Part shown: piece by piece, positions 1-39,702 of the stretch
Position numbering within the stretch: the first letter of the stretch is position 1
Layout of the letters: the number at the start of each line of letters is the position of its first letter
Source of the DNA: a bacterium
Lineage (GTDB): Bacteria; Zixibacteria; MSB-5A5; GN15; FEB-12
Direction: 5' to 3'
Assembly: GCA_043826475.1 (NCBI GenBank)
Contig: JBDRQG010000231.1
Location: 1-39,702 of the forward strand
Length of the DNA stretch: 39,702 nt
Translations under genes and position numbers: made by a program
Notes under the pieces: generated by a model
What the model was told of the DNA's origin: nothing
Databases searched by the model: none
Seen by the model: only the letters and a program-made list of their open reading frames with translations

Positions 1-50
1 AACGCTTTTATCAACAAAACAAGATAGACAAAATTTATGATCAGAGTTAT

Positions 51-99
51 ATCAAATATCAAATTTCAAGTTTCAAATATCAAATATTAAATTTCAAAG
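51..99. repeat. Tandem ~7-bp array, consensus (A/T)TCAAAT, about seven units, directly upstream of the first gene
   Basis: Read directly: ATCAAAT ATCAAAT TTCAAG TTTCAAAT ATCAAAT ATTAAAT TTCAAAG. The array ends 7 nt before the ATG at 107. Confidence 0.6.
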
Positions 100-106
100 G
101 AATTCT

Positions 107-514
107 ATGTTCAAACCAAAAATAGTCGCATTTTTCTGTAAGTGGTGTACATCTGCAGGCGCTGACCTTGCAGGGACGTCAAGAATTACTTATAAACCAA
201 ATATCGTCGGTATCAGAGTTATGTGTTCGAGTCGAGTTGACCCTGAACATATTTTAAATGCCTTTAAAAATGGAGCCGATGGTGTCCTGATCGGAGGATG
301 CCACCCCGGTGATTGCCATTACCAGAGTGGTAATTATAAAACTCTAAAAAGGATTACTCTTTTAAAAAAGATGATAAATGACCTTGGTATTGATAAAAAC
401 CGCCTGAGATTAGAATGGATATCCGCAGCGGAAGGTAAGAGATTCACCCAGGTCATAGATGGGTTCACCGATGAAATCCAAAAATTAGGGAAATTGAAAA
501 TAGAACAACTGTGA
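107..514 (+). CDS. mvhD: MvhD/FlpD-type hydrogenase delta subunit (2Fe-2S electron-transfer protein)
   Basis: 135 aa with the family pattern CKWC...MCSSR...GGCHPGDCHYQSGNYK...LEWISA. Clustered with mvhG/mvhA-like genes. Confidence 0.85.
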   Translation: MFKPKIVAFFCKWCTSAGADLAGTSRITYKPNIVGIRVMCSSRVDPEHILNAFKNGADGVLIGGCHPGDCHYQSGNYKTLKRITLLKKMINDLGIDKNRLRLEWISAAEGKRFTQVIDGFTDEIQKLGKLKIEQL

Positions 515-969
515 AAAATATTATACTGGGTATCGGCAACAATATTCTTACCGATGACGGAATCGGGATTTACATTGTGAATCAATTGAAAAGCGATTTC
601 GTAAACGTAGAAATGATAACTACATCAAATTCCGGTTTTGGATTAGTTGACCAGATTGTGGATTACGACAGAGCCATTTTTATTGATTCAATATTAACCG
701 GAAGAAATGAGATCGGAGATGTTAACGTTTATTTTACAAAGGATTTTTCAAATCATATTCCATTCAGTATTCATTCCACAGATTTGATTTCTGCTCTTAA
801 GATTTCTAAAATATACGGGATGAATGTTCCCAAAGAAATCTATCTACTTGCGATTGAAATAAAGGACAATTTTACATTCAATGAAGGTTTTTCTGATGAA
901 ATCGAAGGGATGAAGGAAAGTATCTATAATAATGTAAAGGTAAGTGTTTGTGATATTTTAAAATGTTAG
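511..969 (+). CDS. [NiFe]-hydrogenase maturation endopeptidase (HybD/HycI/FrhD family)
   Basis: 152 aa. GTG start overlaps the mvhD stop (GTGA). N-terminal GIGNNILTDDGIGIY, and FIDS Asp and SIHS His at the expected metal-ligand positions. Confidence 0.85.
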   Translation: MKNIILGIGNNILTDDGIGIYIVNQLKSDFVNVEMITTSNSGFGLVDQIVDYDRAIFIDSILTGRNEIGDVNVYFTKDFSNHIPFSIHSTDLISALKISKIYGMNVPKEIYLLAIEIKDNFTFNEGFSDEIEGMKESIYNNVKVSVCDILKC

Positions 970-1076
970 ATTTAACCTTAATCTTCATCGAGCAAGAATT
1001 ATTGAAAAATGAAAAAAATAAATAATCATAAGGTAATGATTTTAATAAATTATAAGATTATTAGGAGGCCTAAATA

Positions 1077-1763
1077 ATGACAGATGATCGGATGATGGTA
1101 AGAGTTCAAATCATGGGTGAGTCTTATGAGGTACCGGAAGGCTCGACAATTATTATGGCGATGGAATACGCCGGTTACCAATTAAAAAGAGGAATAGGCT
1201 GTCGTGAAGGATTTTGTGGAGCATGTGCTACCCTTTATCGGGAAAAGAATGATTACAAAATCAAAGGTGGATTAGCCTGCCAAACGGTTGTTACCGATGG
1301 AATGGTGATCGCTCAGATTCCTTTTGTACCGGCAGAGAAACCGGTGTACGATATAAATGAATTAACGCCAGATATAAATACAATAAAGGCGATTTTCCCG
1401 ACTGTATTCCGCTGCGTTGCCTGTAATACTTGCACAAAAGCGTGTCCGCAAGATATAGAAGTAATGGATTATATACAGGCTTTAAAACGAGGCAATATTG
1501 AGCGAGCCGCTGATCTATCATTTGATTGTATTCGTTGTGGCTTATGCGCATTGAGATGCCCTGCTGAGATTGTGCAATATAACGCTGCCATTCTTGCACA
1601 AAGATTGTATGGGAAGTATCTTTCCAAGAAAAATCCCCAGTTGGATAAGCGGGTTAAAGAAATTGAAGATGGAAAATATACTGAGGAAATAAATGAATTG
1701 ATGGACATGGACCGGGAAAAGTTGACAAAAACATACTATAACAGAGAAATAAAAATATCCTAA
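1077..1763 (+). CDS. SdhB/FrdB-like iron-sulfur subunit (2Fe-2S plus two 4Fe-4S motifs)
   Basis: 228 aa. CREGFCGAC..C (Cx4Cx2C..C), then CVACNTCTKACP and CIRCGLCALRCP. AGGAGG RBS upstream. Immediately precedes the flavoprotein gene. Confidence 0.75.
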   Translation: MTDDRMMVRVQIMGESYEVPEGSTIIMAMEYAGYQLKRGIGCREGFCGACATLYREKNDYKIKGGLACQTVVTDGMVIAQIPFVPAEKPVYDINELTPDINTIKAIFPTVFRCVACNTCTKACPQDIEVMDYIQALKRGNIERAADLSFDCIRCGLCALRCPAEIVQYNAAILAQRLYGKYLSKKNPQLDKRVKEIEDGKYTEEINELMDMDREKLTKTYYNREIKIS

Positions 1764-1799
1764 GGAATTAAAATGAAGATAAAGAAATAAGGAGCAAAA

Positions 1800-3473
1800 A
1801 TGTATCCAGATTATATGTTAGAGTCCATTAAAAAAGTCGAAGAGACAAGACCTGGGCGTTTAGAAAAGTCAAAGAAATACGGTAAAGAAGTTTTTCCACA
1901 CATGACTGATAAGGAAAGGGGAAAAATTCTATCGAAATTTCATCCCGATTATAAAGAAGGAGCCCGTAAGGAAGTTCGTGTAGGTCCTAATAAAGGCGAA
2001 ATATTGACAACCGAAATTTCGGACCTTTTAGAATCCTATTCACGAATTAACCCGAAAGATTTTAATCTCGATGTAATAGATTATGAAACTGATGTTTTGG
2101 TGATTGGTGCTGGTTCAGCGGGGATGGCGTCGGCACTTGTTGCTGCGAAAAATGGAAGCAACGTTCTAATCGTTACTAAATTGAGACTCGGTGATTCAAA
2201 TTCTATGATGGCGGAAGGCGGAATTCAAGCGGCAGACCAACGCGATGATTCACCTACTATGCACTACCTTGATGTTATAGGGGGCGGTCATTTCGATAAT
2301 AAACCTGAATTAGTTCTTGCCCTTGTTTCAGATGGGCCTGAATCGATAAAATGGTTGGAAGAATTAGGAGTTATTTTCGATAAAAATCCCGATGGATCGA
2401 TGTTAGTGAAATCGGGCGGAGGAACTTCCCGGAACCGTATGCATTCCTGTCGAGATTATACCGGAGCCGGTATCTGTAGAGTGCTGCGTGATGAAGTTTA
2501 TAATTTACCTGATAAAATAAAATATATCGAATATTCTCCGGTTGTCGAACTTATTCTTGACGATAATGGTCAAGCTGTTGGAGCTGTCATCTATCACCTT
2601 GAGACGAAACAGTACTCAACTATTAAAGCAAAATCGATCATAATGTCAACCGGTGGATTTGGAAGGTTACATATTAGAGGTTTTGAAACGACGAATCATT
2701 ATGGTGCAACGGCAGATGGGATTATTCTTGGCTACCGGGTAGGTGCTAAATTATTATTTATGGATTCTGTTCAATATCATCCGACCGGGGCAGTGTATCC
2801 CGAGCAGATAGTCGGTTTCTTATGCACGGAAAAAATCAGAGCTCTCGGCGCTCAACCTGTAAATGCCGATGGGGAATTGTTTGTTTATGCTATGGAACCG
2901 CGAGATGTTGAAGCCTCTGCTTTTATTCGTGAATGTTTAGAGCGGAAAAATGGAATTACAACTCCATCCGGATTGTGCGGAATTTGGCTTGATTCCCCGC
3001 TTATCGATCAGATTGACGGACAGGGAACGATTGATAAGAATCTTCCGGGAATGGTCAGGCAGTTCGGTCGTTTTGACATTGACATCCGAAAATATCCGAT
3101 GCTTGTCTATCCAACATTACATTATCAGAATGGCGGAATTGAGATAAATGATAGATGTGAAACGAATATCCCGGGACTCTATGTAGCGGGTGAAACTTCC
3201 GGTGGAGTTCATGGAAGAAATAGACTGATGGGAAATTCTCAGTTAGACCTGATAGTATTCGGGAGGCGCGCAGGTTTGAATGCATCAAAGCGTGCAAACA
3301 AGGGAGTGAAAATAGGAAAACTTTCTTTACAGCATATCTACGATTATGAAAAGGAAGTTGCCGATTTAGATATTAACAGAAAGAAAATCGCTCCGATATT
3401 GCTCCCCGATTATATTCCCGAGCATGTAAAACAAAAACAGATAACTGCTGAATATTTTGGGACTTTAATATAA
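1800..3473 (+). CDS. FAD flavoprotein of the succinate dehydrogenase / fumarate reductase / L-aspartate oxidase family, with an N-terminal extension
   Basis: 557 aa. DVLVIGAGSAGMASA dinucleotide fold starts near residue 98. MAEGGIQAA, VQYHPTG and GLYVAGETSGGVHGRNRLMGNS motifs are typical of FrdA/SdhA. GGAG RBS upstream. Confidence 0.8.
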   Translation: MYPDYMLESIKKVEETRPGRLEKSKKYGKEVFPHMTDKERGKILSKFHPDYKEGARKEVRVGPNKGEILTTEISDLLESYSRINPKDFNLDVIDYETDVLVIGAGSAGMASALVAAKNGSNVLIVTKLRLGDSNSMMAEGGIQAADQRDDSPTMHYLDVIGGGHFDNKPELVLALVSDGPESIKWLEELGVIFDKNPDGSMLVKSGGGTSRNRMHSCRDYTGAGICRVLRDEVYNLPDKIKYIEYSPVVELILDDNGQAVGAVIYHLETKQYSTIKAKSIIMSTGGFGRLHIRGFETTNHYGATADGIILGYRVGAKLLFMDSVQYHPTGAVYPEQIVGFLCTEKIRALGAQPVNADGELFVYAMEPRDVEASAFIRECLERKNGITTPSGLCGIWLDSPLIDQIDGQGTIDKNLPGMVRQFGRFDIDIRKYPMLVYPTLHYQNGGIEINDRCETNIPGLYVAGETSGGVHGRNRLMGNSQLDLIVFGRRAGLNASKRANKGVKIGKLSLQHIYDYEKEVADLDINRKKIAPILLPDYIPEHVKQKQITAEYFGTLI

Positions 3474-3484
3474 AAGGAGGTTAT

Positions 3485-4465
3485 ATGGCAAAACCAAAAG
3501 TAGCGTTCTATTGGTGTGCATCTTGTGGTGGATGCGAGGAAGCAGTAGTTGACCTTGCAGAAGATATCCTAACTGTAACTGATGCAGTTGATATTGTTTT
3601 ATGGCCTGTTGCTCTTGATTTTAAAAAGAAAGATGTCGAGGCAATGCAAGATAATGAAATTGCAGTATCTTTCATCAATGGTGCAATCAGGACAAGTGAA
3701 CAGGAAGAAATGGTAAATCTTTTGAGGAAAAAGTCAGGATTAGTTGTCGCTTTCGGTTCGTGCGCCCATATAGGCGGAATACCGGGGCTGGCAAATTTCT
3801 CGAACAGAGAGGAAATTTTCGATTATGTTTATACGAAAACTCCTTCGACAATGAATCCGGCGAAGACGACTCCTCAAACGAATACAGTAGTTGACGGTTA
3901 TGAACTTGAGATACCTGAATTTTACAATACTGTAAAAACTTTAGACCAAACTATCGCTGTTGATTATTACCTTCCCGGCTGCGCACCACCGCCCGATCTG
4001 ATTATGAATGCTGTGATGGCAATTCTAAAGGGTGAACTTCCGGAAAAAGGCGCTGTGCTTGCTCCGGATAAATCATTATGTGACACTTGCCCGAGAAATG
4101 ATTCGAAGCCGGAGAAATTGATGATGAGCGAAATTAAACGACCTCATACAGTAGAAATGGATCCGGAAAAATGTTTTCTTGTAGAAGGGGTAATTTGTCT
4201 CGGTCCTGCTACACGTTCAGGTTGTGGTGAACGCTGTATCAATGCGAATATGCCTTGCAGAGGCTGTTTTGGACCGGTAAAAGGTGTTTCAGATTTCGGC
4301 GCAAAATCACTCTCGGCGATTGCATCGATAATGGGCATTGAAGGCGAGGAAAAGATGACCGATGAAGATATTCAGAAATTGGTTGATCAGATTCCTGATC
4401 CGGCGGGTCTTTTCTATATGTATAGCTTGCCTTCATCGTTATTGAGAAGGAAAGTGATGACATAA
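3485..4465 (+). CDS. mvhG: Cytoplasmic [NiFe]-hydrogenase small subunit, MvhG-like
   Basis: 326 aa. N-terminal FYWCASCGGCEE, FGSCAHIGGIPG, YLPGCAPPP, and a C-terminal Cys-rich region (CDTCPR, CLGPATRSGCGERC, CRGCFGP) for medial and distal clusters. AGGAGG RBS. Confidence 0.85.
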   Translation: MAKPKVAFYWCASCGGCEEAVVDLAEDILTVTDAVDIVLWPVALDFKKKDVEAMQDNEIAVSFINGAIRTSEQEEMVNLLRKKSGLVVAFGSCAHIGGIPGLANFSNREEIFDYVYTKTPSTMNPAKTTPQTNTVVDGYELEIPEFYNTVKTLDQTIAVDYYLPGCAPPPDLIMNAVMAILKGELPEKGAVLAPDKSLCDTCPRNDSKPEKLMMSEIKRPHTVEMDPEKCFLVEGVICLGPATRSGCGERCINANMPCRGCFGPVKGVSDFGAKSLSAIASIMGIEGEEKMTDEDIQKLVDQIPDPAGLFYMYSLPSSLLRRKVMT

Positions 4466-4727
4466 ATCCATGGGAATGATTGAATGGATAAATGAATGGA
4501 AAGTAAATTTGTACGATTTATTGCAAAGAATAGAAATCAAATTGAGAAAATTAAAAGTAATGAGCAATGGGGTTCAGGTTATTGAAATAAAGAAATAATT
4601 GCAGAATACGGAAAAAAGAATCATGATTAGTATCCCATTCAAACATTCAACTTAAAAAAATGTAGATATACTATATGAAAATATCTGCTACTGCTAATAA
4701 AACTTTAGTCAAGAAGAGGAGGCAAAA

Positions 4728-6191
4728 TTGACAAAAAGAATAACAATTGACCCGATTACAAGACTTGAGGGTCACGGAAAAATTGAAATATTTCTTAATG
4801 ACGAAGGTAATGTGGAAAGAGCCTTCCTTCAAGTTCCCGAATTGCGAGGATTTGAAAAATTTTCTATAGGACGTATGGCAGAAGAAATGCCGAGAATTAC
4901 ACCCAAAATCTGTGGTGTTTGTCCGACTGCTCACCACATGGCTTCAGGAAAAGCGTTGGATGATCTTTTCAACGTTGAACCGCCCCCGGCAGCTAAAAAA
5001 ATCAGAGAATTGATCAATTCAGCTTTTATGGCGGAAGACCATACGCTTCATTTCTTCTTTCTTGGAGGACCAGATTTTATTGTCGGTCCAACTGCCGAAG
5101 CAGGAGCAAGGAACATTCTGGGCGTTATCCAGAAAGTTGGACTTGAAGCAGGTAAGAAAGTTATCGATATCAGAAAAAAATTAAGGGGAATTATTACAAA
5201 ACAGGGCGGTCGAGTTATTCATCCTGTTTGTAATCTTCCCGGCGGTGTTTCTAAAGGTGTTACCAAAGAAGATAGAGATGAATACATTCAAATTGGAAAG
5301 GAGGCCATTGAATTTTCAAAGTTCACTCTTTCGGCATTTAAAGACATCGTACTCAAGAATAAAGATTATGTCGATTTAATTGTTGGTGATATTTACAAAC
5401 ACAGCACCTATTATATGGGACTTGTTGATGAGAATAACAAGGTGAATTTTTATGACGGCGAAGTGCGAGTGGTTGACCCGGAAGGTAATGAGTTTGTAAA
5501 ATTTAAACCTGATGAATATTTAAAGCATATCGAAGAACATGTCGAACCGTGGAGTTATATTAAATTTCCATACCTGAAGAATGTTGGCTGGAAAGGATTC
5601 GTCGATGGGAAAAATAGCGGTATCTATCGCGTAGCGCCTCTGGCAAGATTGAACGCATCTGACGGAATGGCAACACCATTAGCCCAGACCGAATACGAGC
5701 AGCTGTATGAAACTCTTGGCGGAAAACCTGCACACAACACCCTGGCATATCACTGGGCAAGGCTCATTGAACTTCTTTATGCTTCCGAAAGACTACTGGA
5801 ACTTGCAGGGGATAAAGAGATACTTGACCCGAATATCAGGACAATTCCTACATCATTACCTGATGAAGGTATCGGCATAGTCGAAGCGCCGAGAGGCACG
5901 CTTTTTCATCATTATAAATCCGATAAAAATGGAATTCTGACTGATGTAAATTTAATCGTTGCGACACTAAATAACTCCGCAGCTATGTGCATGTCTATCG
6001 AAAAAGCAGCCAAAGGAGTTATTAAAAATGGTAAAGTATCCGACGGATTACTGAACATGGTGGAAATGGCATTCAGAGCTTATGATCCTTGCCTTGCTTG
6101 TGCAACTCATTCACTTCCCGGGCAAATGCCGTTAGAGGTAAAAATCCGCGATATAAAAACTGGTGAAGTAATAAAAACTTTAAGAAGTTAA
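4728..6191 (+). CDS. mvhA: Cytoplasmic [NiFe]-hydrogenase large subunit, MvhA-like (group 3)
   Basis: 487 aa. TTG start 6 nt after GAGGAGG. RLEGHG, ICGVCPTAHH (L1) and DPCLACATH (L2) Ni-Fe ligand motifs, followed by a 26-aa C-terminal tail. Confidence 0.9.
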   Translation: MTKRITIDPITRLEGHGKIEIFLNDEGNVERAFLQVPELRGFEKFSIGRMAEEMPRITPKICGVCPTAHHMASGKALDDLFNVEPPPAAKKIRELINSAFMAEDHTLHFFFLGGPDFIVGPTAEAGARNILGVIQKVGLEAGKKVIDIRKKLRGIITKQGGRVIHPVCNLPGGVSKGVTKEDRDEYIQIGKEAIEFSKFTLSAFKDIVLKNKDYVDLIVGDIYKHSTYYMGLVDENNKVNFYDGEVRVVDPEGNEFVKFKPDEYLKHIEEHVEPWSYIKFPYLKNVGWKGFVDGKNSGIYRVAPLARLNASDGMATPLAQTEYEQLYETLGGKPAHNTLAYHWARLIELLYASERLLELAGDKEILDPNIRTIPTSLPDEGIGIVEAPRGTLFHHYKSDKNGILTDVNLIVATLNNSAAMCMSIEKAAKGVIKNGKVSDGLLNMVEMAFRAYDPCLACATHSLPGQMPLEVKIRDIKTGEVIKTLRS

Positions 6192-6272
6192 TGTTTATTA
6201 CCTATTCCTTTTATAATTTTGTTGTGAGTTATTTCTATATTTTATGTAATTATAAAATATTAAGGAGGAAAA

Positions 6273-7700
6273 ATGGAATTGGACCTTGAAAAATTAATAA
6301 AGATAGTAGGGAAGGAAAATGTAAGGTCTGACCCCGCCGATCTTATTGTATATGGTTCGGATTCATCGGTTCACGAGGCGCCGGCATCAGCTGTTGTAAG
6401 ACCTGAAAATGTCGAACATGTTCAGGAAATTGTTCGTTATGCAAATTCAAATAAAATACCAATAATACCCAGAGGTGCGGGTTCAGGAATGTCCGGTCAG
6501 GCGGTCCCGATAAATGGCGGAATTGTATTGGATATGAAAAAGATGAATCATGTTCTTGAAATCAATCTCGCAGATGTTTATTGCAGAGTCGAACCAGGTG
6601 TCGTGGATGATGATTTAAATCGTGTTTTACTGCCTTATGGTGTATTTTATCCTCCCACTCCTGCGTCAAGTAGAGTGGCTACGATTGGCGGTGAAATTGC
6701 TAATAATGCAAGTGGTGTGAGGTCGGTCAAATATGGAGCCGTGCGGGATTATGTACTTGGGATGAAGGTCGTGATGGCAAATGGTGATCTGGCTTCATTT
6801 GGATGCAGAACAAGGGTTGAAGCCTCGGGTTATCAGCTCGATCGACTAATGGTCGGTTCTGAGGGGACTCTTGGTATCATTGTTGAAGCAACATTAAGAT
6901 TTGCACCTATTCCAAAATTTAGATGTATGGGTACTGCAAACTATAACAAGCTTGAGGAGGCCGGCGATACAATTGCTGAAATTATGGCGAGCGGTTGTCA
7001 GCCCTCTTTATTAGAATTGATGGATAATGTTGCGATAACAGCGGTGAATAAAGCGCTGAATTTAGGGCTTCCTGATGTAGAAGCTATTTTAATGTTCGAA
7101 GCTGATGGAATGGTTAAAGAAGCGGTTGATTTTGAAGTGGAAAAAATAAAAGCAGTTTGTGAAAAACACAATGGCTTTGGAATCGAATTAAGTTATGATG
7201 CAAAGGAACGTACCCGTATTTTTTCAGGAAGGAAAAAATTATTTCCGGCATTGTCAAAATATCAAGAGCTTCTCGCATGCACCTCTCTGGCCGATGACAT
7301 GGCTGTTCCTTATTCGAAAATGGCAGAAACCGCCCGGAAGATTCATGAAATCGCTAAAAGGAATAATGTTATTATGACTGCTTATGGACATTGTGGCTCC
7401 GGTTGTATGCATACAAAAATATTAATGGATCCTACAAAAAAATCACAGTGGGAAGATGCGAGAAATGCTGTTGCCGAAACCTACGATTATGTTCGTTCTG
7501 TCGGTGGAACAACCTCTGCTGAACACGGCATTGGATTATCAAAAGCACCTGCTTTTAAAATAGAGAAACATGATTCACTTAATATCATGCGTGCTGTGAA
7601 AAAGGCTCTCGATCCCAATAATATTTTGAATCCAGGTAAATTAATGGATGCTCCCGATGATTGGGTAACTGCGACAAGACTCAGATATAAACATAATTAA
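6273..7700 (+). CDS. FAD-linked oxidase of the GlcD / D-lactate dehydrogenase family
   Basis: 475 aa. PRGAGSGMSGQAVP FAD-binding (PCMH-type) motif, C-terminal SAEHGIGLSK and LDPNNILNPGK typical of GlcD/D-LDH. AGGAGG RBS. Confidence 0.8.
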   Translation: MELDLEKLIKIVGKENVRSDPADLIVYGSDSSVHEAPASAVVRPENVEHVQEIVRYANSNKIPIIPRGAGSGMSGQAVPINGGIVLDMKKMNHVLEINLADVYCRVEPGVVDDDLNRVLLPYGVFYPPTPASSRVATIGGEIANNASGVRSVKYGAVRDYVLGMKVVMANGDLASFGCRTRVEASGYQLDRLMVGSEGTLGIIVEATLRFAPIPKFRCMGTANYNKLEEAGDTIAEIMASGCQPSLLELMDNVAITAVNKALNLGLPDVEAILMFEADGMVKEAVDFEVEKIKAVCEKHNGFGIELSYDAKERTRIFSGRKKLFPALSKYQELLACTSLADDMAVPYSKMAETARKIHEIAKRNNVIMTAYGHCGSGCMHTKILMDPTKKSQWEDARNAVAETYDYVRSVGGTTSAEHGIGLSKAPAFKIEKHDSLNIMRAVKKALDPNNILNPGKLMDAPDDWVTATRLRYKHN

Positions 7701-7717
7701 TTGGTAGGAAGAAAATA

Positions 7718-8275
7718 ATGGAATTGAATAATTTGAAAAAATGGCAGGATAAACTGCATGTTTGTATTCGATGTGGTTATTGCTTCGAGCATTGCCACCT
7801 TTTCAAGATTACAGGCTGGGAATCTGATTCTCCCCGTGGTAAACTTATTATGCTTCATGGGTTACTTCAGGGTGATATAAAGCCTTCGGATTACCTCGCT
7901 GAAAAGATGTTTGAATGTTATATGTGTAAACGATGCGAGGCTTCCTGTTCTGCCAAAGTCGAAGTCACCGAAGTGTTCATGGATGCAAGAGTAGATTTTG
8001 CTGAAGCGGGTTATGATGTTGTAGGCACAACTTCAGGAACGAATGACGATTTGTGCTGTCGATGTCAAGTATGTATTACAGTTTGTAAACACGAGGCGAG
8101 ATCACTGGACAAAGAAAATAAAAAAATAGTTATCGACAAAGTTAAATGTCAGAGTTGCGGCGGTTGTGTTGCCGCATGTCCTTCTGGAGCTGCGTATAGT
8201 CAAGAAGGTTTTAGACTTACTCCGAACGAGTTACGTGAACAAGTTGTAAATTATCTTGCAGGAGGTGTCGAATGA
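7718..8275 (+). CDS. Poly-ferredoxin Fe-S protein: GlcF/HdrD-type N-terminal half without CCG domains, plus a 2x[4Fe-4S] ferredoxin half
   Basis: 185 aa. CIRCGYCFEHC...DSPRGK...CYMCKRCEASC, then CCRCQVCITVC and CQSCGGCVAACP. Confidence 0.7.
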   Translation: MELNNLKKWQDKLHVCIRCGYCFEHCHLFKITGWESDSPRGKLIMLHGLLQGDIKPSDYLAEKMFECYMCKRCEASCSAKVEVTEVFMDARVDFAEAGYDVVGTTSGTNDDLCCRCQVCITVCKHEARSLDKENKKIVIDKVKCQSCGGCVAACPSGAAYSQEGFRLTPNELREQVVNYLAGGVE

Positions 8276-8670
8276 ATCCGAAAACAATTATTTTCTCATG
8301 TAATTGGTCATCATATCCGGGACTGCAACTTTCTGAAAATACGCTCGAATCAGTTCCGGAAGACTACAAATTAATAATTAATATGTGCTCCGGCAGAATA
8401 TCACCGGAATTGATAATAGATGCGTTCAAAAATGGAGCCTGGGGAGTGATGATTGCGAGTTGTCCTACGGACAAATGCGAACACGATGGAAATTACAAAA
8501 CACGAAGAAGAGTATTGCTTTTAAAAAAGACTTTAGAACAATTTGGCATTGATGCGAATAGAATAATATTGGAGTGGATTGATAAAGATGAGTCTGCTAA
8601 ATTAAAAAAGGCAATTGATCAATTTGTTACTGAAATCAATAAATTGGGTCCCATTAATTTTTACGATTAG
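8272..8670 (+). CDS. mvhD: Second MvhD-like protein (variant Cys pattern)
   Basis: 132 aa. ATGA overlap with the upstream Fe-S gene. Aligns along its length with the 107-514 product (MCSGR, ASCPTDKCEHDGNYK, LEWID), but has CNWS instead of CKWC. Confidence 0.8.
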   Translation: MNPKTIIFSCNWSSYPGLQLSENTLESVPEDYKLIINMCSGRISPELIIDAFKNGAWGVMIASCPTDKCEHDGNYKTRRRVLLLKKTLEQFGIDANRIILEWIDKDESAKLKKAIDQFVTEINKLGPINFYD

Positions 8671-8866
8671 AAGAAGTGCGATCCCGGTAAAACTTGCTTT
8701 GCAATGCCGTTTGCTGTGCTTGTCGGAAAAGAAGGATTTATTGACCAATATATTAAATGAGGAAAATTAGGAATTTAGCTGCTTTTTAATTATTGGACCG
8801 TTTATTTCTGTAATTATTTAAATGTAAAGTTTAATAAGCAAAGCATTTAATTCCTTACATTTTTAT

Positions 8867-10798
8867 ATGCTTACAAAAATCAAACTCCGGTTAAAGTTAA
8901 TTCTGAGTTTTTTATCGGTTATTATTATCGTTGGTGTTACATCTACTTTAGTAGGTGTGCATTTGATTGCCGATAGAATAGTGAAACAAGCTCAGGAGAA
9001 GGTTGAATTAGACCTCAATTCAGCAAGAGAAGTATACAATGATAAAATCAGAGATGTTAGTACTTCTATACGTTTGACTGCTCCTCGGTTCTTTTTAAAA
9101 GATGCTGTCTTAAGGAATGACATAGCGAGATTGAAAAAAGAGTTAAGAAGGATAAGAGAAAGGGAATCATTAGATATACTTAATCTAACTGATAAAGATG
9201 GAAAAGTCATTGTTAGAGCTAGAAATCCTGTAATTTATGGAGATGATCAATCAGATGATGAACTTGTTATAGAAGCAATTAGTAAAAAAGAAGTGGTAGC
9301 CTCAACACTAATCATCCCAAGGGATGAATTATTGAAAGAGGGAGAGGATCTGGCCAAGCAAGCATACATAAAGCTTATCCAAACTCCCAAAGCCAAGCCG
9401 ATATCAGGGAGTGAAGAAACCTCAGGAATGATGATAATAGCAGCAGCCCCAATTTTGGATTACCATGGAAACCTAATCGGTATCTTATATGGGGGGAACC
9501 TGCTTAATAGAAATTATGAGATTGTTGATAAAATAAAAGATATAGTTTATAGAGGAGAAACGTATAAGGGAAAAGACATTGGCACTGCTACAATATTTCA
9601 GGGTGATTTACGCATTTCAACCAATGTAGAGAGAAAGGATGGGACAAGAGCTATAGGTACGCGAGTATCCGAAGAAGTGAACAACCAAGTTTTAGTAAAG
9701 GGTATGCCATGGTTTGACAGGGCATTTGTCGTTAATAATTGGTATATAACGGCGTACGAACCGATAAGAAACATCAAAGATGAAGTAATTGGCATTTTGT
9801 ATGTTGGAATACTTGAAGAGAAGTTCGTAGATATGAAAAGACAAACTATGTTGACATTTTTGGGTATAACATTTGCCGGAATTGTCATCGCTTTTGCTAT
9901 TTCGTGTCTTCTTGGAAATAGTATAACAAAGCCAATTCGGTTACTTGTTTCTGCTTCTAATAAATTTGCAAAAGGAGACCTGGACCATAGAGTTGAATAT
10001 AGGAATAAAGATGAGATTGGAGAATTGGAAACAGCATTTAATTATATGTTAGATTCAATAAAGGAGAGAGATGAGAGATTAAAGGAATATACTAAGCAGG
10101 AAATAATGAAGTCTGAAAGATTAGCTATGGTGGGGCAATTAGCCGCAGGTGTTGCCCATGAAATCAATAACCCTCTTGGAAGCATTTTGATATATAGTCA
10201 TCTTTTGTTAGAGGATTTGGAAAAAGAAGATCCCAGGAGAGAAAATCTTGAGAAAATAGTAAATCAAGCCACGCGTTGTAAGAAGATTGTAAAAGGATTA
10301 CTGGATTTTTCTCATCAAACTGAACCTGAGATAAAACCCTCTGATATAAATACGATAGTTACAGAGGTTTTAGCTCTTGTTGAAAGACAGGAAATGTTTC
10401 ATAATATAAAAGTAATAAAAAAATTATTACCAGACCTGCCTACTATTTTGCTTGATAAGAATCAGATACAGCAGGTACTTATGAATATTATTCTTAATGC
10501 TGCTGAGGCTATGGATGGACAGGGTAAGTTGACAGTTGAAACTTCCTCTGATGAAGAATATGCAAGAATAAAATTTACTGATACAGGATGTGGAATTTCA
10601 GAAGAGAATATGAAAAAGCTATTTCAACCATTTTTTAGTACTAAAGAGACAGGTCATGGAACAGGGCTCGGGCTATCAATAAGCTATGGAATTATCAGAA
10701 AGCATAATGGAAAGATAAATGTAAGCAGCGAAATTGGAGAGGGAAGCACTTTCACTATAGTTTTACCCATAAGAGAGAAGAACGACCCCAAAACATGA
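8867..10798 (+). CDS. Sensor histidine kinase: TM, extracytoplasmic Cache-like domain, TM, HAMP, HisKA, HATPase
   Basis: 643 aa. Hydrophobic segments near residues 10-35 and 327-350. H-box AAGVAHEINNPLG, N-box NIILNAAEAM, G-boxes DTGCGI and GTGLGLSIS. Confidence 0.85.
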   Translation: MLTKIKLRLKLILSFLSVIIIVGVTSTLVGVHLIADRIVKQAQEKVELDLNSAREVYNDKIRDVSTSIRLTAPRFFLKDAVLRNDIARLKKELRRIRERESLDILNLTDKDGKVIVRARNPVIYGDDQSDDELVIEAISKKEVVASTLIIPRDELLKEGEDLAKQAYIKLIQTPKAKPISGSEETSGMMIIAAAPILDYHGNLIGILYGGNLLNRNYEIVDKIKDIVYRGETYKGKDIGTATIFQGDLRISTNVERKDGTRAIGTRVSEEVNNQVLVKGMPWFDRAFVVNNWYITAYEPIRNIKDEVIGILYVGILEEKFVDMKRQTMLTFLGITFAGIVIAFAISCLLGNSITKPIRLLVSASNKFAKGDLDHRVEYRNKDEIGELETAFNYMLDSIKERDERLKEYTKQEIMKSERLAMVGQLAAGVAHEINNPLGSILIYSHLLLEDLEKEDPRRENLEKIVNQATRCKKIVKGLLDFSHQTEPEIKPSDINTIVTEVLALVERQEMFHNIKVIKKLLPDLPTILLDKNQIQQVLMNIILNAAEAMDGQGKLTVETSSDEEYARIKFTDTGCGISEENMKKLFQPFFSTKETGHGTGLGLSISYGIIRKHNGKINVSSEIGEGSTFTIVLPIREKNDPKT

Positions 10799-12126
10799 AA
10801 ATATTAGTTATTGATGATGAAGAATATACACGTGATTCCTGCCGCCAGATACTCTCAGGAAATAGATATCGTGTGACAGAAGCTAAGGATGGGTACGAAG
10901 GGCTTGATCTAATAAAAAAGGAATCTTTCGACACTGTAATCCTTGATTTGAAGATGCCTGGTCTGAGTGGAATGGATGTATTAAAGAGGATAAAAGAGAA
11001 TAATCCAGAAACTATCGTGATCGTTATTACGGGCTATGCTTCGATCGATTCGGCAGTGGCAGCTATGAAAAGCGGTGCCTATGATTTCCTTCCCAAACCA
11101 TTCACTCCAGACGAGCTTCGTGTGGTTGTCAAACGAGCATTAGAAAAAAGAAAATTGTTGATGGATAACTTATATCTACGACAGGAACTTAAGTCAAGTA
11201 CTGAATTAGATATGATTATTGGTCACAGTAAAGCTATACGCAAAATTCATGATCTGGTGCGGAAAGTAGGACCAACCGGTAGCACAGTTTTAATCAGCGG
11301 CGAGAGCGGTACAGGAAAAGAATTAGTATCCAGAGCCATACACAAACACAGTGCTCGCAGTAACAAGCCGTTTGTCACTGTCGATTGTAGTACTCTGGTC
11401 GAAAACCTTTTTGAGAGCGAGCTCTTTGGTCATGTGAAAGGTTCCTTTACCGGAGCAAATGCTACAAAGCATGGCCGCTTAGAACTGGCAAATGGCGGTA
11501 CGGTTTTCCTTGATGAAATCAGCAATATCGGTATCAGTTTACAAGCAAAACTACTACGATCTATCCAAGAAAGGGAGATCACCAAAGTCGGTAGTACTCA
11601 GGCTATCAAAATTGATGTCAGAATTATTGCTGCTACAAATAAAAATCTCCAGAAAGAAGTCAAAGAAGGGACATTCCGAGAGGATCTTTTCTATCGGTTG
11701 AGTGTAGTACCTATCCATTTACCCCCTTTGCGTGAACGAAAAGATGACATTCCTTTGTTATCTAATTACTTTATGAACAAATACAACAAAAAGAGAAGGA
11801 AATCCATTAAAGGCATTTCCGAACGTGCAATGAAGGCTCTCGTCAATTACGATTGGCCGGGAAACGTACGAGAACTGGAGAATGCCATTGAAAGAGCCGT
11901 GGTACTAACGGAAAATGAATTCATAGAGCCTTCCGATCTTTACTACTACGGCTTAAGTGCGGAAATTGAAGCCATTAAAGATCGGACCCTCGTTGATGTC
12001 GAAAAACAACACATCGAAAAAACTCTGAAAATGTTTAGTGGTCACAAAATAAAAACATCTAAAGCGTTAGGGATAGACCGGAAGACGCTACGGGCAAAAA
12101 TGAAAAAATACGGTATAGGCTCTTAA
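10795..12126 (+). CDS. Sigma-54-dependent response regulator (NtrC family: REC, AAA+, Fis-type HTH)
   Basis: 443 aa. ATGA overlap with the kinase gene. REC with DLKMPG. Walker A GESGTGKE, ESELFGH, GSFTGA (GAFTGA-loop variant), C-terminal HTH ALGIDRKTLRAKMKKYGI. Confidence 0.9.
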   Translation: MKILVIDDEEYTRDSCRQILSGNRYRVTEAKDGYEGLDLIKKESFDTVILDLKMPGLSGMDVLKRIKENNPETIVIVITGYASIDSAVAAMKSGAYDFLPKPFTPDELRVVVKRALEKRKLLMDNLYLRQELKSSTELDMIIGHSKAIRKIHDLVRKVGPTGSTVLISGESGTGKELVSRAIHKHSARSNKPFVTVDCSTLVENLFESELFGHVKGSFTGANATKHGRLELANGGTVFLDEISNIGISLQAKLLRSIQEREITKVGSTQAIKIDVRIIAATNKNLQKEVKEGTFREDLFYRLSVVPIHLPPLRERKDDIPLLSNYFMNKYNKKRRKSIKGISERAMKALVNYDWPGNVRELENAIERAVVLTENEFIEPSDLYYYGLSAEIEAIKDRTLVDVEKQHIEKTLKMFSGHKIKTSKALGIDRKTLRAKMKKYGIGS

Positions 12127-12475
12127 CCTGAAAATTTCATTAGCCACTAAGTAACCAAGACACAAAATATTAATAAAATTGAAAATTAATGATAATATTT
12201 AAAACCAATAAATAGAAACTGAGTTATTAATAATAATTTCTCTTATATTAATATTTCTTCGTGACTTATCCCGTAATGGATTCCTGTCTTTGTGACAGAA
12301 AATTCTGGTTAACAATAAATAGTAAGATGGGGCATAACTCCCCATAGATGGGATAAAATCCCCCGTTTTCCATGCCATAAGCGAATAACAACGACCTGAA
12401 TATAAATTTATAATCTCACTTAAAATTAACCTTTTAGGCATTATCCTGAGTGGTTTTTTTATTTAGGCAAAATTA

Positions 12476-12491
12476 TGGCATAAAGTTTGTG
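12476..12491 (+). promoter_or_regulatory. Candidate sigma-54 (-24/-12) promoter, TGGCAT-N5-TTGT
   Basis: TGGCATAAAGTTTGTG matches TGGCAC-N5-TTGC in GG..G spacing but lacks the -12 C. It lies between the sigma-54 activator gene and the tandem-REC / FHL-like genes. Confidence 0.35.
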
Positions 12492-12506
12492 AAATCTAAA
12501 AAAGAG

Positions 12507-13295
12507 ATGATGGATAAAAGTAAAAAAATTCTTGTTATTGATCCCGATGCCGGAATAAGAGAGGAGTATCTCTCTCTTTTCAATGGTGAAGATTATGAGT
12601 TGGAAATAAGTGCAGGGTTCACCAAAGCTATGGAAAAAATTAAGAATGTTCATTTTGATTGCATCATTATAGATACTCATTTGCCTGAGATCTTGGTTTA
12701 TGATGCGGTTCCTATTATAAAGACGATTTACCCGGAAGTTGAAGTAATTGTAACCACTGCCCAAAACAGCAGAGAATTGGAAACCAAGGTGCGAGAACAG
12801 GACATTTTCTATTATTATATAAAATCATTTGAAATGGAAGAGCTAAGGTTAGCGGTTAGTGATATATTCAAAAAATTGGGGAAAATAAAGGAGGTAAAAA
12901 AGATGAAACAACCACCATTGATTCTAATTGTTGATAATGACCCGGATTTTGTGAAAGCAACACGAACTATCTTGAAGACAAAGTCATATAAAGTGGAAAT
13001 CGCATATGACAGAAATGAAGCCATGGAAAAGATCAAACATCTCAAACCCGATTTGATCCTTCTGGATATTATGATGAAGGAAATAGACGATGGATTTACT
13101 ATATGTTATGATCTTAAGCATGATCCTGAGTTAAAAAATATTCCTGTATTTGCTATCTCCGGCATAACTGAAAAGACTGGGTTTAAGTTCTCTCCAAAAA
13201 CCGATGGTGAATATTTTGCGGCAGACGACTATGTAGAAAAGCCTATTGAAGCTGATGATTTGCTGAAAAGGATTGAGGCACTTCTTACAAAATGA
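12507..13295 (+). CDS. Tandem-receiver (REC-REC) response regulator with no output domain
   Basis: The ORF track starts at GTG 12450. I prefer ATG 12507 (MMDKSKKILVID) because the receiver fold begins there. Two REC domains carry acceptor Asp contexts IIIDTHLP and LLDIMM. Confidence 0.8.
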   Translation: MMDKSKKILVIDPDAGIREEYLSLFNGEDYELEISAGFTKAMEKIKNVHFDCIIIDTHLPEILVYDAVPIIKTIYPEVEVIVTTAQNSRELETKVREQDIFYYYIKSFEMEELRLAVSDIFKKLGKIKEVKKMKQPPLILIVDNDPDFVKATRTILKTKSYKVEIAYDRNEAMEKIKHLKPDLILLDIMMKEIDDGFTICYDLKHDPELKNIPVFAISGITEKTGFKFSPKTDGEYFAADDYVEKPIEADDLLKRIEALLTK

Positions 13296-13371
13296 AAAAT
13301 CCCGTCTGTTCTTTACTTGCAATAAGTTTTTCAGATTAGGAATTGAGAAAATAGAAATAGGATAATTAAGG

Positions 13372-15474
13372 ATGATAGATGTTTTGACTACATGTCCGTT
13401 TTGCGGCTGTGGCTGCGGGATGTATCTTCAAGTAGAAAGAGGAGCCGTCACAGGAATAACACCTTCTCAGAAACATCCCATTTCTCGAGGAAGATTGTGC
13501 GCCCGTGGCTGGCACTCCTATGAGTTTATTCAACACCCTGACCGATTGAAAAAACCACTAATACGACAAAACACAAAAAATGAAGGAGTAGAAAGGAAAG
13601 CTGTTCGAAACTCTCTACCCAATTTTAGGGAAGCTGAATGGGATGAGGTATTGGATCTTGTATCTAATAAGCTAACCGAAATTAAATCTAAATATGGAAG
13701 TGAATCTCTGAGTGTTATCTCTTCTGCAAAATGCACTAATGAAGATAATTATGTTCTAATGAAATTCGCCCGTGCCGTATTGAAAACCAATAATGTTGAT
13801 AATGGTGGTAACATCTACGATGCGGCTACTTTGCCTGGCTTAAGATCGGCTTTCAGTATAGGAGCAGGAACCAATTCTCTTAGTGAACTGGAACAAGCAA
13901 AAGTTATTTTTGTTATCGGTGCTGATCCTGCCCAAGTTCATCCCCAAGTGAGTGCCCGCATAATAAATGCCGTTACTAACGGTGCCAAACTCATTCTCAT
14001 TGATCATAGGAAAACGCACCTTTCTAAGTTCGCCCATCTATACCTCCAGCTTAAGCCAGGAACCTATGTTGGTTTCATTAATGGATTAATAAACACGATC
14101 TTCAGTGAAAGAATGATAGATATAGAAAAAGTTAAACAACTCACTTCCAACTTACCGGCTTTGAAGTGGAAAGTTAAAAAATACACACCAAATTATGTTG
14201 AAAAACTTTCAGGTGTTTCCCAAAAAGATATACATAAGGCTGCTGAAATTTACACACAAACAAAAAAGTCAATGATCGTTTACTCAACCGGACTCACCCA
14301 ACAAATTGCCGGGGTAGATAATGTCAAGGCGCTTGCCAATTTAGTAATCTTGACTCAGCATCTTGGAGAGCCTTCAAGTGGTATTCTTCCATTACTGGAA
14401 CAGAATAATGCCCAAGGGGTGGCTGATGTTGGAGGAATACCAGATTATTATTCAGGTTATCAATCTATTAAAGACAGTCAAGCAAAGAAAAAATTTGAAA
14501 AATCCTGGAACGTAAAATTACCGATAAATTCAGGTCTCTCTGTACTTGAAATGCTAACTCCGGGGAGACTTAAAGGGATGATTATCGTTGGTGAAAATCC
14601 ATTAATCACTGCTCCAGATGTTAAGAACGTGGAGCAAACCTTGAGGGATTTAGAGTTTCTCGTTGTCCAGGATATTTTTTTAACGGAGACTGCTGAATGT
14701 GCTGACGTAGTTCTACCCGCAGCTTGTTTTGCAGAGAAAGAGGGTACATTTACCAATACTGAAAGAAGAGTTCAACGAATCAGGAAAGCCGTAGATCCAC
14801 CAGGCGAAAGTAAACCCGACTGGATGATCATTACCCATTTGGCAAAGCATATGGGATATGCATTGAATTACTCCTCTCCAAAAGAAATTATGGAAGAAAT
14901 AGCTGCTTTAACTCCGATTTATGCCGGTATCAACTATGAGAGATTAGATGAAGAGTGGGGACTGCAGTGGCCTTGTCCGGATGTAAAGCATTCAGGGACT
15001 TCGATTTTACATTTAGGCTATTTTGATCGTCCCAAGGCTTATTTTTCATTAGTTGAACAGAATGGCTTGGAAAAGCCGCATTTCACACCGACAGAAGATA
15101 TTCCGTTATTAGAGCCGCCCGGAGAGGAGTATCCATTTACACTTACCACCGGGAGTTTGTATTATCAATGGCACAGCGGTACTATGACTCGGCGTTCGGC
15201 TACTCTCAGCCGTGAATTTCCCGAAGTATTCGCGGCAATAAATCCAAAGGATGCCGAACAACTTAAGATCCGAAATGGTGAACGTATTAGAGTTTTATCT
15301 CATCGTGGTGAGATCGAAACTGCTGCTCTGTTAACCGATATGGTTCAAGAAAAAACCATATTTATACCGCTTCACTACAAAGAAACTGCCACTAAGATGT
15401 TGATCAATCCAAGTGTTTTTGATAAAGCGAAAACTATTGAATTACTATGTGCTGTAAGAGTTGAAAAGCTATGA
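13372..15474 (+). CDS. FdhH-like molybdopterin (bis-MGD) oxidoreductase subunit lacking the canonical Sec/Cys active site
   Basis: 700 aa. N-terminal CPFCGCGCG...RLCARG 4Fe-4S motif, and collinear similarity to formate dehydrogenase H through to the C-terminal domain. Active-site loop reads NNVDNGGNIYDAATLPG. Confidence 0.8.
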   Translation: MIDVLTTCPFCGCGCGMYLQVERGAVTGITPSQKHPISRGRLCARGWHSYEFIQHPDRLKKPLIRQNTKNEGVERKAVRNSLPNFREAEWDEVLDLVSNKLTEIKSKYGSESLSVISSAKCTNEDNYVLMKFARAVLKTNNVDNGGNIYDAATLPGLRSAFSIGAGTNSLSELEQAKVIFVIGADPAQVHPQVSARIINAVTNGAKLILIDHRKTHLSKFAHLYLQLKPGTYVGFINGLINTIFSERMIDIEKVKQLTSNLPALKWKVKKYTPNYVEKLSGVSQKDIHKAAEIYTQTKKSMIVYSTGLTQQIAGVDNVKALANLVILTQHLGEPSSGILPLLEQNNAQGVADVGGIPDYYSGYQSIKDSQAKKKFEKSWNVKLPINSGLSVLEMLTPGRLKGMIIVGENPLITAPDVKNVEQTLRDLEFLVVQDIFLTETAECADVVLPAACFAEKEGTFTNTERRVQRIRKAVDPPGESKPDWMIITHLAKHMGYALNYSSPKEIMEEIAALTPIYAGINYERLDEEWGLQWPCPDVKHSGTSILHLGYFDRPKAYFSLVEQNGLEKPHFTPTEDIPLLEPPGEEYPFTLTTGSLYYQWHSGTMTRRSATLSREFPEVFAAINPKDAEQLKIRNGERIRVLSHRGEIETAALLTDMVQEKTIFIPLHYKETATKMLINPSVFDKAKTIELLCAVRVEKL

Positions 15475-16580
15475 GAGCAAACAAAGAAAAGGAACTAAGG
15501 ATTCTAAAGAGAAAGAACCTTTTTACTCTGATGTCCAGATTTCTAGAGGATAGAGAAGTAATTGCACCGATTAAGGGTCACGGCGGTGAGGTAATATTTT
15601 ACCCGATCGAGACCATCGAAGACGTGGCATGGGATTGGACTTATGTCAATACCGTATTACCGCCGAAGAGATTCTTCCTTCCTCAGACTGAGGAGCTATT
15701 TCATTATAAAAACCAAAACAAGGGCTATGAAATTACCCCAATCTATAACGATAGAGTTCGAATGATCTTTGGAATACGTCCTTGCGATGTCAATGCCCTT
15801 CTTTTTTTGGACAAATTCTTCGGTGGAGGTCCCATTGGCCGGCGAGCACCCGTGGCTGAGCCAGGCATTCTTCAGGATCGCTACTATGCAACCCGAAGAG
15901 CAAATACCTTCATTATTGCTTTCGGCTGCCATCAACCTGGAGAAAACTGTTTCTGCATCTGTTGTGACAGCGGACCATTCCTCAAAGAGGGCTTCGATCT
16001 ACAATTAACGCAATTAGGAGGAGATGAATACATTGTGGAATTAGGTTCAGCCAGAGGACTTAAGATTTTCTACGGACACGAAGATTTATTCCGATCGGCT
16101 ACCAATGCAGAAGAGAAAAGGCTAACCGTGATCAAGGACAAAGCAACTCAACAGTTTGGGAATACACGTGCTTACATCAGTAAAGCCATTCAAAAGATCA
16201 CCCAAAATCAAGTCCCTGATGAACTCTGGGAAAATCTGAGCGATCGCTGTCAAGATTGCGGAGGCTGTTCCTATGTTTGTCCTACCTGCTGCTGTTACAA
16301 TGTTGTGGATGTGCCTACAAACGAAAACGAGGGTATCAGGACAAGAACCTGGGATAGTTGTGCTTTTGCAGGTTTTACAAAGCTTGCAGGTGGTGATAAC
16401 CCACGCTCCGAGAAGAAAGATAGGTTGAAAAGACGATTTTTTCATAAACTGTCTTATCATTATATAGAAAAAAACGGGAGACATGGATGCGTCGGTTGTG
16501 GAAGGTGCATTAATACCTGTTTTGCCAATATAAGTATGCCAGATATCGCCGATAAAATCAGAAAAGGGATAACGAGTTGA
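15471..16580 (+). CDS. AsrA / sulfhydrogenase-beta (HydB)-like poly-Fe-S protein
   Basis: 369 aa. ATGA overlap upstream. RPCDVNAL, CFCICC, CQDCGGCSYVCPTCCCYN, NPRSEKKDRLKRRFFHK, CVGCGRCINTC. Confidence 0.75.
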   Translation: MRANKEKELRILKRKNLFTLMSRFLEDREVIAPIKGHGGEVIFYPIETIEDVAWDWTYVNTVLPPKRFFLPQTEELFHYKNQNKGYEITPIYNDRVRMIFGIRPCDVNALLFLDKFFGGGPIGRRAPVAEPGILQDRYYATRRANTFIIAFGCHQPGENCFCICCDSGPFLKEGFDLQLTQLGGDEYIVELGSARGLKIFYGHEDLFRSATNAEEKRLTVIKDKATQQFGNTRAYISKAIQKITQNQVPDELWENLSDRCQDCGGCSYVCPTCCCYNVVDVPTNENEGIRTRTWDSCAFAGFTKLAGGDNPRSEKKDRLKRRFFHKLSYHYIEKNGRHGCVGCGRCINTCFANISMPDIADKIRKGITS

Positions 16581-17404
16581 AAGATATTTATCTTCCAGAT
16601 ATAGCTGTAATTGATGACATGACCGAAGAAACTGGGGACGTTACAACTTTCACTCTACGATTTAAGGATAAAAGATTGCAAGAAGAATTCGATTATAGAC
16701 CAGGTCAATTTGTTGAAGTCTCTGTTTTCGGAGTTGGTGAGATACCAATTTCCATTACCTCAACCCCATCAAGATCAGGATTCTTAGAGCTCAGTATTAA
16801 AAATGCAGGCTTGGTATCGGGTGCCCTTCACAAGCTTTCTAAAGGAGCAGAGGTCGGCGTTAGAGGACCTTTTGGAAACGGGTTCCCTTATGAAAAAGCT
16901 TTTGGGAAAAATCTACTCTTTGTGGGTGGTGGGGTAGGATTAGCTCCACTACGATCTTTAATCAATTTTGCTCTTGATAACCGTGATAGATTTGCAGACT
17001 TTTCCATACTTTATGGTTCCCGTACACCTGCGGATTTGGTTTTCCGCAAAGAACTTGAGCTTTTGGGAAAGCGTCCTGATGTGCGGACCTTTATTACTGT
17101 GGATCGTGGAGATGACCAATGGCAGGGTAACGTGGGTGTAGTGACAACCTTGTTCCCCAAAGCAGACATAACCAGCGAAGACACCCTGGCCTTTGTCTGT
17201 GGTCCCCCAGTTATGATCCCCTTCGTAATCCACGGTTTAATAAAGATCGGCTTCTCAGATGAAACAATCATCTCCACTTTGGAGAGGCACATGAAATGCG
17301 GAGTAGGTAAATGCGGTCATTGCTGCATCGGACACAAGTATGTATGTCAGGATGGGCCTGTATTCTCTTATAAAGAGATGAAGGAGATGGTAGAGAAAGC
17401 ATAG
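16577..17404 (+). CDS. AsrB / sulfhydrogenase-gamma (HydG) / PyrK-like FAD- and NAD(P)-binding 2Fe-2S flavoprotein
   Basis: 275 aa. TTG start overlaps the upstream stop. PGQFVEVSV, GPFGNGF, LLFVGGGVGLAPLRS, CGPPVM, C-terminal CGVGKCGHCCIG..YVCQDGPVF. Confidence 0.8.
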   Translation: MKDIYLPDIAVIDDMTEETGDVTTFTLRFKDKRLQEEFDYRPGQFVEVSVFGVGEIPISITSTPSRSGFLELSIKNAGLVSGALHKLSKGAEVGVRGPFGNGFPYEKAFGKNLLFVGGGVGLAPLRSLINFALDNRDRFADFSILYGSRTPADLVFRKELELLGKRPDVRTFITVDRGDDQWQGNVGVVTTLFPKADITSEDTLAFVCGPPVMIPFVIHGLIKIGFSDETIISTLERHMKCGVGKCGHCCIGHKYVCQDGPVFSYKEMKEMVEKA

Positions 17405-17448
17405 TGGAGAAAATTCGCAACTACAAGTGTAATATAGGAACATGGTAA

Positions 17449-17883
17449 ATGTTGATAAGCAAAATGAAAGAAGTTTGGATATGCCTTAAAGCCGGAAGAG
17501 TCACCCTGCCTTACCCTTTCAAACCAGCAATACCTCCAGATGGATTTAGAGGAAAGCTTGAGATAGATAAGGAAAAATGTATAGGCTGTGCTGGATGCGC
17601 AAATGTGTGTACACCAAGGGCTATTATCGTTACCGATTTAAACGGTGACTGGAGGAAAATCGATTTCTATCTGGAACGGTGCACATATTGTGGTCGATGT
17701 GAAGAAGTTTGCCCTGAAAATGCGATTGTCATGACCAAGGAATTTGAGACAGCAACCAACTCCAAGGAAGATTTGCATATATCTGTTGAGCTTTATATGG
17801 GTTCATGTCAGCGCTGTGGCCGCTGTTTCACTCCAGTACACCCTCTGGACAAAATGATGGTTACAGGATTTAGGGAGAATTGA
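17449..17883 (+). CDS. HycF / NuoI-like 2x[4Fe-4S] ferredoxin subunit
   Basis: 144 aa. CIGCAGCANVCTP and CTYCGRCEEVCPENAI, plus a further CQRCGRC. Confidence 0.8.
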   Translation: MLISKMKEVWICLKAGRVTLPYPFKPAIPPDGFRGKLEIDKEKCIGCAGCANVCTPRAIIVTDLNGDWRKIDFYLERCTYCGRCEEVCPENAIVMTKEFETATNSKEDLHISVELYMGSCQRCGRCFTPVHPLDKMMVTGFREN

Positions 17884-19572
17884 ATGTTGACAGGGAAACA
17901 GTTACTAGAAAAGCTGAAAAGGAAATTTGAAAACCAGATTATCTTATCTGAAGAAAATACGCCGGGGAAAATATTTATTACTATTCAACCAAAATCTTTG
18001 ACCTTTTTGGCAGATTATCTTTTAAATAAATTAGGATTTCGTTTTGTGATTAATATAGGCACCGATGAAATTCCACTGACCGGAGACTATGTGATCTCTT
18101 ATATATTTTCACTGGATAACGAAAAACTGTTTGTGTGCATCCATATACATATTGATCCCAACATCCCTTTTATAGACTCCATCACTCCAATAATCCCGGG
18201 TGCGAATTGGGCAGAGCGGGAAGTTCGTGACATGATCGGGGTTCATCCACGGAATCACCCGGATCCCCGTCGATTGGTACTTGCTGATGATTGGCCCGAT
18301 GATGTGTACCCTTTATGTAGGGACTTCCCTTACGACTACAAACCTCCTGCCCGACCTGAAAACAGGGTGAAATTAGCACCACCTCCAAGTGGTGCTAAGG
18401 TTATACCCATTGGGCCATTTTTCCCGGTTTTAGAAGAGCCCGCATACTTTAAGGTCTTTGTAGAGGGCGAGAAGATCATCGGCTGTGATTATAGGGGATT
18501 CTATAATCATAGGGGCATAGAAAAACTCGGAGAAAGTGTCTTAACCTATAACCAAATATGCTTTATGGCTGAACGCATTTGCGGTATTTGTGGATTTGTG
18601 CATTCATGCTGTTACTGTCAGGCTATTGAAGAAGCTGCAGACATAAAAGTGCCTCCCCGAGCCCAGTACATCCGCACTATTATGCTGGAGCTGGAAAGGA
18701 TAGCAAGTCACCTCTTATGGGTGGGAATAGCCGGACATATTATTGGATTTGACACTGTTCTGATGCATAGCTGGCGCATCCGGGAACCCGTAATGTGGTT
18801 GTGCGAACAGATTACCGGTAACAGAAAAACTTACGGTATGAACCTAATAGGAGGAGTAAGAAGAGATATTCCCATGGAATTACATCTAAAAGTTTATGAA
18901 ACAATCGATAAAATTGAGAAGGAATTAAAGGCTCTAGTGAATGCAATTCTTGGCGACACTTCTTTGCATGTCAGATTAAAAAAGGTAGGTGTACTAACAA
19001 AGGATGAGGCTTTAGATATGTGTGTGGTCGGTCCTGTTGCTAGAGCCTCAGGAGTGAATATCGACTCTCGTAGGGATCATCCCTATGCTGCTTACGACAA
19101 GCTGCAATTTAAAGTTCCAGTTAAGCAGGATGGGTGTTGTTGGTCTCGTACCTTAGTCCGATTAGAGGAATTATTTGAATCAGTAAAGATCATAAGACAA
19201 GCACTCAGAGAAATGCCTAAAGGAGAGATCATGGCTCACGTGGAAGAGATTCCACCTAATAAAGAAGCTATCTGTGTGGTAGAAGCCCCCCGGGGTGAGG
19301 TCGTACATTATGTATTAACAGGTACTGAGAATAGACCTTACCGCTGGAAAGTAAGAGCCCCAACCTACGCTAATCTTCAGGTTGTTCCAATAATCATTAA
19401 GAATGAACAAATAGCAGATGTCCTCATTGCAATCGGCAGCCTCGATCCTTGTTTCTCGTGTACAGAGCGAATGATCGTAGTGAAGAAAAAAACCGACAAG
19501 CAAACTTTAAATTGTCAGGATTTAATGAACCTGAGTAGAGAAAAAACAGTCAAAATAAAGAAAAATATTTAG
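17884..19572 (+). CDS. Group-4 [NiFe]-hydrogenase large subunit, HycE-like NuoC-NuoD fusion
   Basis: 562 aa. N-terminal NuoC-like ANWAEREVRDMIGV, then ERICGICGFVHSCCYC (L1) and DPCFSCTER (L2), followed by a 33-aa tail. Start abuts the upstream stop (TGAATG). Confidence 0.9.
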   Translation: MLTGKQLLEKLKRKFENQIILSEENTPGKIFITIQPKSLTFLADYLLNKLGFRFVINIGTDEIPLTGDYVISYIFSLDNEKLFVCIHIHIDPNIPFIDSITPIIPGANWAEREVRDMIGVHPRNHPDPRRLVLADDWPDDVYPLCRDFPYDYKPPARPENRVKLAPPPSGAKVIPIGPFFPVLEEPAYFKVFVEGEKIIGCDYRGFYNHRGIEKLGESVLTYNQICFMAERICGICGFVHSCCYCQAIEEAADIKVPPRAQYIRTIMLELERIASHLLWVGIAGHIIGFDTVLMHSWRIREPVMWLCEQITGNRKTYGMNLIGGVRRDIPMELHLKVYETIDKIEKELKALVNAILGDTSLHVRLKKVGVLTKDEALDMCVVGPVARASGVNIDSRRDHPYAAYDKLQFKVPVKQDGCCWSRTLVRLEELFESVKIIRQALREMPKGEIMAHVEEIPPNKEAICVVEAPRGEVVHYVLTGTENRPYRWKVRAPTYANLQVVPIIIKNEQIADVLIAIGSLDPCFSCTERMIVVKKKTDKQTLNCQDLMNLSREKTVKIKKNI

Positions 19573-19581
19573 GAATTAAAT

Positions 19582-19597
19582 TGGCAAACCATTTGAA
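19582..19597 (+). promoter_or_regulatory. Candidate sigma-54-like -24/-12 element, TGGCAA-N5-TTGA, in the gap between the large- and small-subunit genes
   Basis: TGGCAAACCATTTGAA has the correct GG..G spacing but lacks the -12 C. It sits 10 nt after the hycE-like stop in a 147-bp spacer. Confidence 0.3.
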
Positions 19598-19719
19598 AGC
19601 ACAAACTTTTTAAATGTAGAGAACACAAAGTAGGTACAATAATTGCTAAGTTTTTATTACACTTACATGCTTTACAACCATTCAGCTAACTTTGCGGTTA
19701 ATTTAAGGGGATAGCAGTC

Positions 19720-20199
19720 ATGTTCAAGACTCTATTAAACAAATGCTTCAAGAAATCCATCTGGGTTTATCACACAAATACCGGAGCTTGTAACGGCTGT
19801 GACATCGAGGTAATTAATACGTTGACACCCTATTATGACGCTGAGAGATTCGGGATCAAATTAGTGGGAACCCCTCGGCACGCTGACGCACTATTAGTTT
19901 GCGGCCCCGTGACCCGACAAGTAGTTCCCGCCCTCAAATGTTTGTACGATTCTGTGCCCGATCCTAAGATGATAATTGCTATTGGATCCTGTGCCATTGG
20001 CGGAGGAATTTGGTACAATACTTACAATGTTCTAGGTGGTGTTGATAAAATACTTCCTGTGGATTATTTCATCCCCGGATGTCCTCCCCGCCCTGAAGCT
20101 ATTCTTTACGGTATTGCAGTGGCTCTGGGAGTGGTGAAGAAGAAAGTGTCTCCGGTAATCCTCAAAGAAGAAAGCCCCGAAAAATGGATGACATTTTAA
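19720..20199 (+). CDS. Group-4 [NiFe]-hydrogenase small subunit (NuoB/HycG/EchC-like)
   Basis: 159 aa. GACNGCDIE, GSCAIGGG and IPGCPPRPE supply the four Cys of the proximal 4Fe-4S cluster. Confidence 0.9.
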   Translation: MFKTLLNKCFKKSIWVYHTNTGACNGCDIEVINTLTPYYDAERFGIKLVGTPRHADALLVCGPVTRQVVPALKCLYDSVPDPKMIIAIGSCAIGGGIWYNTYNVLGGVDKILPVDYFIPGCPPRPEAILYGIAVALGVVKKKVSPVILKEESPEKWMTF

Positions 20200-21119
20200 G
20201 AGCCATATTCTATACAATTATCTTTCCAGGTTTAATTTTTACTAGTGTCCTTGGCCTTTTCTTCTGTTGGGTTGATAGAAAGATAGCCGCACGAATCCAA
20301 AGTAGAATAGGACCACCATGGTATCAGTGTTATGCCGATGTTCTCAAACTGATGGGCAAAACGATGATAATACCCAGAGGGAGCAGAAAAGCTGGTTTTT
20401 TATTGGCTCCTCTTTTAGGATTAGCCGGCGTCACTCTGGTATCGACCATAATCTGGAGAGTAAACATAAACCAGGAAGTAAGTTTTGTAGGTGACTTGAT
20501 TGTAGTGCTTTACTTATTGATTCTACCTTCTCTTGCTTTGATTATGGGTGGTTCTTCTTCGCGAAATCCTTTTGGAGCCATAGGTGCTAGCAGGGAAATG
20601 AAAATGATATTAGCATATGAACTGCCATTTCTCATTGCAATTATTACCGTTATATTGAAGGTCAAATCAATACTCTTAGGAGAGATTATCACATTTCAAT
20701 CCATTCAGGGAGTTTTAGTGGGAAATCCTTCGTGTGTAATTGCTTTTATCGTCTGTCTCCCTTGTATTCAGGCTAAACTCACCTACATACCTTTCGATAT
20801 TCCGGAGGCAGAAACAGAAATTATTGGGGGCACTCTGGCAGAATATTCCGGCGTCTCGCTTGCTATATTCAAATTAACCAATGCTATGATGTTATTTATC
20901 TTACCCTTCTTTTTGATTTCTCTTTTTTTCGGTGGAATTAATTTCAATATAAAAGGAATTCTAATTGTACTGGTTGAATATCTGGCAATTCTTCTTCTAA
21001 TAATATTAATCAAAACAACTCATCCTCGCCTCCGTATTGATCAGGCAATTAAGTTCTTCTGGTGGCTTGTGACTCCGTTTGCGGTTGTCGGGATGATTCT
21101 GGCACTGATAGGAGTGTAA
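20184..21119 (+). CDS. NuoH / HycD-like integral membrane subunit
   Basis: 311 aa, polytopic and hydrophobic. N-terminal WVDRKIAARIQSRIGPPW motif typical of NuoH/HycD. 16-nt overlap with the small-subunit gene. Confidence 0.85.
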   Translation: MDDILRAIFYTIIFPGLIFTSVLGLFFCWVDRKIAARIQSRIGPPWYQCYADVLKLMGKTMIIPRGSRKAGFLLAPLLGLAGVTLVSTIIWRVNINQEVSFVGDLIVVLYLLILPSLALIMGGSSSRNPFGAIGASREMKMILAYELPFLIAIITVILKVKSILLGEIITFQSIQGVLVGNPSCVIAFIVCLPCIQAKLTYIPFDIPEAETEIIGGTLAEYSGVSLAIFKLTNAMMLFILPFFLISLFFGGINFNIKGILIVLVEYLAILLLIILIKTTHPRLRIDQAIKFFWWLVTPFAVVGMILALIGV

Positions 21120-21121
21120 AA

Positions 21122-22954
21122 ATGAATTTGATTCTTCTCATTCCGATTATATTGCCAATAACTATAGGATTTATATGTCTGATTGTTCCTTGGCAGCGAA
21201 TCAGGGAGGTATTCACTTTTATTGGGATGCTACTGACCACTGCTGTGGCTTTGAAAATCCTACTTTTGAATGAACTCAGGTTGCAGATAGAGTGGATTAC
21301 CCTCTCTTCTATGCAAATAAATTTTGATCTTATCTCCTACCACTTTAGCGCCTTCATTCTCCTTGCTTGCTCGTTTTTCGGATTGTTAATCACAATCTAT
21401 TCTCTAAAACAGATGAAAGGCAAATATTATTTGAAAGAATATTACATCTATCTACTTTGGACGGTGGGGATTGCTAATGGTTCTATCCTTTCTAACAATC
21501 TGGTTATTCTACTGATTTTTTGGGGTATTATGCCGGTATTGCTATATCTTCTTATAGATATTAGTGGGTCTGGTTCTGGAAAAGCGGCATTAAAGAGTAT
21601 TATCATCGTAGGAGGTTCAGATTTTCTCATGTTATTGGGTGTGGTTATTATCTGGCACCTTAAAGGCACCATAACAATGAACGAGATAATAATCCCCATA
21701 GAAGATGGATTGTCTACAGCAGCTTTTATTCTTCTGACAATTGGAGCCGTTGCTAAGGCAGGTGCTATGCCTTTTCATAGCTGGATTCCGGACGCAGCTG
21801 AAGTTGCCCACGTACCAGTTATGGCTTTTCTCCCAGCAGCACTTGATAAGCTACTTGGAATTTACCTCTTGGTTAGGATCGCTTTAGACCTCTTTATAAT
21901 GGATTATAGTATGAAGGTTCTCTTGATGAGCATCGGTGCAGTCACCATAATTGCCGCTGTGATGATGGCCCTGGTTCAAAAAGATTTGAAAAAGCTGCTC
22001 TCTTATCATGCCGTATCGCAAGTCGGGTATATGGTTTTGGGGATCGGCACCGGAACACTAATAGGGATTGCTGGCGGGTTATTCCACATGTTGAATAACG
22101 TCATTTACAAATGTTGTCTCTTTCTGTGTTGCGGGGCGGTTGAACACAGAATAAAAACAACTAACTTAGAAAGCTTAGGCGGTTTAGCCAGGACGATGCC
22201 GGTGACTTTCATTACCTGTACTATTGCTGCCCTCTCCATATCCGGGATTCCCCCCTTAAATGGATTTGTCTCCAAATGGATGGTGTATCAAGGGACGATC
22301 GATGTAGGTGGTTCAATATGGCCCATTTTTTTAATCGCTGCAATGTTCGGCAGTGCCTTAACTCTGGCCTCTTTTGTAAAAGTTCTTCACTCGGTCTTCT
22401 TGGGTGAAAAGCCAAAAGAGATCATGGAACCGAAGGAAGTGGAATTCTCGATGAAAGTTCCTTTGGTAATCCTTGCTCTTTTCTGTGTGTTTTTTGGGAT
22501 CTTTGCTCAATTCCCCTTAAAATATTTTATTGGACCGGTGCTGGAAGTAAGATTCAGTGGAATTGGGGAAGCTATTAACCTTAATGGGATGTGGAGTCCT
22601 ACATTAGCCACTACTCTTCTTGCTTTCAGCCTGGTATGCGGGATAATCTTCTATCGAATAGGAAACATTAAGGCTTTGAAAGAGGGGGATATTTTCGTGG
22701 GTGGAGAGCCTATCGATTGTGAGGAGCTAAGAATATCAGGAATTCATTTTTACGATACTATTGAATCTACTGGCTTTTTAAAGTACCTGTATAAAAAAGC
22801 AAAGGCACGAGCATTTGATCCTTATGAATGGGGAAAAACCATCTCTTTTTCTCTTTACTCGGGTTTAAGTAAGATACACAGTGGTATTTTACCAATTTAT
22901 TTACTCTGGATTATCGTCGGATTTGCAGTTTTATTGTTCATATTGATGAAATGA
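21122..22954 (+). CDS. NuoL/M/N / HycC-like antiporter-type membrane subunit
   Basis: The ORF track starts at 21062, inside the previous gene. ATG 21122 (MNLILLIPIIL) begins 3 nt after that gene's stop, giving 610 aa. Motifs include AKAGAMPFHSWIPDA and LLSYHAVSQVGYM. Confidence 0.85.
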   Translation: MNLILLIPIILPITIGFICLIVPWQRIREVFTFIGMLLTTAVALKILLLNELRLQIEWITLSSMQINFDLISYHFSAFILLACSFFGLLITIYSLKQMKGKYYLKEYYIYLLWTVGIANGSILSNNLVILLIFWGIMPVLLYLLIDISGSGSGKAALKSIIIVGGSDFLMLLGVVIIWHLKGTITMNEIIIPIEDGLSTAAFILLTIGAVAKAGAMPFHSWIPDAAEVAHVPVMAFLPAALDKLLGIYLLVRIALDLFIMDYSMKVLLMSIGAVTIIAAVMMALVQKDLKKLLSYHAVSQVGYMVLGIGTGTLIGIAGGLFHMLNNVIYKCCLFLCCGAVEHRIKTTNLESLGGLARTMPVTFITCTIAALSISGIPPLNGFVSKWMVYQGTIDVGGSIWPIFLIAAMFGSALTLASFVKVLHSVFLGEKPKEIMEPKEVEFSMKVPLVILALFCVFFGIFAQFPLKYFIGPVLEVRFSGIGEAINLNGMWSPTLATTLLAFSLVCGIIFYRIGNIKALKEGDIFVGGEPIDCEELRISGIHFYDTIESTGFLKYLYKKAKARAFDPYEWGKTISFSLYSGLSKIHSGILPIYLLWIIVGFAVLLFILMK

Positions 22955-23140
22955 AAAATGCAAACGGTGTACCAGAAGTGCTCGAGGCAAGTCTGGGGAA
23001 TAATTCTCCATGACCGAGGTAGAATTCCCCACAAAATAAACAATTCCAAGTATTTAAAGAGTTTTTTAAATAAATATTTTAGATACAAGCTATTACATTA
23101 CAACCAATTGGGATTTGATCCATCAGGCTGTTTTGTTATT

Positions 23141-23156
23141 TGGTATAGAATTTGAC
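23141..23156 (+). promoter_or_regulatory. Candidate sigma-54-like -24/-12 element, TGGTAT-N5-TTGA
   Basis: TGGTATAGAATTTGAC has the same GG..G spacing, and the same 18-nt distance from the -12 G to the ATG, as the 12476 site. Weaker -24 half (T for C). Confidence 0.25.
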
Positions 23157-23171
23157 GCTACCACAAGTAAG

Positions 23172-24275
23172 ATGATTAATAGAACAGAAAATATTACAAT
23201 ACTTATTATTGATGATGATGAATCTATGTGTGATGCATGTGTGCAGACATACGTGAAAAGTGGTTATATAGTAGATATTGCAGGCGATGGTGTTTCTGGC
23301 ATGCAAAAGGTTAAAGATATAAATCCCGATCTTGTGCTTGTTGACCTGAAAATGCCCGGGATAAGTGGTATGGTTGTGCTTGAAGAGATTAAAAAAATTG
23401 ACCCGGAAATTGTTACTATAGTGATAACGGGTTATGCGTCAATCGATTCGGCAATCGAATCGATGAAAAAAGGCGCATACGATTTTTTGCCTAAGCCGTT
23501 TACTCCTGAAGAGCTACGACTGATCACTAAAAGAGCCCTTGAGAAAAGGCGATTGACTATTGAATCTAATCGCTTACTTCAAGAGAAAAATGAAATGAGA
23601 GAAGGATTCATTAGTATGGTTTCACATCAACTTAGAACTCCTCTTGTTGCTGTGCAGCAATATTTTGAAGTAATTCTCGGTGGTATGGCTGGTGAAGTCA
23701 CTGATGAACAAAGAGAGATGCTGGAGAGGTCTAAAATTCGCATTGATCAGCTGATATATTTAATCAAGGACTGGCTTAATCTATCAAAGATAGATGCTAA
23801 TAGGATTGTAAAAAAATTGGCATCGATAAATATAACTTCAATTTTCACGAATATTTTTAATTTGATGCAGACAATTGCAAAGGAAAAGAATATTACTCTA
23901 AAGATGGATATTCCTGAAAATCTTCCTACAATTTCTGCTGATGAGGAAACTCTGGAACAGGCGTTCTTAAATTTGGTTGATAATGGAATAAAATATGGTA
24001 AAAATGATGGAAGTCTGGTAGTTAGTGCAAAGGAAAAGAATGGATATATAGAGGTGAGTATTTCTGATAATGGTATCGGAATTCCGGAGGATAAATTGCC
24101 TTTTATCTTCGAACAATTTTATCAGGTTGAATATAAGACTGAAAGTGCCGGTTTGGGATTATCTATTGTAAAGAAGATTATGGATGCTCATTCCGCCACT
24201 ATCAAAGTAACAAGTGAACTTGGTAAGGGAAGTACTTTTACGGTGCTATTACCAAAAATCAAGGAGGAGAAATGA
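23172..24275 (+). CDS. Receiver-histidine kinase (REC, HisKA, HATPase) with no sensor domain
   Basis: The ORF track starts at TTG 23115. I prefer ATG 23172 (MINRTENITILIIDDD), giving 367 aa. NtrC-type REC (DLKMPG, GYASIDSA, AYDFLPKPF). H-box SMVSHQLRTPL, N-box NLVDNGIKYG, G-boxes DNGIGI and AGLGLSI. Confidence 0.8.
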   Translation: MINRTENITILIIDDDESMCDACVQTYVKSGYIVDIAGDGVSGMQKVKDINPDLVLVDLKMPGISGMVVLEEIKKIDPEIVTIVITGYASIDSAIESMKKGAYDFLPKPFTPEELRLITKRALEKRRLTIESNRLLQEKNEMREGFISMVSHQLRTPLVAVQQYFEVILGGMAGEVTDEQREMLERSKIRIDQLIYLIKDWLNLSKIDANRIVKKLASINITSIFTNIFNLMQTIAKEKNITLKMDIPENLPTISADEETLEQAFLNLVDNGIKYGKNDGSLVVSAKEKNGYIEVSISDNGIGIPEDKLPFIFEQFYQVEYKTESAGLGLSIVKKIMDAHSATIKVTSELGKGSTFTVLLPKIKEEK

Positions 24276-25060
24276 AAGGGATAAAAATTTTATTCGTAGA
24301 TGATGATGCTGACTTTCGTAAATCTGTAACAAAAATATTGGAAAGTGACGGATATAATGTAATTACGGCGTTCAATGGAAAGGAGGCACGGCAGAAATTG
24401 AAAAAAGAGAAACCTGACCTTGTAATTCTGGATATAATGTTGCCGGATGAAGATGGATTTTCAATATGCAATGAGTTAAAGGAAATGACAGGTTTTTTTG
24501 AGATACCAATCCTTATCTTGACATCTGTCAGTGCCGAAATTGAAGGAGAAAAATATGCAGAAAAAATAGCTTTGTATCACAAAGCTGATGACTATGCTGA
24601 GAAACCTATTGATCCAAAAGAATTACTTGCAAGAGTCTATACATTGATTACTCGAAGGAGAATCACTGTCTCTGAACCGACAAATAAAAAGAAAGTACTG
24701 ATTATTGATGGTGATATAGATTTTGTACGCTCAATGCGGGAGTTATTAGAATCGAACGATTTTGAAGTACAGTCTACAGATACTGCAAATGGGGGAATTA
24801 AGATGGCTAAGGCGATGCTGCCTGATCTTATATTAATAGATGCTATGCTTCCGGACAAGGATGGCTTTACAGTATCACGTGAATTAAAGACAGATACTCG
24901 AACATATAATATACCCATTATTATGCTAACAGCTCTTGATAAGCAATTTAGAAAGCCCGATTTTGCGCGTACTATGGCTGGTACACATAAGGTAGATGAG
25001 TTTATTCCTAAACCAATAAAGTCTGAACATATATTGGCAAAGATACGAAAATATGTTTAG
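24272..25060 (+). CDS. Second tandem-receiver (REC-REC) protein
   Basis: 262 aa. ATGA overlap with the REC-kinase gene. Two REC domains (VILDIMLPDEDGF and ILIDAMLPDKDGF), each ending in the DDYAEKP / DEFIPKP lysine motif. Confidence 0.85.
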   Translation: MKGIKILFVDDDADFRKSVTKILESDGYNVITAFNGKEARQKLKKEKPDLVILDIMLPDEDGFSICNELKEMTGFFEIPILILTSVSAEIEGEKYAEKIALYHKADDYAEKPIDPKELLARVYTLITRRRITVSEPTNKKKVLIIDGDIDFVRSMRELLESNDFEVQSTDTANGGIKMAKAMLPDLILIDAMLPDKDGFTVSRELKTDTRTYNIPIIMLTALDKQFRKPDFARTMAGTHKVDEFIPKPIKSEHILAKIRKYV

Positions 25061-25217
25061 TAGAGTTAGATGCTTATAAGAATGAGATGAGCAATTATAA
25101 AACATTATTTACAGTTATTTGCATCGATTCTTATGATATTATGGTTTTATGTGAATTACTTTCTCGACCTTTCCAACAACTAATGGAAAGGAGAGATAGT
25201 GATAATTAGGAGGGAAA

Positions 25218-26963
25218 ATGGACAAAAAGAGAATCTTTATTATTGATGATGATATTGATTTCGTAAAAGCAATCAAGACTATACTGGAAAAGAATTCTTT
25301 TGAATGTGTTTGCGCATATTCGGCAAAAGAGGGTCTTGAAAAAGTCAAGGAAGTTAAGCCTGACTTAATTGTACTGGATGTTATGATGGAAAGTACTACA
25401 GCTGGTTTGGGAGTCGTTAATAAACTAAGAAATCCGGACCGGGATTCGCCATATTTTGAGTGTTCCAAGATTCCGATATTAATAGTAACAAGTATTCAGA
25501 AGATAATGGAAACAAATTTTAAGGAAATTGCCGGCACACAACTTTTGCCCGTAGATGACTTTCTTGAAAAGCCGGTTCCGGCTGAAGTGCTTATATCCAA
25601 AGTAAAATTTCTAACTAAGACAATATCGCTTGAAGAGCTTCTTGCCAAGGCCAGGAAACCGGGTGAGGATGCTATGGAGTTGCATCCTTATTATCATGGT
25701 AAGATTTCAGTTGTACCTAAATGCTGTATCAGGGATTTCAATGATTTTGCAATCTGGTATACCCCCGGAGTTGCTGAACCTTGCCGTGATATTAACAAGA
25801 ATCCGCAAAAAGTTTATGAGCATACAAGTAAGGGTAATCTTGTTGCAGTTGTATCTGATGGAACAAGAGTTTTAGGACTTGGCGATATAGGTCCCGAAGC
25901 TAGTCTGCCCGTTATGGAGGGAAAGGCAATCCTTTTTAAATATTTAGGTGGTGTTGATGCGTTTCCTATCTGCCTCGACACAAAAGATCCGGAGAAGCTA
26001 ATAGAAACTACACTTTTGCTCCAACCTTCATTCGGTGGAATAAACCTGGAGGATATAGCTCAGCCAAAATGCTTTTACATACTTGACGAACTTAGAAAAA
26101 AGGCAAGGATACCGGTATGGCATGATGACCAGCAGGGGACCGCTGCGATAACCCTGGCAGGTCTTATTAATGCTGTAAAATTTGTCGGGAAAAAATTGAA
26201 TAATGTAAAAATAGCAATGGTTGGGGCAGGTGCAGCTAACACAGCCTGTTTAAGAGTGATGATTGCCGCCGGAATTCCTGCGGAAAATGTAATAATGTGT
26301 GATATAAACGGTACTCTTCATTCTGAAAGAACGGATTTTAAAGAGACGGATCCCAGGTATGAGTTCTGTAGAATAACAAACATAGAAAAAAGAAGAGGCG
26401 GTATTTCAGAAACAATGAAGGGTGCGGATGTCTGTATTGCTTTGTCGAAATCCGGACCAGGTACAATAAAACCGGAGTGGGTTAAGAGCATGGCAAACGA
26501 TGCAATAGTTTTTGCATGTGCTAATCCTGTTCCAGAGATATGGCCCTGGGAAGCAAAAGAAGCTGGTGCAAAAATAGTTGCGACCGGAAGATCGGATTTT
26601 CCTAATCAGGTCAATAATTCTCTGGGATTTCCTGGAATATTCAGGGGAGCTCTTGATGTAATGGCAAAAACAATAACAGATGAGATGTGTATAGCGGCAG
26701 CTTACGAGCTCGCAAAATGTGCTGAAGATAAAGGTTTTTCAGAAGAGTACATAATCCCCAGTATGGATGAATGGGAAGTTTATCCAAGAGAAGCGGCTGC
26801 TGTGGGAATGAAAGCAATCGAACAAGGTGTTGCCAGAATAATTATGTCAAGAGAGGAATTGTATAAGAAAGCGGAAATCATGATAAAACTTGCCCGGGAA
26901 GAAACTGAGTCATTAATGAAAGGTGGTTTTATAAAAATGCCTAAAAAACAGGAGACGGAATGA
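25218..26963 (+). CDS. Fusion of an N-terminal receiver domain to an NAD(P)-dependent malic enzyme
   Basis: 581 aa. Residues 1-~130 are REC (IIDDD, VLD54VMM, IVTS, LEKP). From ~155 onward, malic enzyme motifs: WYTPGV, VSDGTRVLGLGDIG, MEGKA, NLEDI, WHDDQQGTA, GAGAA, ANPVPEI. AGGAGGG RBS. Confidence 0.85.
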   Translation: MDKKRIFIIDDDIDFVKAIKTILEKNSFECVCAYSAKEGLEKVKEVKPDLIVLDVMMESTTAGLGVVNKLRNPDRDSPYFECSKIPILIVTSIQKIMETNFKEIAGTQLLPVDDFLEKPVPAEVLISKVKFLTKTISLEELLAKARKPGEDAMELHPYYHGKISVVPKCCIRDFNDFAIWYTPGVAEPCRDINKNPQKVYEHTSKGNLVAVVSDGTRVLGLGDIGPEASLPVMEGKAILFKYLGGVDAFPICLDTKDPEKLIETTLLLQPSFGGINLEDIAQPKCFYILDELRKKARIPVWHDDQQGTAAITLAGLINAVKFVGKKLNNVKIAMVGAGAANTACLRVMIAAGIPAENVIMCDINGTLHSERTDFKETDPRYEFCRITNIEKRRGGISETMKGADVCIALSKSGPGTIKPEWVKSMANDAIVFACANPVPEIWPWEAKEAGAKIVATGRSDFPNQVNNSLGFPGIFRGALDVMAKTITDEMCIAAAYELAKCAEDKGFSEEYIIPSMDEWEVYPREAAAVGMKAIEQGVARIIMSREELYKKAEIMIKLAREETESLMKGGFIKMPKKQETE

Positions 26964-28297
26964 TTATATTATGCCTTAATTGCGGAAGCTCATCTGTGAA
27001 ATATAGGTTATATGACTGGAACAAAAAGGAAACTATTGCTACTGGAATTGTTGAAAGAGTAACAAGTAAGGGCAGCTTTTGCATACAGGAAGTTTCTGGA
27101 CGGGATAATGTTAGGGTCGAAAGCGAATGTCCAACACATAGCGAGGCGATAAAACTCATTATTGAAATGCTTACATCTCCAAAAGAGGGTGTAATCAAGG
27201 ACCTTGTGGGAATATCCGCAGTTGGACATCGTGTTGTTCATGGTGGTGAGAGGTTTGCTAAATCTGTTATTATAACCGATGAAGTCGTTGAGGAATTTAA
27301 GAAGTTAGCGGATTTGGCTCCACTTCATAATCCACCAAATATACTTGGTATAGAAGCAGCAAAAGAGTTGTTACCTAATGTTCCACATATGGCAATTATG
27401 GATACAGCATGGCACCAAACAATGCCTAAATATGTATTTACGTACGCTCTGCCTTATGAATGGTATGAGAAATATAAAATAAGAAGATACGGATTTCACG
27501 GTACATCACTTTTGTATGTTTCAAGAAGAGCATCGGTTCTCCTGGGAAAAGATCCTTTTGAATGTAATCTTATCATATGTCACATTGGGAATGGTGTGTC
27601 TTTGAATGCAGTTAAAAATGGGATATCTTTTGATACAAGTATGGGATTTACACCTTTAGAAGGATTGGTGATGGGGACGAGAGCTGGAGACCATGATGCA
27701 GCTATTGATTTCTATATAATGAATAAGGAGAGCTATTCAGCCAATGAGATGAATTCAATACTTAATAAAAAGTCCGGTATCCTGGGTATAACAGGTGAAT
27801 ATAGTGATAGACGTGAAGTAATCGAGGCAGCCGAGAGAGGCGATGAGAGAGCTAAACTTGCACTTGATATTGAGACATACAGAATTAGGAAATATATTGG
27901 TGCCTACGCAGCGGCAATAGGTGGTGTTGATGCTATCGTCTTTACAGCAGGAGCTGGTGAGATGTGCGATATTATAAGGGCAAGGGCTCTGGATGGTTTG
28001 GATTTTATGGGAATCAAATATGATAAAAACAAAAATAAGATTGCAAAGACAAGAAATGCAGAATGTGATATCAGCGCTGAGGATTCCAAGGTAAAGATTT
28101 ATGTAATTCCAACAGATGAAGAAAGAGTCTTTATAGAAGATGTTGTAGCTCTTTACGAAAAATCGAGGGGTAATAAGGTAAGATATACTTACAGATTCCA
28201 ATCGCCGTATTACAGAAATTCACTTCGTGATAGTGAATTTGAGAATGAGTGTGAAAAGAACCCAGAACTTCATAAAGTAGTAGCTAAAGTAAATTAG
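26960..28297 (+). CDS. ackA: Acetate kinase with a ~45-aa C-terminal extension
   Basis: 445 aa. ATGA overlap with the REC-malic enzyme gene. LNCGSSSVKY, VGHRVVHGG, RRYGFHGTS, HIGNGVS, VFTAGAGE, VIPTDEE. Confidence 0.9.
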   Translation: MIILCLNCGSSSVKYRLYDWNKKETIATGIVERVTSKGSFCIQEVSGRDNVRVESECPTHSEAIKLIIEMLTSPKEGVIKDLVGISAVGHRVVHGGERFAKSVIITDEVVEEFKKLADLAPLHNPPNILGIEAAKELLPNVPHMAIMDTAWHQTMPKYVFTYALPYEWYEKYKIRRYGFHGTSLLYVSRRASVLLGKDPFECNLIICHIGNGVSLNAVKNGISFDTSMGFTPLEGLVMGTRAGDHDAAIDFYIMNKESYSANEMNSILNKKSGILGITGEYSDRREVIEAAERGDERAKLALDIETYRIRKYIGAYAAAIGGVDAIVFTAGAGEMCDIIRARALDGLDFMGIKYDKNKNKIAKTRNAECDISAEDSKVKIYVIPTDEERVFIEDVVALYEKSRGNKVRYTYRFQSPYYRNSLRDSEFENECEKNPELHKVVAKVN

Positions 28298-28393
28298 GTA
28301 ATTAATTTTTGATTGATTTCAAAATCACAATAAATCTTTAATAATTGTTGATAATAAATAGTATTTTAGGATAAGATAGGGAAATAGCTTTCA

Positions 28394-28449
28394 GAAGACT
28401 CAACCTAAGAAAATTTCTCTTATAACATGATATTTTAGGTTTGGTCTTC
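28394..28449. repeat. Imperfect 15-bp inverted repeat (GAAGACTCAACCTAA / TTAGGTTTGGTCTTC) with a 26-nt spacer
   Basis: Read directly; 13 of 15 positions are complementary. Located in the 481-bp ackA-larA spacer upstream of the IS30 stub. Confidence 0.5.
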
Positions 28450-28680
28450 CAGAAGTGGTTGCTTTTCTTAAAAAAATTCAGGGGAATGTTATATTTCATC
28501 AGCCATTTTGTTGATTTTTTTGGTACAGTTACAGATTTAAAATTTCTTTTATAATTGGATAAATTAATTTAAAATATTATGTGAATTTAACGATTAAGTG
28601 CAACTCAGGAATAATTTGGAACTGCAGCCAAACTTCTGTATCATTTTTACTGCTTTTTCCGCAAAACATGAGGTGCACAA

Positions 28681-28770
28681 ATGGATTCATACAAGCAGCT
28701 AACTCTGGAACAAAGATATGGAATTTATTCGTTGTTTAAAACAGGGCATAATCAGACGGATATTGAGTAG
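28681..28770 (+). pseudogene. IS30-family transposase N-terminal stub (29 codons then TAG)
   Basis: MDSYKQLTLEQRYGIYSLFKTGHNQTDIE* matches the conserved IS30-family N-terminal HTH start (..YKxLTLEERYxIxxLxKxGxSQxxIA..). No catalytic DDE region follows in any frame; the larA-like ATG is 8 nt downstream. Confidence 0.6.
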
Positions 28771-28778
28771 AAATCCAA

Positions 28779-30032
28779 ATGGTAGTTAAAGTTCCTTATG
28801 GAAAAGATGAAATAATAGATATAAATATAGATGATAAATTTGTTTCTGAAATTGTAAATCCTAATAAAGTCCCGGTTGGAAATGAGAAGAAAACGATTCA
28901 GAATGCTGTATCAAATCCTATCAATTCAAAAAATTTCCATGATTTTCTAAGAGATTCCAAAGATGTTCTGTTTATCGTAAATGATGCAACACGTCCTACT
29001 CCTACAGCAAAAGTATTAGATATTATCTATGATGATATTAAGGATTATAACATAAAATTTATTGTTGCGACAGGAATTCATCGAGCTCCGACTGAAGATG
29101 AGTATGTTCAAATTTTCGGGAAGCAATATCAGGAATTCAAAGATATAATCTATGCTCACGATTCAAAAAAAGAAGAAGATATGGTATATCTCGGAACGTC
29201 GAAAAATGGAACCGAGATGCTTGTGAATAAAATAGGTGTCGATGCGGATAAGATTGTCATCATCGGATCCGTTGAACCGCACTATTTTGCTGGATATACA
29301 GGTGGGCGGAAGTCATTTTTACCCGGTATTGCTTCATATAAAACGATTGAACAGAATCATAAACTAGCTCTAAGTCCAAAAGCTAAAAGCCTTGCATTAG
29401 AGGGCAATCCTGTCCATGAGGATATGATCGATGCTTTGAAGACGGTCAAGAAAGATATTTTTGCAATAATGACAATCCTCGATATGGATCATAACATTTA
29501 TTCAGCAACATCTGGAAATATTAATGATTCATTCACCGCAGCAATTGAAAAAGCGAATGATGTTTTTGTAGTAAAAATAAAAGAAAAAGTGGATATTGTT
29601 GTTTCTATCGCCAAATTTCCTATGGACATAGATTTATACCAATCTCAAAAAGCCATTGACAATGCAAAATTGGCGTTAAAGAAAGATGGAATTCTAATAC
29701 TTGTTTCAAAATGTCGACATGGTATTGGTCACGAGACATTTGTTAATCTTATGAGTTCTTGTGGTTCCCCGAAGGAAGTCTTTGAGAAGATAGAGAAAGA
29801 GTATGTAGTCGGTTACCATAAGGCGGCCAAGATGGCTGAAATCGGACTGTGGGCACAGATGTGGGGCATTACAGATCTCCCGCATGATGTCTTACAGAAA
29901 GTTTTTATCAAACCTTTTAATTCTCTTCAGGTTGCCATAGATAGTGCCTTAGAACTTAAAGGTGAAAATGCCCAAATTTTATTTATGATGGATGGAAGCG
30001 TAACCGTTCCTATGCTTTCTGATTACCAATAA
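28779..30032 (+). CDS. larA: LarA-family nickel-pincer-cofactor-dependent 2-hydroxyacid racemase/epimerase homologue
   Basis: 417 aa. [43 protein letters not shown] align with LarA [43 protein letters not shown]. Both catalytic His, the cofactor-tethering Lys and the Ni-ligand His are retained. Confidence 0.85.
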   Translation: [417 protein letters not shown]

Positions 30033-30101
30033 ATAATTAAATACCATTTGTAATTTCAATTGTGATGAAATTTTTTTAATTAAAAAGGAAGAAAATAAAA
30101 T

Positions 30102-31829
30102 ATGTCAAGTTTACCAAGTGATAAGTATTACAAAGATTTAACTGAAATGTCTCCACTTCGGGCAATTGCTGAAACAGTACTTTTAAATCCAAAAGTGCGA
30201 AAGATAAACATTGCTGAAGCTTATGAATTGGCAAAAAATCAACCTGGGGTATCAGAAACAGACTTAGAGATTTACTCTAAAACCGCGGCCCTTTTTGGAC
30301 TGCCAAAAGGAGCAAAGGTCCTAAATGATTGTCATGGTAAAATTATTGGTAGAACTGCAAAAGCGAGGAGATTTTATAATCGAATTCCTGTAGCAGAAAA
30401 GAAAAAGGTTGAAGGTGATATTAGAGAAGCAATATATCAGCTTGAGTATTATGACCTTATAAAAGCAGAAGCAGTGATAGGTTTGGACCCTGATTTAATG
30501 ATAAAGGCGACTTTTGTTACATCAACATCTGACGCAAGCAATGTGTTTAACTGGTTGTCAAATTTTAATCCACTTGAATTATCGGAAAAGTATAAAAATA
30601 GTAAATCCTTGCCGATTCAGGATATAATAATTGTAGCATTTAATGATTGGACATGTGATGACCCCTATTATCATAATGTTGGTGCGCCACAACTTGCCCT
30701 GGTTGACGAGAAGCATAATGTGATTTTTAATTTGGGAATGCGCTATTTTGGTGAACGTAAAAAAGGAACACTTACTCTTGCTTGGACATCCGGAATGCGA
30801 TTGGGAATGGCTGCCTGTCATGGCGGTATAAAAGAGATTGATTTTAGACTATGTGATGAAAAAAAGTATAGAGAATTAGGGAAGAAATCTATTGCAATTT
30901 TCGGACTTTCGGGAACTGGGAAATCTTCTCATACAAATTCACATGATAATGGAGGTACATTACCTGCAGGCTTCAAAAAAGCGACTCTTCATGATGACGC
31001 ATTTCAGATTGACACTAAGGATAAAGTCTGTCGGGTATGGGAACCGGCACTTTTTGATAAAACAGATAGTAGAGACTCAAATCATCCCGATTGGGAATAC
31101 TGTCTAGCGGTAATGAATCATGCTTTGACAAAAAATGATGGAAAATTAGTTCCTCTAGGGCGAGATATTCGCCAGGCAAATGGGCGAGCATTATTCGATC
31201 GCGACCTTCTAGGTAAATGGGTGGATAGGTGTAGTTTTCCTAAGGCGTTAGTCTGGCTCATGAAAGATTCAATTTTACCGCCTGTACTAAAATATAAAGA
31301 TAAATATCTTGCTGTTGCGATGGGAGCGGCATTAATAACAAAAAGAAGCAGAGCCGAAAATGTAACAGAGGAAGAATTAACAAAATTAGTTTTTGAACCA
31401 TTTGCAAATCCTTTTAGAGTTTATGAACTTTATAAAGATGTCGAGGCATTTCTAAAAGTGTTAGAAACAGGTGCAGATTGTTACACTTTCAATTCATCAG
31501 GATACTGGAAATCCTCTGATGAGCAATTGGAAAATATTGAACTCCAGACTTCGCTTACAATTCACACTGGTATTTTGATGGACCAAATTGAGTGGGAAGA
31601 TTGGAAATTATTACCTGGAGCGATGATTCCTACAAAAGAATCTATCGATAAGTTACTTCCAGGTTATTATGAAAAATATAATCCATATAAGCGCACCAAT
31701 CCAGAAGGATATAGAGCATTAATAAAAGATCGTTTTGAGCAACGCTGTGAGTTTTTGAAGTCATCGGATATATTATCGAAACCAGCACTGCTTGGGAAAT
31801 TAGTATATGCTTTACAAGTTGTTGAATGA
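30102..31829 (+). CDS. Divergent member of the ATP-dependent PEP carboxykinase family
   Basis: 575 aa. GRTAKARRF (vs GRSPKDKY), GMRYFGERKKG (vs GTWYGGEMKKG), IFGLSGTGKSS (vs FFGLSGTGKTT), HDDAF (vs GDDEH), FNSSGYW (vs VNTGWNG). E. coli PckA motifs are recalled from memory. Confidence 0.6.
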   Translation: MSSLPSDKYYKDLTEMSPLRAIAETVLLNPKVRKINIAEAYELAKNQPGVSETDLEIYSKTAALFGLPKGAKVLNDCHGKIIGRTAKARRFYNRIPVAEKKKVEGDIREAIYQLEYYDLIKAEAVIGLDPDLMIKATFVTSTSDASNVFNWLSNFNPLELSEKYKNSKSLPIQDIIIVAFNDWTCDDPYYHNVGAPQLALVDEKHNVIFNLGMRYFGERKKGTLTLAWTSGMRLGMAACHGGIKEIDFRLCDEKKYRELGKKSIAIFGLSGTGKSSHTNSHDNGGTLPAGFKKATLHDDAFQIDTKDKVCRVWEPALFDKTDSRDSNHPDWEYCLAVMNHALTKNDGKLVPLGRDIRQANGRALFDRDLLGKWVDRCSFPKALVWLMKDSILPPVLKYKDKYLAVAMGAALITKRSRAENVTEEELTKLVFEPFANPFRVYELYKDVEAFLKVLETGADCYTFNSSGYWKSSDEQLENIELQTSLTIHTGILMDQIEWEDWKLLPGAMIPTKESIDKLLPGYYEKYNPYKRTNPEGYRALIKDRFEQRCEFLKSSDILSKPALLGKLVYALQVVE

Positions 31830-31913
31830 ATTTGGAGTAGCAATATTTGTCCCTAATTAAGAAGGTTTGGATAAGTTGTTGAGATTATATATTAATATGA
31901 AGGAACGGTAAAT

Positions 31914-33851
31914 ATGGGCCAGAATATTGTCCGGAAGGTGATAGCAAATCACCTTGTCAGCGGTGAAATGGAATATGGTGAGATTGTCGCGGTAAAAATT
32001 GACCAGACATTGACACAGGATGCCACCGGTACAATGACCTATTTAGAATTTGAGGCGATGGGAATTTCCAAAATAAAAACAGAACTTTCTGTGAGCTATG
32101 TTGATCACAATACTGGCCAAATGGGTTTTGAAAATGCCGACGACCACAAATATTTACAAACGATTGCAGAAAAATATGAAATTTATTATTCCAGAGCAGG
32201 CAACGGTATTTGTCATCAGGTTCACTTGGAAAGGTTTGGGCTTCCGGGAAAAACATTACTCGGTTCCGATAGTCATACACCTACCGGCGGAGGAATTGGA
32301 ATGCTTGCGATTGGAGCAGGTGGATTGGATGTCGCTTGTGCTTTAGCGGGACTACCTTTTTACATTACCTATCCCAAAGTTTTGAAAATTAACCTTACCA
32401 AAAAACTATCAAAATGGATAACTGCCAAAGATATTATCCTTTATGTCCTTGAACTATTAACAACAAAAGGAAATGTAGCTTGGGTTGTGGAATATGGCGG
32501 TCCGGGAGTTAAAACTCTTAGTGTTCCTGAAAGAGCTACAATTACTAATATGGGAGCAGAGTTAGGTGTTACATCTTCAATATTTCCTAGTGATGAAATA
32601 ACCTATTCTTTTCTAAAAGCTCAGGAACGAGAGGGTGGATGGATAGAACTGAAAGCGGATCCTGACGCTGAATATGACAGAATTATCGATATAGATTTAA
32701 GCACTCTCGAACCAAGACTTGCAACACCTCATAGTCCCGGGAATATTAGTTTAGTAAAAGATTTAAAAGGAAAAAAAGTCGAGCAGGTATGCCTGGGTAG
32801 TTGCACGAATTCTTCTTTCAAAGATTTAATGACTGTTACCGGAATGGTTAAAGGCAGGAAATTACCTCCGAATATCAGCTTTGCGGTAGCACCCGGCTCC
32901 AAACAGGTTTTACGGATGATGACTGAAAATGGTGCATTGACCGATTTAGTCGATTTTGGTGCTCGAATTATGGAATCTGCCTGCGGATTTTGTATTGGTA
33001 ATGGTTTTGCGCCTTCTACAAATGCCATTTCGATTCGAACAAACAATCGTAATTTTAAGGGACGCTCAGGAACAATTTCTGCGAATGTTTATCTTGCAAG
33101 CCCGGAAACAGCCGCCGCTTGTGCAATAACCGGAATTATTACGGATCCAAGAGAATTAGGGCAAGAGCCGCCAGAAATTCCAAAAATTGAAAGATTTTTT
33201 ATTGATGACAGTATGATTATTCCTCCGAAAATAACTGATAAAAAAGTAGAAATTTATCGAGGTCCGAATATTGGTAATCCTCCTAAAGGAGAACCACTTG
33301 TGCAAAATATAAATGGCGAAGTAATGCTTAAAGTCGGTGATATAATTACGACTGACCATATAATGCCGGCGGGCGTACGCTTGAAATATCGCTCAAATAT
33401 TCCCAAATATTCTGAATTTGTATTTGAACCGGTTGATCCCACATTCCCGGAACGTTGTTTGAAAAATAAAAAAGTTCAGAAGGCAAACATAATTGTAGCG
33501 GGTCTGAGTTATGGGCAGGGATCATCACGAGAACATGCGGCAATTTGTCCTGCATATCTAGGGGTAAAAGTGGTAATTGCAAAATCTATTGAAAGAATTC
33601 ATTACTCTAATCTAATTAACTTTGGGATTTTGCCATTAGAATTTACGAATGAAGATGATTATGAAAATCTAGAACAAAAAGATATATTAGAATTAGAAAA
33701 TATAATTAATTCTTTGGAAGCGAATGAACCAATTACTGTTAATAATAAGACAAAAGGTCAGAAAATTCAGTTAAGATACACATTATCTAAAAGAGATATT
33801 GAAATTATCAGTTTAGGTGGTTTATTATCTTACATTAAGAAAAATAGATAA
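31914..33851 (+). CDS. Aconitate hydratase (single-chain ~645-aa type with a C-terminal swivel domain)
   Basis: 645 aa. IDQTLTQDATG, GSDSHT, CLGSCTNSS, ESACGFCIGNG (4Fe-4S Cys ligands), RTNNRNFKGR, SYGQGSSREHAA. Confidence 0.85.
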   Translation: MGQNIVRKVIANHLVSGEMEYGEIVAVKIDQTLTQDATGTMTYLEFEAMGISKIKTELSVSYVDHNTGQMGFENADDHKYLQTIAEKYEIYYSRAGNGICHQVHLERFGLPGKTLLGSDSHTPTGGGIGMLAIGAGGLDVACALAGLPFYITYPKVLKINLTKKLSKWITAKDIILYVLELLTTKGNVAWVVEYGGPGVKTLSVPERATITNMGAELGVTSSIFPSDEITYSFLKAQEREGGWIELKADPDAEYDRIIDIDLSTLEPRLATPHSPGNISLVKDLKGKKVEQVCLGSCTNSSFKDLMTVTGMVKGRKLPPNISFAVAPGSKQVLRMMTENGALTDLVDFGARIMESACGFCIGNGFAPSTNAISIRTNNRNFKGRSGTISANVYLASPETAAACAITGIITDPRELGQEPPEIPKIERFFIDDSMIIPPKITDKKVEIYRGPNIGNPPKGEPLVQNINGEVMLKVGDIITTDHIMPAGVRLKYRSNIPKYSEFVFEPVDPTFPERCLKNKKVQKANIIVAGLSYGQGSSREHAAICPAYLGVKVVIAKSIERIHYSNLINFGILPLEFTNEDDYENLEQKDILELENIINSLEANEPITVNNKTKGQKIQLRYTLSKRDIEIISLGGLLSYIKKNR

Positions 33852-33923
33852 AATATTATGGAATATTTCTAAAATTAAAAATTACAGTGATTTATTAAAG
33901 TATTACTTAAGAAAGGAAGAATT

Positions 33924-35222
33924 ATGAAATTGAAGGAAAAGCTCAAAGAGAAATTCGATCCGATGCGTGATCGTGTCAGAACATTGATTAAGGAACATGG
34001 AAGTCATGTCATTTCAGAGGTAACAATTCAGCAGGCGCTTGGCGGAATTAGAGGAGTAAAATGTCTTGTTTGTGATACTTCCAACCTTGACCCGATGGAA
34101 GGTATCCGTTTTAGAGGTTATACTATTCCGGAACTGTGTGAAAAGTTACCCAAAGCACCGGGTGGGAAACAGCCACTTCCCGAAGGTCTTTTTTATTTAT
34201 TGTTAATCGGAGAATTACCTTCCGAAAATGATGTAAAAGAAATCACGGAAGAATGGCAACAGCGTTCTAAATTACCGGATTATTTGATGAAAATATTAGA
34301 TGCTTTACCAACAGATATGCATCCAATGACTCAATTTTCAACAGGTATTCTATCGCTTCAGAAGGATTCGGTTTTCTCTGAAAGATATAGAGAGGGAATA
34401 TCGAAGTATGATTTATGGGATCCAATGTATGAAGATGTAATGAACTTGTTGGCTAAACTCCCATCCATTGCAGCTTATATTTATCGAAGGTCATATAAGA
34501 AAAACGATCAGATTACAGCAGACTCATCACTGGATTGGGGGGCAAATTTTGCGCATATGATGGGAGTAGAAAATCCGGAATACCAAGAGTTGATGCGGCT
34601 TTATCTCGTTCTTCACAGCGATCATGAAAGTGGAAATGTCAGCGCTCATACTACTCATCTGGTCGGATCGGCTCTTTCTGACGCATATTACTCACTTTCG
34701 GCAGGAATTGACGGCCTTGCTGGACCATTACATGGGCTCGCAAATCAGGAAGTATTACGTTGGATCATGAATGTCAAAGAAGAACTTGGCGGTGGCGTTC
34801 CAACGAAAGAACAACTTTCGAAATTTCTATGGGATACTCTTAATAGTGGTCAGGTAATTCCTGGTTATGGGCATGCTGTATTACGAACAACTGATCCAAG
34901 ATATAAAGCCCAACGTGAATTTGCTTTCGAATATCTACCGGATGACGAAATTTTTCAGGTTGTAAGTTTACTTTATGAGATTACACCTGATATATTATTA
35001 GAACATGGCAAAGCAAAAAATCCCTGGCCAAATGTAGACGCTCATTCCGGATGTTTACAGGTCTATTATGGCGTCACGGAATATGATTTTTATACGGTAC
35101 TTTTTGGTGTGTCAAGAGCTATTGGTGTTCTTACACAATTGGTTTGGTCGCGAGCATTAGGGCTTTCGATTGAGAGACCTAAATCTGTTTCAACTGATTG
35201 GCTGTTAGAGCTGGTGAAGTAG
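33924..35222 (+). CDS. gltA: Citrate synthase
   Basis: 432 aa. IRFRGYTIPEL, LVLHSDHESGNVSAHT, GPLHGLANQEV, GYGHAVLRTTDPR, NVDAHSG. Confidence 0.9.
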   Translation: MKLKEKLKEKFDPMRDRVRTLIKEHGSHVISEVTIQQALGGIRGVKCLVCDTSNLDPMEGIRFRGYTIPELCEKLPKAPGGKQPLPEGLFYLLLIGELPSENDVKEITEEWQQRSKLPDYLMKILDALPTDMHPMTQFSTGILSLQKDSVFSERYREGISKYDLWDPMYEDVMNLLAKLPSIAAYIYRRSYKKNDQITADSSLDWGANFAHMMGVENPEYQELMRLYLVLHSDHESGNVSAHTTHLVGSALSDAYYSLSAGIDGLAGPLHGLANQEVLRWIMNVKEELGGGVPTKEQLSKFLWDTLNSGQVIPGYGHAVLRTTDPRYKAQREFAFEYLPDDEIFQVVSLLYEITPDILLEHGKAKNPWPNVDAHSGCLQVYYGVTEYDFYTVLFGVSRAIGVLTQLVWSRALGLSIERPKSVSTDWLLELVK

Positions 35223-35342
35223 GATATTCATATCGATTTGTGAAATATTTGACATTACAGGTTGAAGAGTAATAGGTAGGAAAAACGCCGGAGATTTATT
35301 AATATCGAATTCTAAAAATATAATTATTCAAAGGAGGTAAAA

Positions 35343-36689
35343 TTGGAATATCAAAAATTGAAAATACCTGAAAATGGAGAGAAAGTGGAATTTAGAGCCG
35401 GTCAAATATCTGTTCCTGATAATCCAATAATTCCCTTTATTGAGGGTGATGGAATCGGCCCAGATATTTGGAGTGCGACGAAAAATGTTATCGATGCTGC
35501 TGTAGAGAAGGCATATAACGGCAAAAAAAGCATAGAATGGTTTAAAATTCATGCCGGTTTATCCGCTTTAAAAAAATATGGTAACGATGATATTTTACCG
35601 GAAGATTCTTTAAAAGCGATTAAGGAGTACAAAGTCGCTATTAAAGGACCTTTGACAACACCAGTTGGAAAATTCGATTATGTCTGTTTAGAATGTTCCA
35701 AAGAACAGGACGGAATCAATGGAAAACGCCCGGAGAAATGTATAAAATGTGGTTCAAAATTTATCACGCCAAGATTTCGCTCTCTAAATGTCGGATTACG
35801 TCAAAAACTGGATCTTTACGCCTGCGTCCGACCTGTGAGATGGTATCAGGGAGTTCCGTGTCCTGTAAAACAGCCCGAAAAATTAGATATAATCGTATTT
35901 AGAGAAAATACCGAAGATGTATATGCGGGTATTGAATTTCAGAAGGATTCAGAAGATGCAATTAAGTTAATTGAGTTTTTAAAGGATAAATTGGGTAAAA
36001 GTGTCCGGAGAGACAGTGGTATTGGGATAAAACCAATATCCGTTACCGGTACAAAGAGATTGGTGCGGAAAGCAATAGACTATGCGATTCAACATAATAA
36101 ACCCAATATAACTCTGGTTCACAAAGGAAACATAATGAAATTCACGGAAGGGGCATTTCGTGATTGGGGATATGAATGTGCAATAAGCGAATACCGGGGA
36201 AAAATAGTAACTGAGCAGGAATTATGGGATGATTATAATGGTAAAATGCCCGAAGGAAAAATTCTGGTCAAGGATAGAATTGCGGATCAGATGTTTCAGC
36301 AAGTGCTGCTCCGTCCCGACGAATATAGTGTGCTTGCCACACCAAATCTGAATGGAGATTATCTCTCCGACGCTTGCGCTGCCCAGGTTGGCGGACTCGG
36401 TCTTGCCCCCGGTGCAAACATCGGAGATGAAATGGCTCTTTTTGAAGCAACTCATGGAACGGCTCCAAAATATACCGGGATGGATAAGGTGAATCCCAGT
36501 TCGTTGATTCTTTCCGGTGTAATGATGCTTCGATATCTGGGATGGAATGAAGCAGCTGATTTAATTGAGTTTGCTTTAGAAAAAACTATTTCTAATAAAA
36601 CAGTTACTTATGATTTGGAACGTCAGATGAAAGGAGCGGTTATGCTCAGAACTTCTGAATTTGGGAAGAAAATAGTAGAAAATATGTAA
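35343..36689 (+). CDS. icd: NADP-type isocitrate dehydrogenase carrying a ~33-aa Cys4 insertion
   Basis: 448 aa. TTG start 6 nt after AGGAGG. Collinear with E. coli Icd (recalled from memory) nearly end to end ([63 protein letters not shown]), except for the insertion at residues ~110-145. Confidence 0.95.
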
Positions 36690-36703
36690 TGGAGGAATAA
36701 AAA

Positions 36704-37375
36704 ATGGAAAAGATATACGAACTTATGGAGCAAGCTGAGCTAAATAAATGTGAAGGAAAACTGAAAAAGGCAATTGGACAGTATTATGAAATACTGGAGA
36801 TTAACCCGGATTATATTCCGGCATTGATGAATCTGGGTAATTTACATTATATACTTGGTAGCATGCATGATTCAATTAAAGCATATCAAAAAGTTGTAGA
36901 ATTGAAGCCGAATTATTGTTTTGCTTTGTACCGGTTGGGAATTTCACAATATCGTGCCGCCCATTTCGATAAGGCCATTGAAATTTTCAAACAGATCGAA
37001 AAGGATAATACAGAATTATATATGGCGTATAACTGGATGGGTTTGTGCTATTATCATATAGGGAGAGAGGAGAAAAGTATTGAATGCTATAAAAAACTCT
37101 TAGAAAAAACCACAGAATCATCTATTATAAATTATCATTTGGGAATTGCCTGTAAGGCAAGAGGTGAATATGACGAGGCAATTAAAAATTTCGATCTCTT
37201 GATTAAGGACAATCCGAAACACGTCTCAGCCTATTTTCACTTAGGAATTTGTTATATGCGTAAATATAACATCGATAGGGCGCTGGAATTATTTAAAAAA
37301 GTATTAGAACTTAATCCAAAGCATAAACCGGCGACTGAGTATTTTGAAACTATTACTAATTTTCCACCTTTTTAA
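36704..37375 (+). CDS. TPR-repeat protein
   Basis: 223 aa with repeated ~34-aa A..Y.kal.l.P.. units (e.g. AIGQYYEILEINPDY, SIKAYQKVVELKPNY, AIKNFDLLIKDNPKH, ALELFKKVLELNPKH). Begins 14 nt after the icd stop. Confidence 0.75.
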   Translation: MEKIYELMEQAELNKCEGKLKKAIGQYYEILEINPDYIPALMNLGNLHYILGSMHDSIKAYQKVVELKPNYCFALYRLGISQYRAAHFDKAIEIFKQIEKDNTELYMAYNWMGLCYYHIGREEKSIECYKKLLEKTTESSIINYHLGIACKARGEYDEAIKNFDLLIKDNPKHVSAYFHLGICYMRKYNIDRALELFKKVLELNPKHKPATEYFETITNFPPF

Positions 37376-37448
37376 TAATGGTAAATCTGATATCTGTGCA
37401 TTAAATTGCTCCAGTTTATAGTATCTTAAATATTAATATTTTGAATTC

Positions 37449-37463
37449 ATGTTAAGTTAACAT
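37449..37463. promoter_or_regulatory. Perfect 7-1-7 palindrome ATGTTAA-G-TTAACAT, 33 nt upstream of the second malic enzyme start (candidate operator)
   Basis: Read directly from the sequence. No function is demonstrated. Confidence 0.3.
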
Positions 37464-37495
37464 TGAAGTTATCAGCAAAATTTTGAAGGGCAAAA

Positions 37496-38950
37496 ATGGA
37501 AAAAATTGATTTACGATTAAAGAACCTAAACGAGGTATTTCCGGATAATTTTTCGGAAGAACAAATTGCCAAAGCAAAGACATTATTTCTAAAAAAATTA
37601 TCTGAATCGGCGCACAAATTTTACGGTGGAAAAATTCAGACTGCACCTAAAGCCGGTGTATTTGGATTTAATTGGTTTAATGTCTGGTACACACCTGGCG
37701 TGTCAAAAATATCAACGACGATTCGGGATGATAATGATACATCTTTTGAATTGTCAAATAGGGGCAATCTCGTCGGTATTGTAAGTGATTCAACGAGAGT
37801 GTTAGGTGATGGAAACTGTACTCCTGCCGGCGGATTAGGCGTAATGGAAGGCAAGGCATTCCTGATGAAATATTTAGGTGGTGTTGATGCTGTTCCGCTT
37901 TGTATTGATAGTCGAAACGAGAAGGGTGAGAATGATCCCCAGAAGATTATTGATTTTGTAAAAATGGTTCAGCATAGTTTCGGAGCAATTAATTTAGAAG
38001 ATATTTCTCAGCCGAATTGTTATAAAGTATTGGATACACTGCGTGAAGAATGTGATATTCCGGTTTGGCATGATGACGCTCAGGGAACTGCTTGTGTCAC
38101 TTTAGCCGGATTGATTAATGCATTGAAATTAGTTAATAAAAAGATTTCCAATGTTAAAATTACCATGTTAGGTGCCGGAGCATCCAATACAACAATAGCA
38201 AGGTTAATCACTACAGCTGGTGGAGATCCTGGTAATATAATTATGTTTGACTCTACGGGCGGATTGCATAAAAACAGGGAAGATATTAAATCTGATCCAA
38301 GATTCTATCGCAAATGGGAACTTTGTCAATCAACAAATCCAAAATGCATAAGTGATTTTACCGAAGCCTGTAAAGGCGCCGATGTCCTGATTGCTCTGTC
38401 TAAACCGGGTCCAGATGTAGTGAAACCCGAATGGATTCGGTCAATGGCCAATAAATCGATTGTTTTTGTTTGTGCAAACCCGGTCCCGGAGATTTACCCC
38501 TATGCTGCGAAAGAGGCCGGAGCATATATTGTTGCAACCGGACGTGGCGATTTTCCGAACCAGATCAATAATTCACTGGGATTTCCCGGTATTCTGAAAG
38601 GCGCTTTGCTAGTAAGAGCTAAAAAAGTAACCGACAATATGGCAATCACAGCCGCTAAATCCCTGGCAAATTATGCAGAAAATAGAGGTATTGATCCGAA
38701 TAACATCGTTCCGACTATGGAAGAATTTGGGGTATTTCAGACTGAAACAGCCGATGTAGCGATGCAGGCTATTAAAGATGGCGTTGCAAGGAAAGAAATT
38801 ACCAGAGAAGAGGCTTTCCAAAAGTCTAAAGAGGGTATCATATATTCCCGTACCATGACGAAAACATTAATGGATGAGGGATATATCAAGGAACCTCCGC
38901 AAGAGTTATTACAGGATGCACTCGATTGGGCGATTGAGCAAGCTAGTTAA
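37496..38950 (+). CDS. NAD(P)-dependent malic enzyme (stand-alone paralogue of the 25218 fusion)
   Basis: 484 aa. WYTPGV, VSDSTRVLGDG, MEGKA, NLEDIS, WHDDAQGTA, GAGAS, ANPVPEI, GFPGI. Clearly paralogous to the malic-enzyme part of the 25218 product (my rough estimate by eye, not counted, is about 55-60 percent identity). Confidence 0.9.
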   Translation: MEKIDLRLKNLNEVFPDNFSEEQIAKAKTLFLKKLSESAHKFYGGKIQTAPKAGVFGFNWFNVWYTPGVSKISTTIRDDNDTSFELSNRGNLVGIVSDSTRVLGDGNCTPAGGLGVMEGKAFLMKYLGGVDAVPLCIDSRNEKGENDPQKIIDFVKMVQHSFGAINLEDISQPNCYKVLDTLREECDIPVWHDDAQGTACVTLAGLINALKLVNKKISNVKITMLGAGASNTTIARLITTAGGDPGNIIMFDSTGGLHKNREDIKSDPRFYRKWELCQSTNPKCISDFTEACKGADVLIALSKPGPDVVKPEWIRSMANKSIVFVCANPVPEIYPYAAKEAGAYIVATGRGDFPNQINNSLGFPGILKGALLVRAKKVTDNMAITAAKSLANYAENRGIDPNNIVPTMEEFGVFQTETADVAMQAIKDGVARKEITREEAFQKSKEGIIYSRTMTKTLMDEGYIKEPPQELLQDALDWAIEQAS

Positions 38951-38973
38951 ACTGTAATCCACAATAAACAAAA

Positions 38974-39006
38974 AAAATAGCCTCGTATTTGTTGCAGGGC
39001 TATTTT
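38974..39006 (+). terminator. Rho-independent-type terminator hairpin after the malic enzyme gene
   Basis: AAAATAGCC-(15 nt)-GGCTATTTT: a 9-bp stem whose 3' arm ends in TTTT, followed by AAATTTT. Lies 24 nt after the stop codon. Confidence 0.55.
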
Positions 39007-39071
39007 AAATTTTCAATTGAGTTTTAAAATATCGGATATTTAATAAAACGACTATATACGAAAGGTAACTA

Positions 39072-39488
39072 ATGCAATCTTTGACAAAACATGTGACTCT
39101 GAATGTTCCCCGCCGAAGGGCATTCATCAACATTACGCCGGAAGTGGAAGACATTGTTCATGAGAGCGGCATCAAAGAAGGACTATGCCTGGTAAATGCG
39201 ATGCATATTACGGCAAGCGTATTTATCAATGATGATGAATCCGGTCTGCACCAGGATTACGAAACCTGGCTGGAAAAACTGGCGCCGGAAAAACCCCACT
39301 CTCAGTACCATCACAATGGTTTTGAAGACAATGCCGATGCCCATCTGAAACGACAGATCATGGGAAGGGAAGTTGTGGTTGCTGTTACCAATGGGCGACT
39401 GGATTTTGGTCCCTGGGAACAGATATTTTATGGTGAATTTGATGGGAAACGCCCCAAACGTTACCTGATAAAGGTAATCGGAGAATAG
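39072..39488 (+). CDS. yjbQ: YjbQ/UPF0047 family protein (secondary thiamine-phosphate synthase-like)
   Basis: 138 aa. [64 protein letters not shown] are typical of the family. Confidence 0.85.
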
Positions 39489-39577
39489 TTAAAAGGATTA
39501 AAAATGGCACTTGAATTTGATAAAAAAAATGCGCATATTACCACCGCTATTTACAAATGACTATTTTATAAATTGAT

Positions 39578-39621
39578 CGCGGGGTGGAGTCCCGATATAT
39601 CGGGAGTAGTTCGCTGGGCTC
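39578..39621 (+). pseudogene. Degenerate copy of the tRNA-fMet 5' half, with a 16-nt perfect palindrome replacing the D-loop
   Basis: CGCGGGGTGGAG-TCCCGATATATCGGGA-GTAGTTCGCTGGGCTC versus the downstream CGCGGGGTGGAG-CAGTTG-GTAGCTCGCTGGGCTC. It diverges after the 5' strand of the anticodon stem. Eight upstream nt (AAATTGAT) are also repeated. Confidence 0.6.
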
Positions 39622-39667
39622 TTTATAGACGGCGAGAATCACGCGAAAAGATACATTGAAAATTGAT

Positions 39668-39702
39668 CGCGGGGTGGAGCAGTTGGTAGCTCGCTGGGCT
39701 CA
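39668..39702 (+). tRNA. tRNA-Met, initiator type (5' 35 nt only; truncated by the window end)
   Basis: CGCGGGGTGGAGCAGTTGGTAGCTCGCTGGGCTCA closely matches the 5' half of E. coli tRNA-fMet (recalled from memory): C1 start, GGG run in the anticodon stem, loop beginning CTCA(T). The anticodon and 3' half are not visible. Confidence 0.85.

Follow-up and report, generated by a model that had tools for sequence, protein, structure and literature searches.

Results

Gene content of the locus

The window, i.e., the whole stretch of DNA analysed, is an entire contig of 39,702 bp whose first letter lies 106 bp before mvhD (contig start and spacer 5' of mvhD1, positions 1-106, plus strand, covered by the overlap with assembly L001 described below). 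Nine open reading frames, all on the plus strand, are tightly packed at 107-8670, exactly where an earlier note on this DNA had placed nine genes. Intergenic distances range from -4 to 107 bp, the exception being a spacer of 262 bp between mvhG and mvhA. All features given below are likewise on the plus strand.

The first gene (107-514) encodes the [2Fe-2S] adaptor MvhD1 (PF02662, E 1e-52), whose class is the one found next to HdrA, and is followed by that of a HycI/HybD-type [NiFe]-hydrogenase maturation endopeptidase (511-969; TIGR00072, E 8e-25; PF01750). The hydrogenase comprises MvhG, the small subunit of a group 3c-type [NiFe]-hydrogenase (3485-4465; VhuG, E 2.8e-57; PF01058), and the large subunit MvhA (4728-6191; VhuA, E 6e-124), which carries both Ni-Fe CxxC motifs, RICGVC and DPCLAC, and a C-terminal tail for processing by the protease; mvhA has a TTG start and a strong Shine-Dalgarno sequence. 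Within the spacer between the two genes (4466-4727), blastn found about 157 bp (4538-4694) to be without counterpart in the 96%-identical relatives, while an Rfam search gave no match, folding was unremarkable (z = -0.8) and a search for a terminator-like site found none.

Between the endopeptidase and hydrogenase genes lies an SdhAB-like pair. Its Fe-S subunit of 228 residues, FeS228 (1077-1763; Pfam Fer2 and Fer4_9; NCBIfam TfrB over positions 18-108), combines a 2Fe-2S domain with two [4Fe-4S] motifs (CxxCxxCxxxCP), its twelve cysteines falling in the expected motifs, and resembles SdhB or the N-terminal half of TfrB. In TfrB, an Fe-S domain is fused to a CCG domain of the HdrB type, whereas FeS228 corresponds to the Fe-S part only: neither profile matches (Pfam, NCBIfam) nor motif inspection revealed a CCG domain, and its score on the TfrB equivalog model was 42 bits for a cut-off of 385. 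The partner is a TfrA-like soluble flavoprotein of 557 residues (1800-3473; PF00890, E 1e-69), whose best NCBIfam match was TfrA (320 bits, below the cut-off of 718) and whose N-terminal extension of 95 residues is family-specific, being found only at the N-terminus of its own family. It retains the equivalents of E. coli FrdA H232, E245, R248, R287, H355 and R390, while the covalent-FAD histidine, His44 in that enzyme, is replaced by Asn134, as it is by Asn in all 94 family members checked. The FAD is thus predicted to be bound non-covalently. Variants of E. coli FrdA at His44 reportedly lose the covalent link and succinate oxidation and keep fumarate reduction, and the retention of the catalytic residues together with the loss of this histidine points to fumarate reduction as the likely direction.

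The last three genes form a separate module. An FAD-linked D-2-hydroxyacid dehydrogenase of the GlcD/LctD/LDHD-like type (6273-7700; PF01565, PF02913) scored 398 bits against GlcD TIGR00387 (cut-off 568), its best solved relatives being glycolate oxidase, LctD and D-lactate dehydrogenase. It is followed by FeS185 (7718-8275), an Fe-S protein of 185 residues with four CxxCxxCxxxC ([4Fe-4S]) motifs and an N-terminal half resembling the GlcF N-terminus, which may act as the electron wire of this module, and by MvhD2 (8272-8670; PF02662, E 2.5e-37), an adaptor of a second class. MvhD2 shares 42% identity with MvhD1 but 75% and 62% with its counterparts in L094 and L095, where the module also lies inside the same cluster. 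In many genomes, more distant relatives of FeS185 are fused to an MvhD domain (about 315 residues), and MvhD2 shares the sequence signatures of that domain, with all four cysteines invariant, which indicates that it belongs to the GlcD/FeS185 module.

Further along the contig, a cache-domain histidine kinase and a sigma-54 response regulator (8867-12126; Pfam) directly follow MvhD2, as they also do in L089 and L094, and are candidate regulators. A LarA-family racemase (28779-30032) is closest to the malate racemase LarAH6 (389 bits, cut-off 500, vs. 303 bits for lactate racemase). A malic enzyme (37496-38950), 78% identical to that of L003, is the ortholog of the gene immediately following the flavoprotein gene in related clusters. 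Genes of a membrane-bound group-4 hydrogenase also occur further along this contig.

Hdr genes upstream of the window

The earlier note had seen no Hdr gene in view, which is literally true of the window; this absence is an artefact of the contig end, because the contig begins so shortly before mvhD. The independent assembly L001, from the same population and identical at 100% of nucleotides to window positions 1-3314, reaches 1,066 bp beyond the window start and shows there the last part of hdrA followed by a small PF05635 gene, the encoded HdrA fragment being 96.5% identical to residues 421-650 of the HdrA of L090. In this last relative (DNA 96% identical to the window, proteins 94-99% identical), the gene order is hdrC-hdrB-hdrA-IVP-mvhD-hycI-FeS228-flavoprotein-mvhGA-glcD. 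hdrC and hdrB are visible only in L090, the window's own DNA being without them. The HdrA of L090 scored 809 bits on the HdrA2 model; its HdrB has both CCG motifs intact and, as best NCBIfam match, the SdhE subunit of methylmenaquinol:fumarate reductase.

Positions 107-8670 thus make up two-thirds, on the downstream side, of a cluster about 12.5 kb long, ordered hdrC-hdrB-hdrA-(small PF05635 gene)-mvhD1-hycI-FeS228-flavoprotein-mvhG-mvhA-glcD-FeS185-mvhD2. The upstream hdrABC genes that the earlier note had suggested looking for do lie directly upstream, in L001 (hdrA) and L090. The note itself had named this arrangement as one that would refute its reading, and it is at odds with the view that the partners of MvhD here are the SdhAB-like and GlcD-like pairs rather than HdrA. 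MvhD1 shares 80% identity with the sole MvhD of L003 and 65% with one from archaeal Thermoplasmata (L055); it is orthologous to the MvhD that adjoins Hdr in clusters without any GlcD module. The idea that each pair has its own MvhD thus holds for MvhD2 and the GlcD module, but not for MvhD1 as an adaptor of the SdhAB-like pair.

Conservation among relatives

Across GTDB species genomes, the conserved family of the SdhAB-like pair counts at least 596 relatives; synteny was scored over the 80 best GTDB loci, which represent over 10 phyla of bacteria as well as four groups of archaea. The FeS228 gene lies directly upstream of the flavoprotein gene in 75 of the 80. At least one Hdr subunit is encoded within 10 kb in 63; no Hdr gene was found within that distance in the other 17, ten of which have short flanks. 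A single hdrB is present at 49 loci, two hdrCB pairs at four, and HdrB immediately upstream of FeS228 at 17. Other neighbours are a 2-oxoacid:ferredoxin oxidoreductase (26/80), a Flx-like NADH module (21/80), fumarase (18/80), malic enzyme (13/80), MvhA (10/80) and SucC (9/80). Since these genes are repeatedly found together in many phyla, the arrangement is not due to chance.

This context also bears on the identity of the flavoprotein. L-aspartate oxidase has the same catalytic residues, and NadB models scored 200-262 bits; every NadB cut-off was missed, however, and the TfrA and Sdh/Frd models scored higher. With a dedicated SdhB/TfrB-like Fe-S subunit adjoining it so consistently, and fumarase, SucCD and malic enzyme as recurrent neighbours, it is extremely improbable that the protein is some other FAD_binding_2 enzyme, such as L-aspartate oxidase, and that the hydrogenase lies next to it only incidentally. 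The fumarate-reductase-like assignment of the earlier note is in line with this (TfrA 320 vs. NadB 262 bits).

LarA-type racemases are the usual neighbours of the GlcD/Fe-S/MvhD module: they adjoin GlcD-FeS::MvhD in L097, L099 and L100, and GlcD in L098, which suggests that the distant LarA gene of the window is tied to its GlcD module. In L097, L099 and L100, this triad has no hdr gene within 8-10 kb, and its MvhD may therefore dock to another partner.

Discussion

A possible electron-bifurcating system

We consider, with a probability of roughly one half, that the products of the cluster form a single soluble system for electron bifurcation, with HdrABC as its base. H2 would be oxidised by MvhAG, with electrons passing via MvhD1 to the HdrA flavin. 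In the window's lineage, HdrA probably has a further donor in the GlcD module, which would draw its electrons from an organic acid: the GlcD-like enzyme would oxidise a D-2-hydroxyacid, either D-lactate or D-malate, that a LarA-type racemase would provide, and electrons would flow through FeS185, then MvhD2, to the same kind of HdrA site. The substrate cues differ, the dehydrogenase being nearest to D-lactate/glycolate enzymes and the racemase to malate racemases. The electron pair would be split at HdrA: one electron would be driven uphill onto ferredoxin, and the other would pass downhill via HdrC, HdrB and FeS228 to the flavoprotein, whose non-covalently bound FAD would serve to reduce fumarate to succinate. 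Fe-S subunits of Sdh/Frd enzymes are known to pair directly with CCG proteins of the HdrB type. Possible users of the reduced ferredoxin would be 2-oxoacid synthases or the group-4 hydrogenase mentioned above. It should be noted that, on textbook potentials, lactate- or malate-driven bifurcation to ferredoxin and fumarate would be near thermoneutral or slightly uphill, which counts against this model.

The cytoplasmic, flavin-based coupling of H2 and a 2-hydroxyacid to fumarate reduction envisaged in the earlier note is thus plausible, but its Hdr-free form is very improbable. In that form, MvhAG-MvhD1 would feed the SdhAB-like pair directly and the GlcD module with MvhD2 would be a second Hdr-independent complex, the 2-hydroxyacid perhaps being bifurcated to fumarate and protons. 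This agrees with the gene order inside the window, with textbook-potential arithmetic that is correct, and with two loci: L024 (BRC1; MvhD-FeS228-flavoprotein-MvhGA), whose upstream flank is shorter than 1 kb, and L036 (FeS228-flavoprotein-MvhD), where Hdr genes are absent within 10 kb. Against it stand hdrCBA immediately upstream in the window's lineage, the frequency of Hdr near the relatives and the orthology of MvhD1 with Hdr-adjacent adaptors; to our knowledge, docking to HdrA is the only characterised role of MvhD. Moreover, bifurcation to protons would place the hydrogenase on the low-potential branch, unlike known Mvh-Hdr complexes, in which it supplies electrons to the bifurcating FAD, the acceptor at low potential being ferredoxin.

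Reverse operation of the HdrABC-based system, in which succinate and reduced ferredoxin are oxidised and H2 is released (electron confurcation), would overcome the difficulty of oxidising succinate in the syntrophic degradation of propionate or amino acids. Cloacimonadota, Syntrophaceae and Syntrophobacteraceae are indeed among the relatives, genes for succinyl-CoA synthetase, fumarase and malic enzyme often lie close by, and Mvh-type hydrogenases are reversible in principle. Such a direction is nevertheless improbable, given the absence of the covalent-FAD histidine across the flavoprotein family and a mean potential of about -210 to -235 mV (from +30 mV and about -450 to -500 mV), at which H2 could form only if its pressure were about 0.1 Pa or lower.

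Comparison with known systems

A rather unlikely alternative is that MvhADG-HdrABC works separately, H2 reducing a disulfide and ferredoxin, while FeS228/flavoprotein and a CCG protein re-oxidise the thiols and reduce fumarate, in a manner similar to TfrAB of Methanothermobacter, which uses CoM-SH and CoB-SH. The top family match of the flavoprotein to TfrA, that of FeS228 to the N-terminal part of TfrB, the intact disulfide site of HdrB and the loci with two hdrCB pairs are consistent with it. By contrast, FeS228 lacks a CCG domain and most loci have a single hdrB, so that one site must both make and consume the thiol, and both equivalog cut-offs, TfrA and TfrB, were missed. Nor are these bacteria expected to make CoM or CoB. 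This separate operation is the model of PMC8542988 and one of two options in PMC11636981.

In the HdrABC-based system that we prefer, if electrons reach FeS228 and the flavoprotein via HdrC and HdrB, then fumarate (+30 mV) would take the role that CoM-S-S-CoB plays as acceptor in methanogens, either directly or via a thiol/disulfide couple handled by HdrB. The combination of Hdr, Mvh or Flx and a thiol:fumarate reductase has been described for Cloacimonadota and tubeworm symbionts, the link having been reached independently in two genome papers (PMC8542988, section 9; PMC11636981). The Hdr/hydrogenase/soluble fumarate-reductase cluster is therefore of an already described kind, and the part that is likely new is the module of GlcD-like enzyme, Fe-S protein and MvhD2, which is apparently undescribed.

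Gene content of the hydrogenase cluster

The nine genes that the earlier note had read from the sequence alone correspond exactly to the open reading frames, all on the + strand, and each assignment was backed by Pfam and NCBIfam. They encode MvhD (MvhD1, 107-514; PF02662, E = 1e-52), a HycI-type maturation protease (511-969), an Fe-S protein of 228 aa (FeS228, 1077-1763) with a 2Fe-2S domain and two CxxCxxCxxxCP motifs, an FAD_binding_2 flavoprotein of 557 aa (1800-3473), MvhG (3485-4465; VhuG, E = 2.8e-57), MvhA (4728-6191; VhuA, E = 6e-124), a GlcD-like FAD oxidase (6273-7700), an Fe-S protein of 185 aa (FeS185, 7718-8275) with four CxxCxxCxxxC ([4FeS]-type) motifs and an N-terminal half resembling the N-terminus of GlcF, and a second MvhD (MvhD2, 8272-8670). 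The window holds a group 3c (Mvh-type) [NiFe]-hydrogenase: a large subunit with its Ni-Fe ligands (CxxC pairs C62/C65 and C455/C458) and a C-terminal tail for the protease, a small subunit, and MvhD, whose four conserved cysteines are retained in both copies. The NCBIfam equivalog cut-offs for Mvh subunits, of which the window proteins fall short, are tuned to methanogens.

Intergenic gaps range from -4 to 107 bp, except between mvhG and mvhA (262 bp). Scanning of positions 1-9000 revealed no terminator-like hairpin in any intergenic spacer, promoter and terminator counts close to the shuffled expectation, and no Rfam match. ORF and Pfam annotation of the cluster revealed no membrane anchor genes. 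About 157 bp of the mvhG-mvhA spacer (4538-4694) are missing from two 96%-identical relatives, L090 and L091; this spacer occurs only once in the window, lacks an Rfam match and folds unremarkably (z = -0.8). In L095, a Marinimicrobia-like contig, the mvhG-mvhA junction contains an inserted nucleotidyltransferase gene.

Directly 3' of mvhD2, positions 8867-13295 encode a Cache-domain histidine kinase, a sigma-54 activator and a double-receiver protein, an arrangement also present in L089 and in L094, another Marinimicrobia-like contig. A search for sigma-54 sites (TGGCAC-N5-TTGC, at most two mismatches) gave 34 matches against 23 expected, none of them in the intergenic regions of the cluster, and it therefore lends no support to control by the adjacent sigma-54 regulator.

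Hdr genes upstream of the window

The earlier note had seen no Hdr and had proposed that MvhD works without it. This is correct within the window, but in the lineage the absence proved to be an effect of the contig end: the window is an entire contig, and it opens just 106 bp ahead of mvhD1. The Logan assembly contig L001, which matches window positions 1-3314 at 100% nucleotide identity, extends 1,066 bp further upstream, where it encodes a small PF05635 protein and the final 230 residues of HdrA. It shares 96.5% identity with the stretch from residue 421 to 650 of HdrA in L090, a locus from a Marinimicrobia MAG (GCA_016783665.1) with about 96% DNA identity and 94-99% protein identity to the window, in which the gene order is TPR protein-hdrC-hdrB-hdrA-PF05635 gene-mvhD-hycI-FeS228-flavoprotein-mvhG-mvhA-glcD. 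The hallmarks of HdrA (809 bits on the HdrA2 model), HdrB (two CCG motifs, at positions 41-43 and 193-195) and HdrC (8 Cys) are all present in L090, the window itself starting downstream of them. The hdrA 3' end in L001 and hdrCBA in L090 show a genomic association of Mvh with HdrABC. With hdr genes found immediately upstream, an outcome that the earlier note had itself named as refuting, an Hdr-free role of MvhD was refuted and the Hdr-independent reading of the cluster was rejected.

Small PF05635 genes ("23S rRNA-intervening sequence protein") occur at shifting intergenic positions in such hdr/mvh/fumarate-reductase clusters (L001, 743-1093; L003, a related locus, 7538-7834 and 9571-9957; L094, 3242-3598 and 6637-6993; L090, 3518-3868), one of them just upstream of the window start, and resemble small ORFs of a mobile or opportunistic kind. 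A TPR protein of about 225-231 aa (window 36704-37375; L003, 967-1662; L090, 1-120) adjoins malic enzyme in the window, while in relatives a similar protein is encoded directly upstream of hdrC or mvhG.

Conservation of the flavoprotein neighbourhood

Cluster representatives that match the flavoprotein over its full length at 70% identity or better number more than 120, and at least 596 relatives were found in a pattern scan that took one genome for each GTDB species. Synteny was counted and compared in the best 80 of these at least 596 loci with the aid of our own blastp seeds. Among these best loci, bacterial ones belong to Marinimicrobia, Cloacimonadota, Aminicenantes, BRC1, WOR-3, Gallionellaceae and other Nitrosomonadales, Bacillota, Anaerolineae, Dehalococcoidia and Thermodesulfobacteriota, and archaeal ones to Theionarchaea, Thermoplasmata, Methanofastidiosum and Thermococci.

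The FeS228 gene lies directly 5' of the flavoprotein gene in 75 of the 80 best loci, and 63 of them carry at least one Hdr subunit within 10 kb, 10 of the 17 exceptions having short flanks. MvhA was found in 10/80, and Flx-like genes, in the three-gene FlxCBA pattern (two Fe-S proteins and one FAD/NAD-binding protein), stand in for MvhAG in 21/80. The same best loci hold genes for 2-oxoacid:ferredoxin oxidoreductase (26/80), fumarase (18/80), malic enzyme (13/80) and succinyl-CoA synthetase (9/80), and hdrB is immediately 5' of the FeS228 gene in 17/80. Two related loci illustrate these arrangements: POR-hdrA-mvhD-mvhGA-hycI-hdrCB-FeS228-flavoprotein-malic enzyme in L007, and fumarase-mvhGA-hdrCBA-mvhD-hycI-FeS228-flavoprotein-malic enzyme in L003. 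Association with Hdr genes is a conserved feature of the SdhAB-like module.

Identity of the flavoprotein and its Fe-S partner

The fumarate-reductase-type assignment made in the earlier note was upheld. Family scores placed methanogen TfrA first (320 bits), ahead of Sdh/Frd (273) and NadB (262), all under their cut-offs; on the TfrA equivalog NF004900 (cut-off 718) the match covered model positions 6-407 of 546. Residues H327, E344, R347, R368, H441 and R475 correspond to H232, E245, R248, R287, H355 and R390 of E. coli FrdA, and these catalytic positions do not vary in the family alignment. Where FrdA has His44, the attachment site of covalent FAD, the flavoprotein has Asn134, with Asn in 94/94 family members checked. 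In work on E. coli FrdA, FAD without the covalent link supported fumarate reduction but not succinate oxidation, and this substitution thus argues for the reductive direction.

L-aspartate oxidase was also considered. The 262 bits obtained on TIGR00551 fall below the cut-off of 453, and this reading can for practical purposes be excluded, judging from the family scores, the FrdA-type residues, the dedicated Fe-S subunit that adjoins the flavoprotein in most of the best loci, and the nearby genes for fumarase, SucCD and malic enzyme.

The fumarate-reductase-type flavoprotein carries a family-specific N-terminal extension of 95 aa; a search with it found 321 representatives, in all of which it is N-terminal, and matched only N-termini of the same family, giving no functional clue. 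The AlphaFold2 model of the flavoprotein, built from a 12-sequence alignment, was too poor for use (mean pLDDT 53.5). FeS228 matches only positions 18-108 of TfrB and is without a CCG domain, the CCG protein being a separate HdrB.

The GlcD-FeS185-MvhD2 module

No GlcD homolog was found near the flavoprotein in the best 80 GTDB loci. GlcD-FeS185-MvhD2 was found inside the same cluster in L094, which has an additional HdrD-like CCG protein, and in L095, where the order is flavoprotein-glcD-FeS-mvhD2-mvhG-mvhA-hycI-sucCD-fumAB. Homologs of FeS185 at 57% identity or less are mostly fused to an MvhD domain (about 315 aa). Three unrelated genomes (L097, L099 and L100) encode GlcD-FeS::MvhD next to a LarA homolog, and a WOR-3 contig (L098) encodes hdrCB-hdrA::mvhD-mvhGA-gcvH-like-LarA-GlcD-HdrD-like.

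MvhD2 is only 42% identical to MvhD1, as compared with 75 and 62% to the MvhD2 of L094 and L095, and shares with the fused MvhD domain the signatures CNWS.YPG and CP.DKCEH-DGN. For MvhD1, identity is 80% with the sole MvhD of L003 and 65% with an archaeal MvhD. By these identities and common signatures, the MvhD proteins fall into two classes, MvhD1 going with Hdr and Mvh and MvhD2 with the dehydrogenase.

The GlcD-like protein is nearest to a glycolate oxidase, LctD and mitochondrial D-lactate dehydrogenase, LctD being its second-best solved relative (244 bits), and it scores 398 bits on the GlcD equivalog TIGR00387 (cut-off 568). As for the hallmarks of GlcDEF, no GlcE was found, and FeS185 matches only positions 19-93 of GlcF, without the CCG domain. 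No Etf genes were present among the ORFs scanned on the contig. In the papers covered, our literature search found no description of a GlcD-FeS-MvhD module with an MvhD paralog of its own, and this donor module is apparently an undescribed addition to the published Hdr-Mvh-TFR cluster.

The LarA homolog of the window (28779-30032) scored 389 bits as a LarAH6 malate racemase (cut-off 500) and 303 bits as a lactate racemase (cut-off 460). The five linked LarA homologs, this one included, all scored best on LarAH6 (373-399 bits, under the cut-off of 500), with 292-309 bits for lactate racemase. Malate racemases are characterised enzymes (PMC7583248). Next to the LarA gene of the window, on its 3' side, comes a PEPCK-like gene of atypical sequence (30102-31829), whose PF01293 match is only weak.

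In L100 (10246-11853), a DUF5981 gene and a gene for methylenetetrahydrofolate reductase come after the GlcD-FeS::MvhD-LarA triad. Acetogens have MetF-type reductase genes with a link to Hdr/MvhD, and this MetF neighbour is a hint that acceptors of other kinds may be served by the MvhD plug.

Remainder of the contig

Positions 13372-22954 encode an Fdh-like molybdopterin oxidoreductase, a Fer4_22 protein, an FAD/NAD-binding protein (sharing 30-46% identity with the Flx-like ones at other loci), a polyferredoxin and a group-4 membrane hydrogenase. This region may be a formate- or ferredoxin-oxidising energy-converting module and could consume the reduced ferredoxin. Further downstream, malic enzyme occurs as a fusion with a response-regulator receiver domain (25218-26963; 581 aa), and the acetate kinase gene comes next; L094 (19201-20952) has kept both the fusion and this neighbour.

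As possible suppliers to, or users of, the scheme proposed below, the contig encodes not only the Fdh-like enzyme and the group-4 membrane hydrogenase but also malic enzymes, acetate kinase, PEPCK, citrate synthase, aconitase and isocitrate dehydrogenase; no ATP-citrate lyase was seen on it. Such gene content fits a fermentative, branched-TCA lifestyle better than autotrophy.

Proposed mechanism and significance

We tentatively propose that HdrABC is a hub for two donors and a fumarate reductase. HdrABC would be the bifurcating core, and MvhAG-MvhD1, with H2, and a racemase-fed GlcD-FeS185-MvhD2, with a D-2-hydroxyacid that may be D-malate, would be alternative donors to the HdrA flavin. Ferredoxin would be the low-potential acceptor and fumarate the high-potential one, reached from HdrC and HdrB through FeS228 and the flavoprotein. 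For a CCG protein to touch an SdhB-type Fe-S protein directly is not without precedent: the two are fused in TfrB, and HdrB of L090 has as its best NCBIfam match SdhE of methylmenaquinol:fumarate reductase (151 bits). A free thiol could instead shuttle between HdrB and fumarate reduction; this seems unnecessary, since most loci (49 of the best 80) have a single hdrB.

Calculated by us from textbook potentials, the reaction with H2 as donor is strongly exergonic (about -70 kJ per fumarate), while lactate- or malate-driven bifurcation to ferredoxin and fumarate is about thermoneutral, which makes the organic-acid donor the weaker part of the model. The theme of the earlier note, namely flavin-based coupling of H2 or 2-hydroxyacids to fumarate, is retained, but its Hdr-free version fell with the hdr genes found upstream.

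A bolder version, with a probability of about 0.3, would have the fumarate reductase joined to HdrB without any thiol intermediate, and D-malate as the possible substrate of the GlcD module. If real, this hub would perform a quinone-free and membrane-free "fumarate respiration" in which energy is stored as reduced ferredoxin, and dismutation of malate or lactate by one complex would become possible. To our knowledge, no soluble Hdr-linked fumarate reductase has been purified so far, while the family is present in at least 596 species genomes of anaerobes. Were fumarate the high-potential acceptor of an Hdr bifurcation, uncultured groups such as Marinimicrobia, Cloacimonadota and Aminicenantes could gain energy by reducing it without quinones, and the role of bacterial Hdr-Mvh complexes in organisms without CoM and CoB would be accounted for. 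The GlcD-FeS-MvhD module would add organic acids to the donors that plug into HdrA via MvhD, and would offer a physiological setting for the large and poorly understood LarA-type malate racemase group.

Comparison with known systems

The core of the cluster has already been published as a genome inference. Section 9 of Williams et al. (2021; PMC8542988) describes in "Ca. Celaenobacter" (Cloacimonadota) a cluster with thiol:fumarate reductase, OGOR, fumarate hydratase, succinyl-CoA synthetase, a group 3c Mvh hydrogenase and Hdr, whose functional link is presented as inferred. In a Riftia symbiont, Hdr-Flx, tfrAB and korABCD form a single co-expressed cluster according to the corresponding passages of a 2024 paper (PMC11636981), which cite a model where bifurcation supplies thiol:fumarate reductase and OGOR. 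Our Gallionellaceae loci reproduce the layout described there, with kor genes between hdrB and hdrA, and our Cloacimonadota loci likewise match the description in PMC8542988. As far as these descriptions go, the Hdr, Mvh/Flx, TfrA-like, fumarase and succinyl-CoA synthetase families are the same, as is the inference that bifurcation supplies fumarate reduction and ferredoxin-dependent steps; both assign the cluster to a reverse TCA cycle in autotrophic metabolism, whereas the present contig encodes citrate synthase and no ATP-citrate lyase was seen on it. The passages of the two papers that deal with the cluster do not mention a GlcD-FeS-MvhD2 module or a second MvhD. A 2025 survey of Cloacimonadota noted MvhADG-HdrABC without linking it to the flavoprotein pair, and our literature search found no biochemical study of an Hdr-Mvh-TFR cluster.

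The flavoprotein shares the catalytic His/Arg set of complex II SdhA/FrdA, but the covalent-FAD histidine and the membrane anchors are missing here. Type E succinate:quinone reductases and methylmenaquinol:fumarate reductase likewise combine an SdhAB-type pair with a CCG protein (the HdrB-like SdhE); they are membrane- or quinone-linked, whereas this cluster encodes no membrane anchor. TfrAB of Methanothermobacter (Heim et al., 1998, as cited in PMC8542988) is comparable as a soluble, quinone-independent flavoprotein and Fe-S subunit linked to HdrB-type chemistry, and TfrA is the best NCBIfam match. TfrB, however, is one protein with an SdhB-like half and an HdrB-like CCG half, in place of which we find FeS228 and a separate HdrB, and the flavoprotein differs from TfrA in its 95-aa extension, its C-terminus and the missed equivalog cut-offs.

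Swappable donor modules entering HdrA via an MvhD-type subunit have precedents in FlxABCD-HdrABC of Desulfovibrio and Fdh-MvhD-Hdr of methanogens; the extra donor proposed here consists of a GlcD-type FAD dehydrogenase, a four-cluster ferredoxin and an MvhD paralog that belongs to them. A GlcD/LctD-type dehydrogenase feeding a bifurcating or Hdr-type system is known from the archaeal HdrD/GlcD proposals (lactate:heterodisulfide), which L094 and L098 resemble in having an HdrD-like CCG protein beside GlcD, and from LctBCD of Acetobacterium woodii (PDB 7qh2). The GlcD of the window, by contrast, is accompanied by FeS185 and MvhD2 instead of a CCG partner or EtfAB.

A further parallel is MvhADG-HdrABC of methanogens without cytochromes. 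Its six subunit types all occur in this lineage (MvhA, MvhG and MvhD in the window, HdrCBA upstream), and the Ni-Fe motifs, the four MvhD cysteines and the two HdrB CCG motifs are likewise conserved. The present system differs in its bacterial, Marinimicrobia-like host, in the absence of methanogenesis and of the polyferredoxin MvhB, and in the fumarate-reductase pair and GlcD module embedded in it, and its high-potential acceptor is probably fumarate rather than CoM-S-S-CoB.

Follow-up and report, generated by a model that had tools for sequence, protein, structure and literature searches.

Eight codirectional, mostly overlapping genes on the + strand of the window (the whole 39,702-nucleotide stretch of DNA that was analyzed), spanning positions 13372 to 22954, are best read as a cassette for one membrane-bound group 4 [NiFe]-hydrogenase whose input trio derives from an FdhA-HydB-HydG formate dehydrogenase (FDH) and would link the enzyme to NAD(P)H; we assign this reading a probability of about 0.5. 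The enzyme is probably ion coupled, and the eight products would assemble into one complex. If true, this would be a hydrogenase of an uncharacterized kind that parallels the presumed assembly of respiratory complex I. An earlier note on this DNA had described an eight-gene group 4 hydrogenase resembling formate hydrogenlyase (FHL) but without HycB. All of the open reading frames were confirmed at the coordinates below, as were the Ni-Fe ligands and the families, which were assigned with Pfam and NCBIfam at E values (1e-17 to 1e-213) that rule out chance.

13372 to 15474, + strand: FdhL, FDH-derived subunit, 700 aa (Molybdop_Fe4S4, Molybdopterin, Molydop_binding)
15471 to 16580, + strand: HydB/AsrA-like poly-Fe-S subunit, 369 aa (Pfam Fer4_22)
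16577 to 17404, + strand: HydG/AsrB-like FAD/NAD(P)-binding [2Fe-2S] flavoprotein, 275 aa (FAD_binding_6, NAD_binding_1, DHODB_Fe-S_bind)
17449 to 17883, + strand: HycF/HyfH/NuoI-like 2x[4Fe-4S] subunit, 144 aa (Pfam/NCBIfam)
17884 to 19572, + strand: HycE-like [NiFe] large subunit, NuoC-NuoD fusion, 562 aa (Complex1_30kDa, NiFeSe_Hases, Complex1_49kDa)
19573 to 19719, + strand: 147-nt intergenic gap between HycE and HycG, within the cassette
19720 to 20199, + strand: HycG/NuoB/MbhJ-like small subunit, 159 aa (Pfam; PDB 6cfw_J)
20184 to 21119, + strand: HycD/NuoH-like membrane subunit, 311 aa (Pfam NADHdh, E = 3.7e-67; NCBIfam NuoH type)
21122 to 22954, + strand: HycC/MbhH/NuoL-like antiporter-type membrane subunit, 610 aa (ATG at 21122)

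The successive junctions are spaced by -4, -4, +44, 0, +147, and -16 nt and then by an overlap or +2 nt. The HycC-like gene was assigned the ATG at 21122, with its GGAG ribosome-binding site; its longest open reading frame, from a GTG at 21062, would encode 630 aa. The AsrB-like gene starts with a TTG at 16577. The gap between HycE and HycG differs in length among relatives and contains no Rfam match and no terminator beyond chance.

The Ni-Fe ligand motifs of the HycE-like subunit are intact, RICGICG at aa 231 to 237 (nt 18574 to 18594) and DPCFSC at aa 521 to 526 (nt 19444 to 19461), the latter followed by a 36-aa C-terminal extension. Among solved structures, this subunit is most similar to Escherichia coli HycE (7z0s_E; E = 7e-127, 428 bits). 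The HycF-like subunit, with both CxxCxxCxxxC motifs, matched 7z0s_F (E = 5e-24), and the HycG-like subunit, which carries C24, C27, C91, and C121 for the proximal [4Fe-4S] cluster, matched 6cfw_J (E = 5e-55). Judged from sequence, HycF, HycE, HycG, HycD, and HycC constitute the six-subunit Ech/Hyc minimal set, and the core is intact. HycC, the one antiporter-like subunit in the window, keeps the lysines of TM7, TM8, and TM12; the canonical TM5 Glu is Gly (FWGIMP, nt 21518 to 21535) and is missing from the closest relatives as well. Since this Glu is lost and HycC is the single antiporter-like subunit, ion pumping is uncertain, more so than was implied when ion translocation was first suggested for this cluster.

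FdhL scores above the trusted cutoff of the Fdh-alpha model TIGR01591 (708 bits against 666), is ~50% identical to real FDHs, and is labeled formate dehydrogenase in public records. Alignment with solved FDHs revealed that Tyr149 and Asp150 (nt 13816 to 13821) replace the Mo ligand Cys/Sec and the catalytic His, that Leu342, followed by Glu343 (nt 14395 to 14400), replaces the catalytic Arg, and that Lys44 has become Arg45; the FS0 [4Fe-4S] cysteines (C8, C11, C15, and C43) are retained. Against HDCR FdhF (7qv7), DHCARLCH reads DNGGNIYD and LRGQNN reads LLEQNN, so that the stripped "Y-D variant" of FdhH recognized earlier is real. With substitutions at all three of these catalytic positions (Mo ligand, His, and Arg), FdhL is predicted to be a subunit that can no longer oxidize formate. 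A genuine FHL, with formate oxidized noncanonically by FdhL or by a docking FDH encoded elsewhere, would fit the TIGR01591 score, the public labels, and the proximity of the large subunit to E. coli HycE, but we regard it as highly improbable: the residues needed for formate oxidation, Sec/Cys140, His141, and Arg333 (E. coli numbering), are exactly those replaced, the pocket is acidic, and the HycB-type adaptor for a trans-acting FdhF is missing, no HycB/Fer4_11-type gene being detected by Pfam among the eight genes.

The Tyr149-Asp150 ("YD") signature defines an FdhL clade, being present in 35/35 sequence clusters, whereas the next-best matches outside it (at most 51% identity) have Cys-His-Lys in 86/86 cases and Arg as well in 83 of the 86. 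Within the clade, 62 of 214 FDH-invariant columns are altered and ~45 of the 62 are now variable, in an alignment whose mean column entropy (0.83, versus 1.05 for FDHs) marks the clade as less diverse overall. The changes cluster in pterin and active-site motifs (GSNTxExHP, DPR, PGTD, MGITQH, SDP, TTGR, and the C-terminal Lys), and the basic pterin-phosphate contacts are gone, TTGR having become TTGS and the C-terminal Lys having been deleted. This pattern indicates that constraint on the pterin pocket is relaxed, and we infer that FdhL lacks the Mo cofactor; because it keeps its [4Fe-4S] cluster, it is most likely an Fe-S relay or a docking scaffold.

The substituting residues (Tyr149, Asp150, Tyr232, and Glu343 among them) are ~100% conserved in the clade, however, and 152/214 FDH-invariant positions (71%) are retained, including the entire domain III pterin motif DIFLTETA...FTNTERR, making a repurposed, cofactor-bearing Mo/W site conceivable. 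FdhL would then bind Mo/W-bisPGD in a site remodeled by Tyr149, Asp150, and Glu343, with electrostatics changed from positive to negative, and would oxidize or reduce a substrate other than formate, its electrons passing via AsrA to the hydrogenase and AsrB providing a side port for NAD(P)H. Although 89 newly invariant positions in the clade, a predicted structure with the full FDH fold (TM ~0.9), and the precedent of Asp as a Mo ligand in Nar-type enzymes speak for such a hydrogenlyase, we consider it unlikely, given that constraint has relaxed at many FDH-invariant positions of the pterin site and funnel and that the basic phosphate contacts are lost. We know of no Tyr-ligated Mo/W-bisPGD enzyme, and no Moco riboswitch or Moco gene was found near the cassette. 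Sister architectures point the same way: in a second gene order, found in Spirochaetota and Desulfobacterota (L007, L008, L009, L012, and L013), the Mo-like subunit is far more degenerate, having lost essentially all domain II and IV pterin motifs while retaining the four FS0 cysteines, and it still lies 5' of AsrA-AsrB and a group 4 hydrogenase.

The proposal that an intact sulfhydrogenase-type Fe-S/flavoprotein pair accompanies FdhL was borne out by Pfam domains and by matches to the beta and gamma subunits of Pyrococcus furiosus sulfhydrogenase (SHI). The AsrA-like protein matched SHI beta (9nez_B; E = 1.4e-40) and contains the motifs CFCICC (aa 160 to 165), CQDCGGCSYVC (aa 260 to 270), and CVGCGRCINTC (aa 340 to 350), with aa 118 to 132 aligning as a lineage-specific insertion; its best named NCBIfam matches are sulfhydrogenase beta and AsrA, all under equivalog cutoffs. 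Those of the AsrB-like protein are HydG, ShyC, and AsrB, and the scores of the pair against sulfhydrogenase-type models fall far below the equivalog cutoffs. The flavoprotein has FAD (GEIPIS), NAD(P) (GGGVGLAP and YGSRTP), and 2Fe-2S (CGVGKCGHC...C) motifs, preserved in all contexts aligned. It matched SHI gamma at an E value of 3e-65, and its AlphaFold model (pLDDT 87) superimposes on NADPH-bound SHI gamma (9nf0_C) with a TM score of 0.90, so that the NAD(P)-binding fold, which the earlier note had singled out for checking, is present in the model. On the input side, the only substrate site still recognizable is the FAD/NAD(P) site of this flavoprotein.

In the single enzyme that we favor, HycB and FdhH would have given way to an input module of three proteins whose ancestor was a soluble FDH of the NAD(P)-linked type. 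Electrons would move reversibly between NAD(P)H, the FAD, and the [2Fe-2S] cluster of the AsrB-like flavoprotein, then the [4Fe-4S] clusters of the AsrA-like subunit, possibly FS0 of FdhL, the 2x[4Fe-4S] of HycF, the [4Fe-4S] cluster of HycG, and the [NiFe] site of HycE, where H2 would be formed or consumed; ion movement might be coupled through HycD and HycC. From textbook potentials, the ΔE0' for NAD(P)H/H2 is ~94 mV. H2 evolution driven by NAD(P)H would be exergonic at low H2 partial pressure, and NAD(P)+ reduction by H2 would be exergonic at high H2.

The cassette might instead encode two neighboring enzymes, an Ech-like ferredoxin-dependent HycFEGDC hydrogenase and a soluble FdhL-AsrA-AsrB protein in another role. 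The hydrogenase core, being a complete Ech-type set, could in principle use ferredoxin without the trio, the trio occurs elsewhere as a stand-alone operon, and there are gaps of 44 nt (AsrB/HycF) and 147 nt (HycE/HycG). We nevertheless view this arrangement as rather improbable, since the hydrogenase genes follow a YD-type FdhL in 8/8 loci with enough flank, the linkage holds in the second gene order in other phyla, and trio and hydrogenase-subunit identities covary across lineages. Moreover, no promoter or terminator signal beyond chance separates the halves, and a lone trio with a dead FDH would have NAD(P)H as its only donor or acceptor. The shared eight-gene order in the 8/8 loci, the overlapping or abutting genes, and the lack of another input module together argue for one complex. 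The search for Y-D FdhH next to AsrA/AsrB-like and HycE-like genes, advised in the earlier note, recovered the same cassette in several phyla, its hosts being Nitrospirota-like, Planctomycetota, and unclassified metagenome-assembled genomes.

The true FDHs closest to FdhL are encoded in stand-alone FdhA-HydB-HydG operons, those of Dissulfurispira thermophila, Thermincola ferriacetica (Sec), and a metagenome contig, from which it appears that a soluble FDH linked to NAD(P) was grafted as a module onto the hydrogenase and that its FDH site was then lost. These operons and that of Desulfurivibrio dismutans (RS03125-03135) share the three gene families in the same order; their FdhA is 48 to 51% identical to FdhL, and AsrA/AsrB are 35 to 56% identical, but FdhA retains Cys/Sec-His-Arg-Lys and the operons are not linked to a hydrogenase. 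They have been proposed to encode NAD(P)H-linked FDH/CO2 reductases and are uncharacterized (PMC12142623). In Pelotomaculum schinkii, a Hyf-like hydrogenase of the same clade (L022/L023; large subunit 60% identical) likewise has its input module directly upstream, but there it consists of a HycB-like ferredoxin and a tungsten aldehyde:ferredoxin oxidoreductase (AOR), showing that the slot holds a swappable input module. Unlike the cassette, this locus has a Hyf-type gene order, three antiporter-like subunits, a NuoK-like subunit, and HycI.

With E. coli FHL-1 (FdhF-HycBCDEFG; 7Z0S/7Z0T), the cassette shares the fused large subunit with its Ni-Fe motifs and C-terminal extension, homologues of HycF, HycG, and HycD, one antiporter-like subunit, and an FdhH-family protein encoded alongside. 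It differs in lacking HycB and the three catalytic residues of FdhH, in the added HydB/HydG-type pair, and in a HycC more similar to MbhH/Mrp than to its E. coli counterpart. P. furiosus SHI (group 3b; 9NEZ/9NF0) has beta and gamma homologues with the same FAD, NAD(P), 2Fe-2S, and poly-4Fe-4S motifs, but they serve a cytoplasmic alpha-delta dimer rather than a membrane-bound group 4 enzyme with a dead FDH. The parallel drawn earlier with respiratory complex I holds by analogy only: the NuoB/C/D/H/I/L-homologous core is shared, and in the peripheral module that oxidizes NAD(P)H, the C-terminal domain of NuoG, comparable to FdhL, has a molybdopterin fold that has lost catalysis and kept Fe-S cluster N7. 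It does not extend to the flavoprotein, which is of the FNR/PyrK type with FAD rather than NuoF with FMN, to NuoE and NuoA/J/K/M/N, which are missing, or to the quinone site, in whose place the cassette keeps a Ni-Fe site. The likeness is best regarded as convergent or analogous, not as membership.

Our literature search found no characterized enzyme with this subunit set, in agreement with the earlier note, but the arrangement itself has been seen before. A Saganbacteria RX5A group 4 NiFe hydrogenase locus, called "enigmatic" and left without a determined function (Matheus Carnevali et al. 2019, PMC6349859), comprises, as described, an unclassifiable, FDH-like molybdopterin protein that has one 4Fe-4S domain, asrA/asrB-like genes, and a membrane-bound NiFe hydrogenase, and carries, unlike the cassette, a CooF-like gene together with antiporter subunits of the Mrp-Mbh type; that paper does not report an analysis of the Mo subunit at the level of residues.

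Three regulatory genes lie upstream of the cassette.

8867 to 10798, + strand: sensor histidine kinase (Pfam dCache/sCache_3, HAMP, HisKA, HATPase)
10795 to 12126, + strand: NtrC-type sigma-54-dependent response regulator (Pfam REC, Sigma54_activat, HTH_8)
12489 to 13295, + strand: double-receiver (REC-REC) protein, directly 5' of the first cassette gene (Pfam, two Response_reg)

A search for a -24/-12 promoter gave no convincing candidate. The start of the REC-REC protein follows the gene call in locus L001. In L027 and L028, too, the Cache kinase lies 5' of the cassette, and from this conserved position it is a probable regulator of the cassette. The NtrC-type regulator is likewise kept upstream in these two loci, and the REC-REC protein is common to L027, L028, and L029.

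All long open reading frames of the window, which has ~38% G+C, lie on the + strand. Eight consecutive genes make up the cassette, and Pfam and NCBIfam searches identified their products as listed here.

Products of the cassette genes (13372-22954, + strand), in order
Gene 1 (13372-15474, +): FDH-family molybdopterin protein, 700 aa (FdhH-like, here FdhL); TIGR01591, 708 bits versus a cutoff of 666
Gene 2 (+): Fer4_22 poly-Fe-S protein, 369 aa (AsrA-like); best named relatives sulfhydrogenase beta and AsrA (Pfam, NCBIfam)
Gene 3 (+): FAD_binding_6/NAD_binding_1/DHODB_Fe-S_bind flavoprotein, 275 aa (AsrB-like); related to HydG, ShyC, and AsrB
Gene 4 (+): HycF/NuoI-like ferredoxin, 144 aa (HycF; Pfam, NCBIfam)
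Gene 5 (+): [NiFe] large subunit, NuoC-NuoD fused, 562 aa (HycE; Pfam, NCBIfam)
Gene 6 (+): NuoB-like small subunit, 159 aa (HycG; Pfam, NCBIfam)
Gene 7 (+): NuoH-like subunit, 311 aa (HycD; Pfam, NCBIfam)
Gene 8 (+): single antiporter-like subunit, 610 aa or, from an alternative start, 630 aa (HycC; Pfam, NCBIfam)

Successive junctions measure -4, -4, +44, 0, +147, and -16 nt, and the last is either an overlap or +2 nt. HycE carries both Ni-Fe ligand motifs expected of a group-4 large subunit, RICGICGFVH (aa 231-240) and DPCFSC (aa 521-526), and both align to E. coli HycE (7z0s_E, 428 bits); HycE (group 4a) is the best match among solved structures, and HycE/HyfG share the NuoC-NuoD fusion. 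All four cluster Cys residues are present in HycG, which matches MbhJ (E = 5e-55), HycF has both CxxCxxCxxxC motifs and matches the HycF structure (E = 5e-24), and HycC matches Pyrococcus furiosus MbhH (E = 1e-51). The group-4 complement is thus encoded in full: a NuoB-like subunit with one [4Fe-4S] cluster, a NuoI-like subunit with two, a NuoH-like subunit, and a NuoL-like subunit. We looked for a HycB/Fer4_11-type ORF in 13372-22954 and found none. The earlier note had described the cluster gene by gene, and its domain assignments, its reading of the Ni-Fe motifs, and its remark that a HycB-type gene is missing were all accurate.

Since the core corresponds to the Ech/Hyc minimal set, ion coupling would be expected by homology. 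The Lys positions of TM7, TM8, and TM12 are present in HycC. The TM5 Glu is replaced by Gly (FWGIMP versus (F/L)WE..., aa 153-158, 21518-21535) in the window and in two related loci, L027 and L028, and is kept in the Planctomycetota orthologue of L029, in P. furiosus MbhH, and in Pelotomaculum paralogues; this comparison rests on MbhH and the paralogues, as E. coli HycC ranked low among the PDB matches. The Gly makes pumping competence uncertain in the window lineage.

By family, FdhL is a formate dehydrogenase: it scores above the TIGR01591 cutoff, its best solved FDH match is FdhF of HDCR (7qv7; 608 bits, ~50% identity), its AlphaFold model has a complete FDH fold (pLDDT 84, TM ~0.9 to FdhH), and all four Cys residues of its [4Fe-4S] cluster, FS0, are kept (C8, C11, C15, C43). 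By residue it is not, since the catalytic triad and the pterin-contact motifs are altered. Tyr149, Asp150, and Leu342, the last followed by Glu343, stand in place of the Mo-ligand Cys/Sec, the catalytic His, and the catalytic Arg, aligning with Sec/Cys140, His141, and Arg333 of FdhH. Arg45 takes the place of the Lys bridging pterin and FS0.

These replacements define a clade. A search of a 5.8-billion-protein collection recovered 35 sequence clusters at ≥59% identity, all of which (35/35) have DNGxxx(Y/T)D, L(L/Q/G/V)EQNN, and Arg45; we refer to them by the Tyr149-Asp150 signature as the YD clade. Beyond it, identity drops sharply, to ≤51%, and there the Cys, His, and Lys are kept in 86/86 and the Arg in 83/86 of the matches listed. 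The earlier claim of a degenerate Mo subunit is therefore upheld, both by comparison with solved FDHs and across the clade. Among 214 columns that are ≥95% invariant in the non-YD FDH matches listed (≤51% identity), the YD clade retains 152 and differs at 62. About 16 of the changed columns are fixed to a new residue (among them C149Y, H150D, D232Y, M306T, H311Q, G343E, S413T, R595S, T602S, E622A, and N675K), and ~45 have become variable. Because these columns vary although the YD clade is the less diverse set overall (mean column entropy, 0.83 versus 1.05 for FDHs), the alignment points to relaxed constraint at ~45 columns. The relaxed or changed positions fall in GSNTxExHP, DPR, PGTD, MGITQH, SDP, TTGR, and the C-terminal Lys, elements that we take to surround both pterins and line the substrate funnel of Mo/W-bisPGD enzymes. 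Confidence in the FdhL model is low (pLDDT) at 71-81, 308-312, 554-565, 598-604, and 680-690; some of these stretches coincide with altered pterin motifs, and we do not take them as evidence, since the underlying alignment mixed YD and true FDH sequences. Formate oxidation by FdhL is very unlikely; loss of the cofactor appears likely, short of proven.

Not every feature of the clade reads as decay. Tyr149, Asp150, Tyr232, and Glu343 are near-invariant, and the domain-III segment DIFLTETA...FTNTERRVQ is wholly kept. These observations keep alive the alternative that FdhL still bears its cofactor at a re-purposed Mo/W site and that the cassette is a hydrogenlyase for some other substrate. In its fullest form, YD-type FdhL would use Mo/W-bisPGD at an acidic active site built on Tyr and Asp, which has no precedent, and the cassette would be a membrane-bound, energy-converting, non-formate hydrogenlyase with an NAD(P)H side port, which we regard as unlikely. 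That the cassette encodes a true formate hydrogenlyase (FHL) is very unlikely, given the replaced active-site residues and the absence of HycB: FHL-1 and FHL-2 combine an FdhH containing Sec/Cys140, His141, and Arg333 with a HycB/HyfA-type linker between FdhH and HycF, whereas the cassette has neither.

In place of such a linker, the cassette encodes the AsrA-like and AsrB-like proteins, which match the beta (9nez_B, E = 1e-40) and gamma (9nez_C, E = 3e-65) subunits of P. furiosus soluble hydrogenase I (SHI, group 3b). The FAD motif GE(I/A/V)P(I/F)S, the NAD(P) motifs GGG(V/I)GL(A/P/C)PLR and YG(S/A)RTP, and the C-terminal 2Fe-2S Cys residues of the AsrB-like protein are conserved in hydrogenase-linked and stand-alone versions alike. 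The pair has the domains of HydB/HydG and AsrA/AsrB, namely an FNR-like FAD/NAD(P) fold, a C-terminal [2Fe-2S] cluster, and poly-[4Fe-4S] modules, and a model of the AsrB-like protein (pLDDT 87) superposes on NADPH-bound SHI gamma with a TM score of 0.90, so that the NAD(P)-binding fold on which the earlier NAD(P)H assignment depended appears sound. Scores fall far under the equivalog cutoffs (190 versus 690 for ShyB, 229 versus 650 for HydG, 207 versus 289 for AsrB), and Pfam searches of the cluster found neither a siroheme AsrC nor group-3b alpha-delta subunits; the two proteins are therefore relatives, not members, of the sulfhydrogenase and sulfite reductase families. The AsrA-like protein also has a 13-15 residue insertion, GGGPIGRRAPVAEPG (aa 118-132, window 15822-15866), which occurs only in window-type cassettes (the window, L005, L006, L011). 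The second architecture described below lacks it, as do the stand-alone FDH trios and SHI beta, and we regard it as a candidate docking element.

If FdhL and this pair formed one enzyme and the hydrogenase genes another, side by side, their linkage might be incidental. In all eight loci with enough flanking sequence (the window, L005, L006, L011, L020+L003, L027, L028, and L029), YD-type FdhL is followed by AsrA, AsrB, HycF, HycE, HycG, HycD, and HycC, including in Planctomycetota/Phycisphaerae (L011), so the adjacency of Y-D FdhH homologues to AsrA/AsrB-like and HycE-like genes, which the earlier note reported for the window, holds throughout. L027 and L028 add a second antiporter-like subunit, L029 adds a Mrp-like set, and the Cache sensor kinase, sigma-54 regulator, and REC-REC protein that lie upstream of the cassette in the window are conserved in L027 and L028. 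The linkage is retained in a second architecture, found in Spirochaetota and Deltaproteobacteria/Thermodesulfobacteriota MAGs (L007, L008, L009, L012, L013, L015), in which the same three-gene module stands ahead of a Hyf-ordered hydrogenase. In the Mo-like protein of this module (~575-600 aa, ~28% identity), the catalytic residues are gone, as are essentially all pterin motifs of domains II and IV, and the four FS0 Cys residues remain. Together with the 8/8 linkage, and with the consideration that a trio of FdhL and the two Asr-like proteins built on a dead FDH would have no reaction of its own, this weakens the two-enzyme reading.

The HycE-like genes of four independent MAGs with the second architecture (all Deltaproteobacteria/Thermodesulfobacteriota; start at locus position 10001) contain in-frame TGA codons at the N-terminal Ni-Fe ligand Cys positions: at 10691-10693 in L008 (RI*GICG), and at 10691-10693 and 10700-10702 in L009, L012, and L013 (RI*GI*G). 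The frame then continues to a regular DPCFSC terminus. Some 15 nt downstream of the TGA sites there is a conserved hairpin of 7-9 bp (CACAGUA-CGUGU-UACUGUG), which the Cys-encoding versions (L007, the window) lack. This pattern points to a group-4 hydrogenase with selenocysteine in its L1 motif; known [NiFeSe] enzymes have Sec in the C-terminal motif.

The nearest true FDHs occupy stand-alone FdhA-HydB/AsrA-like-HydG/AsrB-like operons without a hydrogenase. Examples come from two cultured organisms, Dissulfurispira thermophila (L025) and Thermincola ferriacetica, and from a metagenome contig (L026); in T. ferriacetica, the DHCARL*H motif of FdhA includes an in-frame TGA (Sec). Desulfurivibrio dismutans has the same trio, for which a role as NAD(P)H-dependent CO2 reductase has been proposed (PMC12142623). 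The best reading of the window trio is therefore that a soluble, NAD(P)-linked FDH module was joined to a hydrogenase. In cultured Pelotomaculum schinkii, the large subunit is 60% identical to that of the window; there (L022:3614-16280, L023:4134-16280), the slot directly upstream of a Hyf-ordered group-4 hydrogenase, which is itself followed by HycI, is filled by a tungsten aldehyde:ferredoxin oxidoreductase (AOR) together with a HycB-like ferredoxin. In this cultured syntroph, the locus has the look of an aldehyde-linked hydrogenlyase. Since a HycB-like protein and AOR can stand there, the slot is an exchangeable input module. Once an FDH-derived module fills it, the FDH active site is dispensable, and the FS0 cluster is not. 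We considered these cultured organisms as carriers of the full cassette and rejected them, P. schinkii for its AOR input module on the same hydrogenase clade, and T. ferriacetica and D. thermophila for having only the stand-alone trio with a true FDH. In an Armatimonadota locus (L024:1861-12642, chromosome CP070816), an FdhL-like gene without the Cys-His pair is accompanied by AsrA, AsrB, HycI, two antiporter-like genes, HycE, and HycD; no adjacent HycF or HycG was found, and the cluster is either split or decaying.

The cassette is thus real and conserved, and it encodes a group-4 [NiFe]-hydrogenase whose input module, derived from an FDH and of the NAD(P)H type, is novel. Its function we infer as follows. 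The eight products would most likely form one complex, in which electrons may pass between NAD(P)H, FAD and the [2Fe-2S] cluster of the AsrB-like protein, the [4Fe-4S] clusters of the AsrA-like protein, possibly FS0 of FdhL, and then HycF, HycG, the [NiFe] site, and H2. Because FS0 is strictly kept even in the most degenerate Mo subunits, FdhL would be retained as an Fe-S relay or docking adaptor and not as pure ballast. By textbook potentials, electron transfer from H2 to NAD(P)+ is exergonic at high H2, and from NAD(P)H to H2 at low H2; either direction may apply.

To our knowledge, the electron donors of all characterized group-4 [NiFe]-hydrogenases are of low potential: ferredoxin, formate, or CO. 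A hydrogenase that is membrane-bound, wired to NAD(P)H, and possibly coupled to ions would be a new physiological class, relevant to fermenters and syntrophs that must get rid of NAD(P)H by evolving H2 when its pressure is low, or that use H2 to make NAD(P)H. The parallel with complex I drawn in the earlier note is valid as an analogy, a NuoG-like relic and an NAD(P)H flavoprotein on a NuoBCDHIL-type core, and fails as membership: Pfam and NCBIfam found no NuoE/NuoF FMN-NADH module and no NuoA/J/K/M/N in the cluster, and quinone-reducing NuoD lacks the Ni-Fe ligands that its homologue in the window keeps. The three stages visible here (an intact soluble FDH trio, the YD clade, and a fully degenerate Mo subunit) would offer living intermediates for the long-standing idea that a hydrogenase core gains a soluble dehydrogenase module, whose molybdopterin subunit then decays to an Fe-S scaffold, as in NuoG. 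Since the flavoprotein family differs from NuoF, the decay process would be convergent with that in complex I. The cassette is attractive both mechanistically and evolutionarily, and it is directly testable.

Like the earlier note, our literature search found no characterized enzyme with this subunit set; the complexes called "group 4f", either Ehr complexes without Ni-Fe ligands or six-subunit Ech-like enzymes, do not fit. Matheus Carnevali et al. (bioRxiv 10.1101/328856; Nat Commun 2019, PMC6349859) described FDH and Asr-like pairs alone in Saganbacteria, and also an "enigmatic" Saganbacteria locus in which asrA-like, asrB-like, and cooF-like genes accompany a Mrp-Mbh-type NiFe hydrogenase and an FDH-like molybdopterin protein that could not be classified; they assigned the locus no function and gave no residue analysis (PMC6349859). 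Because of this 2019 sighting, the arrangement is somewhat less novel than the earlier note held; what we add is that the catalytic residues are consistently lost, that constraint is relaxed, that the functional ancestor module can be identified, that decay forms a graded series, and that the cassette extends across phyla. Public records (P0134, P0141, P0010, P0019, and others) name YD-type FdhL "formate dehydrogenase subunit alpha" and the [NiFe] large subunit "NADH-quinone oxidoreductase subunit C", and both names would mislead reconstructions of formate and H2 cycling from sediment and groundwater MAGs.

A search of the window for sigma-54 sites (TGGCAC-N5-TTGCW, ≤2 mismatches) gave 24 matches versus 14.4 ± 3.6 expected, none of them upstream of FdhL; a weak three-mismatch candidate lies at 12476 and an internal one at 19632, and we do not count this search as evidence. 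Promoter (sigma-70) and terminator counts in 12100-23300 were at chance level. Rfam gave no match at the gathering threshold in the whole window, and a permissive Rfam search of 12100-13400 found none, including no Moco riboswitch. The otherwise tightly packed cassette has a 147-nt untranslated gap between HycE and HycG (window:19573-19719), which ranges from -8 to +273 nt across relatives and holds sigma-54-like -24/-12 matches, such as AGGTACAATAATTGCT at 19632-19647, at the chance frequency of the window.

A second hydrogenase locus lies upstream of the cassette (window:107-8670), and MvhD/Hdr-like or group-3 hydrogenase genes also adjoin the cassette in L028 and L029.

Genes of the upstream hydrogenase locus (window coordinates, + strand)
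107-514 (+): MvhD/FlpD
511-969 (+): HycI-family protease
1077-1763 (+): 2Fe-2S and 4Fe-4S protein
1800-3473 (+): FAD_binding_2 flavoprotein
3485-4465 (+): NiFe small subunit
4728-6191 (+): NiFe large subunit
6273-7700 (+): GlcD-like FAD oxidase
7718-8275 (+): ferredoxin
8272-8670 (+): second MvhD

The cassette is followed at once by genes for a REC-REC protein and a hybrid REC-histidine kinase (23115-25060), and these by one for a malic enzyme with an N-terminal response-regulator receiver domain (window:25218-26963), and the receiver domain suggests that malic enzyme activity is controlled by phosphorylation. The neighborhood includes two malic enzymes (one of them receiver-fused), isocitrate dehydrogenase, acetate kinase, a LarA-like protein, and a DcuS/CitA-type Cache kinase, a setting that, speculatively, would be compatible with NAD(P)H disposal during organic-acid oxidation.

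Follow-up and report, generated by a model that had tools for sequence, protein, structure and literature searches.

FdhX, the 700-residue product of the gene at 13372..15474 on the forward strand of the window (the whole 39.7 kb stretch of DNA analyzed here), is a full-length homologue of the cytoplasmic formate dehydrogenases (FDHs) FdhH and FdhA in which the residues of formate oxidation have been replaced throughout an entire clade, while the fold and the Fe-S site have been kept. Its gene is followed by genes for an NAD(P)H-type module and for a membrane [NiFe] hydrogenase of the formate hydrogenlyase (FHL) type. By analogy with the FDH-like domain of NuoG, we consider it probable, though far from certain, that these genes together encode an NAD(P)(H)-linked, ion-translocating hydrogenase in which FdhX serves as a non-catalytic Fe-S scaffold.

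FdhX contains the Pfam domains Molybdop_Fe4S4, Molybdopterin and Molydop_binding, scores 708.3 bits against TIGR01591 (curated cutoff 666.25), and has FdhF of HDCR (7qv7_S, E 1.7e-181, HMMER) as its best match among solved structures. A first-pass annotation of this DNA had compared the protein by hand with an E. coli FdhH sequence; both that sequence and the alignment proved correct when E. coli fdhF was taken from NC_000913 as the reference (36.7% identity over 673 columns). The cysteines C8/C11/C15/C42 of FdhF correspond to C8/C11/C15/C43 of FdhX, which form the FS0 [4Fe-4S] motif C8-x2-C11-x3-C15...C43 (13393..13506, forward strand); here Lys44 of FdhF, the relay that connects the pterin with the [4Fe-4S] cluster, is replaced by Arg45, and the four cysteines and this arginine are invariant in the clade. 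Further on, U140, the Sec/Cys ligand of Mo/W, corresponds to Tyr149 and the catalytic His141 to Asp150 (TAC GAT, 13816..13821, forward strand), while the catalytic Arg333 and the adjacent Gly334 correspond to Leu342 and Glu343 (14395..14400, forward strand). HMMER gives the same pairing with FdhF of HDCR (7qv7_S), aligning NNVDNGGNIYDAATLPGL of FdhX with NNVDHCARLCHAPTVAGL and PLLEQNNAQG with PLRGQNNVQG. The DNA from 13786 to 13845 reads ...GAT AAT GGT GGT AAC ATC TAC GAT GCG GCT...; this stretch has no in-frame TGA, and the active-site loop that it encodes has no cysteine. All the replacements named in the first-pass annotation were borne out in this way, and a search by alignment for the Cys or Sec that would have contradicted it at the Mo-ligand position found Tyr149 there instead. 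In E. coli FdhH, the exchange of Sec140 for Cys cripples activity, and in the FDH of R. capsulatus, changes at the His or Arg equivalents each do the same. Since FdhX is an FdhF homologue without the Sec/Cys, His, Arg and Lys44, formate is predicted to be ruled out as its substrate.

The substitutions are fixed in the clade to which FdhX belongs. The motifs [YT]-D, [LQGV]-E-QNN and LCARG are present in 34/34 protein clusters at at least 59% identity (range 59–97%), and C-H and LCxKG in 86/86 listed neighbours at no more than 51% identity; the latter also carry R-G-Q, except for a three-member variant in which the Arg of this motif is Ile (P0064, P0103 and P0115) and a few single substitutions. 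Position 149 is Tyr in 34 of 35 clade sequences and Thr in one, position 150 is Asp in all 35, and position 342 varies (L/Q/G/V) next to an invariant Glu343. Eleven more replacements are likewise fixed: H144N, C145G, S152A, D232Y, M306T, H311Q, S413T, R595S, T602S, E622A and N675K. The clade-invariant cysteines, namely C8, C11, C15, C43, C121, C535 and C693, are all conserved in true FDHs as well, so no alternative Cys ligand has arisen. This clade-wide pattern is far beyond chance. When 1.84 billion representatives, each standing for a 50%-identity cluster, were searched exhaustively, the 34 clusters collapsed to a single one of them. We also considered an artefact of sequencing or assembly and a pseudogene in decay; nothing was found in favour of this reading and its probability is virtually nil, as the 700-residue reading frame is intact, an identical protein is encoded on an independent Logan contig, the 34 clusters from ENA, JGI, NCBI and Logan agree in these residues and in length, and the identity of FdhX across loci (62–82%) is near that of its partner subunits.

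Selective constraint has been redistributed within the protein. Relative to the mean of the protein, the entropy of the Sec/His loop is 0.93 in the clade versus 0.37 in true FDHs, and that of the Arg loop 0.96 versus 0.27; for the FS0 domain the values are 0.39 versus 1.01, which makes this domain 2.6-fold more conserved in the clade, and segment 588–612 is five-fold more conserved in the clade than in true FDHs. Both catalytic loops, taken as wholes, have no special conservation in the clade, and constraint has moved to the Fe-S domain.

The overall architecture, by comparison with known structures, is that of an FDH. An AF2 model built from a 92-sequence alignment reached a pLDDT of 91.9 and superimposes on E. 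coli FdhH (1fdi) with a TM score of 0.93 and an rmsd of 1.9 Å; across holo FDH structures the TM scores are 0.93–0.95, and all four domains of the Mo-bisPGD oxidoreductase fold are present together with the N-terminal CxxCxxxC...C motif. This model is used as confirmation of the fold only, and another one made from 27 clade sequences (pLDDT 60) was discarded as poor. In a structural search with FdhX, true FDHs rank first and no NuoG chain is found in the top 50. We analyzed the cofactor pocket through the contact positions of NapA, which we take to be those of its UniProt entry and for which the residue letters were checked. On this presumed list, about half of the equivalent positions are kept and invariant in the clade, and the rest are replaced or relaxed. 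The kept pterin contacts include K120, N409, Q433, K456, D483, T593, G594 and H601, all of which are lost in fully degenerate relatives and in NuoG, and the glycines G183, G230, G407 and G594 are invariant. Lost are the contacts affected by C145G, M306T, D232Y, R595S and N675K and a C-terminal Lys, which is deleted, while Q310 and R213 are relaxed. With regard to cofactor binding these positions are ambiguous: the DPR, GTD, QD, K and D motifs persist in many relatives that clearly lack the Cys as well. Other pocket positions are fixed, with Tyr149 (34/35), Asp150, Glu343, Gln344-Asn345-Asn346, Tyr232, Thr306, Gln311 and Lys675, and, to judge from the aligned residues, the pocket is remodelled and not merely decayed. 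These fixed residues run counter to a scaffold role, and so do the pterin contacts lost in NuoG and the degenerate relatives, the hyper-conserved segment 588–612 and the retention of the whole four-domain fold; moreover, an FS0 cluster without a pterin would be an electron dead end.

The genomic context, in which all genes are on the forward strand, points to a hydrogenase. The gene after fdhX (15471..16580), whose start overlaps the fdhX stop codon, encodes a sulfhydrogenase beta/AsrA-like poly-[4Fe-4S] subunit (Pfam Fer4_22) with NCBIfam matches to ShyB (5.4e-56), HydB and AsrA, all under the equivalog cutoffs, and with the beta subunit of sulfhydrogenase 1 (9nez_B, 1.4e-40) as its best solved-structure match. 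It is overlapped at its own stop codon by the start of a sulfhydrogenase gamma/AsrB-like FAD, NAD(P)H and [2Fe-2S] subunit (16577..17404; Pfam FAD_binding_6, NAD_binding_1 and DHODB_Fe-S_bind; best solved structure 9nez_C, 2.7e-65). Then follow a HycF/HyfH/NuoI-like subunit with two [4Fe-4S] clusters (17449..17883; NCBIfam hydrogenase 4 subunit H, 1.5e-36, and FHL iron-sulfur subunit, 2.1e-34; 40% identity to E. coli HycF), a HycE-like fused NuoC-NuoD [NiFe] large subunit (17884..19572; Pfam Complex1_30kDa, NiFeSe_Hases and Complex1_49kDa), a HycG/NuoB-like small subunit (19720..20199; NCBIfam NuoB family, 1.6e-43; 52% identity to E. coli HycG), a HycD/NuoH-like membrane subunit (20184..21119; NCBIfam NuoH, 2.5e-56) and a HycC/NuoL-like antiporter-type membrane subunit (21062..22954; NCBIfam NuoM, NuoL, hydrogenase 4 subunits B and D, and Mrp subunit D). 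The large subunit has the cysteine motifs CGICGFVH and DPCFSCTER, a C-terminal extension of 33 residues, and E. coli HycE (7z0s_E, 7.1e-127) as its best solved-structure match, and together with HycG, HycF, HycD and HycC it gives the composition of an FHL hydrogenase. From their NiFe motifs and from the FAD, NAD and 2Fe-2S domains of gamma, the partner subunits look functional. The order fdhX-beta-gamma-hycF-hycE-hycG-hycD-hycC is the same in every clade locus whose contig covers these genes, across two organism groups. In a tblastn search with E. coli HycB, neither the window nor any beta/gamma locus gave a match, the sole match being in L093, a related true FHL locus with a Sec-containing FdhA. 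In a neighbour-joining (NJ) tree of HycE, the beta/gamma-linked enzymes, L093 and E. coli HycE form one group (bootstrap 99), within which the subgroup without E. coli HycE has a bootstrap of 67; the internal nodes of the tree are poorly resolved.

Upstream of the operon lies a set of regulatory genes. A sensor histidine kinase (8867..10798; Pfam sCache_3_3, Cache_3-Cache_2, HAMP, HisKA and HATPase_c) and a sigma-54-dependent response regulator of the REC-AAA+-HTH_8 type (10795..12126; Sigma54_activat, 8.7e-69) are syntenic at 58–64% and 69–77% identity, respectively, in the clade loci whose contigs extend that far, the kinase in every one of them. Directly upstream of fdhX is a protein with two receiver domains (12450..13295; Pfam Response_reg twice), syntenic at 60–71% identity, the true start of which is probably an ATG near 12508. 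A sigma-54 −24/−12 element 5' of its orthologue is clear only in L001 and L006, the match in the window, at 12465, being weak, and a promoter scan of the window gave 24 matches versus 14.4 ± 3.6 expected, which is not above chance.

Compared with E. coli FHL (FdhF-HycBCDEFG; PDB 7Z0S/7Z0T, PMC9474812), the operon thus has homologues of HycE, HycF, HycG, HycD and HycC, a large-subunit C-terminal extension, and an FdhF-type subunit of 700 residues with one [4Fe-4S] cluster, and HycI is encoded in relatives of the window operon; it differs in having sulfhydrogenase beta/gamma-type subunits in place of HycB and an FdhF homologue without the Sec/Cys, His, Arg and Lys44. With Pyrococcus furiosus sulfhydrogenase I (PDB 9NEZ), the module encoded directly downstream of fdhX has the FAD, NAD(P), [2Fe-2S] and Fer4_22 domains of the beta and gamma subunits in common. 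However, the partners of the window module are an FDH-like protein and a group 4 hydrogenase in the membrane, and not a group 3b enzyme, and its scores are far under the NCBIfam equivalog cutoffs. The HydDB entry for 4f reads 'formate-coupled (putative), undetermined role'.

Related hydrogenase operons form a graded series, from Sec-FdhA with HycB (L093) through Cys-His without the Arg (P0103, in the same kind of operon as fdhX) and Tyr-Asp to relics that retain little more than the Fe-S motif. A further combination is seen in P0238, where, again in the same kind of operon, Tyr-Asp occurs together with retained Arg333 and Lys44. The relics, 520–640 residues long, come from sister operons that encode this beta/gamma module and hydrogenase as well; the FS0 cysteines persist in them and Arg replaces Lys44, as in E. 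coli NuoG, but most of the residues that contact the pterin are gone. At three loci (L016, L025 and L028), a canonical FdhA is followed by beta/gamma genes without a hydrogenase, which makes FdhA-beta/gamma a plausible candidate for the ancestral module. Tyr is found at the ligand position in 22/76 non-canonical 50%-cluster representatives, and the NJ grouping of these has negligible support (2–20/50), which does not separate a single from a repeated origin of the Tyr.

We propose that FdhX arose from the catalytic subunit of a cytoplasmic Mo/W formate dehydrogenase and no longer oxidizes formate, and that its gene opens a translationally coupled operon for an FHL-type (HycE-like) membrane [NiFe] hydrogenase, in which the sulfhydrogenase beta/gamma-type NAD(P)H:Fe-S module would substitute for the HycB ferredoxin and the formate input. 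Electrons would pass reversibly between NAD(P)H, FAD and [2Fe-2S] in gamma, [4Fe-4S] in beta, HycF, HycG, the [NiFe] site in HycE and H+/H2, and HycD and HycC would couple this redox reaction to ion translocation. FdhX, retained with its [4Fe-4S] cluster, may dock or stabilize the beta/gamma module on the hydrogenase arm. The first-pass annotation had left the choice between an inert or Fe-S-only scaffold and an Asp-ligated Mo site. Of these, the scaffold reading, although still one of several, is the better supported, because a beta/gamma NAD(P)H module and a HycB-less FHL-type hydrogenase always follow fdhX, because constraint has shifted from the catalytic loops to the Fe-S domain, and because sister operons contain more degenerate, truncated versions of the subunit.

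The suggestion that FdhX has taken the same evolutionary step as NuoG holds as an analogy. In complex I, the FDH-like domain of NuoG has a non-catalytic docking and stabilizing role. Like FdhX, NuoG/Nqo3 (NDUFS1) combines a molybdopterin-oxidoreductase fold lacking a Mo ligand with a complex I-type assembly and an adjoining NAD(P)H-oxidizing module, and FdhX shares with NuoG-type domains the apparent lack of a protein ligand to Mo and the replacement of Lys44 by Arg. In E. coli NuoG, as in FdhX, Gly is found at the Cys136 position and Thr at the Met297 position; at the ligand position it has Gly, where FdhX has Tyr. The analogy ends with the overall organization, as FdhX starts at the FS0 motif without the fused N-terminal 2Fe-2S/4Fe-4S domains, its neighbouring flavoprotein is of the sulfhydrogenase gamma type rather than NuoEF, and it is ~50% identical to true FDHs, with many pterin contacts that NuoG has lost. 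In an NJ tree, the degenerate FdhX proteins together with E. coli NuoG form the sister group of the clade (bootstrap 92), but NuoG sits on a very long branch, at nodes with bootstraps of 37–56, so we do not claim common descent with NuoG. A link between FdhF and NDUFS1 has been discussed (PMC9474812).

A different reading is conceivable although we think it unlikely: that FdhX still binds Mo/W-bis-pterin through an oxygen ligand, Asp150 or Tyr149, and catalyzes a non-formate reaction, so that the complex would be a three-way redox hub for a substrate X, NAD(P)H and H2. Conservation of Tyr149, Asp150, Glu343, QNN, the four glycines and many pterin and dinucleotide contacts, set against their decay in degenerate relatives and NuoG, argues for it, as do the retained fold, the frequency of Tyr at the ligand position among non-canonical representatives, and the similar operons of P0238, with Tyr-Asp alongside Arg333 and Lys44, and of P0103, still with Cys-His. 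Yet His, Cys and Arg have been systematically removed from the pocket, several contacts are replaced, deleted or relaxed as detailed above, the catalytic loops as wholes are no longer specially conserved, and no Moco genes are found in the window and no Moco/FdhD-type genes in the window or the Pfam-listed flanks of three clade loci. The idea raised in the first-pass annotation, that Asp150 ligates Mo, gains from the invariance of this residue and its surroundings and suffers from its position, one residue after the ligand position that Tyr149 occupies. As in NarG-type Asp-ligated Mo enzymes, an Asp adjoins the ligand position; unlike in these enzymes, it aligns with His141, and FdhX is of the FdhH type in its FS0 motif and throughout its sequence (the narG HMM gives 41 bits, cutoff 1084). 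The more specific claim, that Tyr149, Asp150 and Glu343 form a pocket around tyrosinate- or aspartate-ligated Mo/W-bis-pterin, that the hub translocates ions, and that the Tyr-type proteins are a new catalytic subfamily, we regard as decidedly unlikely. We know of no such oxygen coordination of Mo/W in the FdhH/Nap branch.

A non-redox role, for example the sensing of a small molecule in an acidic pocket that gates electron flow or assembly, is a slimmer prospect still. It would fit the conservation of the new acidic and oxygen-rich pocket residues (Tyr, Asp, Glu, Gln, Thr and Ser) and of the two-component and sigma-54 control system alongside the operon, but the strongest constraint falls on the Fe-S domain, which points to electron transfer or docking, and the coupling of its translation to that of beta and gamma suggests that FdhX is a structural subunit present in stoichiometric amounts. 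Finally, we give scant credence to the view, implied by database names, that FdhX remains a formate dehydrogenase within an ordinary FHL operon. The TIGR01591 score is above its cutoff, and the clade members P0014 and P0021 are named 'formate dehydrogenase subunit alpha' in their sources; however, the Sec/Cys ligand, His141, Arg333 and Lys44 are all replaced, the anion-binding pocket is now acidic, HycB is missing, and the catalytic loops lack special conservation.

A precedent in print is the group 4 [NiFe] hydrogenase region described as 'enigmatic' in Saganbacteria RX5A, with asrA-like and asrB-like genes and an FdhH-like molybdopterin protein not identifiable as a formate dehydrogenase (Matheus Carnevali et al. 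2019, PMC6349859, Supplementary Note 5), and a literature search for a description of an FdhX-like subunit or complex returned only this note. The architecture of the Saganbacteria region is that of the window and of loci L096–L119, L137, L138 and L140. The region differs in having Mrp-type subunits and a cooF-like gene, and the note gives no active-site or conservation analysis and no function (PMC6349859); in the window clade the genes follow the simpler FHL order and FdhX has diverged far less.

These results have consequences at three levels. As FdhX passes the cutoff of a formate dehydrogenase HMM, metabolic reconstructions of these uncultured bacteria would wrongly infer formate oxidation or FHL. 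In terms of bioenergetics, a hydrogenase that is bound to the membrane, translocates ions and has NAD(P)H as its partner is predicted from the operon, a type that appears in print only as 'enigmatic'. For the evolution of the family, the graded series may represent an independent replay of the process by which complex I gained NuoG, a dead formate dehydrogenase turned permanent subunit, beside its NADH-input module, and it makes the reason why a dead FDH domain is retained testable.

FdhX, the 700-residue FdhH/FdhA homologue encoded at 13372..15474 (+), has all three molybdopterin oxidoreductase domains (Pfam Molybdop_Fe4S4, Molybdopterin and Molydop_binding), and its best solved-structure matches are true formate dehydrogenases (FDHs) throughout, including HDCR FdhF (7qv7_S, 1.7e-181), the F420-dependent enzyme (9t1s_L, 6.7e-179), 7bkb_D and E. 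coli FdhH (1aa6, 5.6e-130). On superposition the high-confidence AF2 model (pLDDT 91.9) matches holo FDH structures closely (TM 0.93–0.95, rmsd ~2 Å), indicating that the full fold is retained. In HMMER alignments with solved structures, NNVDNGGNIYDAATLPGL of FdhX aligns with NNVDHCARLCHAPTVAGL, and PLLEQNNAQG with PLRGQNNVQG. The first-pass annotation had relied on a hand alignment to FdhH; alignment to the E. coli fdhF sequence bears it out, the replacements being K44 to R45, U140 to Y149, H141 to D150 and R333 to L342, to which G334 to E343 can be added. It was also right that the loop lacks an in-frame TGA, the DNA reading TAC GAT (13816–13821, +) at Tyr149-Asp150, and that the fold and Fe-S site are kept, with all four cysteines of the N-terminal [4Fe-4S] motif (FS0) present.

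These substitutions are fixed in the lineage. Among 5.8 billion proteins searched, 34 clusters, here called the clade, lie at 59–97% identity to FdhX, after which identity falls sharply to ≤51%. The motifs DNG[GA]x[LIF]-[YT]-D, L-[LQGV]-E-QNN and LCARG occur in 34/34 clade clusters, and no new conserved Cys was seen in the clade sequences. DHCARLCH and LCxKG occur in 86/86 neighbours listed below the break, as does LRGQNN apart from an Arg-to-Ile trio (P0064, P0103 and P0115) and a few single substitutions. When 1.84 billion 50%-identity representatives were searched exhaustively with HMMER, the clade profile recovered the clade as one representative at 1325 bits, the second-best match scoring 778 bits. 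The window comes from an uncultured host, and its aconitase shares 79% identity with one named Ca. Marinimicrobia; record labels for the other subclade read Planctomycetota/Phycisphaerae. At positions ≥90% conserved in neighbouring true FDHs, additional clade-fixed replacements are H144N, C145G, S152A, D232Y, M306T, H311Q, S413T, R595S, T602S, E622A and N675K; positions invariant in true FDHs and variable in the clade include R147, the GSGAM motif, Q310, R213 and position 342.

Constraint has shifted as well, as judged from column entropy scaled to each group's own mean (mean pairwise identity 70% in the clade versus 64% in the canonical set). The special constraint on the catalytic loops is lost, normalised entropy being 0.93 in the clade versus 0.37 in true FDHs for the Sec/His loop (141–170) and 0.96 versus 0.27 for the Arg loop (336–356). 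Constraint has been gained by the Fe-S domain and part of domain IV, with values of 0.39 versus 1.01 for the FS0 domain (1–60), 0.17 versus 0.84 for segment 588–612 and 0.68 versus 1.46 for segment 613–660, as expected of docking and electron-transfer surfaces. A conserved clade-specific insertion absent from canonical FDHs, LVEQxGxEKEHFT (window ~15037–15087, residues ~556–572), may be a new interface element; AF2 confidence is low at residues 555–562.

The gene is followed, with overlapping stop and start codons at the first two genes, by sulfhydrogenase beta- and gamma-like genes and then by HycF-, HycE-, HycG-, HycD- and HycC-like genes. The beta-like protein (369 aa, Fer4_22) and the gamma-like protein (275 aa, FAD/NAD(P)/[2Fe-2S]) best match P. 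furiosus sulfhydrogenase I beta (9nez_B, 1.4e-40) and gamma (9nez_C, 2.7e-65) among solved structures. The hydrogenase large subunit, nearest to E. coli HycE (7.1e-127), is a fused NuoC-NuoD with the motifs CGICGFVH and DPCFSCTER and a C-terminal tail of 33 residues. Three regulatory genes precede fdhX, encoding a histidine kinase with a Cache domain, a sigma-54 activator and a protein with two receiver domains (double-receiver). Synteny of the operon, and of the regulators where the contig reaches, extends to all clade loci retrieved, namely the complete 2.27 Mb Planctomycetota genome L001 together with L002–L007, L084–L086 and L089–L090; identity is 62–82% for FdhX and 63–88% for its partner subunits. 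Good sigma-54 -24/-12 elements lie upstream of the double-receiver gene in the Planctomycetota loci L001 (TGGCACGAACTTTGCT, 7531) and L006 (TGGCACAAATGTTGCT, 7153); the match in the window, AGGCAAAATTATGGCA at 12465–12480, is weak, and a scan of the whole window was not above chance. At 107–8670 lies a separate hydrogenase cluster, which may represent a bifurcating system of the Mvh type tied to a hydroxy-acid oxidase. Its genes are two for FlpD/MvhD and one each for a protease resembling HycI, a 2Fe-2S/4Fe-4S protein, a FAD_binding_2 flavoprotein, the small and large [NiFe] subunits, a FAD oxidase similar to GlcD/D-lactate dehydrogenase, and a 4Fe-4S protein. Of two malic enzymes in the window, one (25218–26963) carries a response-regulator receiver domain at its N terminus and the other lies at 37496–38950, near genes for acetate kinase, LarA, aconitase, citrate synthase and isocitrate dehydrogenase.

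Metagenome loci fetched via the HycE-like protein, and further representatives looked up individually, form a graded series. Locus L093 (HycE 61% identical) encodes a Sec-containing canonical FdhA (DHCARL*HAP, PLRGQDNV) and HycB, has no beta/gamma genes and is thus a true formate hydrogenlyase (FHL). P0103 (L137, 10001–12043) retains Cys-His with Arg333 to Ile, a variant shared with P0064 and P0115 (DNCVRLCH / LIGQ[NS]NMQG), and is flanked by gamma- and beta-like genes, with HycC, HycE, HycD, HycF and HycG coming after; this group 4 hydrogenase operon adjoins a second beta-like/gamma-like pair that is followed by [NiFe] small- and large-subunit genes, resembling a soluble sulfhydrogenase arrangement. 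P0238 has Tyr-Asp with Arg333 and Lys44 retained, and beta, gamma, HycI, HycE and the remaining genes come after it; P0150 has Tyr-Gln in the same architecture. Ten loci (L096–L119) hold FdhX relics of 520–640 aa, 26–33% identical, with the FS0 cysteines kept, mostly Arg at the Lys44 position and most other motifs gone; just upstream of one, L104 (3528–4034) encodes a NuoE/HoxE-like thioredoxin-fold [2Fe-2S] protein. L016, L025 and L028 have canonical FdhA followed by beta/gamma-like genes without a hydrogenase. Among the loci examined, beta/gamma genes with a group 4 hydrogenase pair with non-canonical FdhX in every case seen, and HycB pairs with canonical FdhA. In an NJ tree of HycE, L093, E. 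coli HycE and all of these enzymes form a single group (bootstrap 99); support for the subgroup excluding E. coli HycE is 67, and the tree does not settle the internal order. Among the best 150 50%-identity representatives, 76 lack the full Cys-His-Arg-Lys set, with Tyr at the ligand position in 22 of these. Some non-canonical representatives (P0135–P0238) carry ~215 residues before the FDH-like part. P0187 (L141, 7572–9686), FdhA-like with Cys to Tyr, Arg to Cys and His kept, adjoins a CooS-type (Prismane) CO dehydrogenase and CooF-like ferredoxins.

We somewhat favour an NAD(P)(H)-linked, ion-translocating FHL-type hydrogenase in which FdhX, without formate turnover, serves as an Fe-S anchor. 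Electrons would pass reversibly between NAD(P)H, FAD and [2Fe-2S] of gamma, the [4Fe-4S] clusters of beta, HycF, HycG and [NiFe]; the beta clusters would substitute for HycB, for which tblastn with the E. coli query gave no match in the window or any beta/gamma locus, and HycD and HycC would supply ion coupling. With potentials of about -320 mV for NAD(P)H and -414 mV for H+/H2, low H2 pressure or ion-gradient input would be required for H2 evolution, and the reverse reaction could pump ions. FdhX may derive from an FdhA-beta-gamma module and would since have lost formate turnover, being retained like the FDH-like domain of NuoG in complex I.

The cofactor pocket bears on the alternatives. Mo-bisMGD contacts of E. 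coli NapA, which we take to be those of its UniProt entry, were matched by residue letter to the real sequence and mapped onto FdhX. Invariant in the clade are K120, N409, Q433, D434, K456, D483, T593, G594, W600, H601, G183, G230, T231 and the QNN motif; K45R, C145G, C149Y, D232Y, M306T, R595S and N675K are replaced, the C-terminal Lys is deleted, and Q310 and R213 are relaxed. Most such positions are gone in fully degenerate relatives and in E. coli NuoG, which has Gly at the ligand position. The pocket is remodelled, not merely decayed, and an oxygen-ligated Mo/W site acting on a new substrate is possible, if doubtful; no Moco genes lie within the 39.7-kb window, and the catalytic loops are no longer under special constraint. 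That FdhX is a non-redox ligand binder or regulator seems improbable; the conserved new acidic or oxygen-rich pocket residues would suit it, but the constraint gained by the Fe-S domain fits electron transfer or docking.

Continued formate dehydrogenase activity is very hard to credit: FdhX passes the FDH HMM (TIGR01591, NCBIfam formate dehydrogenase alpha; score 708 bits, curated cutoff 666), though it fails every catalytic-residue test. An artefact is scarcely conceivable, an identical protein being present on an independent contig.

As an Fe-S anchor, FdhX would resemble the dead FDH domain of NuoG in its working, and in both proteins Arg occupies the Lys44 position and Thr the Met297 position, but FdhX has neither the N-terminal Fe-S domains nor the NuoEF partners, and does not belong to NuoG. 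The hydrogenase is HycE-type as in E. coli FHL, but without HycB. Molybdoenzyme relatives that lack cofactor or ligand and persist as scaffolds have precedents, NuoG, QrcB and ActB among them. What appears new, judging from sequence, is a mildly degenerate FdhH homologue fixed on a putatively NAD(P)H-fed FHL-type hydrogenase, alongside a series of naturally occurring intermediates. The sole published account of such an arrangement that we found concerns Saganbacteria RX5A (PMC6349859), whose 'enigmatic' group 4 hydrogenase comes with asrA/asrB-like genes and an FdhH-like protein that defied classification. The finding bears on annotation and on hydrogenase bioenergetics, and the system offers a testable analogue for the origin of the complex I N-module.

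What the first reader, a model, noticed from the sequence alone, without database searches (positions are those of the whole stretch)
25218..26963. Receiver domain fused directly to a malic enzyme: phosphorylation-controlled central-carbon enzyme
Residues 1-~130 are a complete receiver. The acidic pocket (IIDDD), acceptor Asp54 (GAT at 25377-25379), Thr/Ser (IVTS) and Lys (LEKP) are all present. The rest is a full-length malic enzyme with all the motifs of its stand-alone paralogue at 37496.
Most response regulators output to DNA binding or to cyclic-nucleotide or chemotaxis functions. A receiver fused to a core metabolic oxidoreductase implies direct post-translational control of the malate/pyruvate node by a two-component pathway. 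Such control is otherwise done allosterically or, in MaeB, via a PTA-like domain.
The paralogue without REC provides a built-in control.
Basis: partly seen in the sequence, partly recalled or inferred. Interest (0 to 1): 0.65.

Follow-up and report, generated by a model that had tools for sequence, protein, structure and literature searches.

The report
Receiver domain fused to malic enzyme
A phosphorylation-sensing "receiver" module is genuinely fused to the front of a complete malic enzyme in a small group of uncultured anaerobic bacteria. It always sits beside its own signalling kinase and acetate kinase, which suggests (unproven) that a two-component pathway switches a central-carbon enzyme directly rather than through gene expression.

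Summary
ORF 25218-26963 (+) encodes 581 aa: a receiver (REC, 1-133), a 4-residue connector, then a full small-type malic enzyme (ME).

It is not an assembly artefact. About 32 independent protein clusters (62-95% identity) share the architecture. All phospho-acceptor residues (D10, D11, D54, T/S91, F115, K118) and all ME catalytic residues (Y181, K236, E278, D303, G336) are conserved.

REC is attached to the N-terminal "crossover" arm. In solved small MEs this arm reaches into the partner subunit and delivers the catalytic tyrosine.

The gene lies in a conserved module: Cache sensor kinase, σ54 regulator, soluble REC-histidine kinase, REC-REC, REC-ME, overlapping acetate kinase.

New here: the same REC subtype is fused to acetate kinase in another lineage (20 clusters), again beside the same REC-kinase type.

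Best reading (confidence about 0.6): an enzymatic response regulator whose Asp54 phosphorylation tunes malate-to-pyruvate flux. Direction and structural mechanism are inferred, not shown.

Novelty: a new variant of a known kind. REC-metabolic-enzyme fusions were noted in censuses, but I found no description of this one, and several NCBI records hide it by mis-calling the start codon.

The parts
25218..26963 (+). REC-ME gene (581 aa): receiver + small-type malic enzyme in one reading frame
   Evidence: ORF; Pfam Response_reg, malic and Malic_M; about 32 homologous clusters with the same architecture
25218..25616 (+). Receiver domain, residues 1-133. (βα)5 fold with a very short α4 (93-97) and a long α4-β5 loop. 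D10/D11/D12 acidic pocket, D54 acceptor, T91, F115 switch residue, K118-P119.
   Evidence: Invariant or conservative columns in the 31-sequence alignment A1; DSSP of the AF2 model; codons
25377..25379 (+). GAT codon of the predicted phospho-acceptor Asp54
   Evidence: invariant in A1 and A2
25617..25628 (+). 4-residue connector (K134-T-I-S137) between REC helix α5 (122-133) and the first ME helix (138-159)
   Evidence: AF2 secondary structure; stand-alone ME P0032 aligns from its residue 4 to window residue 134
25629..26963 (+). Complete malic enzyme (residues 138-581). Catalytic Y181, K236, E278/D279, D303/D304; GAGAAN at 336-341; N436, N466/N467.
   Evidence: Invariant in the 72-sequence alignment A3; constant offset of 129 to MaeB Y52/K107/E149/D174/G207; Foldseek match to 2dvm/1ww8 with TM 0.91-0.92 and rmsd 1.9-2.0 Å
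23115..24275 (+). Soluble REC-HisKA-HATPase histidine kinase. The ORF starts at TTG 23115, but the likely real start is ATG 23172, giving 367 aa (homologues are 363-376 aa). Presumed phosphodonor for REC-ME.
   Evidence: Pfam; present upstream in all 9 distinct REC-ME loci with upstream sequence; its REC is 56% identical to the σ54-RR REC
23141..23156 (+). σ54-type -24/-12-like element TGGTAT-AGAAT-TTGAC just upstream of the REC-HK start. The -12 element is degenerate in this clade.
   Evidence: Positional counterparts: perfect TGGCAC-N5-TTGCT in L005, CGGCAC-N5-TTGCT in L004, TGGTAT-N5-TTGCA in L009
24272..25060 (+). REC-REC protein (262 aa), overlapping the kinase gene by 4 nt. Both receivers are the same subtype as the ME receiver (about 34% identity). 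Likely a co-substrate, phosphate sink or connector.
   Evidence: Pfam with two Response_reg stretches; syntenic
25061..25217 (+). Conserved leader of REC-ME: σ70-like TTTACA-N18-TATGAT (25108-25137), stable hairpin (about 25152-25208), SD GGAGGG (25209-25214)
   Evidence: Promoter scan; RNA fold z = -3.06; near-identical DNA in the window, L001, L006 and L008; no Rfam family
26960..28297 (+). Acetate kinase (445 aa), start overlapping the REC-ME stop by 4 nt (ATGA)
   Evidence: Pfam 476 bits and TIGR00016 488 bits; directly downstream of REC-ME in 9 of 10 loci
8867..10798 (+). Membrane Cache-HAMP histidine kinase (best match AtoS-type, below cut-off); candidate primary sensor
   Evidence: Pfam; NCBIfam; contiguous with the module in L001, L005, L008, L009 and L090
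10795..12126 (+). σ54-dependent (NtrC/AtoC-type) response regulator, overlapping the Cache-HK gene
   Evidence: Pfam; NCBIfam; its REC is 56% identical to the REC-HK receiver
12450..13295 (+). Second REC-REC protein (orf12450). Its C-terminal receiver is the same subtype as the ME receiver (35% identity).
37496..38950 (+). Stand-alone malic enzyme (484 aa) used as a comparator; 53% identical, a different subclass

Best explanation
REC-ME is an enzymatic response regulator. A complete, phosphorylatable receiver domain was captured from a family of stand-alone single-domain receivers. It was placed, with only a 4-residue connector, on the N-terminal crossover arm of a catalytically intact, dimeric small malic enzyme.

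Proposed pathway (inferred): it is the metabolic output of a conserved multi-receiver pathway. A membrane Cache kinase feeds both a σ54 transcriptional regulator and the receiver of a soluble REC-histidine kinase. That kinase then phosphorylates a distinct receiver subtype, found on REC-REC proteins and on REC-ME.

Proposed effect (inferred): phosphorylation of Asp54 flips the T91/F115 switch and changes the α4-β5-α5 face. The most likely consequence is a change in REC-REC pairing across the ME dimer, not occlusion of the active site. This would pull on the crossover arm that carries catalytic Tyr181 into the partner subunit. The result would be a change in malate-to-pyruvate flux on a post-translational time-scale, coordinated with the co-translated acetate kinase at the end of the same malate-to-acetate, ATP-yielding branch.

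Shown here: the architecture, residue conservation, synteny, receiver subtype relationships and the attachment point.

Inferred: who phosphorylates whom, that phosphorylation changes activity, its direction, and the structural mechanism.
For: 1. The fusion is real and under selection. There are about 32 clusters at 62-95% identity from ENA, NCBI, JGI and Logan assemblies. Five species-representative genomes carry the junction.
2. The receiver active site is intact. D10, D11, D54, F115, K118 and P119 are invariant and T91 is T or S across 31 sequences. The AF2 model shows a (βα)5 fold at pLDDT around 90.
3. The enzyme is intact. Y181, K236, E278, D303 and G336 are invariant in 72 sequences. They map at a constant offset of 129 onto the MaeB catalytic residues. 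The model superimposes on 2dvm/1ww8 at TM 0.91-0.92.
4. The attachment point is mechanistically sensitive. Stand-alone ME P0032 starts at window residue about 131. In small and hybrid MEs the N-terminal extension crosses the dimer interface and donates the catalytic Tyr in trans (PMC7902834).
5. A dedicated kinase is present. A REC-HisKA-HATPase gene lies upstream on the same strand in all 9 distinct loci with upstream sequence.
6. The receivers fall into two tiers. HK-REC versus σ54-RR-REC is 56% identical. ME-REC versus the REC-REC domains is about 34%, but only 24-28% versus the first tier.
7. σ54-type promoter elements lie upstream of the kinase operon in several lineages.
8. There is an independent parallel. 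The same receiver subtype (41-44% identity) is fused to acetate kinase in 20 clusters. It again sits next to a REC-HK that is 45% identical to the window's.
9. Only one ME position distinguishes fused from stand-alone enzymes. This argues against a co-adapted docking surface and favours a tether or dimerisation mechanism.
Against: - There is no experimental or structural evidence that phosphorylation alters activity, and the direction of any effect is unknown.
- The AF2 job returns no coordinates or PAE and models only a monomer, so the REC-ME and REC-REC interfaces could not be examined.
- The lack of fused-specific ME residues, together with cassette-like exchange of the NAD-binding core with other MEs, shows the catalytic part has not visibly co-evolved with the receiver.
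- The receiver diverges faster than the enzyme (52-92% versus 68-97% identity).
- One lineage (L004) lacks the acetate kinase partner.
- The σ54 element in the window's own clade has a degenerate -12 box.
Confidence: 0.6

Rival explanations
1. Acetyl phosphate, not the kinase, is the physiologically relevant phosphodonor. In this reading the receiver reads the acetyl-P pool, which is the substrate of the co-translated acetate kinase, and feeds back on malate decarboxylation. This would be functionally analogous to acetyl-CoA inhibition of MaeB through its PTA-like domain. It is not mutually exclusive with the best explanation.
For: The acetate kinase gene overlaps the REC-ME stop codon in 9 of 10 loci. 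Two lineages (L005, L091) also place an acyl-kinase-like gene plus a PTA_PTB gene directly upstream. The same receiver subtype is fused to acetate kinase itself in 20 clusters. From established knowledge, many receivers autophosphorylate from acetyl phosphate. MaeB couples ME activity to the acetyl-CoA pool (PMC7902834).
Against: A dedicated REC-HK is conserved next to both REC-ME and AckA-REC. That would be unnecessary if acetyl-P were the sole donor. L004 has REC-ME and REC-HK but no acetate kinase. Nothing in the sequence predicts acetyl-P reactivity.
Confidence: 0.2
2. The information flows the other way, and the enzyme acts as a sensor ('trigger enzyme'). Substrate or cofactor occupancy of the ME domain would alter how fast the fused receiver accepts or loses phosphate. 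REC-ME would then be a metabolite-gated phosphate sink that tunes signalling from the REC-HK to the REC-REC proteins.
For: The module is unusually rich in receivers with no output domain: REC-REC, a second REC-REC at 12450-13295, and up to three REC-RECs in L091. This is typical of sink or branched phosphorelay designs, such as the four-component RedCDEF system (PMC2755868, listed). No ME surface has co-adapted to the receiver.
Against: No downstream DNA-binding or other effector is linked to the REC-REC proteins, so it is unclear what such tuning would control. All ME catalytic residues are strictly conserved, so the domain is a working enzyme and not a degenerate sensor like the MaeB PTA domain. 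The fusion to a second working enzyme (AckA) in the same pathway is more simply explained as enzyme control.
Confidence: 0.12
3. The receiver is a structural or oligomerisation appendage with no signalling role (a pseudo-receiver), or the fusion is an assembly or frameshift artefact.
For: α4 is very short and the α4-β5 region is remodelled. Some NCBI gene calls omit most of the receiver.
Against: All five phospho-chemistry residues and the aromatic switch are invariant or conservatively kept across 31 sequences down to 62% identity. Pseudo-receivers typically lose these residues. The architecture recurs in about 32 clusters from four independent data sources. There is a single open frame with a strong SD. 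The truncated NCBI calls begin at Met97 inside the receiver and still contain β5, K118 and α5, so they are mis-called starts.
Confidence: 0.04

Closest known systems
MaeB-type hybrid malic enzymes (ME + C-terminal PTA-like domain; PDB 6zng, 6znj; PMC7902834)
   Same: Both have a small, domain-swapped ME catalytic core (42-45% identity, Foldseek E about 1e-43) fused to a regulatory domain recruited from another protein family. In both, the link is to the acetyl-CoA/acetyl-P branch of metabolism.
   Different: The regulatory domain here is a receiver at the N-terminus, not a degenerate phosphotransacetylase at the C-terminus. There is no PTA_PTB hit. The input would be covalent Asp phosphorylation by a kinase rather than acetyl-CoA binding. 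No hexameric hub is expected. The attachment is to the crossover arm rather than through the L1/L2 linker helices.
Enzymatic response regulators: CheB (REC-methylesterase), PleD/WspR (REC-GGDEF), RpfG (REC-HD-GYP), PorX (REC-PglZ)
   Same: An N-terminal phospho-accepting receiver directly controls a fused catalytic domain. The conserved D/D/D/T/K chemistry is present, and a cognate kinase is encoded nearby.
   Different: The output here is a core central-carbon oxidoreductase, not a signalling or second-messenger enzyme. The connector is only 4 residues. The receiver belongs to a subtype otherwise found as stand-alone proteins of about 130 aa or as REC-REC proteins. No co-adapted docking surface is visible, unlike the occlusion mechanism of CheB (the latter from established knowledge).
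REC fusions to standard metabolic enzymes noted in response-regulator censuses (Galperin et al. 2018, PMC5847659: REC-glycosyltransferase, REC-thioredoxin reductase, REC-pyruvate phosphate dikinase, KaiC-REC)
   Same: The concept is the same: a REC attached to a housekeeping enzyme, 'placing their activity under environmental control', with a narrow phyletic distribution and no experimental study.
   Different: Malic enzyme and acetate kinase are not among the described partners in the passages read or in full-text searches. Here the fusion also comes with a conserved dedicated REC-HK and multi-receiver module, and with a sister fusion in the same pathway.
Two-component control of malic enzyme genes (MaeKR in Lactobacillales; DcuSR/CitAB family; PMC5457438)
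   Same: A two-component system links organic-acid sensing to malate decarboxylation by malic enzyme.
   Different: Those systems act transcriptionally through DNA-binding regulators. Here the receiver is on the enzyme itself, with a σ54 regulator probably providing the transcriptional arm in parallel.
AckA-REC fusion family found here (P0199, P0271-P0289)
   Same: It has the same receiver subtype (41-44% identity), the same adjacent REC-HK type (45% identity), and sits in the same metabolic branch.
   Different: The receiver is C-terminal, the enzyme is acetate kinase, and the lineage (higher GC) and neighbourhood (ECF sigma / anti-sigma / YbjQ; PFOR nearby) are different. It is also undescribed in the literature searched.

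Membership tests
Response regulator receiver (CheY-like REC, PF00072) | Profile match above the curated threshold | tested here: met
   Response_reg 56.4 bits against a cut-off of 30.2, residues 6-129
Response regulator receiver (CheY-like REC, PF00072) | (βα)5 fold | tested here: met
   The AF2 model gives β1 4-9, α1 13-24, β2 28-33, α2 36-46, β3 50-53, α3 62-70, β4 87-91, α4 93-97 (short), β5 114-117 and α5 122-133. pLDDT is mostly 86-94.
Response regulator receiver (CheY-like REC, PF00072) | Acidic Mg2+ pocket (DD after β1), phospho-acceptor Asp at the end of β3, Thr/Ser at the end of β4, Lys(-Pro) at the end of β5, aromatic switch residue | tested here: met
   D10, D11, D54, F115, K118 and P119 are invariant, D12 is at least 90% conserved, and T91 is T or S in 31 fused sequences
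Response regulator receiver (CheY-like REC, PF00072) | Is actually phosphorylated on the conserved Asp | not testable with these tools
   Needs a biochemical assay (Phos-tag, 32P transfer, mass spectrometry)
Response regulator receiver (CheY-like REC, PF00072) | Partner histidine kinase | tested here: met
   A REC-HisKA-HATPase gene lies upstream on the same strand in all 9 distinct loci with upstream sequence. Cognate pairing itself is inferred.
Malic enzyme, small prokaryotic type (PF00390 + PF03949) | Both ME domains above curated thresholds, at full length | tested here: met
   malic 101.9 bits and Malic_M 81.8 bits. The protein aligns to stand-alone 445-aa ME P0032 over P0032 residues 4-445 at 81% identity.
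Malic enzyme, small prokaryotic type (PF00390 + PF03949) | Catalytic Tyr and Lys, divalent-metal ligands, GxGxxG dinucleotide motif | tested here: met
   Y181, K236, E278, D279, D303, D304, G336 and G338 are invariant in 72 sequences. They correspond to MaeB Y52, K107, E149, D174 and G207.
Malic enzyme, small prokaryotic type (PF00390 + PF03949) | Fold matches solved MEs | tested here: met
   Foldseek against 2dvm/1ww8 gives TM (target-normalised) 0.91-0.92 and rmsd 1.9-2.0 Å over 427-428 columns
Malic enzyme, small prokaryotic type (PF00390 + PF03949) | Domain-swapped homodimer; oxidative decarboxylation of malate; cofactor preference | not testable with these tools
   Only a monomer model was available, and there is no enzymology. 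The NAD-binding core exists in at least 3 variants across the family, so cofactor preference may differ between members.
MaeB hybrid-type malic enzyme | C-terminal phosphotransacetylase-like (PTA_PTB) regulatory domain | tested here: not met
   There is no PTA_PTB hit and the protein ends about 60 residues after Malic_M. The NCBIfam MaeB model PRK12861 matches only its positions 9-412 of 764, at 365 bits against a cut-off of 1178.
Enzymatic response regulators (REC + catalytic output in one polypeptide) | Intact receiver and intact catalytic domain in one conserved ORF | tested here: met
Enzymatic response regulators (REC + catalytic output in one polypeptide) | Catalytic activity depends on the receiver's phosphorylation state | not testable with these tools
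   Requires kinetics with and without a phosphodonor or BeF3-, and D54 variants

The most novel reading that the evidence does not exclude
REC-ME and AckA-REC may be two visible outputs of a previously unrecognised kind of two-component network in uncultured anaerobes. In this reading, a soluble REC-histidine kinase, itself driven by an upstream sensor kinase, phosphorylates a special receiver subtype that is bolted directly onto enzymes of the malate-to-pyruvate-to-acetyl-P-to-acetate branch. Receiver-only REC-REC proteins would act as sinks or connectors, and acetyl phosphate as a possible second input. This would amount to phosphorelay-based, transcription-independent flux control of fermentation. 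It would play the role that allostery (MaeB and acetyl-CoA) or Ser/Thr phosphorylation (isocitrate dehydrogenase kinase) plays elsewhere.
Probability: 0.35. Interest if true: 0.8.

Novelty: new variant of a known kind. Interest (0 to 1): 0.6.

Why it matters
Two-component systems are usually thought of as transcriptional or behavioural switches. Bacterial central-carbon enzymes are usually thought to be controlled by allostery, acetylation or, rarely, Ser/Thr phosphorylation.

A receiver wired directly into the catalytic crossover arm of malic enzyme would be different. Together with a sister fusion on acetate kinase and a dedicated kinase, it would be a concrete, experimentally tractable case of His-Asp signalling setting flux at the malate/pyruvate/acetate node within seconds.

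The proteins are soluble and the assay is a simple NAD(P)H read-out, so the hypothesis can be tested directly with acetyl phosphate, BeF3- and D54 variants.

It also offers a natural design for engineering kinase-switchable metabolic enzymes. Finally, it flags an annotation problem: several public records truncate the receiver and label the gene as an ordinary malic enzyme.

Tried and rejected
1. Frameshift or assembly artefact: rejected. The junction has a single open frame and the fusion recurs in about 32 independent clusters.
2. Representative-library search with receiver + junction. The fused family is invisible there, probably because it was absorbed into 50%-identity clusters headed by stand-alone MEs. 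The search could not measure the spread of REC-ME, but it did reveal AckA-REC.
3. Profile search with alignment A2. The output was dominated by short proteins and did not even list the known full-length fused members, so it says nothing about more divergent or independent REC-ME fusions.
4. Search for a co-adapted REC-docking surface on ME. Only one group-specific position was found (Y549 versus F), so there is no evidence for a docking surface.
5. The AF2 model. It gives confidence and secondary structure but no coordinates or PAE, so the inter-domain interface, dimer geometry and REC-REC pairing could not be assessed. Foldseek only confirmed the ME fold.
6. Rfam on the whole window and on the conserved leader: no family. 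The single sub-threshold hit (SpR10, 18.6 bits against a cut-off of 50) was dismissed as chance.
7. Covariation test on the leader hairpin: not possible. Four loci are near-identical and the fifth is unalignable.
8. σ54 consensus scan of the whole window. The 34 matches with up to 2 mismatches against about 23 expected were not informative alone. Only the positional comparison across loci was useful.
9. Literature: no paper describing REC-ME or AckA-REC. PMC2890560 mentions both terms but in unrelated contexts.
10. Ligand of the Cache sensor: only sub-threshold AtoS/AtoC-type matches, so it remains undefined.
11. Taxonomy. NCBI labels for the MAGs are inconsistent (Cloacimonadota, WOR-3, Neomarinimicrobiota, Armatimonadota, 'bacterium'), so the lineage could not be named.
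Full report
**Observation.** Pfam finds a receiver domain at residues 6-129 (56 bits, cut-off 30). It also finds both malic enzyme domains, at 162-293 (102 bits) and 306-521 (82 bits). The named residues and codons are all correct: IIDDD is residues 8-12, Asp54 is GAT at 25377-25379, IVTS is 89-92 and LEKP is 116-119. A strong Shine-Dalgarno (GGAGGG, 25209-25214) precedes the ATG. The 'paralogue' at 37496-38950 is a real stand-alone ME, but it is only 53% identical and belongs to another subclass, nearest to Entamoeba ME 3nv9.

**Not an artefact; distribution.** A search of 5.8 billion proteins returned about 32 clusters (90% level) with the same REC + malic + Malic_M architecture. They are 577-592 aa, 62-95% identical, and come from ENA, NCBI, JGI and Logan assemblies. 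A scan of 185,579 species-representative genomes with a receiver-plus-junction profile found five genomes with the complete junction. All are uncultured MAGs, labelled inconsistently as Cloacimonadota, WOR-3, Neomarinimicrobiota or 'bacterium'. So the fusion is real but phyletically narrow. Several NCBI records call the gene as a 482-487-aa 'NADP-dependent malic enzyme' starting at Met97, inside the receiver. This hides the architecture in public annotation.

**The receiver.** Across 31 fused proteins, D10, D11, D54, F115 (the CheY Tyr106 position), K118 and P119 are invariant. D12 is at least 90% conserved and T91 is always T or S. The AF2 model (mean pLDDT 87.9, pTM 0.79) shows a canonical (βα)5 fold. 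The exception is α4, which is very short (93-97) and followed by an irregular loop. The nearest non-fused relatives (40-58% identity) are stand-alone single-domain receivers of about 130-140 aa in Anaerolineae, Acidobacteriota and other phyla, and REC-REC proteins of about 265 aa. The simplest history is therefore capture of a single-domain receiver.

**The enzyme and the attachment point.** A stand-alone 445-aa ME (P0032) aligns from its residue 4 to window residue 134 at 81% identity. The receiver was therefore added to a complete enzyme with essentially no linker. In the model, α5 (122-133) is joined by four residues to the first ME helix, 138-159. The catalytic residues map at a constant offset of 129 onto Bdellovibrio MaeB: Y52, K107, E149, D174 and G207 correspond to Y181, K236, E278, D303 and G336. 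All are invariant in a 72-sequence alignment. The ME part superimposes on Pyrococcus ME at TM 0.91-0.92. According to the MaeB structural study, small and hybrid MEs form a domain-swapped dimer. Their N-terminal extension crosses the interface and donates the catalytic tyrosine to the partner's active site (PMC7902834). The receiver is thus bolted onto the element that carries Tyr181 in trans. Only one ME position (Y549 versus F) separates fused from stand-alone enzymes. A CheB-like co-adapted docking surface is therefore unlikely. A mechanism that works through the tether or through receiver pairing is more plausible.

**Context.** The gene is embedded in a conserved module.
- Immediately upstream are a soluble REC-HisKA-HATPase kinase (likely start 23172) and a REC-REC protein that overlaps it.
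- Immediately downstream, overlapping by 4 nt, is acetate kinase.
- The kinase is upstream in all nine distinct loci that have upstream sequence.
- Acetate kinase follows directly in nine of ten loci.
- In most loci a Cache-HAMP sensor kinase and a σ54 (AtoC/NtrC-type) regulator directly precede the module. In the window an 11-kb formate-hydrogenlyase-like cluster is inserted between them.

The receivers fall into two tiers. The kinase's own receiver is 56% identical to the σ54 regulator's receiver, which suggests both are fed by the Cache kinase. The receivers of REC-ME, REC-REC and a second REC-REC (12450-13295) form a separate subtype at 34-42% identity, and these are the likely clients of the soluble kinase. 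σ54-type -24/-12 elements lie upstream of the kinase operon in several lineages: perfect in L005, near-consensus in L004 and L009, and degenerate in the window's clade. REC-ME also has its own conserved leader, with a σ70-like promoter and a stable hairpin.

**An independent parallel.** Searching with the receiver alone uncovered P0199, an acetate kinase with the same receiver subtype (41-44% identity, all phospho-site residues present) fused to its C-terminus. This AckA-REC family comprises 20 clusters at 64-100% identity. In two distinct lineages it lies immediately downstream of a REC-HisKA-HATPase kinase, with a 15-nt gap in one and a 4-nt overlap in the other. The one compared (L086) is 45% identical over its full length to the window's kinase. 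The same kinase-plus-receiver pair has therefore been attached to two different enzymes of the same branch. The branch runs from malate to pyruvate, then on to acetyl-P and acetate plus ATP.

**Mechanism.** My best-supported reading, at confidence about 0.6, is an enzymatic response regulator. The soluble REC-HK would phosphorylate Asp54, and acetyl phosphate may contribute. Phosphorylation would switch the T91/F115 pair and the α4-β5-α5 face and change how the two receivers sit over the ME dimer. That would reposition the crossover arm and Tyr181, so changing malate decarboxylation. Architecture, conservation, synteny and the attachment point are shown. Phosphotransfer partners, the effect on activity and its sign are inferred. 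There are three rivals:
- Acetyl-P as the main donor (0.2, not exclusive with the best reading).
- The enzyme as a metabolite sensor gating a phosphate sink (0.12).
- A pseudo-receiver or artefact (0.04). This is contradicted.

**Comparison and novelty.** The closest known systems are:
- MaeB, which shares the catalytic core but has a C-terminal PTA-like acetyl-CoA sensor. The defining PTA domain is absent here.
- The classical enzymatic response regulators (CheB, PleD/WspR, RpfG, PorX).
- The REC-metabolic-enzyme fusions listed in Galperin's censuses. These include REC-pyruvate phosphate dikinase in archaeal metagenomes, and all have narrow distributions and no experimental study (PMC5847659).

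I found no paper describing REC-ME or AckA-REC. It is therefore a new variant of a known kind, not a new category.

**Limits.** No coordinates or PAE were available from the structure tool, and only a monomer was modelled. The breadth of the family beyond 62% identity could not be measured. The sensor's ligand and the organisms' taxonomy remain undefined.

Noticed in passing
P0199 and P0271-P0289; loci L086-L089 (gene at L086:8001-9623) and L092:6001-7620: An undescribed acetate kinase-REC fusion family (20 clusters, 539-550 aa). It carries the same receiver subtype as REC-ME. Where upstream sequence is available, it lies directly downstream of a REC-HisKA-HATPase kinase. The L086 kinase is 45% identical to the window's REC-HK.
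   Followed up: partly
window 26190-26492 (residues 325-425 of REC-ME) and alignment A3: The NAD-binding core of REC-ME is mosaic. Window versus P0005 is 92% identical in REC, 84% in the ME N-domain and 97% in the ME C-part, but only 57% in this core. At least three core variants (38-60% identical to each other) occur on otherwise near-identical backbones. One resembles Pyrococcus ME. This suggests cassette-like recombination and possibly switching of cofactor specificity.
   Followed up: partly
window 25061-25217: The 157-nt leader upstream of REC-ME is almost identical in DNA between the window, L001, L006 and L008, even though the proteins are only 84-94% identical. It contains a σ70-like promoter (25108-25137) and a stable hairpin (about 25152-25208, z = -3.06) that ends at the SD. 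No Rfam family matches, and it is too invariant to test covariation.
   Followed up: partly
window 23141-23156; L005:3027; L004:6330; L009:5813: σ54-type -24/-12 elements lie upstream of the REC-HK operon. L005 has a perfect TGGCAC-N5-TTGCT. The window's clade has TGGTAT-N5-TTGAC with a degenerate -12 box. This is consistent with control by the adjacent σ54 regulator.
   Followed up: partly
P0390 (MBU4445975.1), P0391 (RKY52925.1), P0400 (NQV19624.1): NCBI gene calls for orthologues start at an internal Met, for example Met97 ('METNFKEIAGT...') inside the receiver. These give 482-487-aa 'NADP-dependent malic enzyme' entries that hide the fusion but still contain β5, Lys118 and α5 of the receiver.
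   Followed up: yes
window 12450-13295 (likely start near 12508): A second REC-REC protein lies directly after the σ54 regulator. It is preceded by a σ54-like motif TGGCATAAAGTTTGT (12476-12490), which overlaps the start of the longest ORF but lies upstream of the likely ATG. It is followed by a formate-hydrogenlyase-like cluster: a molybdopterin oxidoreductase at 13372-15474 and Ech/Hyc/Nuo-like subunits at 17449-22954. In relatives such as L001 this 11-kb cluster is absent from this position.
   Followed up: no
window 28779-30032 and 30102-31829: A LarA-family racemase has as its best NCBIfam match the nickel-dependent malate racemase LarAH6 (389 bits, below the 500 cut-off). It is followed by a divergent PEP-carboxykinase-like protein (Pfam 40.9 bits only). 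Both lie just downstream of REC-ME and AckA, which hints at a D/L-malate handling locus.
   Followed up: no
window 26960-28297: The window's acetate kinase is 445 aa. The Pfam model ends at residue 391, leaving a C-terminal extension of about 50 residues with no domain hit. Orthologues next to REC-ME are likewise 445-449 aa.
   Followed up: no
P0186, P0197, P0231: There are other fusions of this receiver subtype: REC + His_biosynth (HisA/HisF-like, 323 aa, possibly chimeric), ferredoxin (Fer4) + REC (287 aa), and a [FeFe]-hydrogenase-like-PAS-HK-REC-REC protein (1033 aa).
   Followed up: no
L005:5997-7982 and L091:3993-6017: In two divergent lineages an acyl-kinase-like gene (359 aa, Acetate_kinase family, butyrate-kinase size) and a PTA_PTB phosphotransacylase are inserted directly upstream of REC-ME. 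These are in addition to the downstream acetate kinase.
   Followed up: no
window 25218-25616 vs 25617-26963: The receiver-coding part has lower G+C (35.8%) than the ME-coding part (41.6%). The window mean is 38.5%.
   Followed up: no
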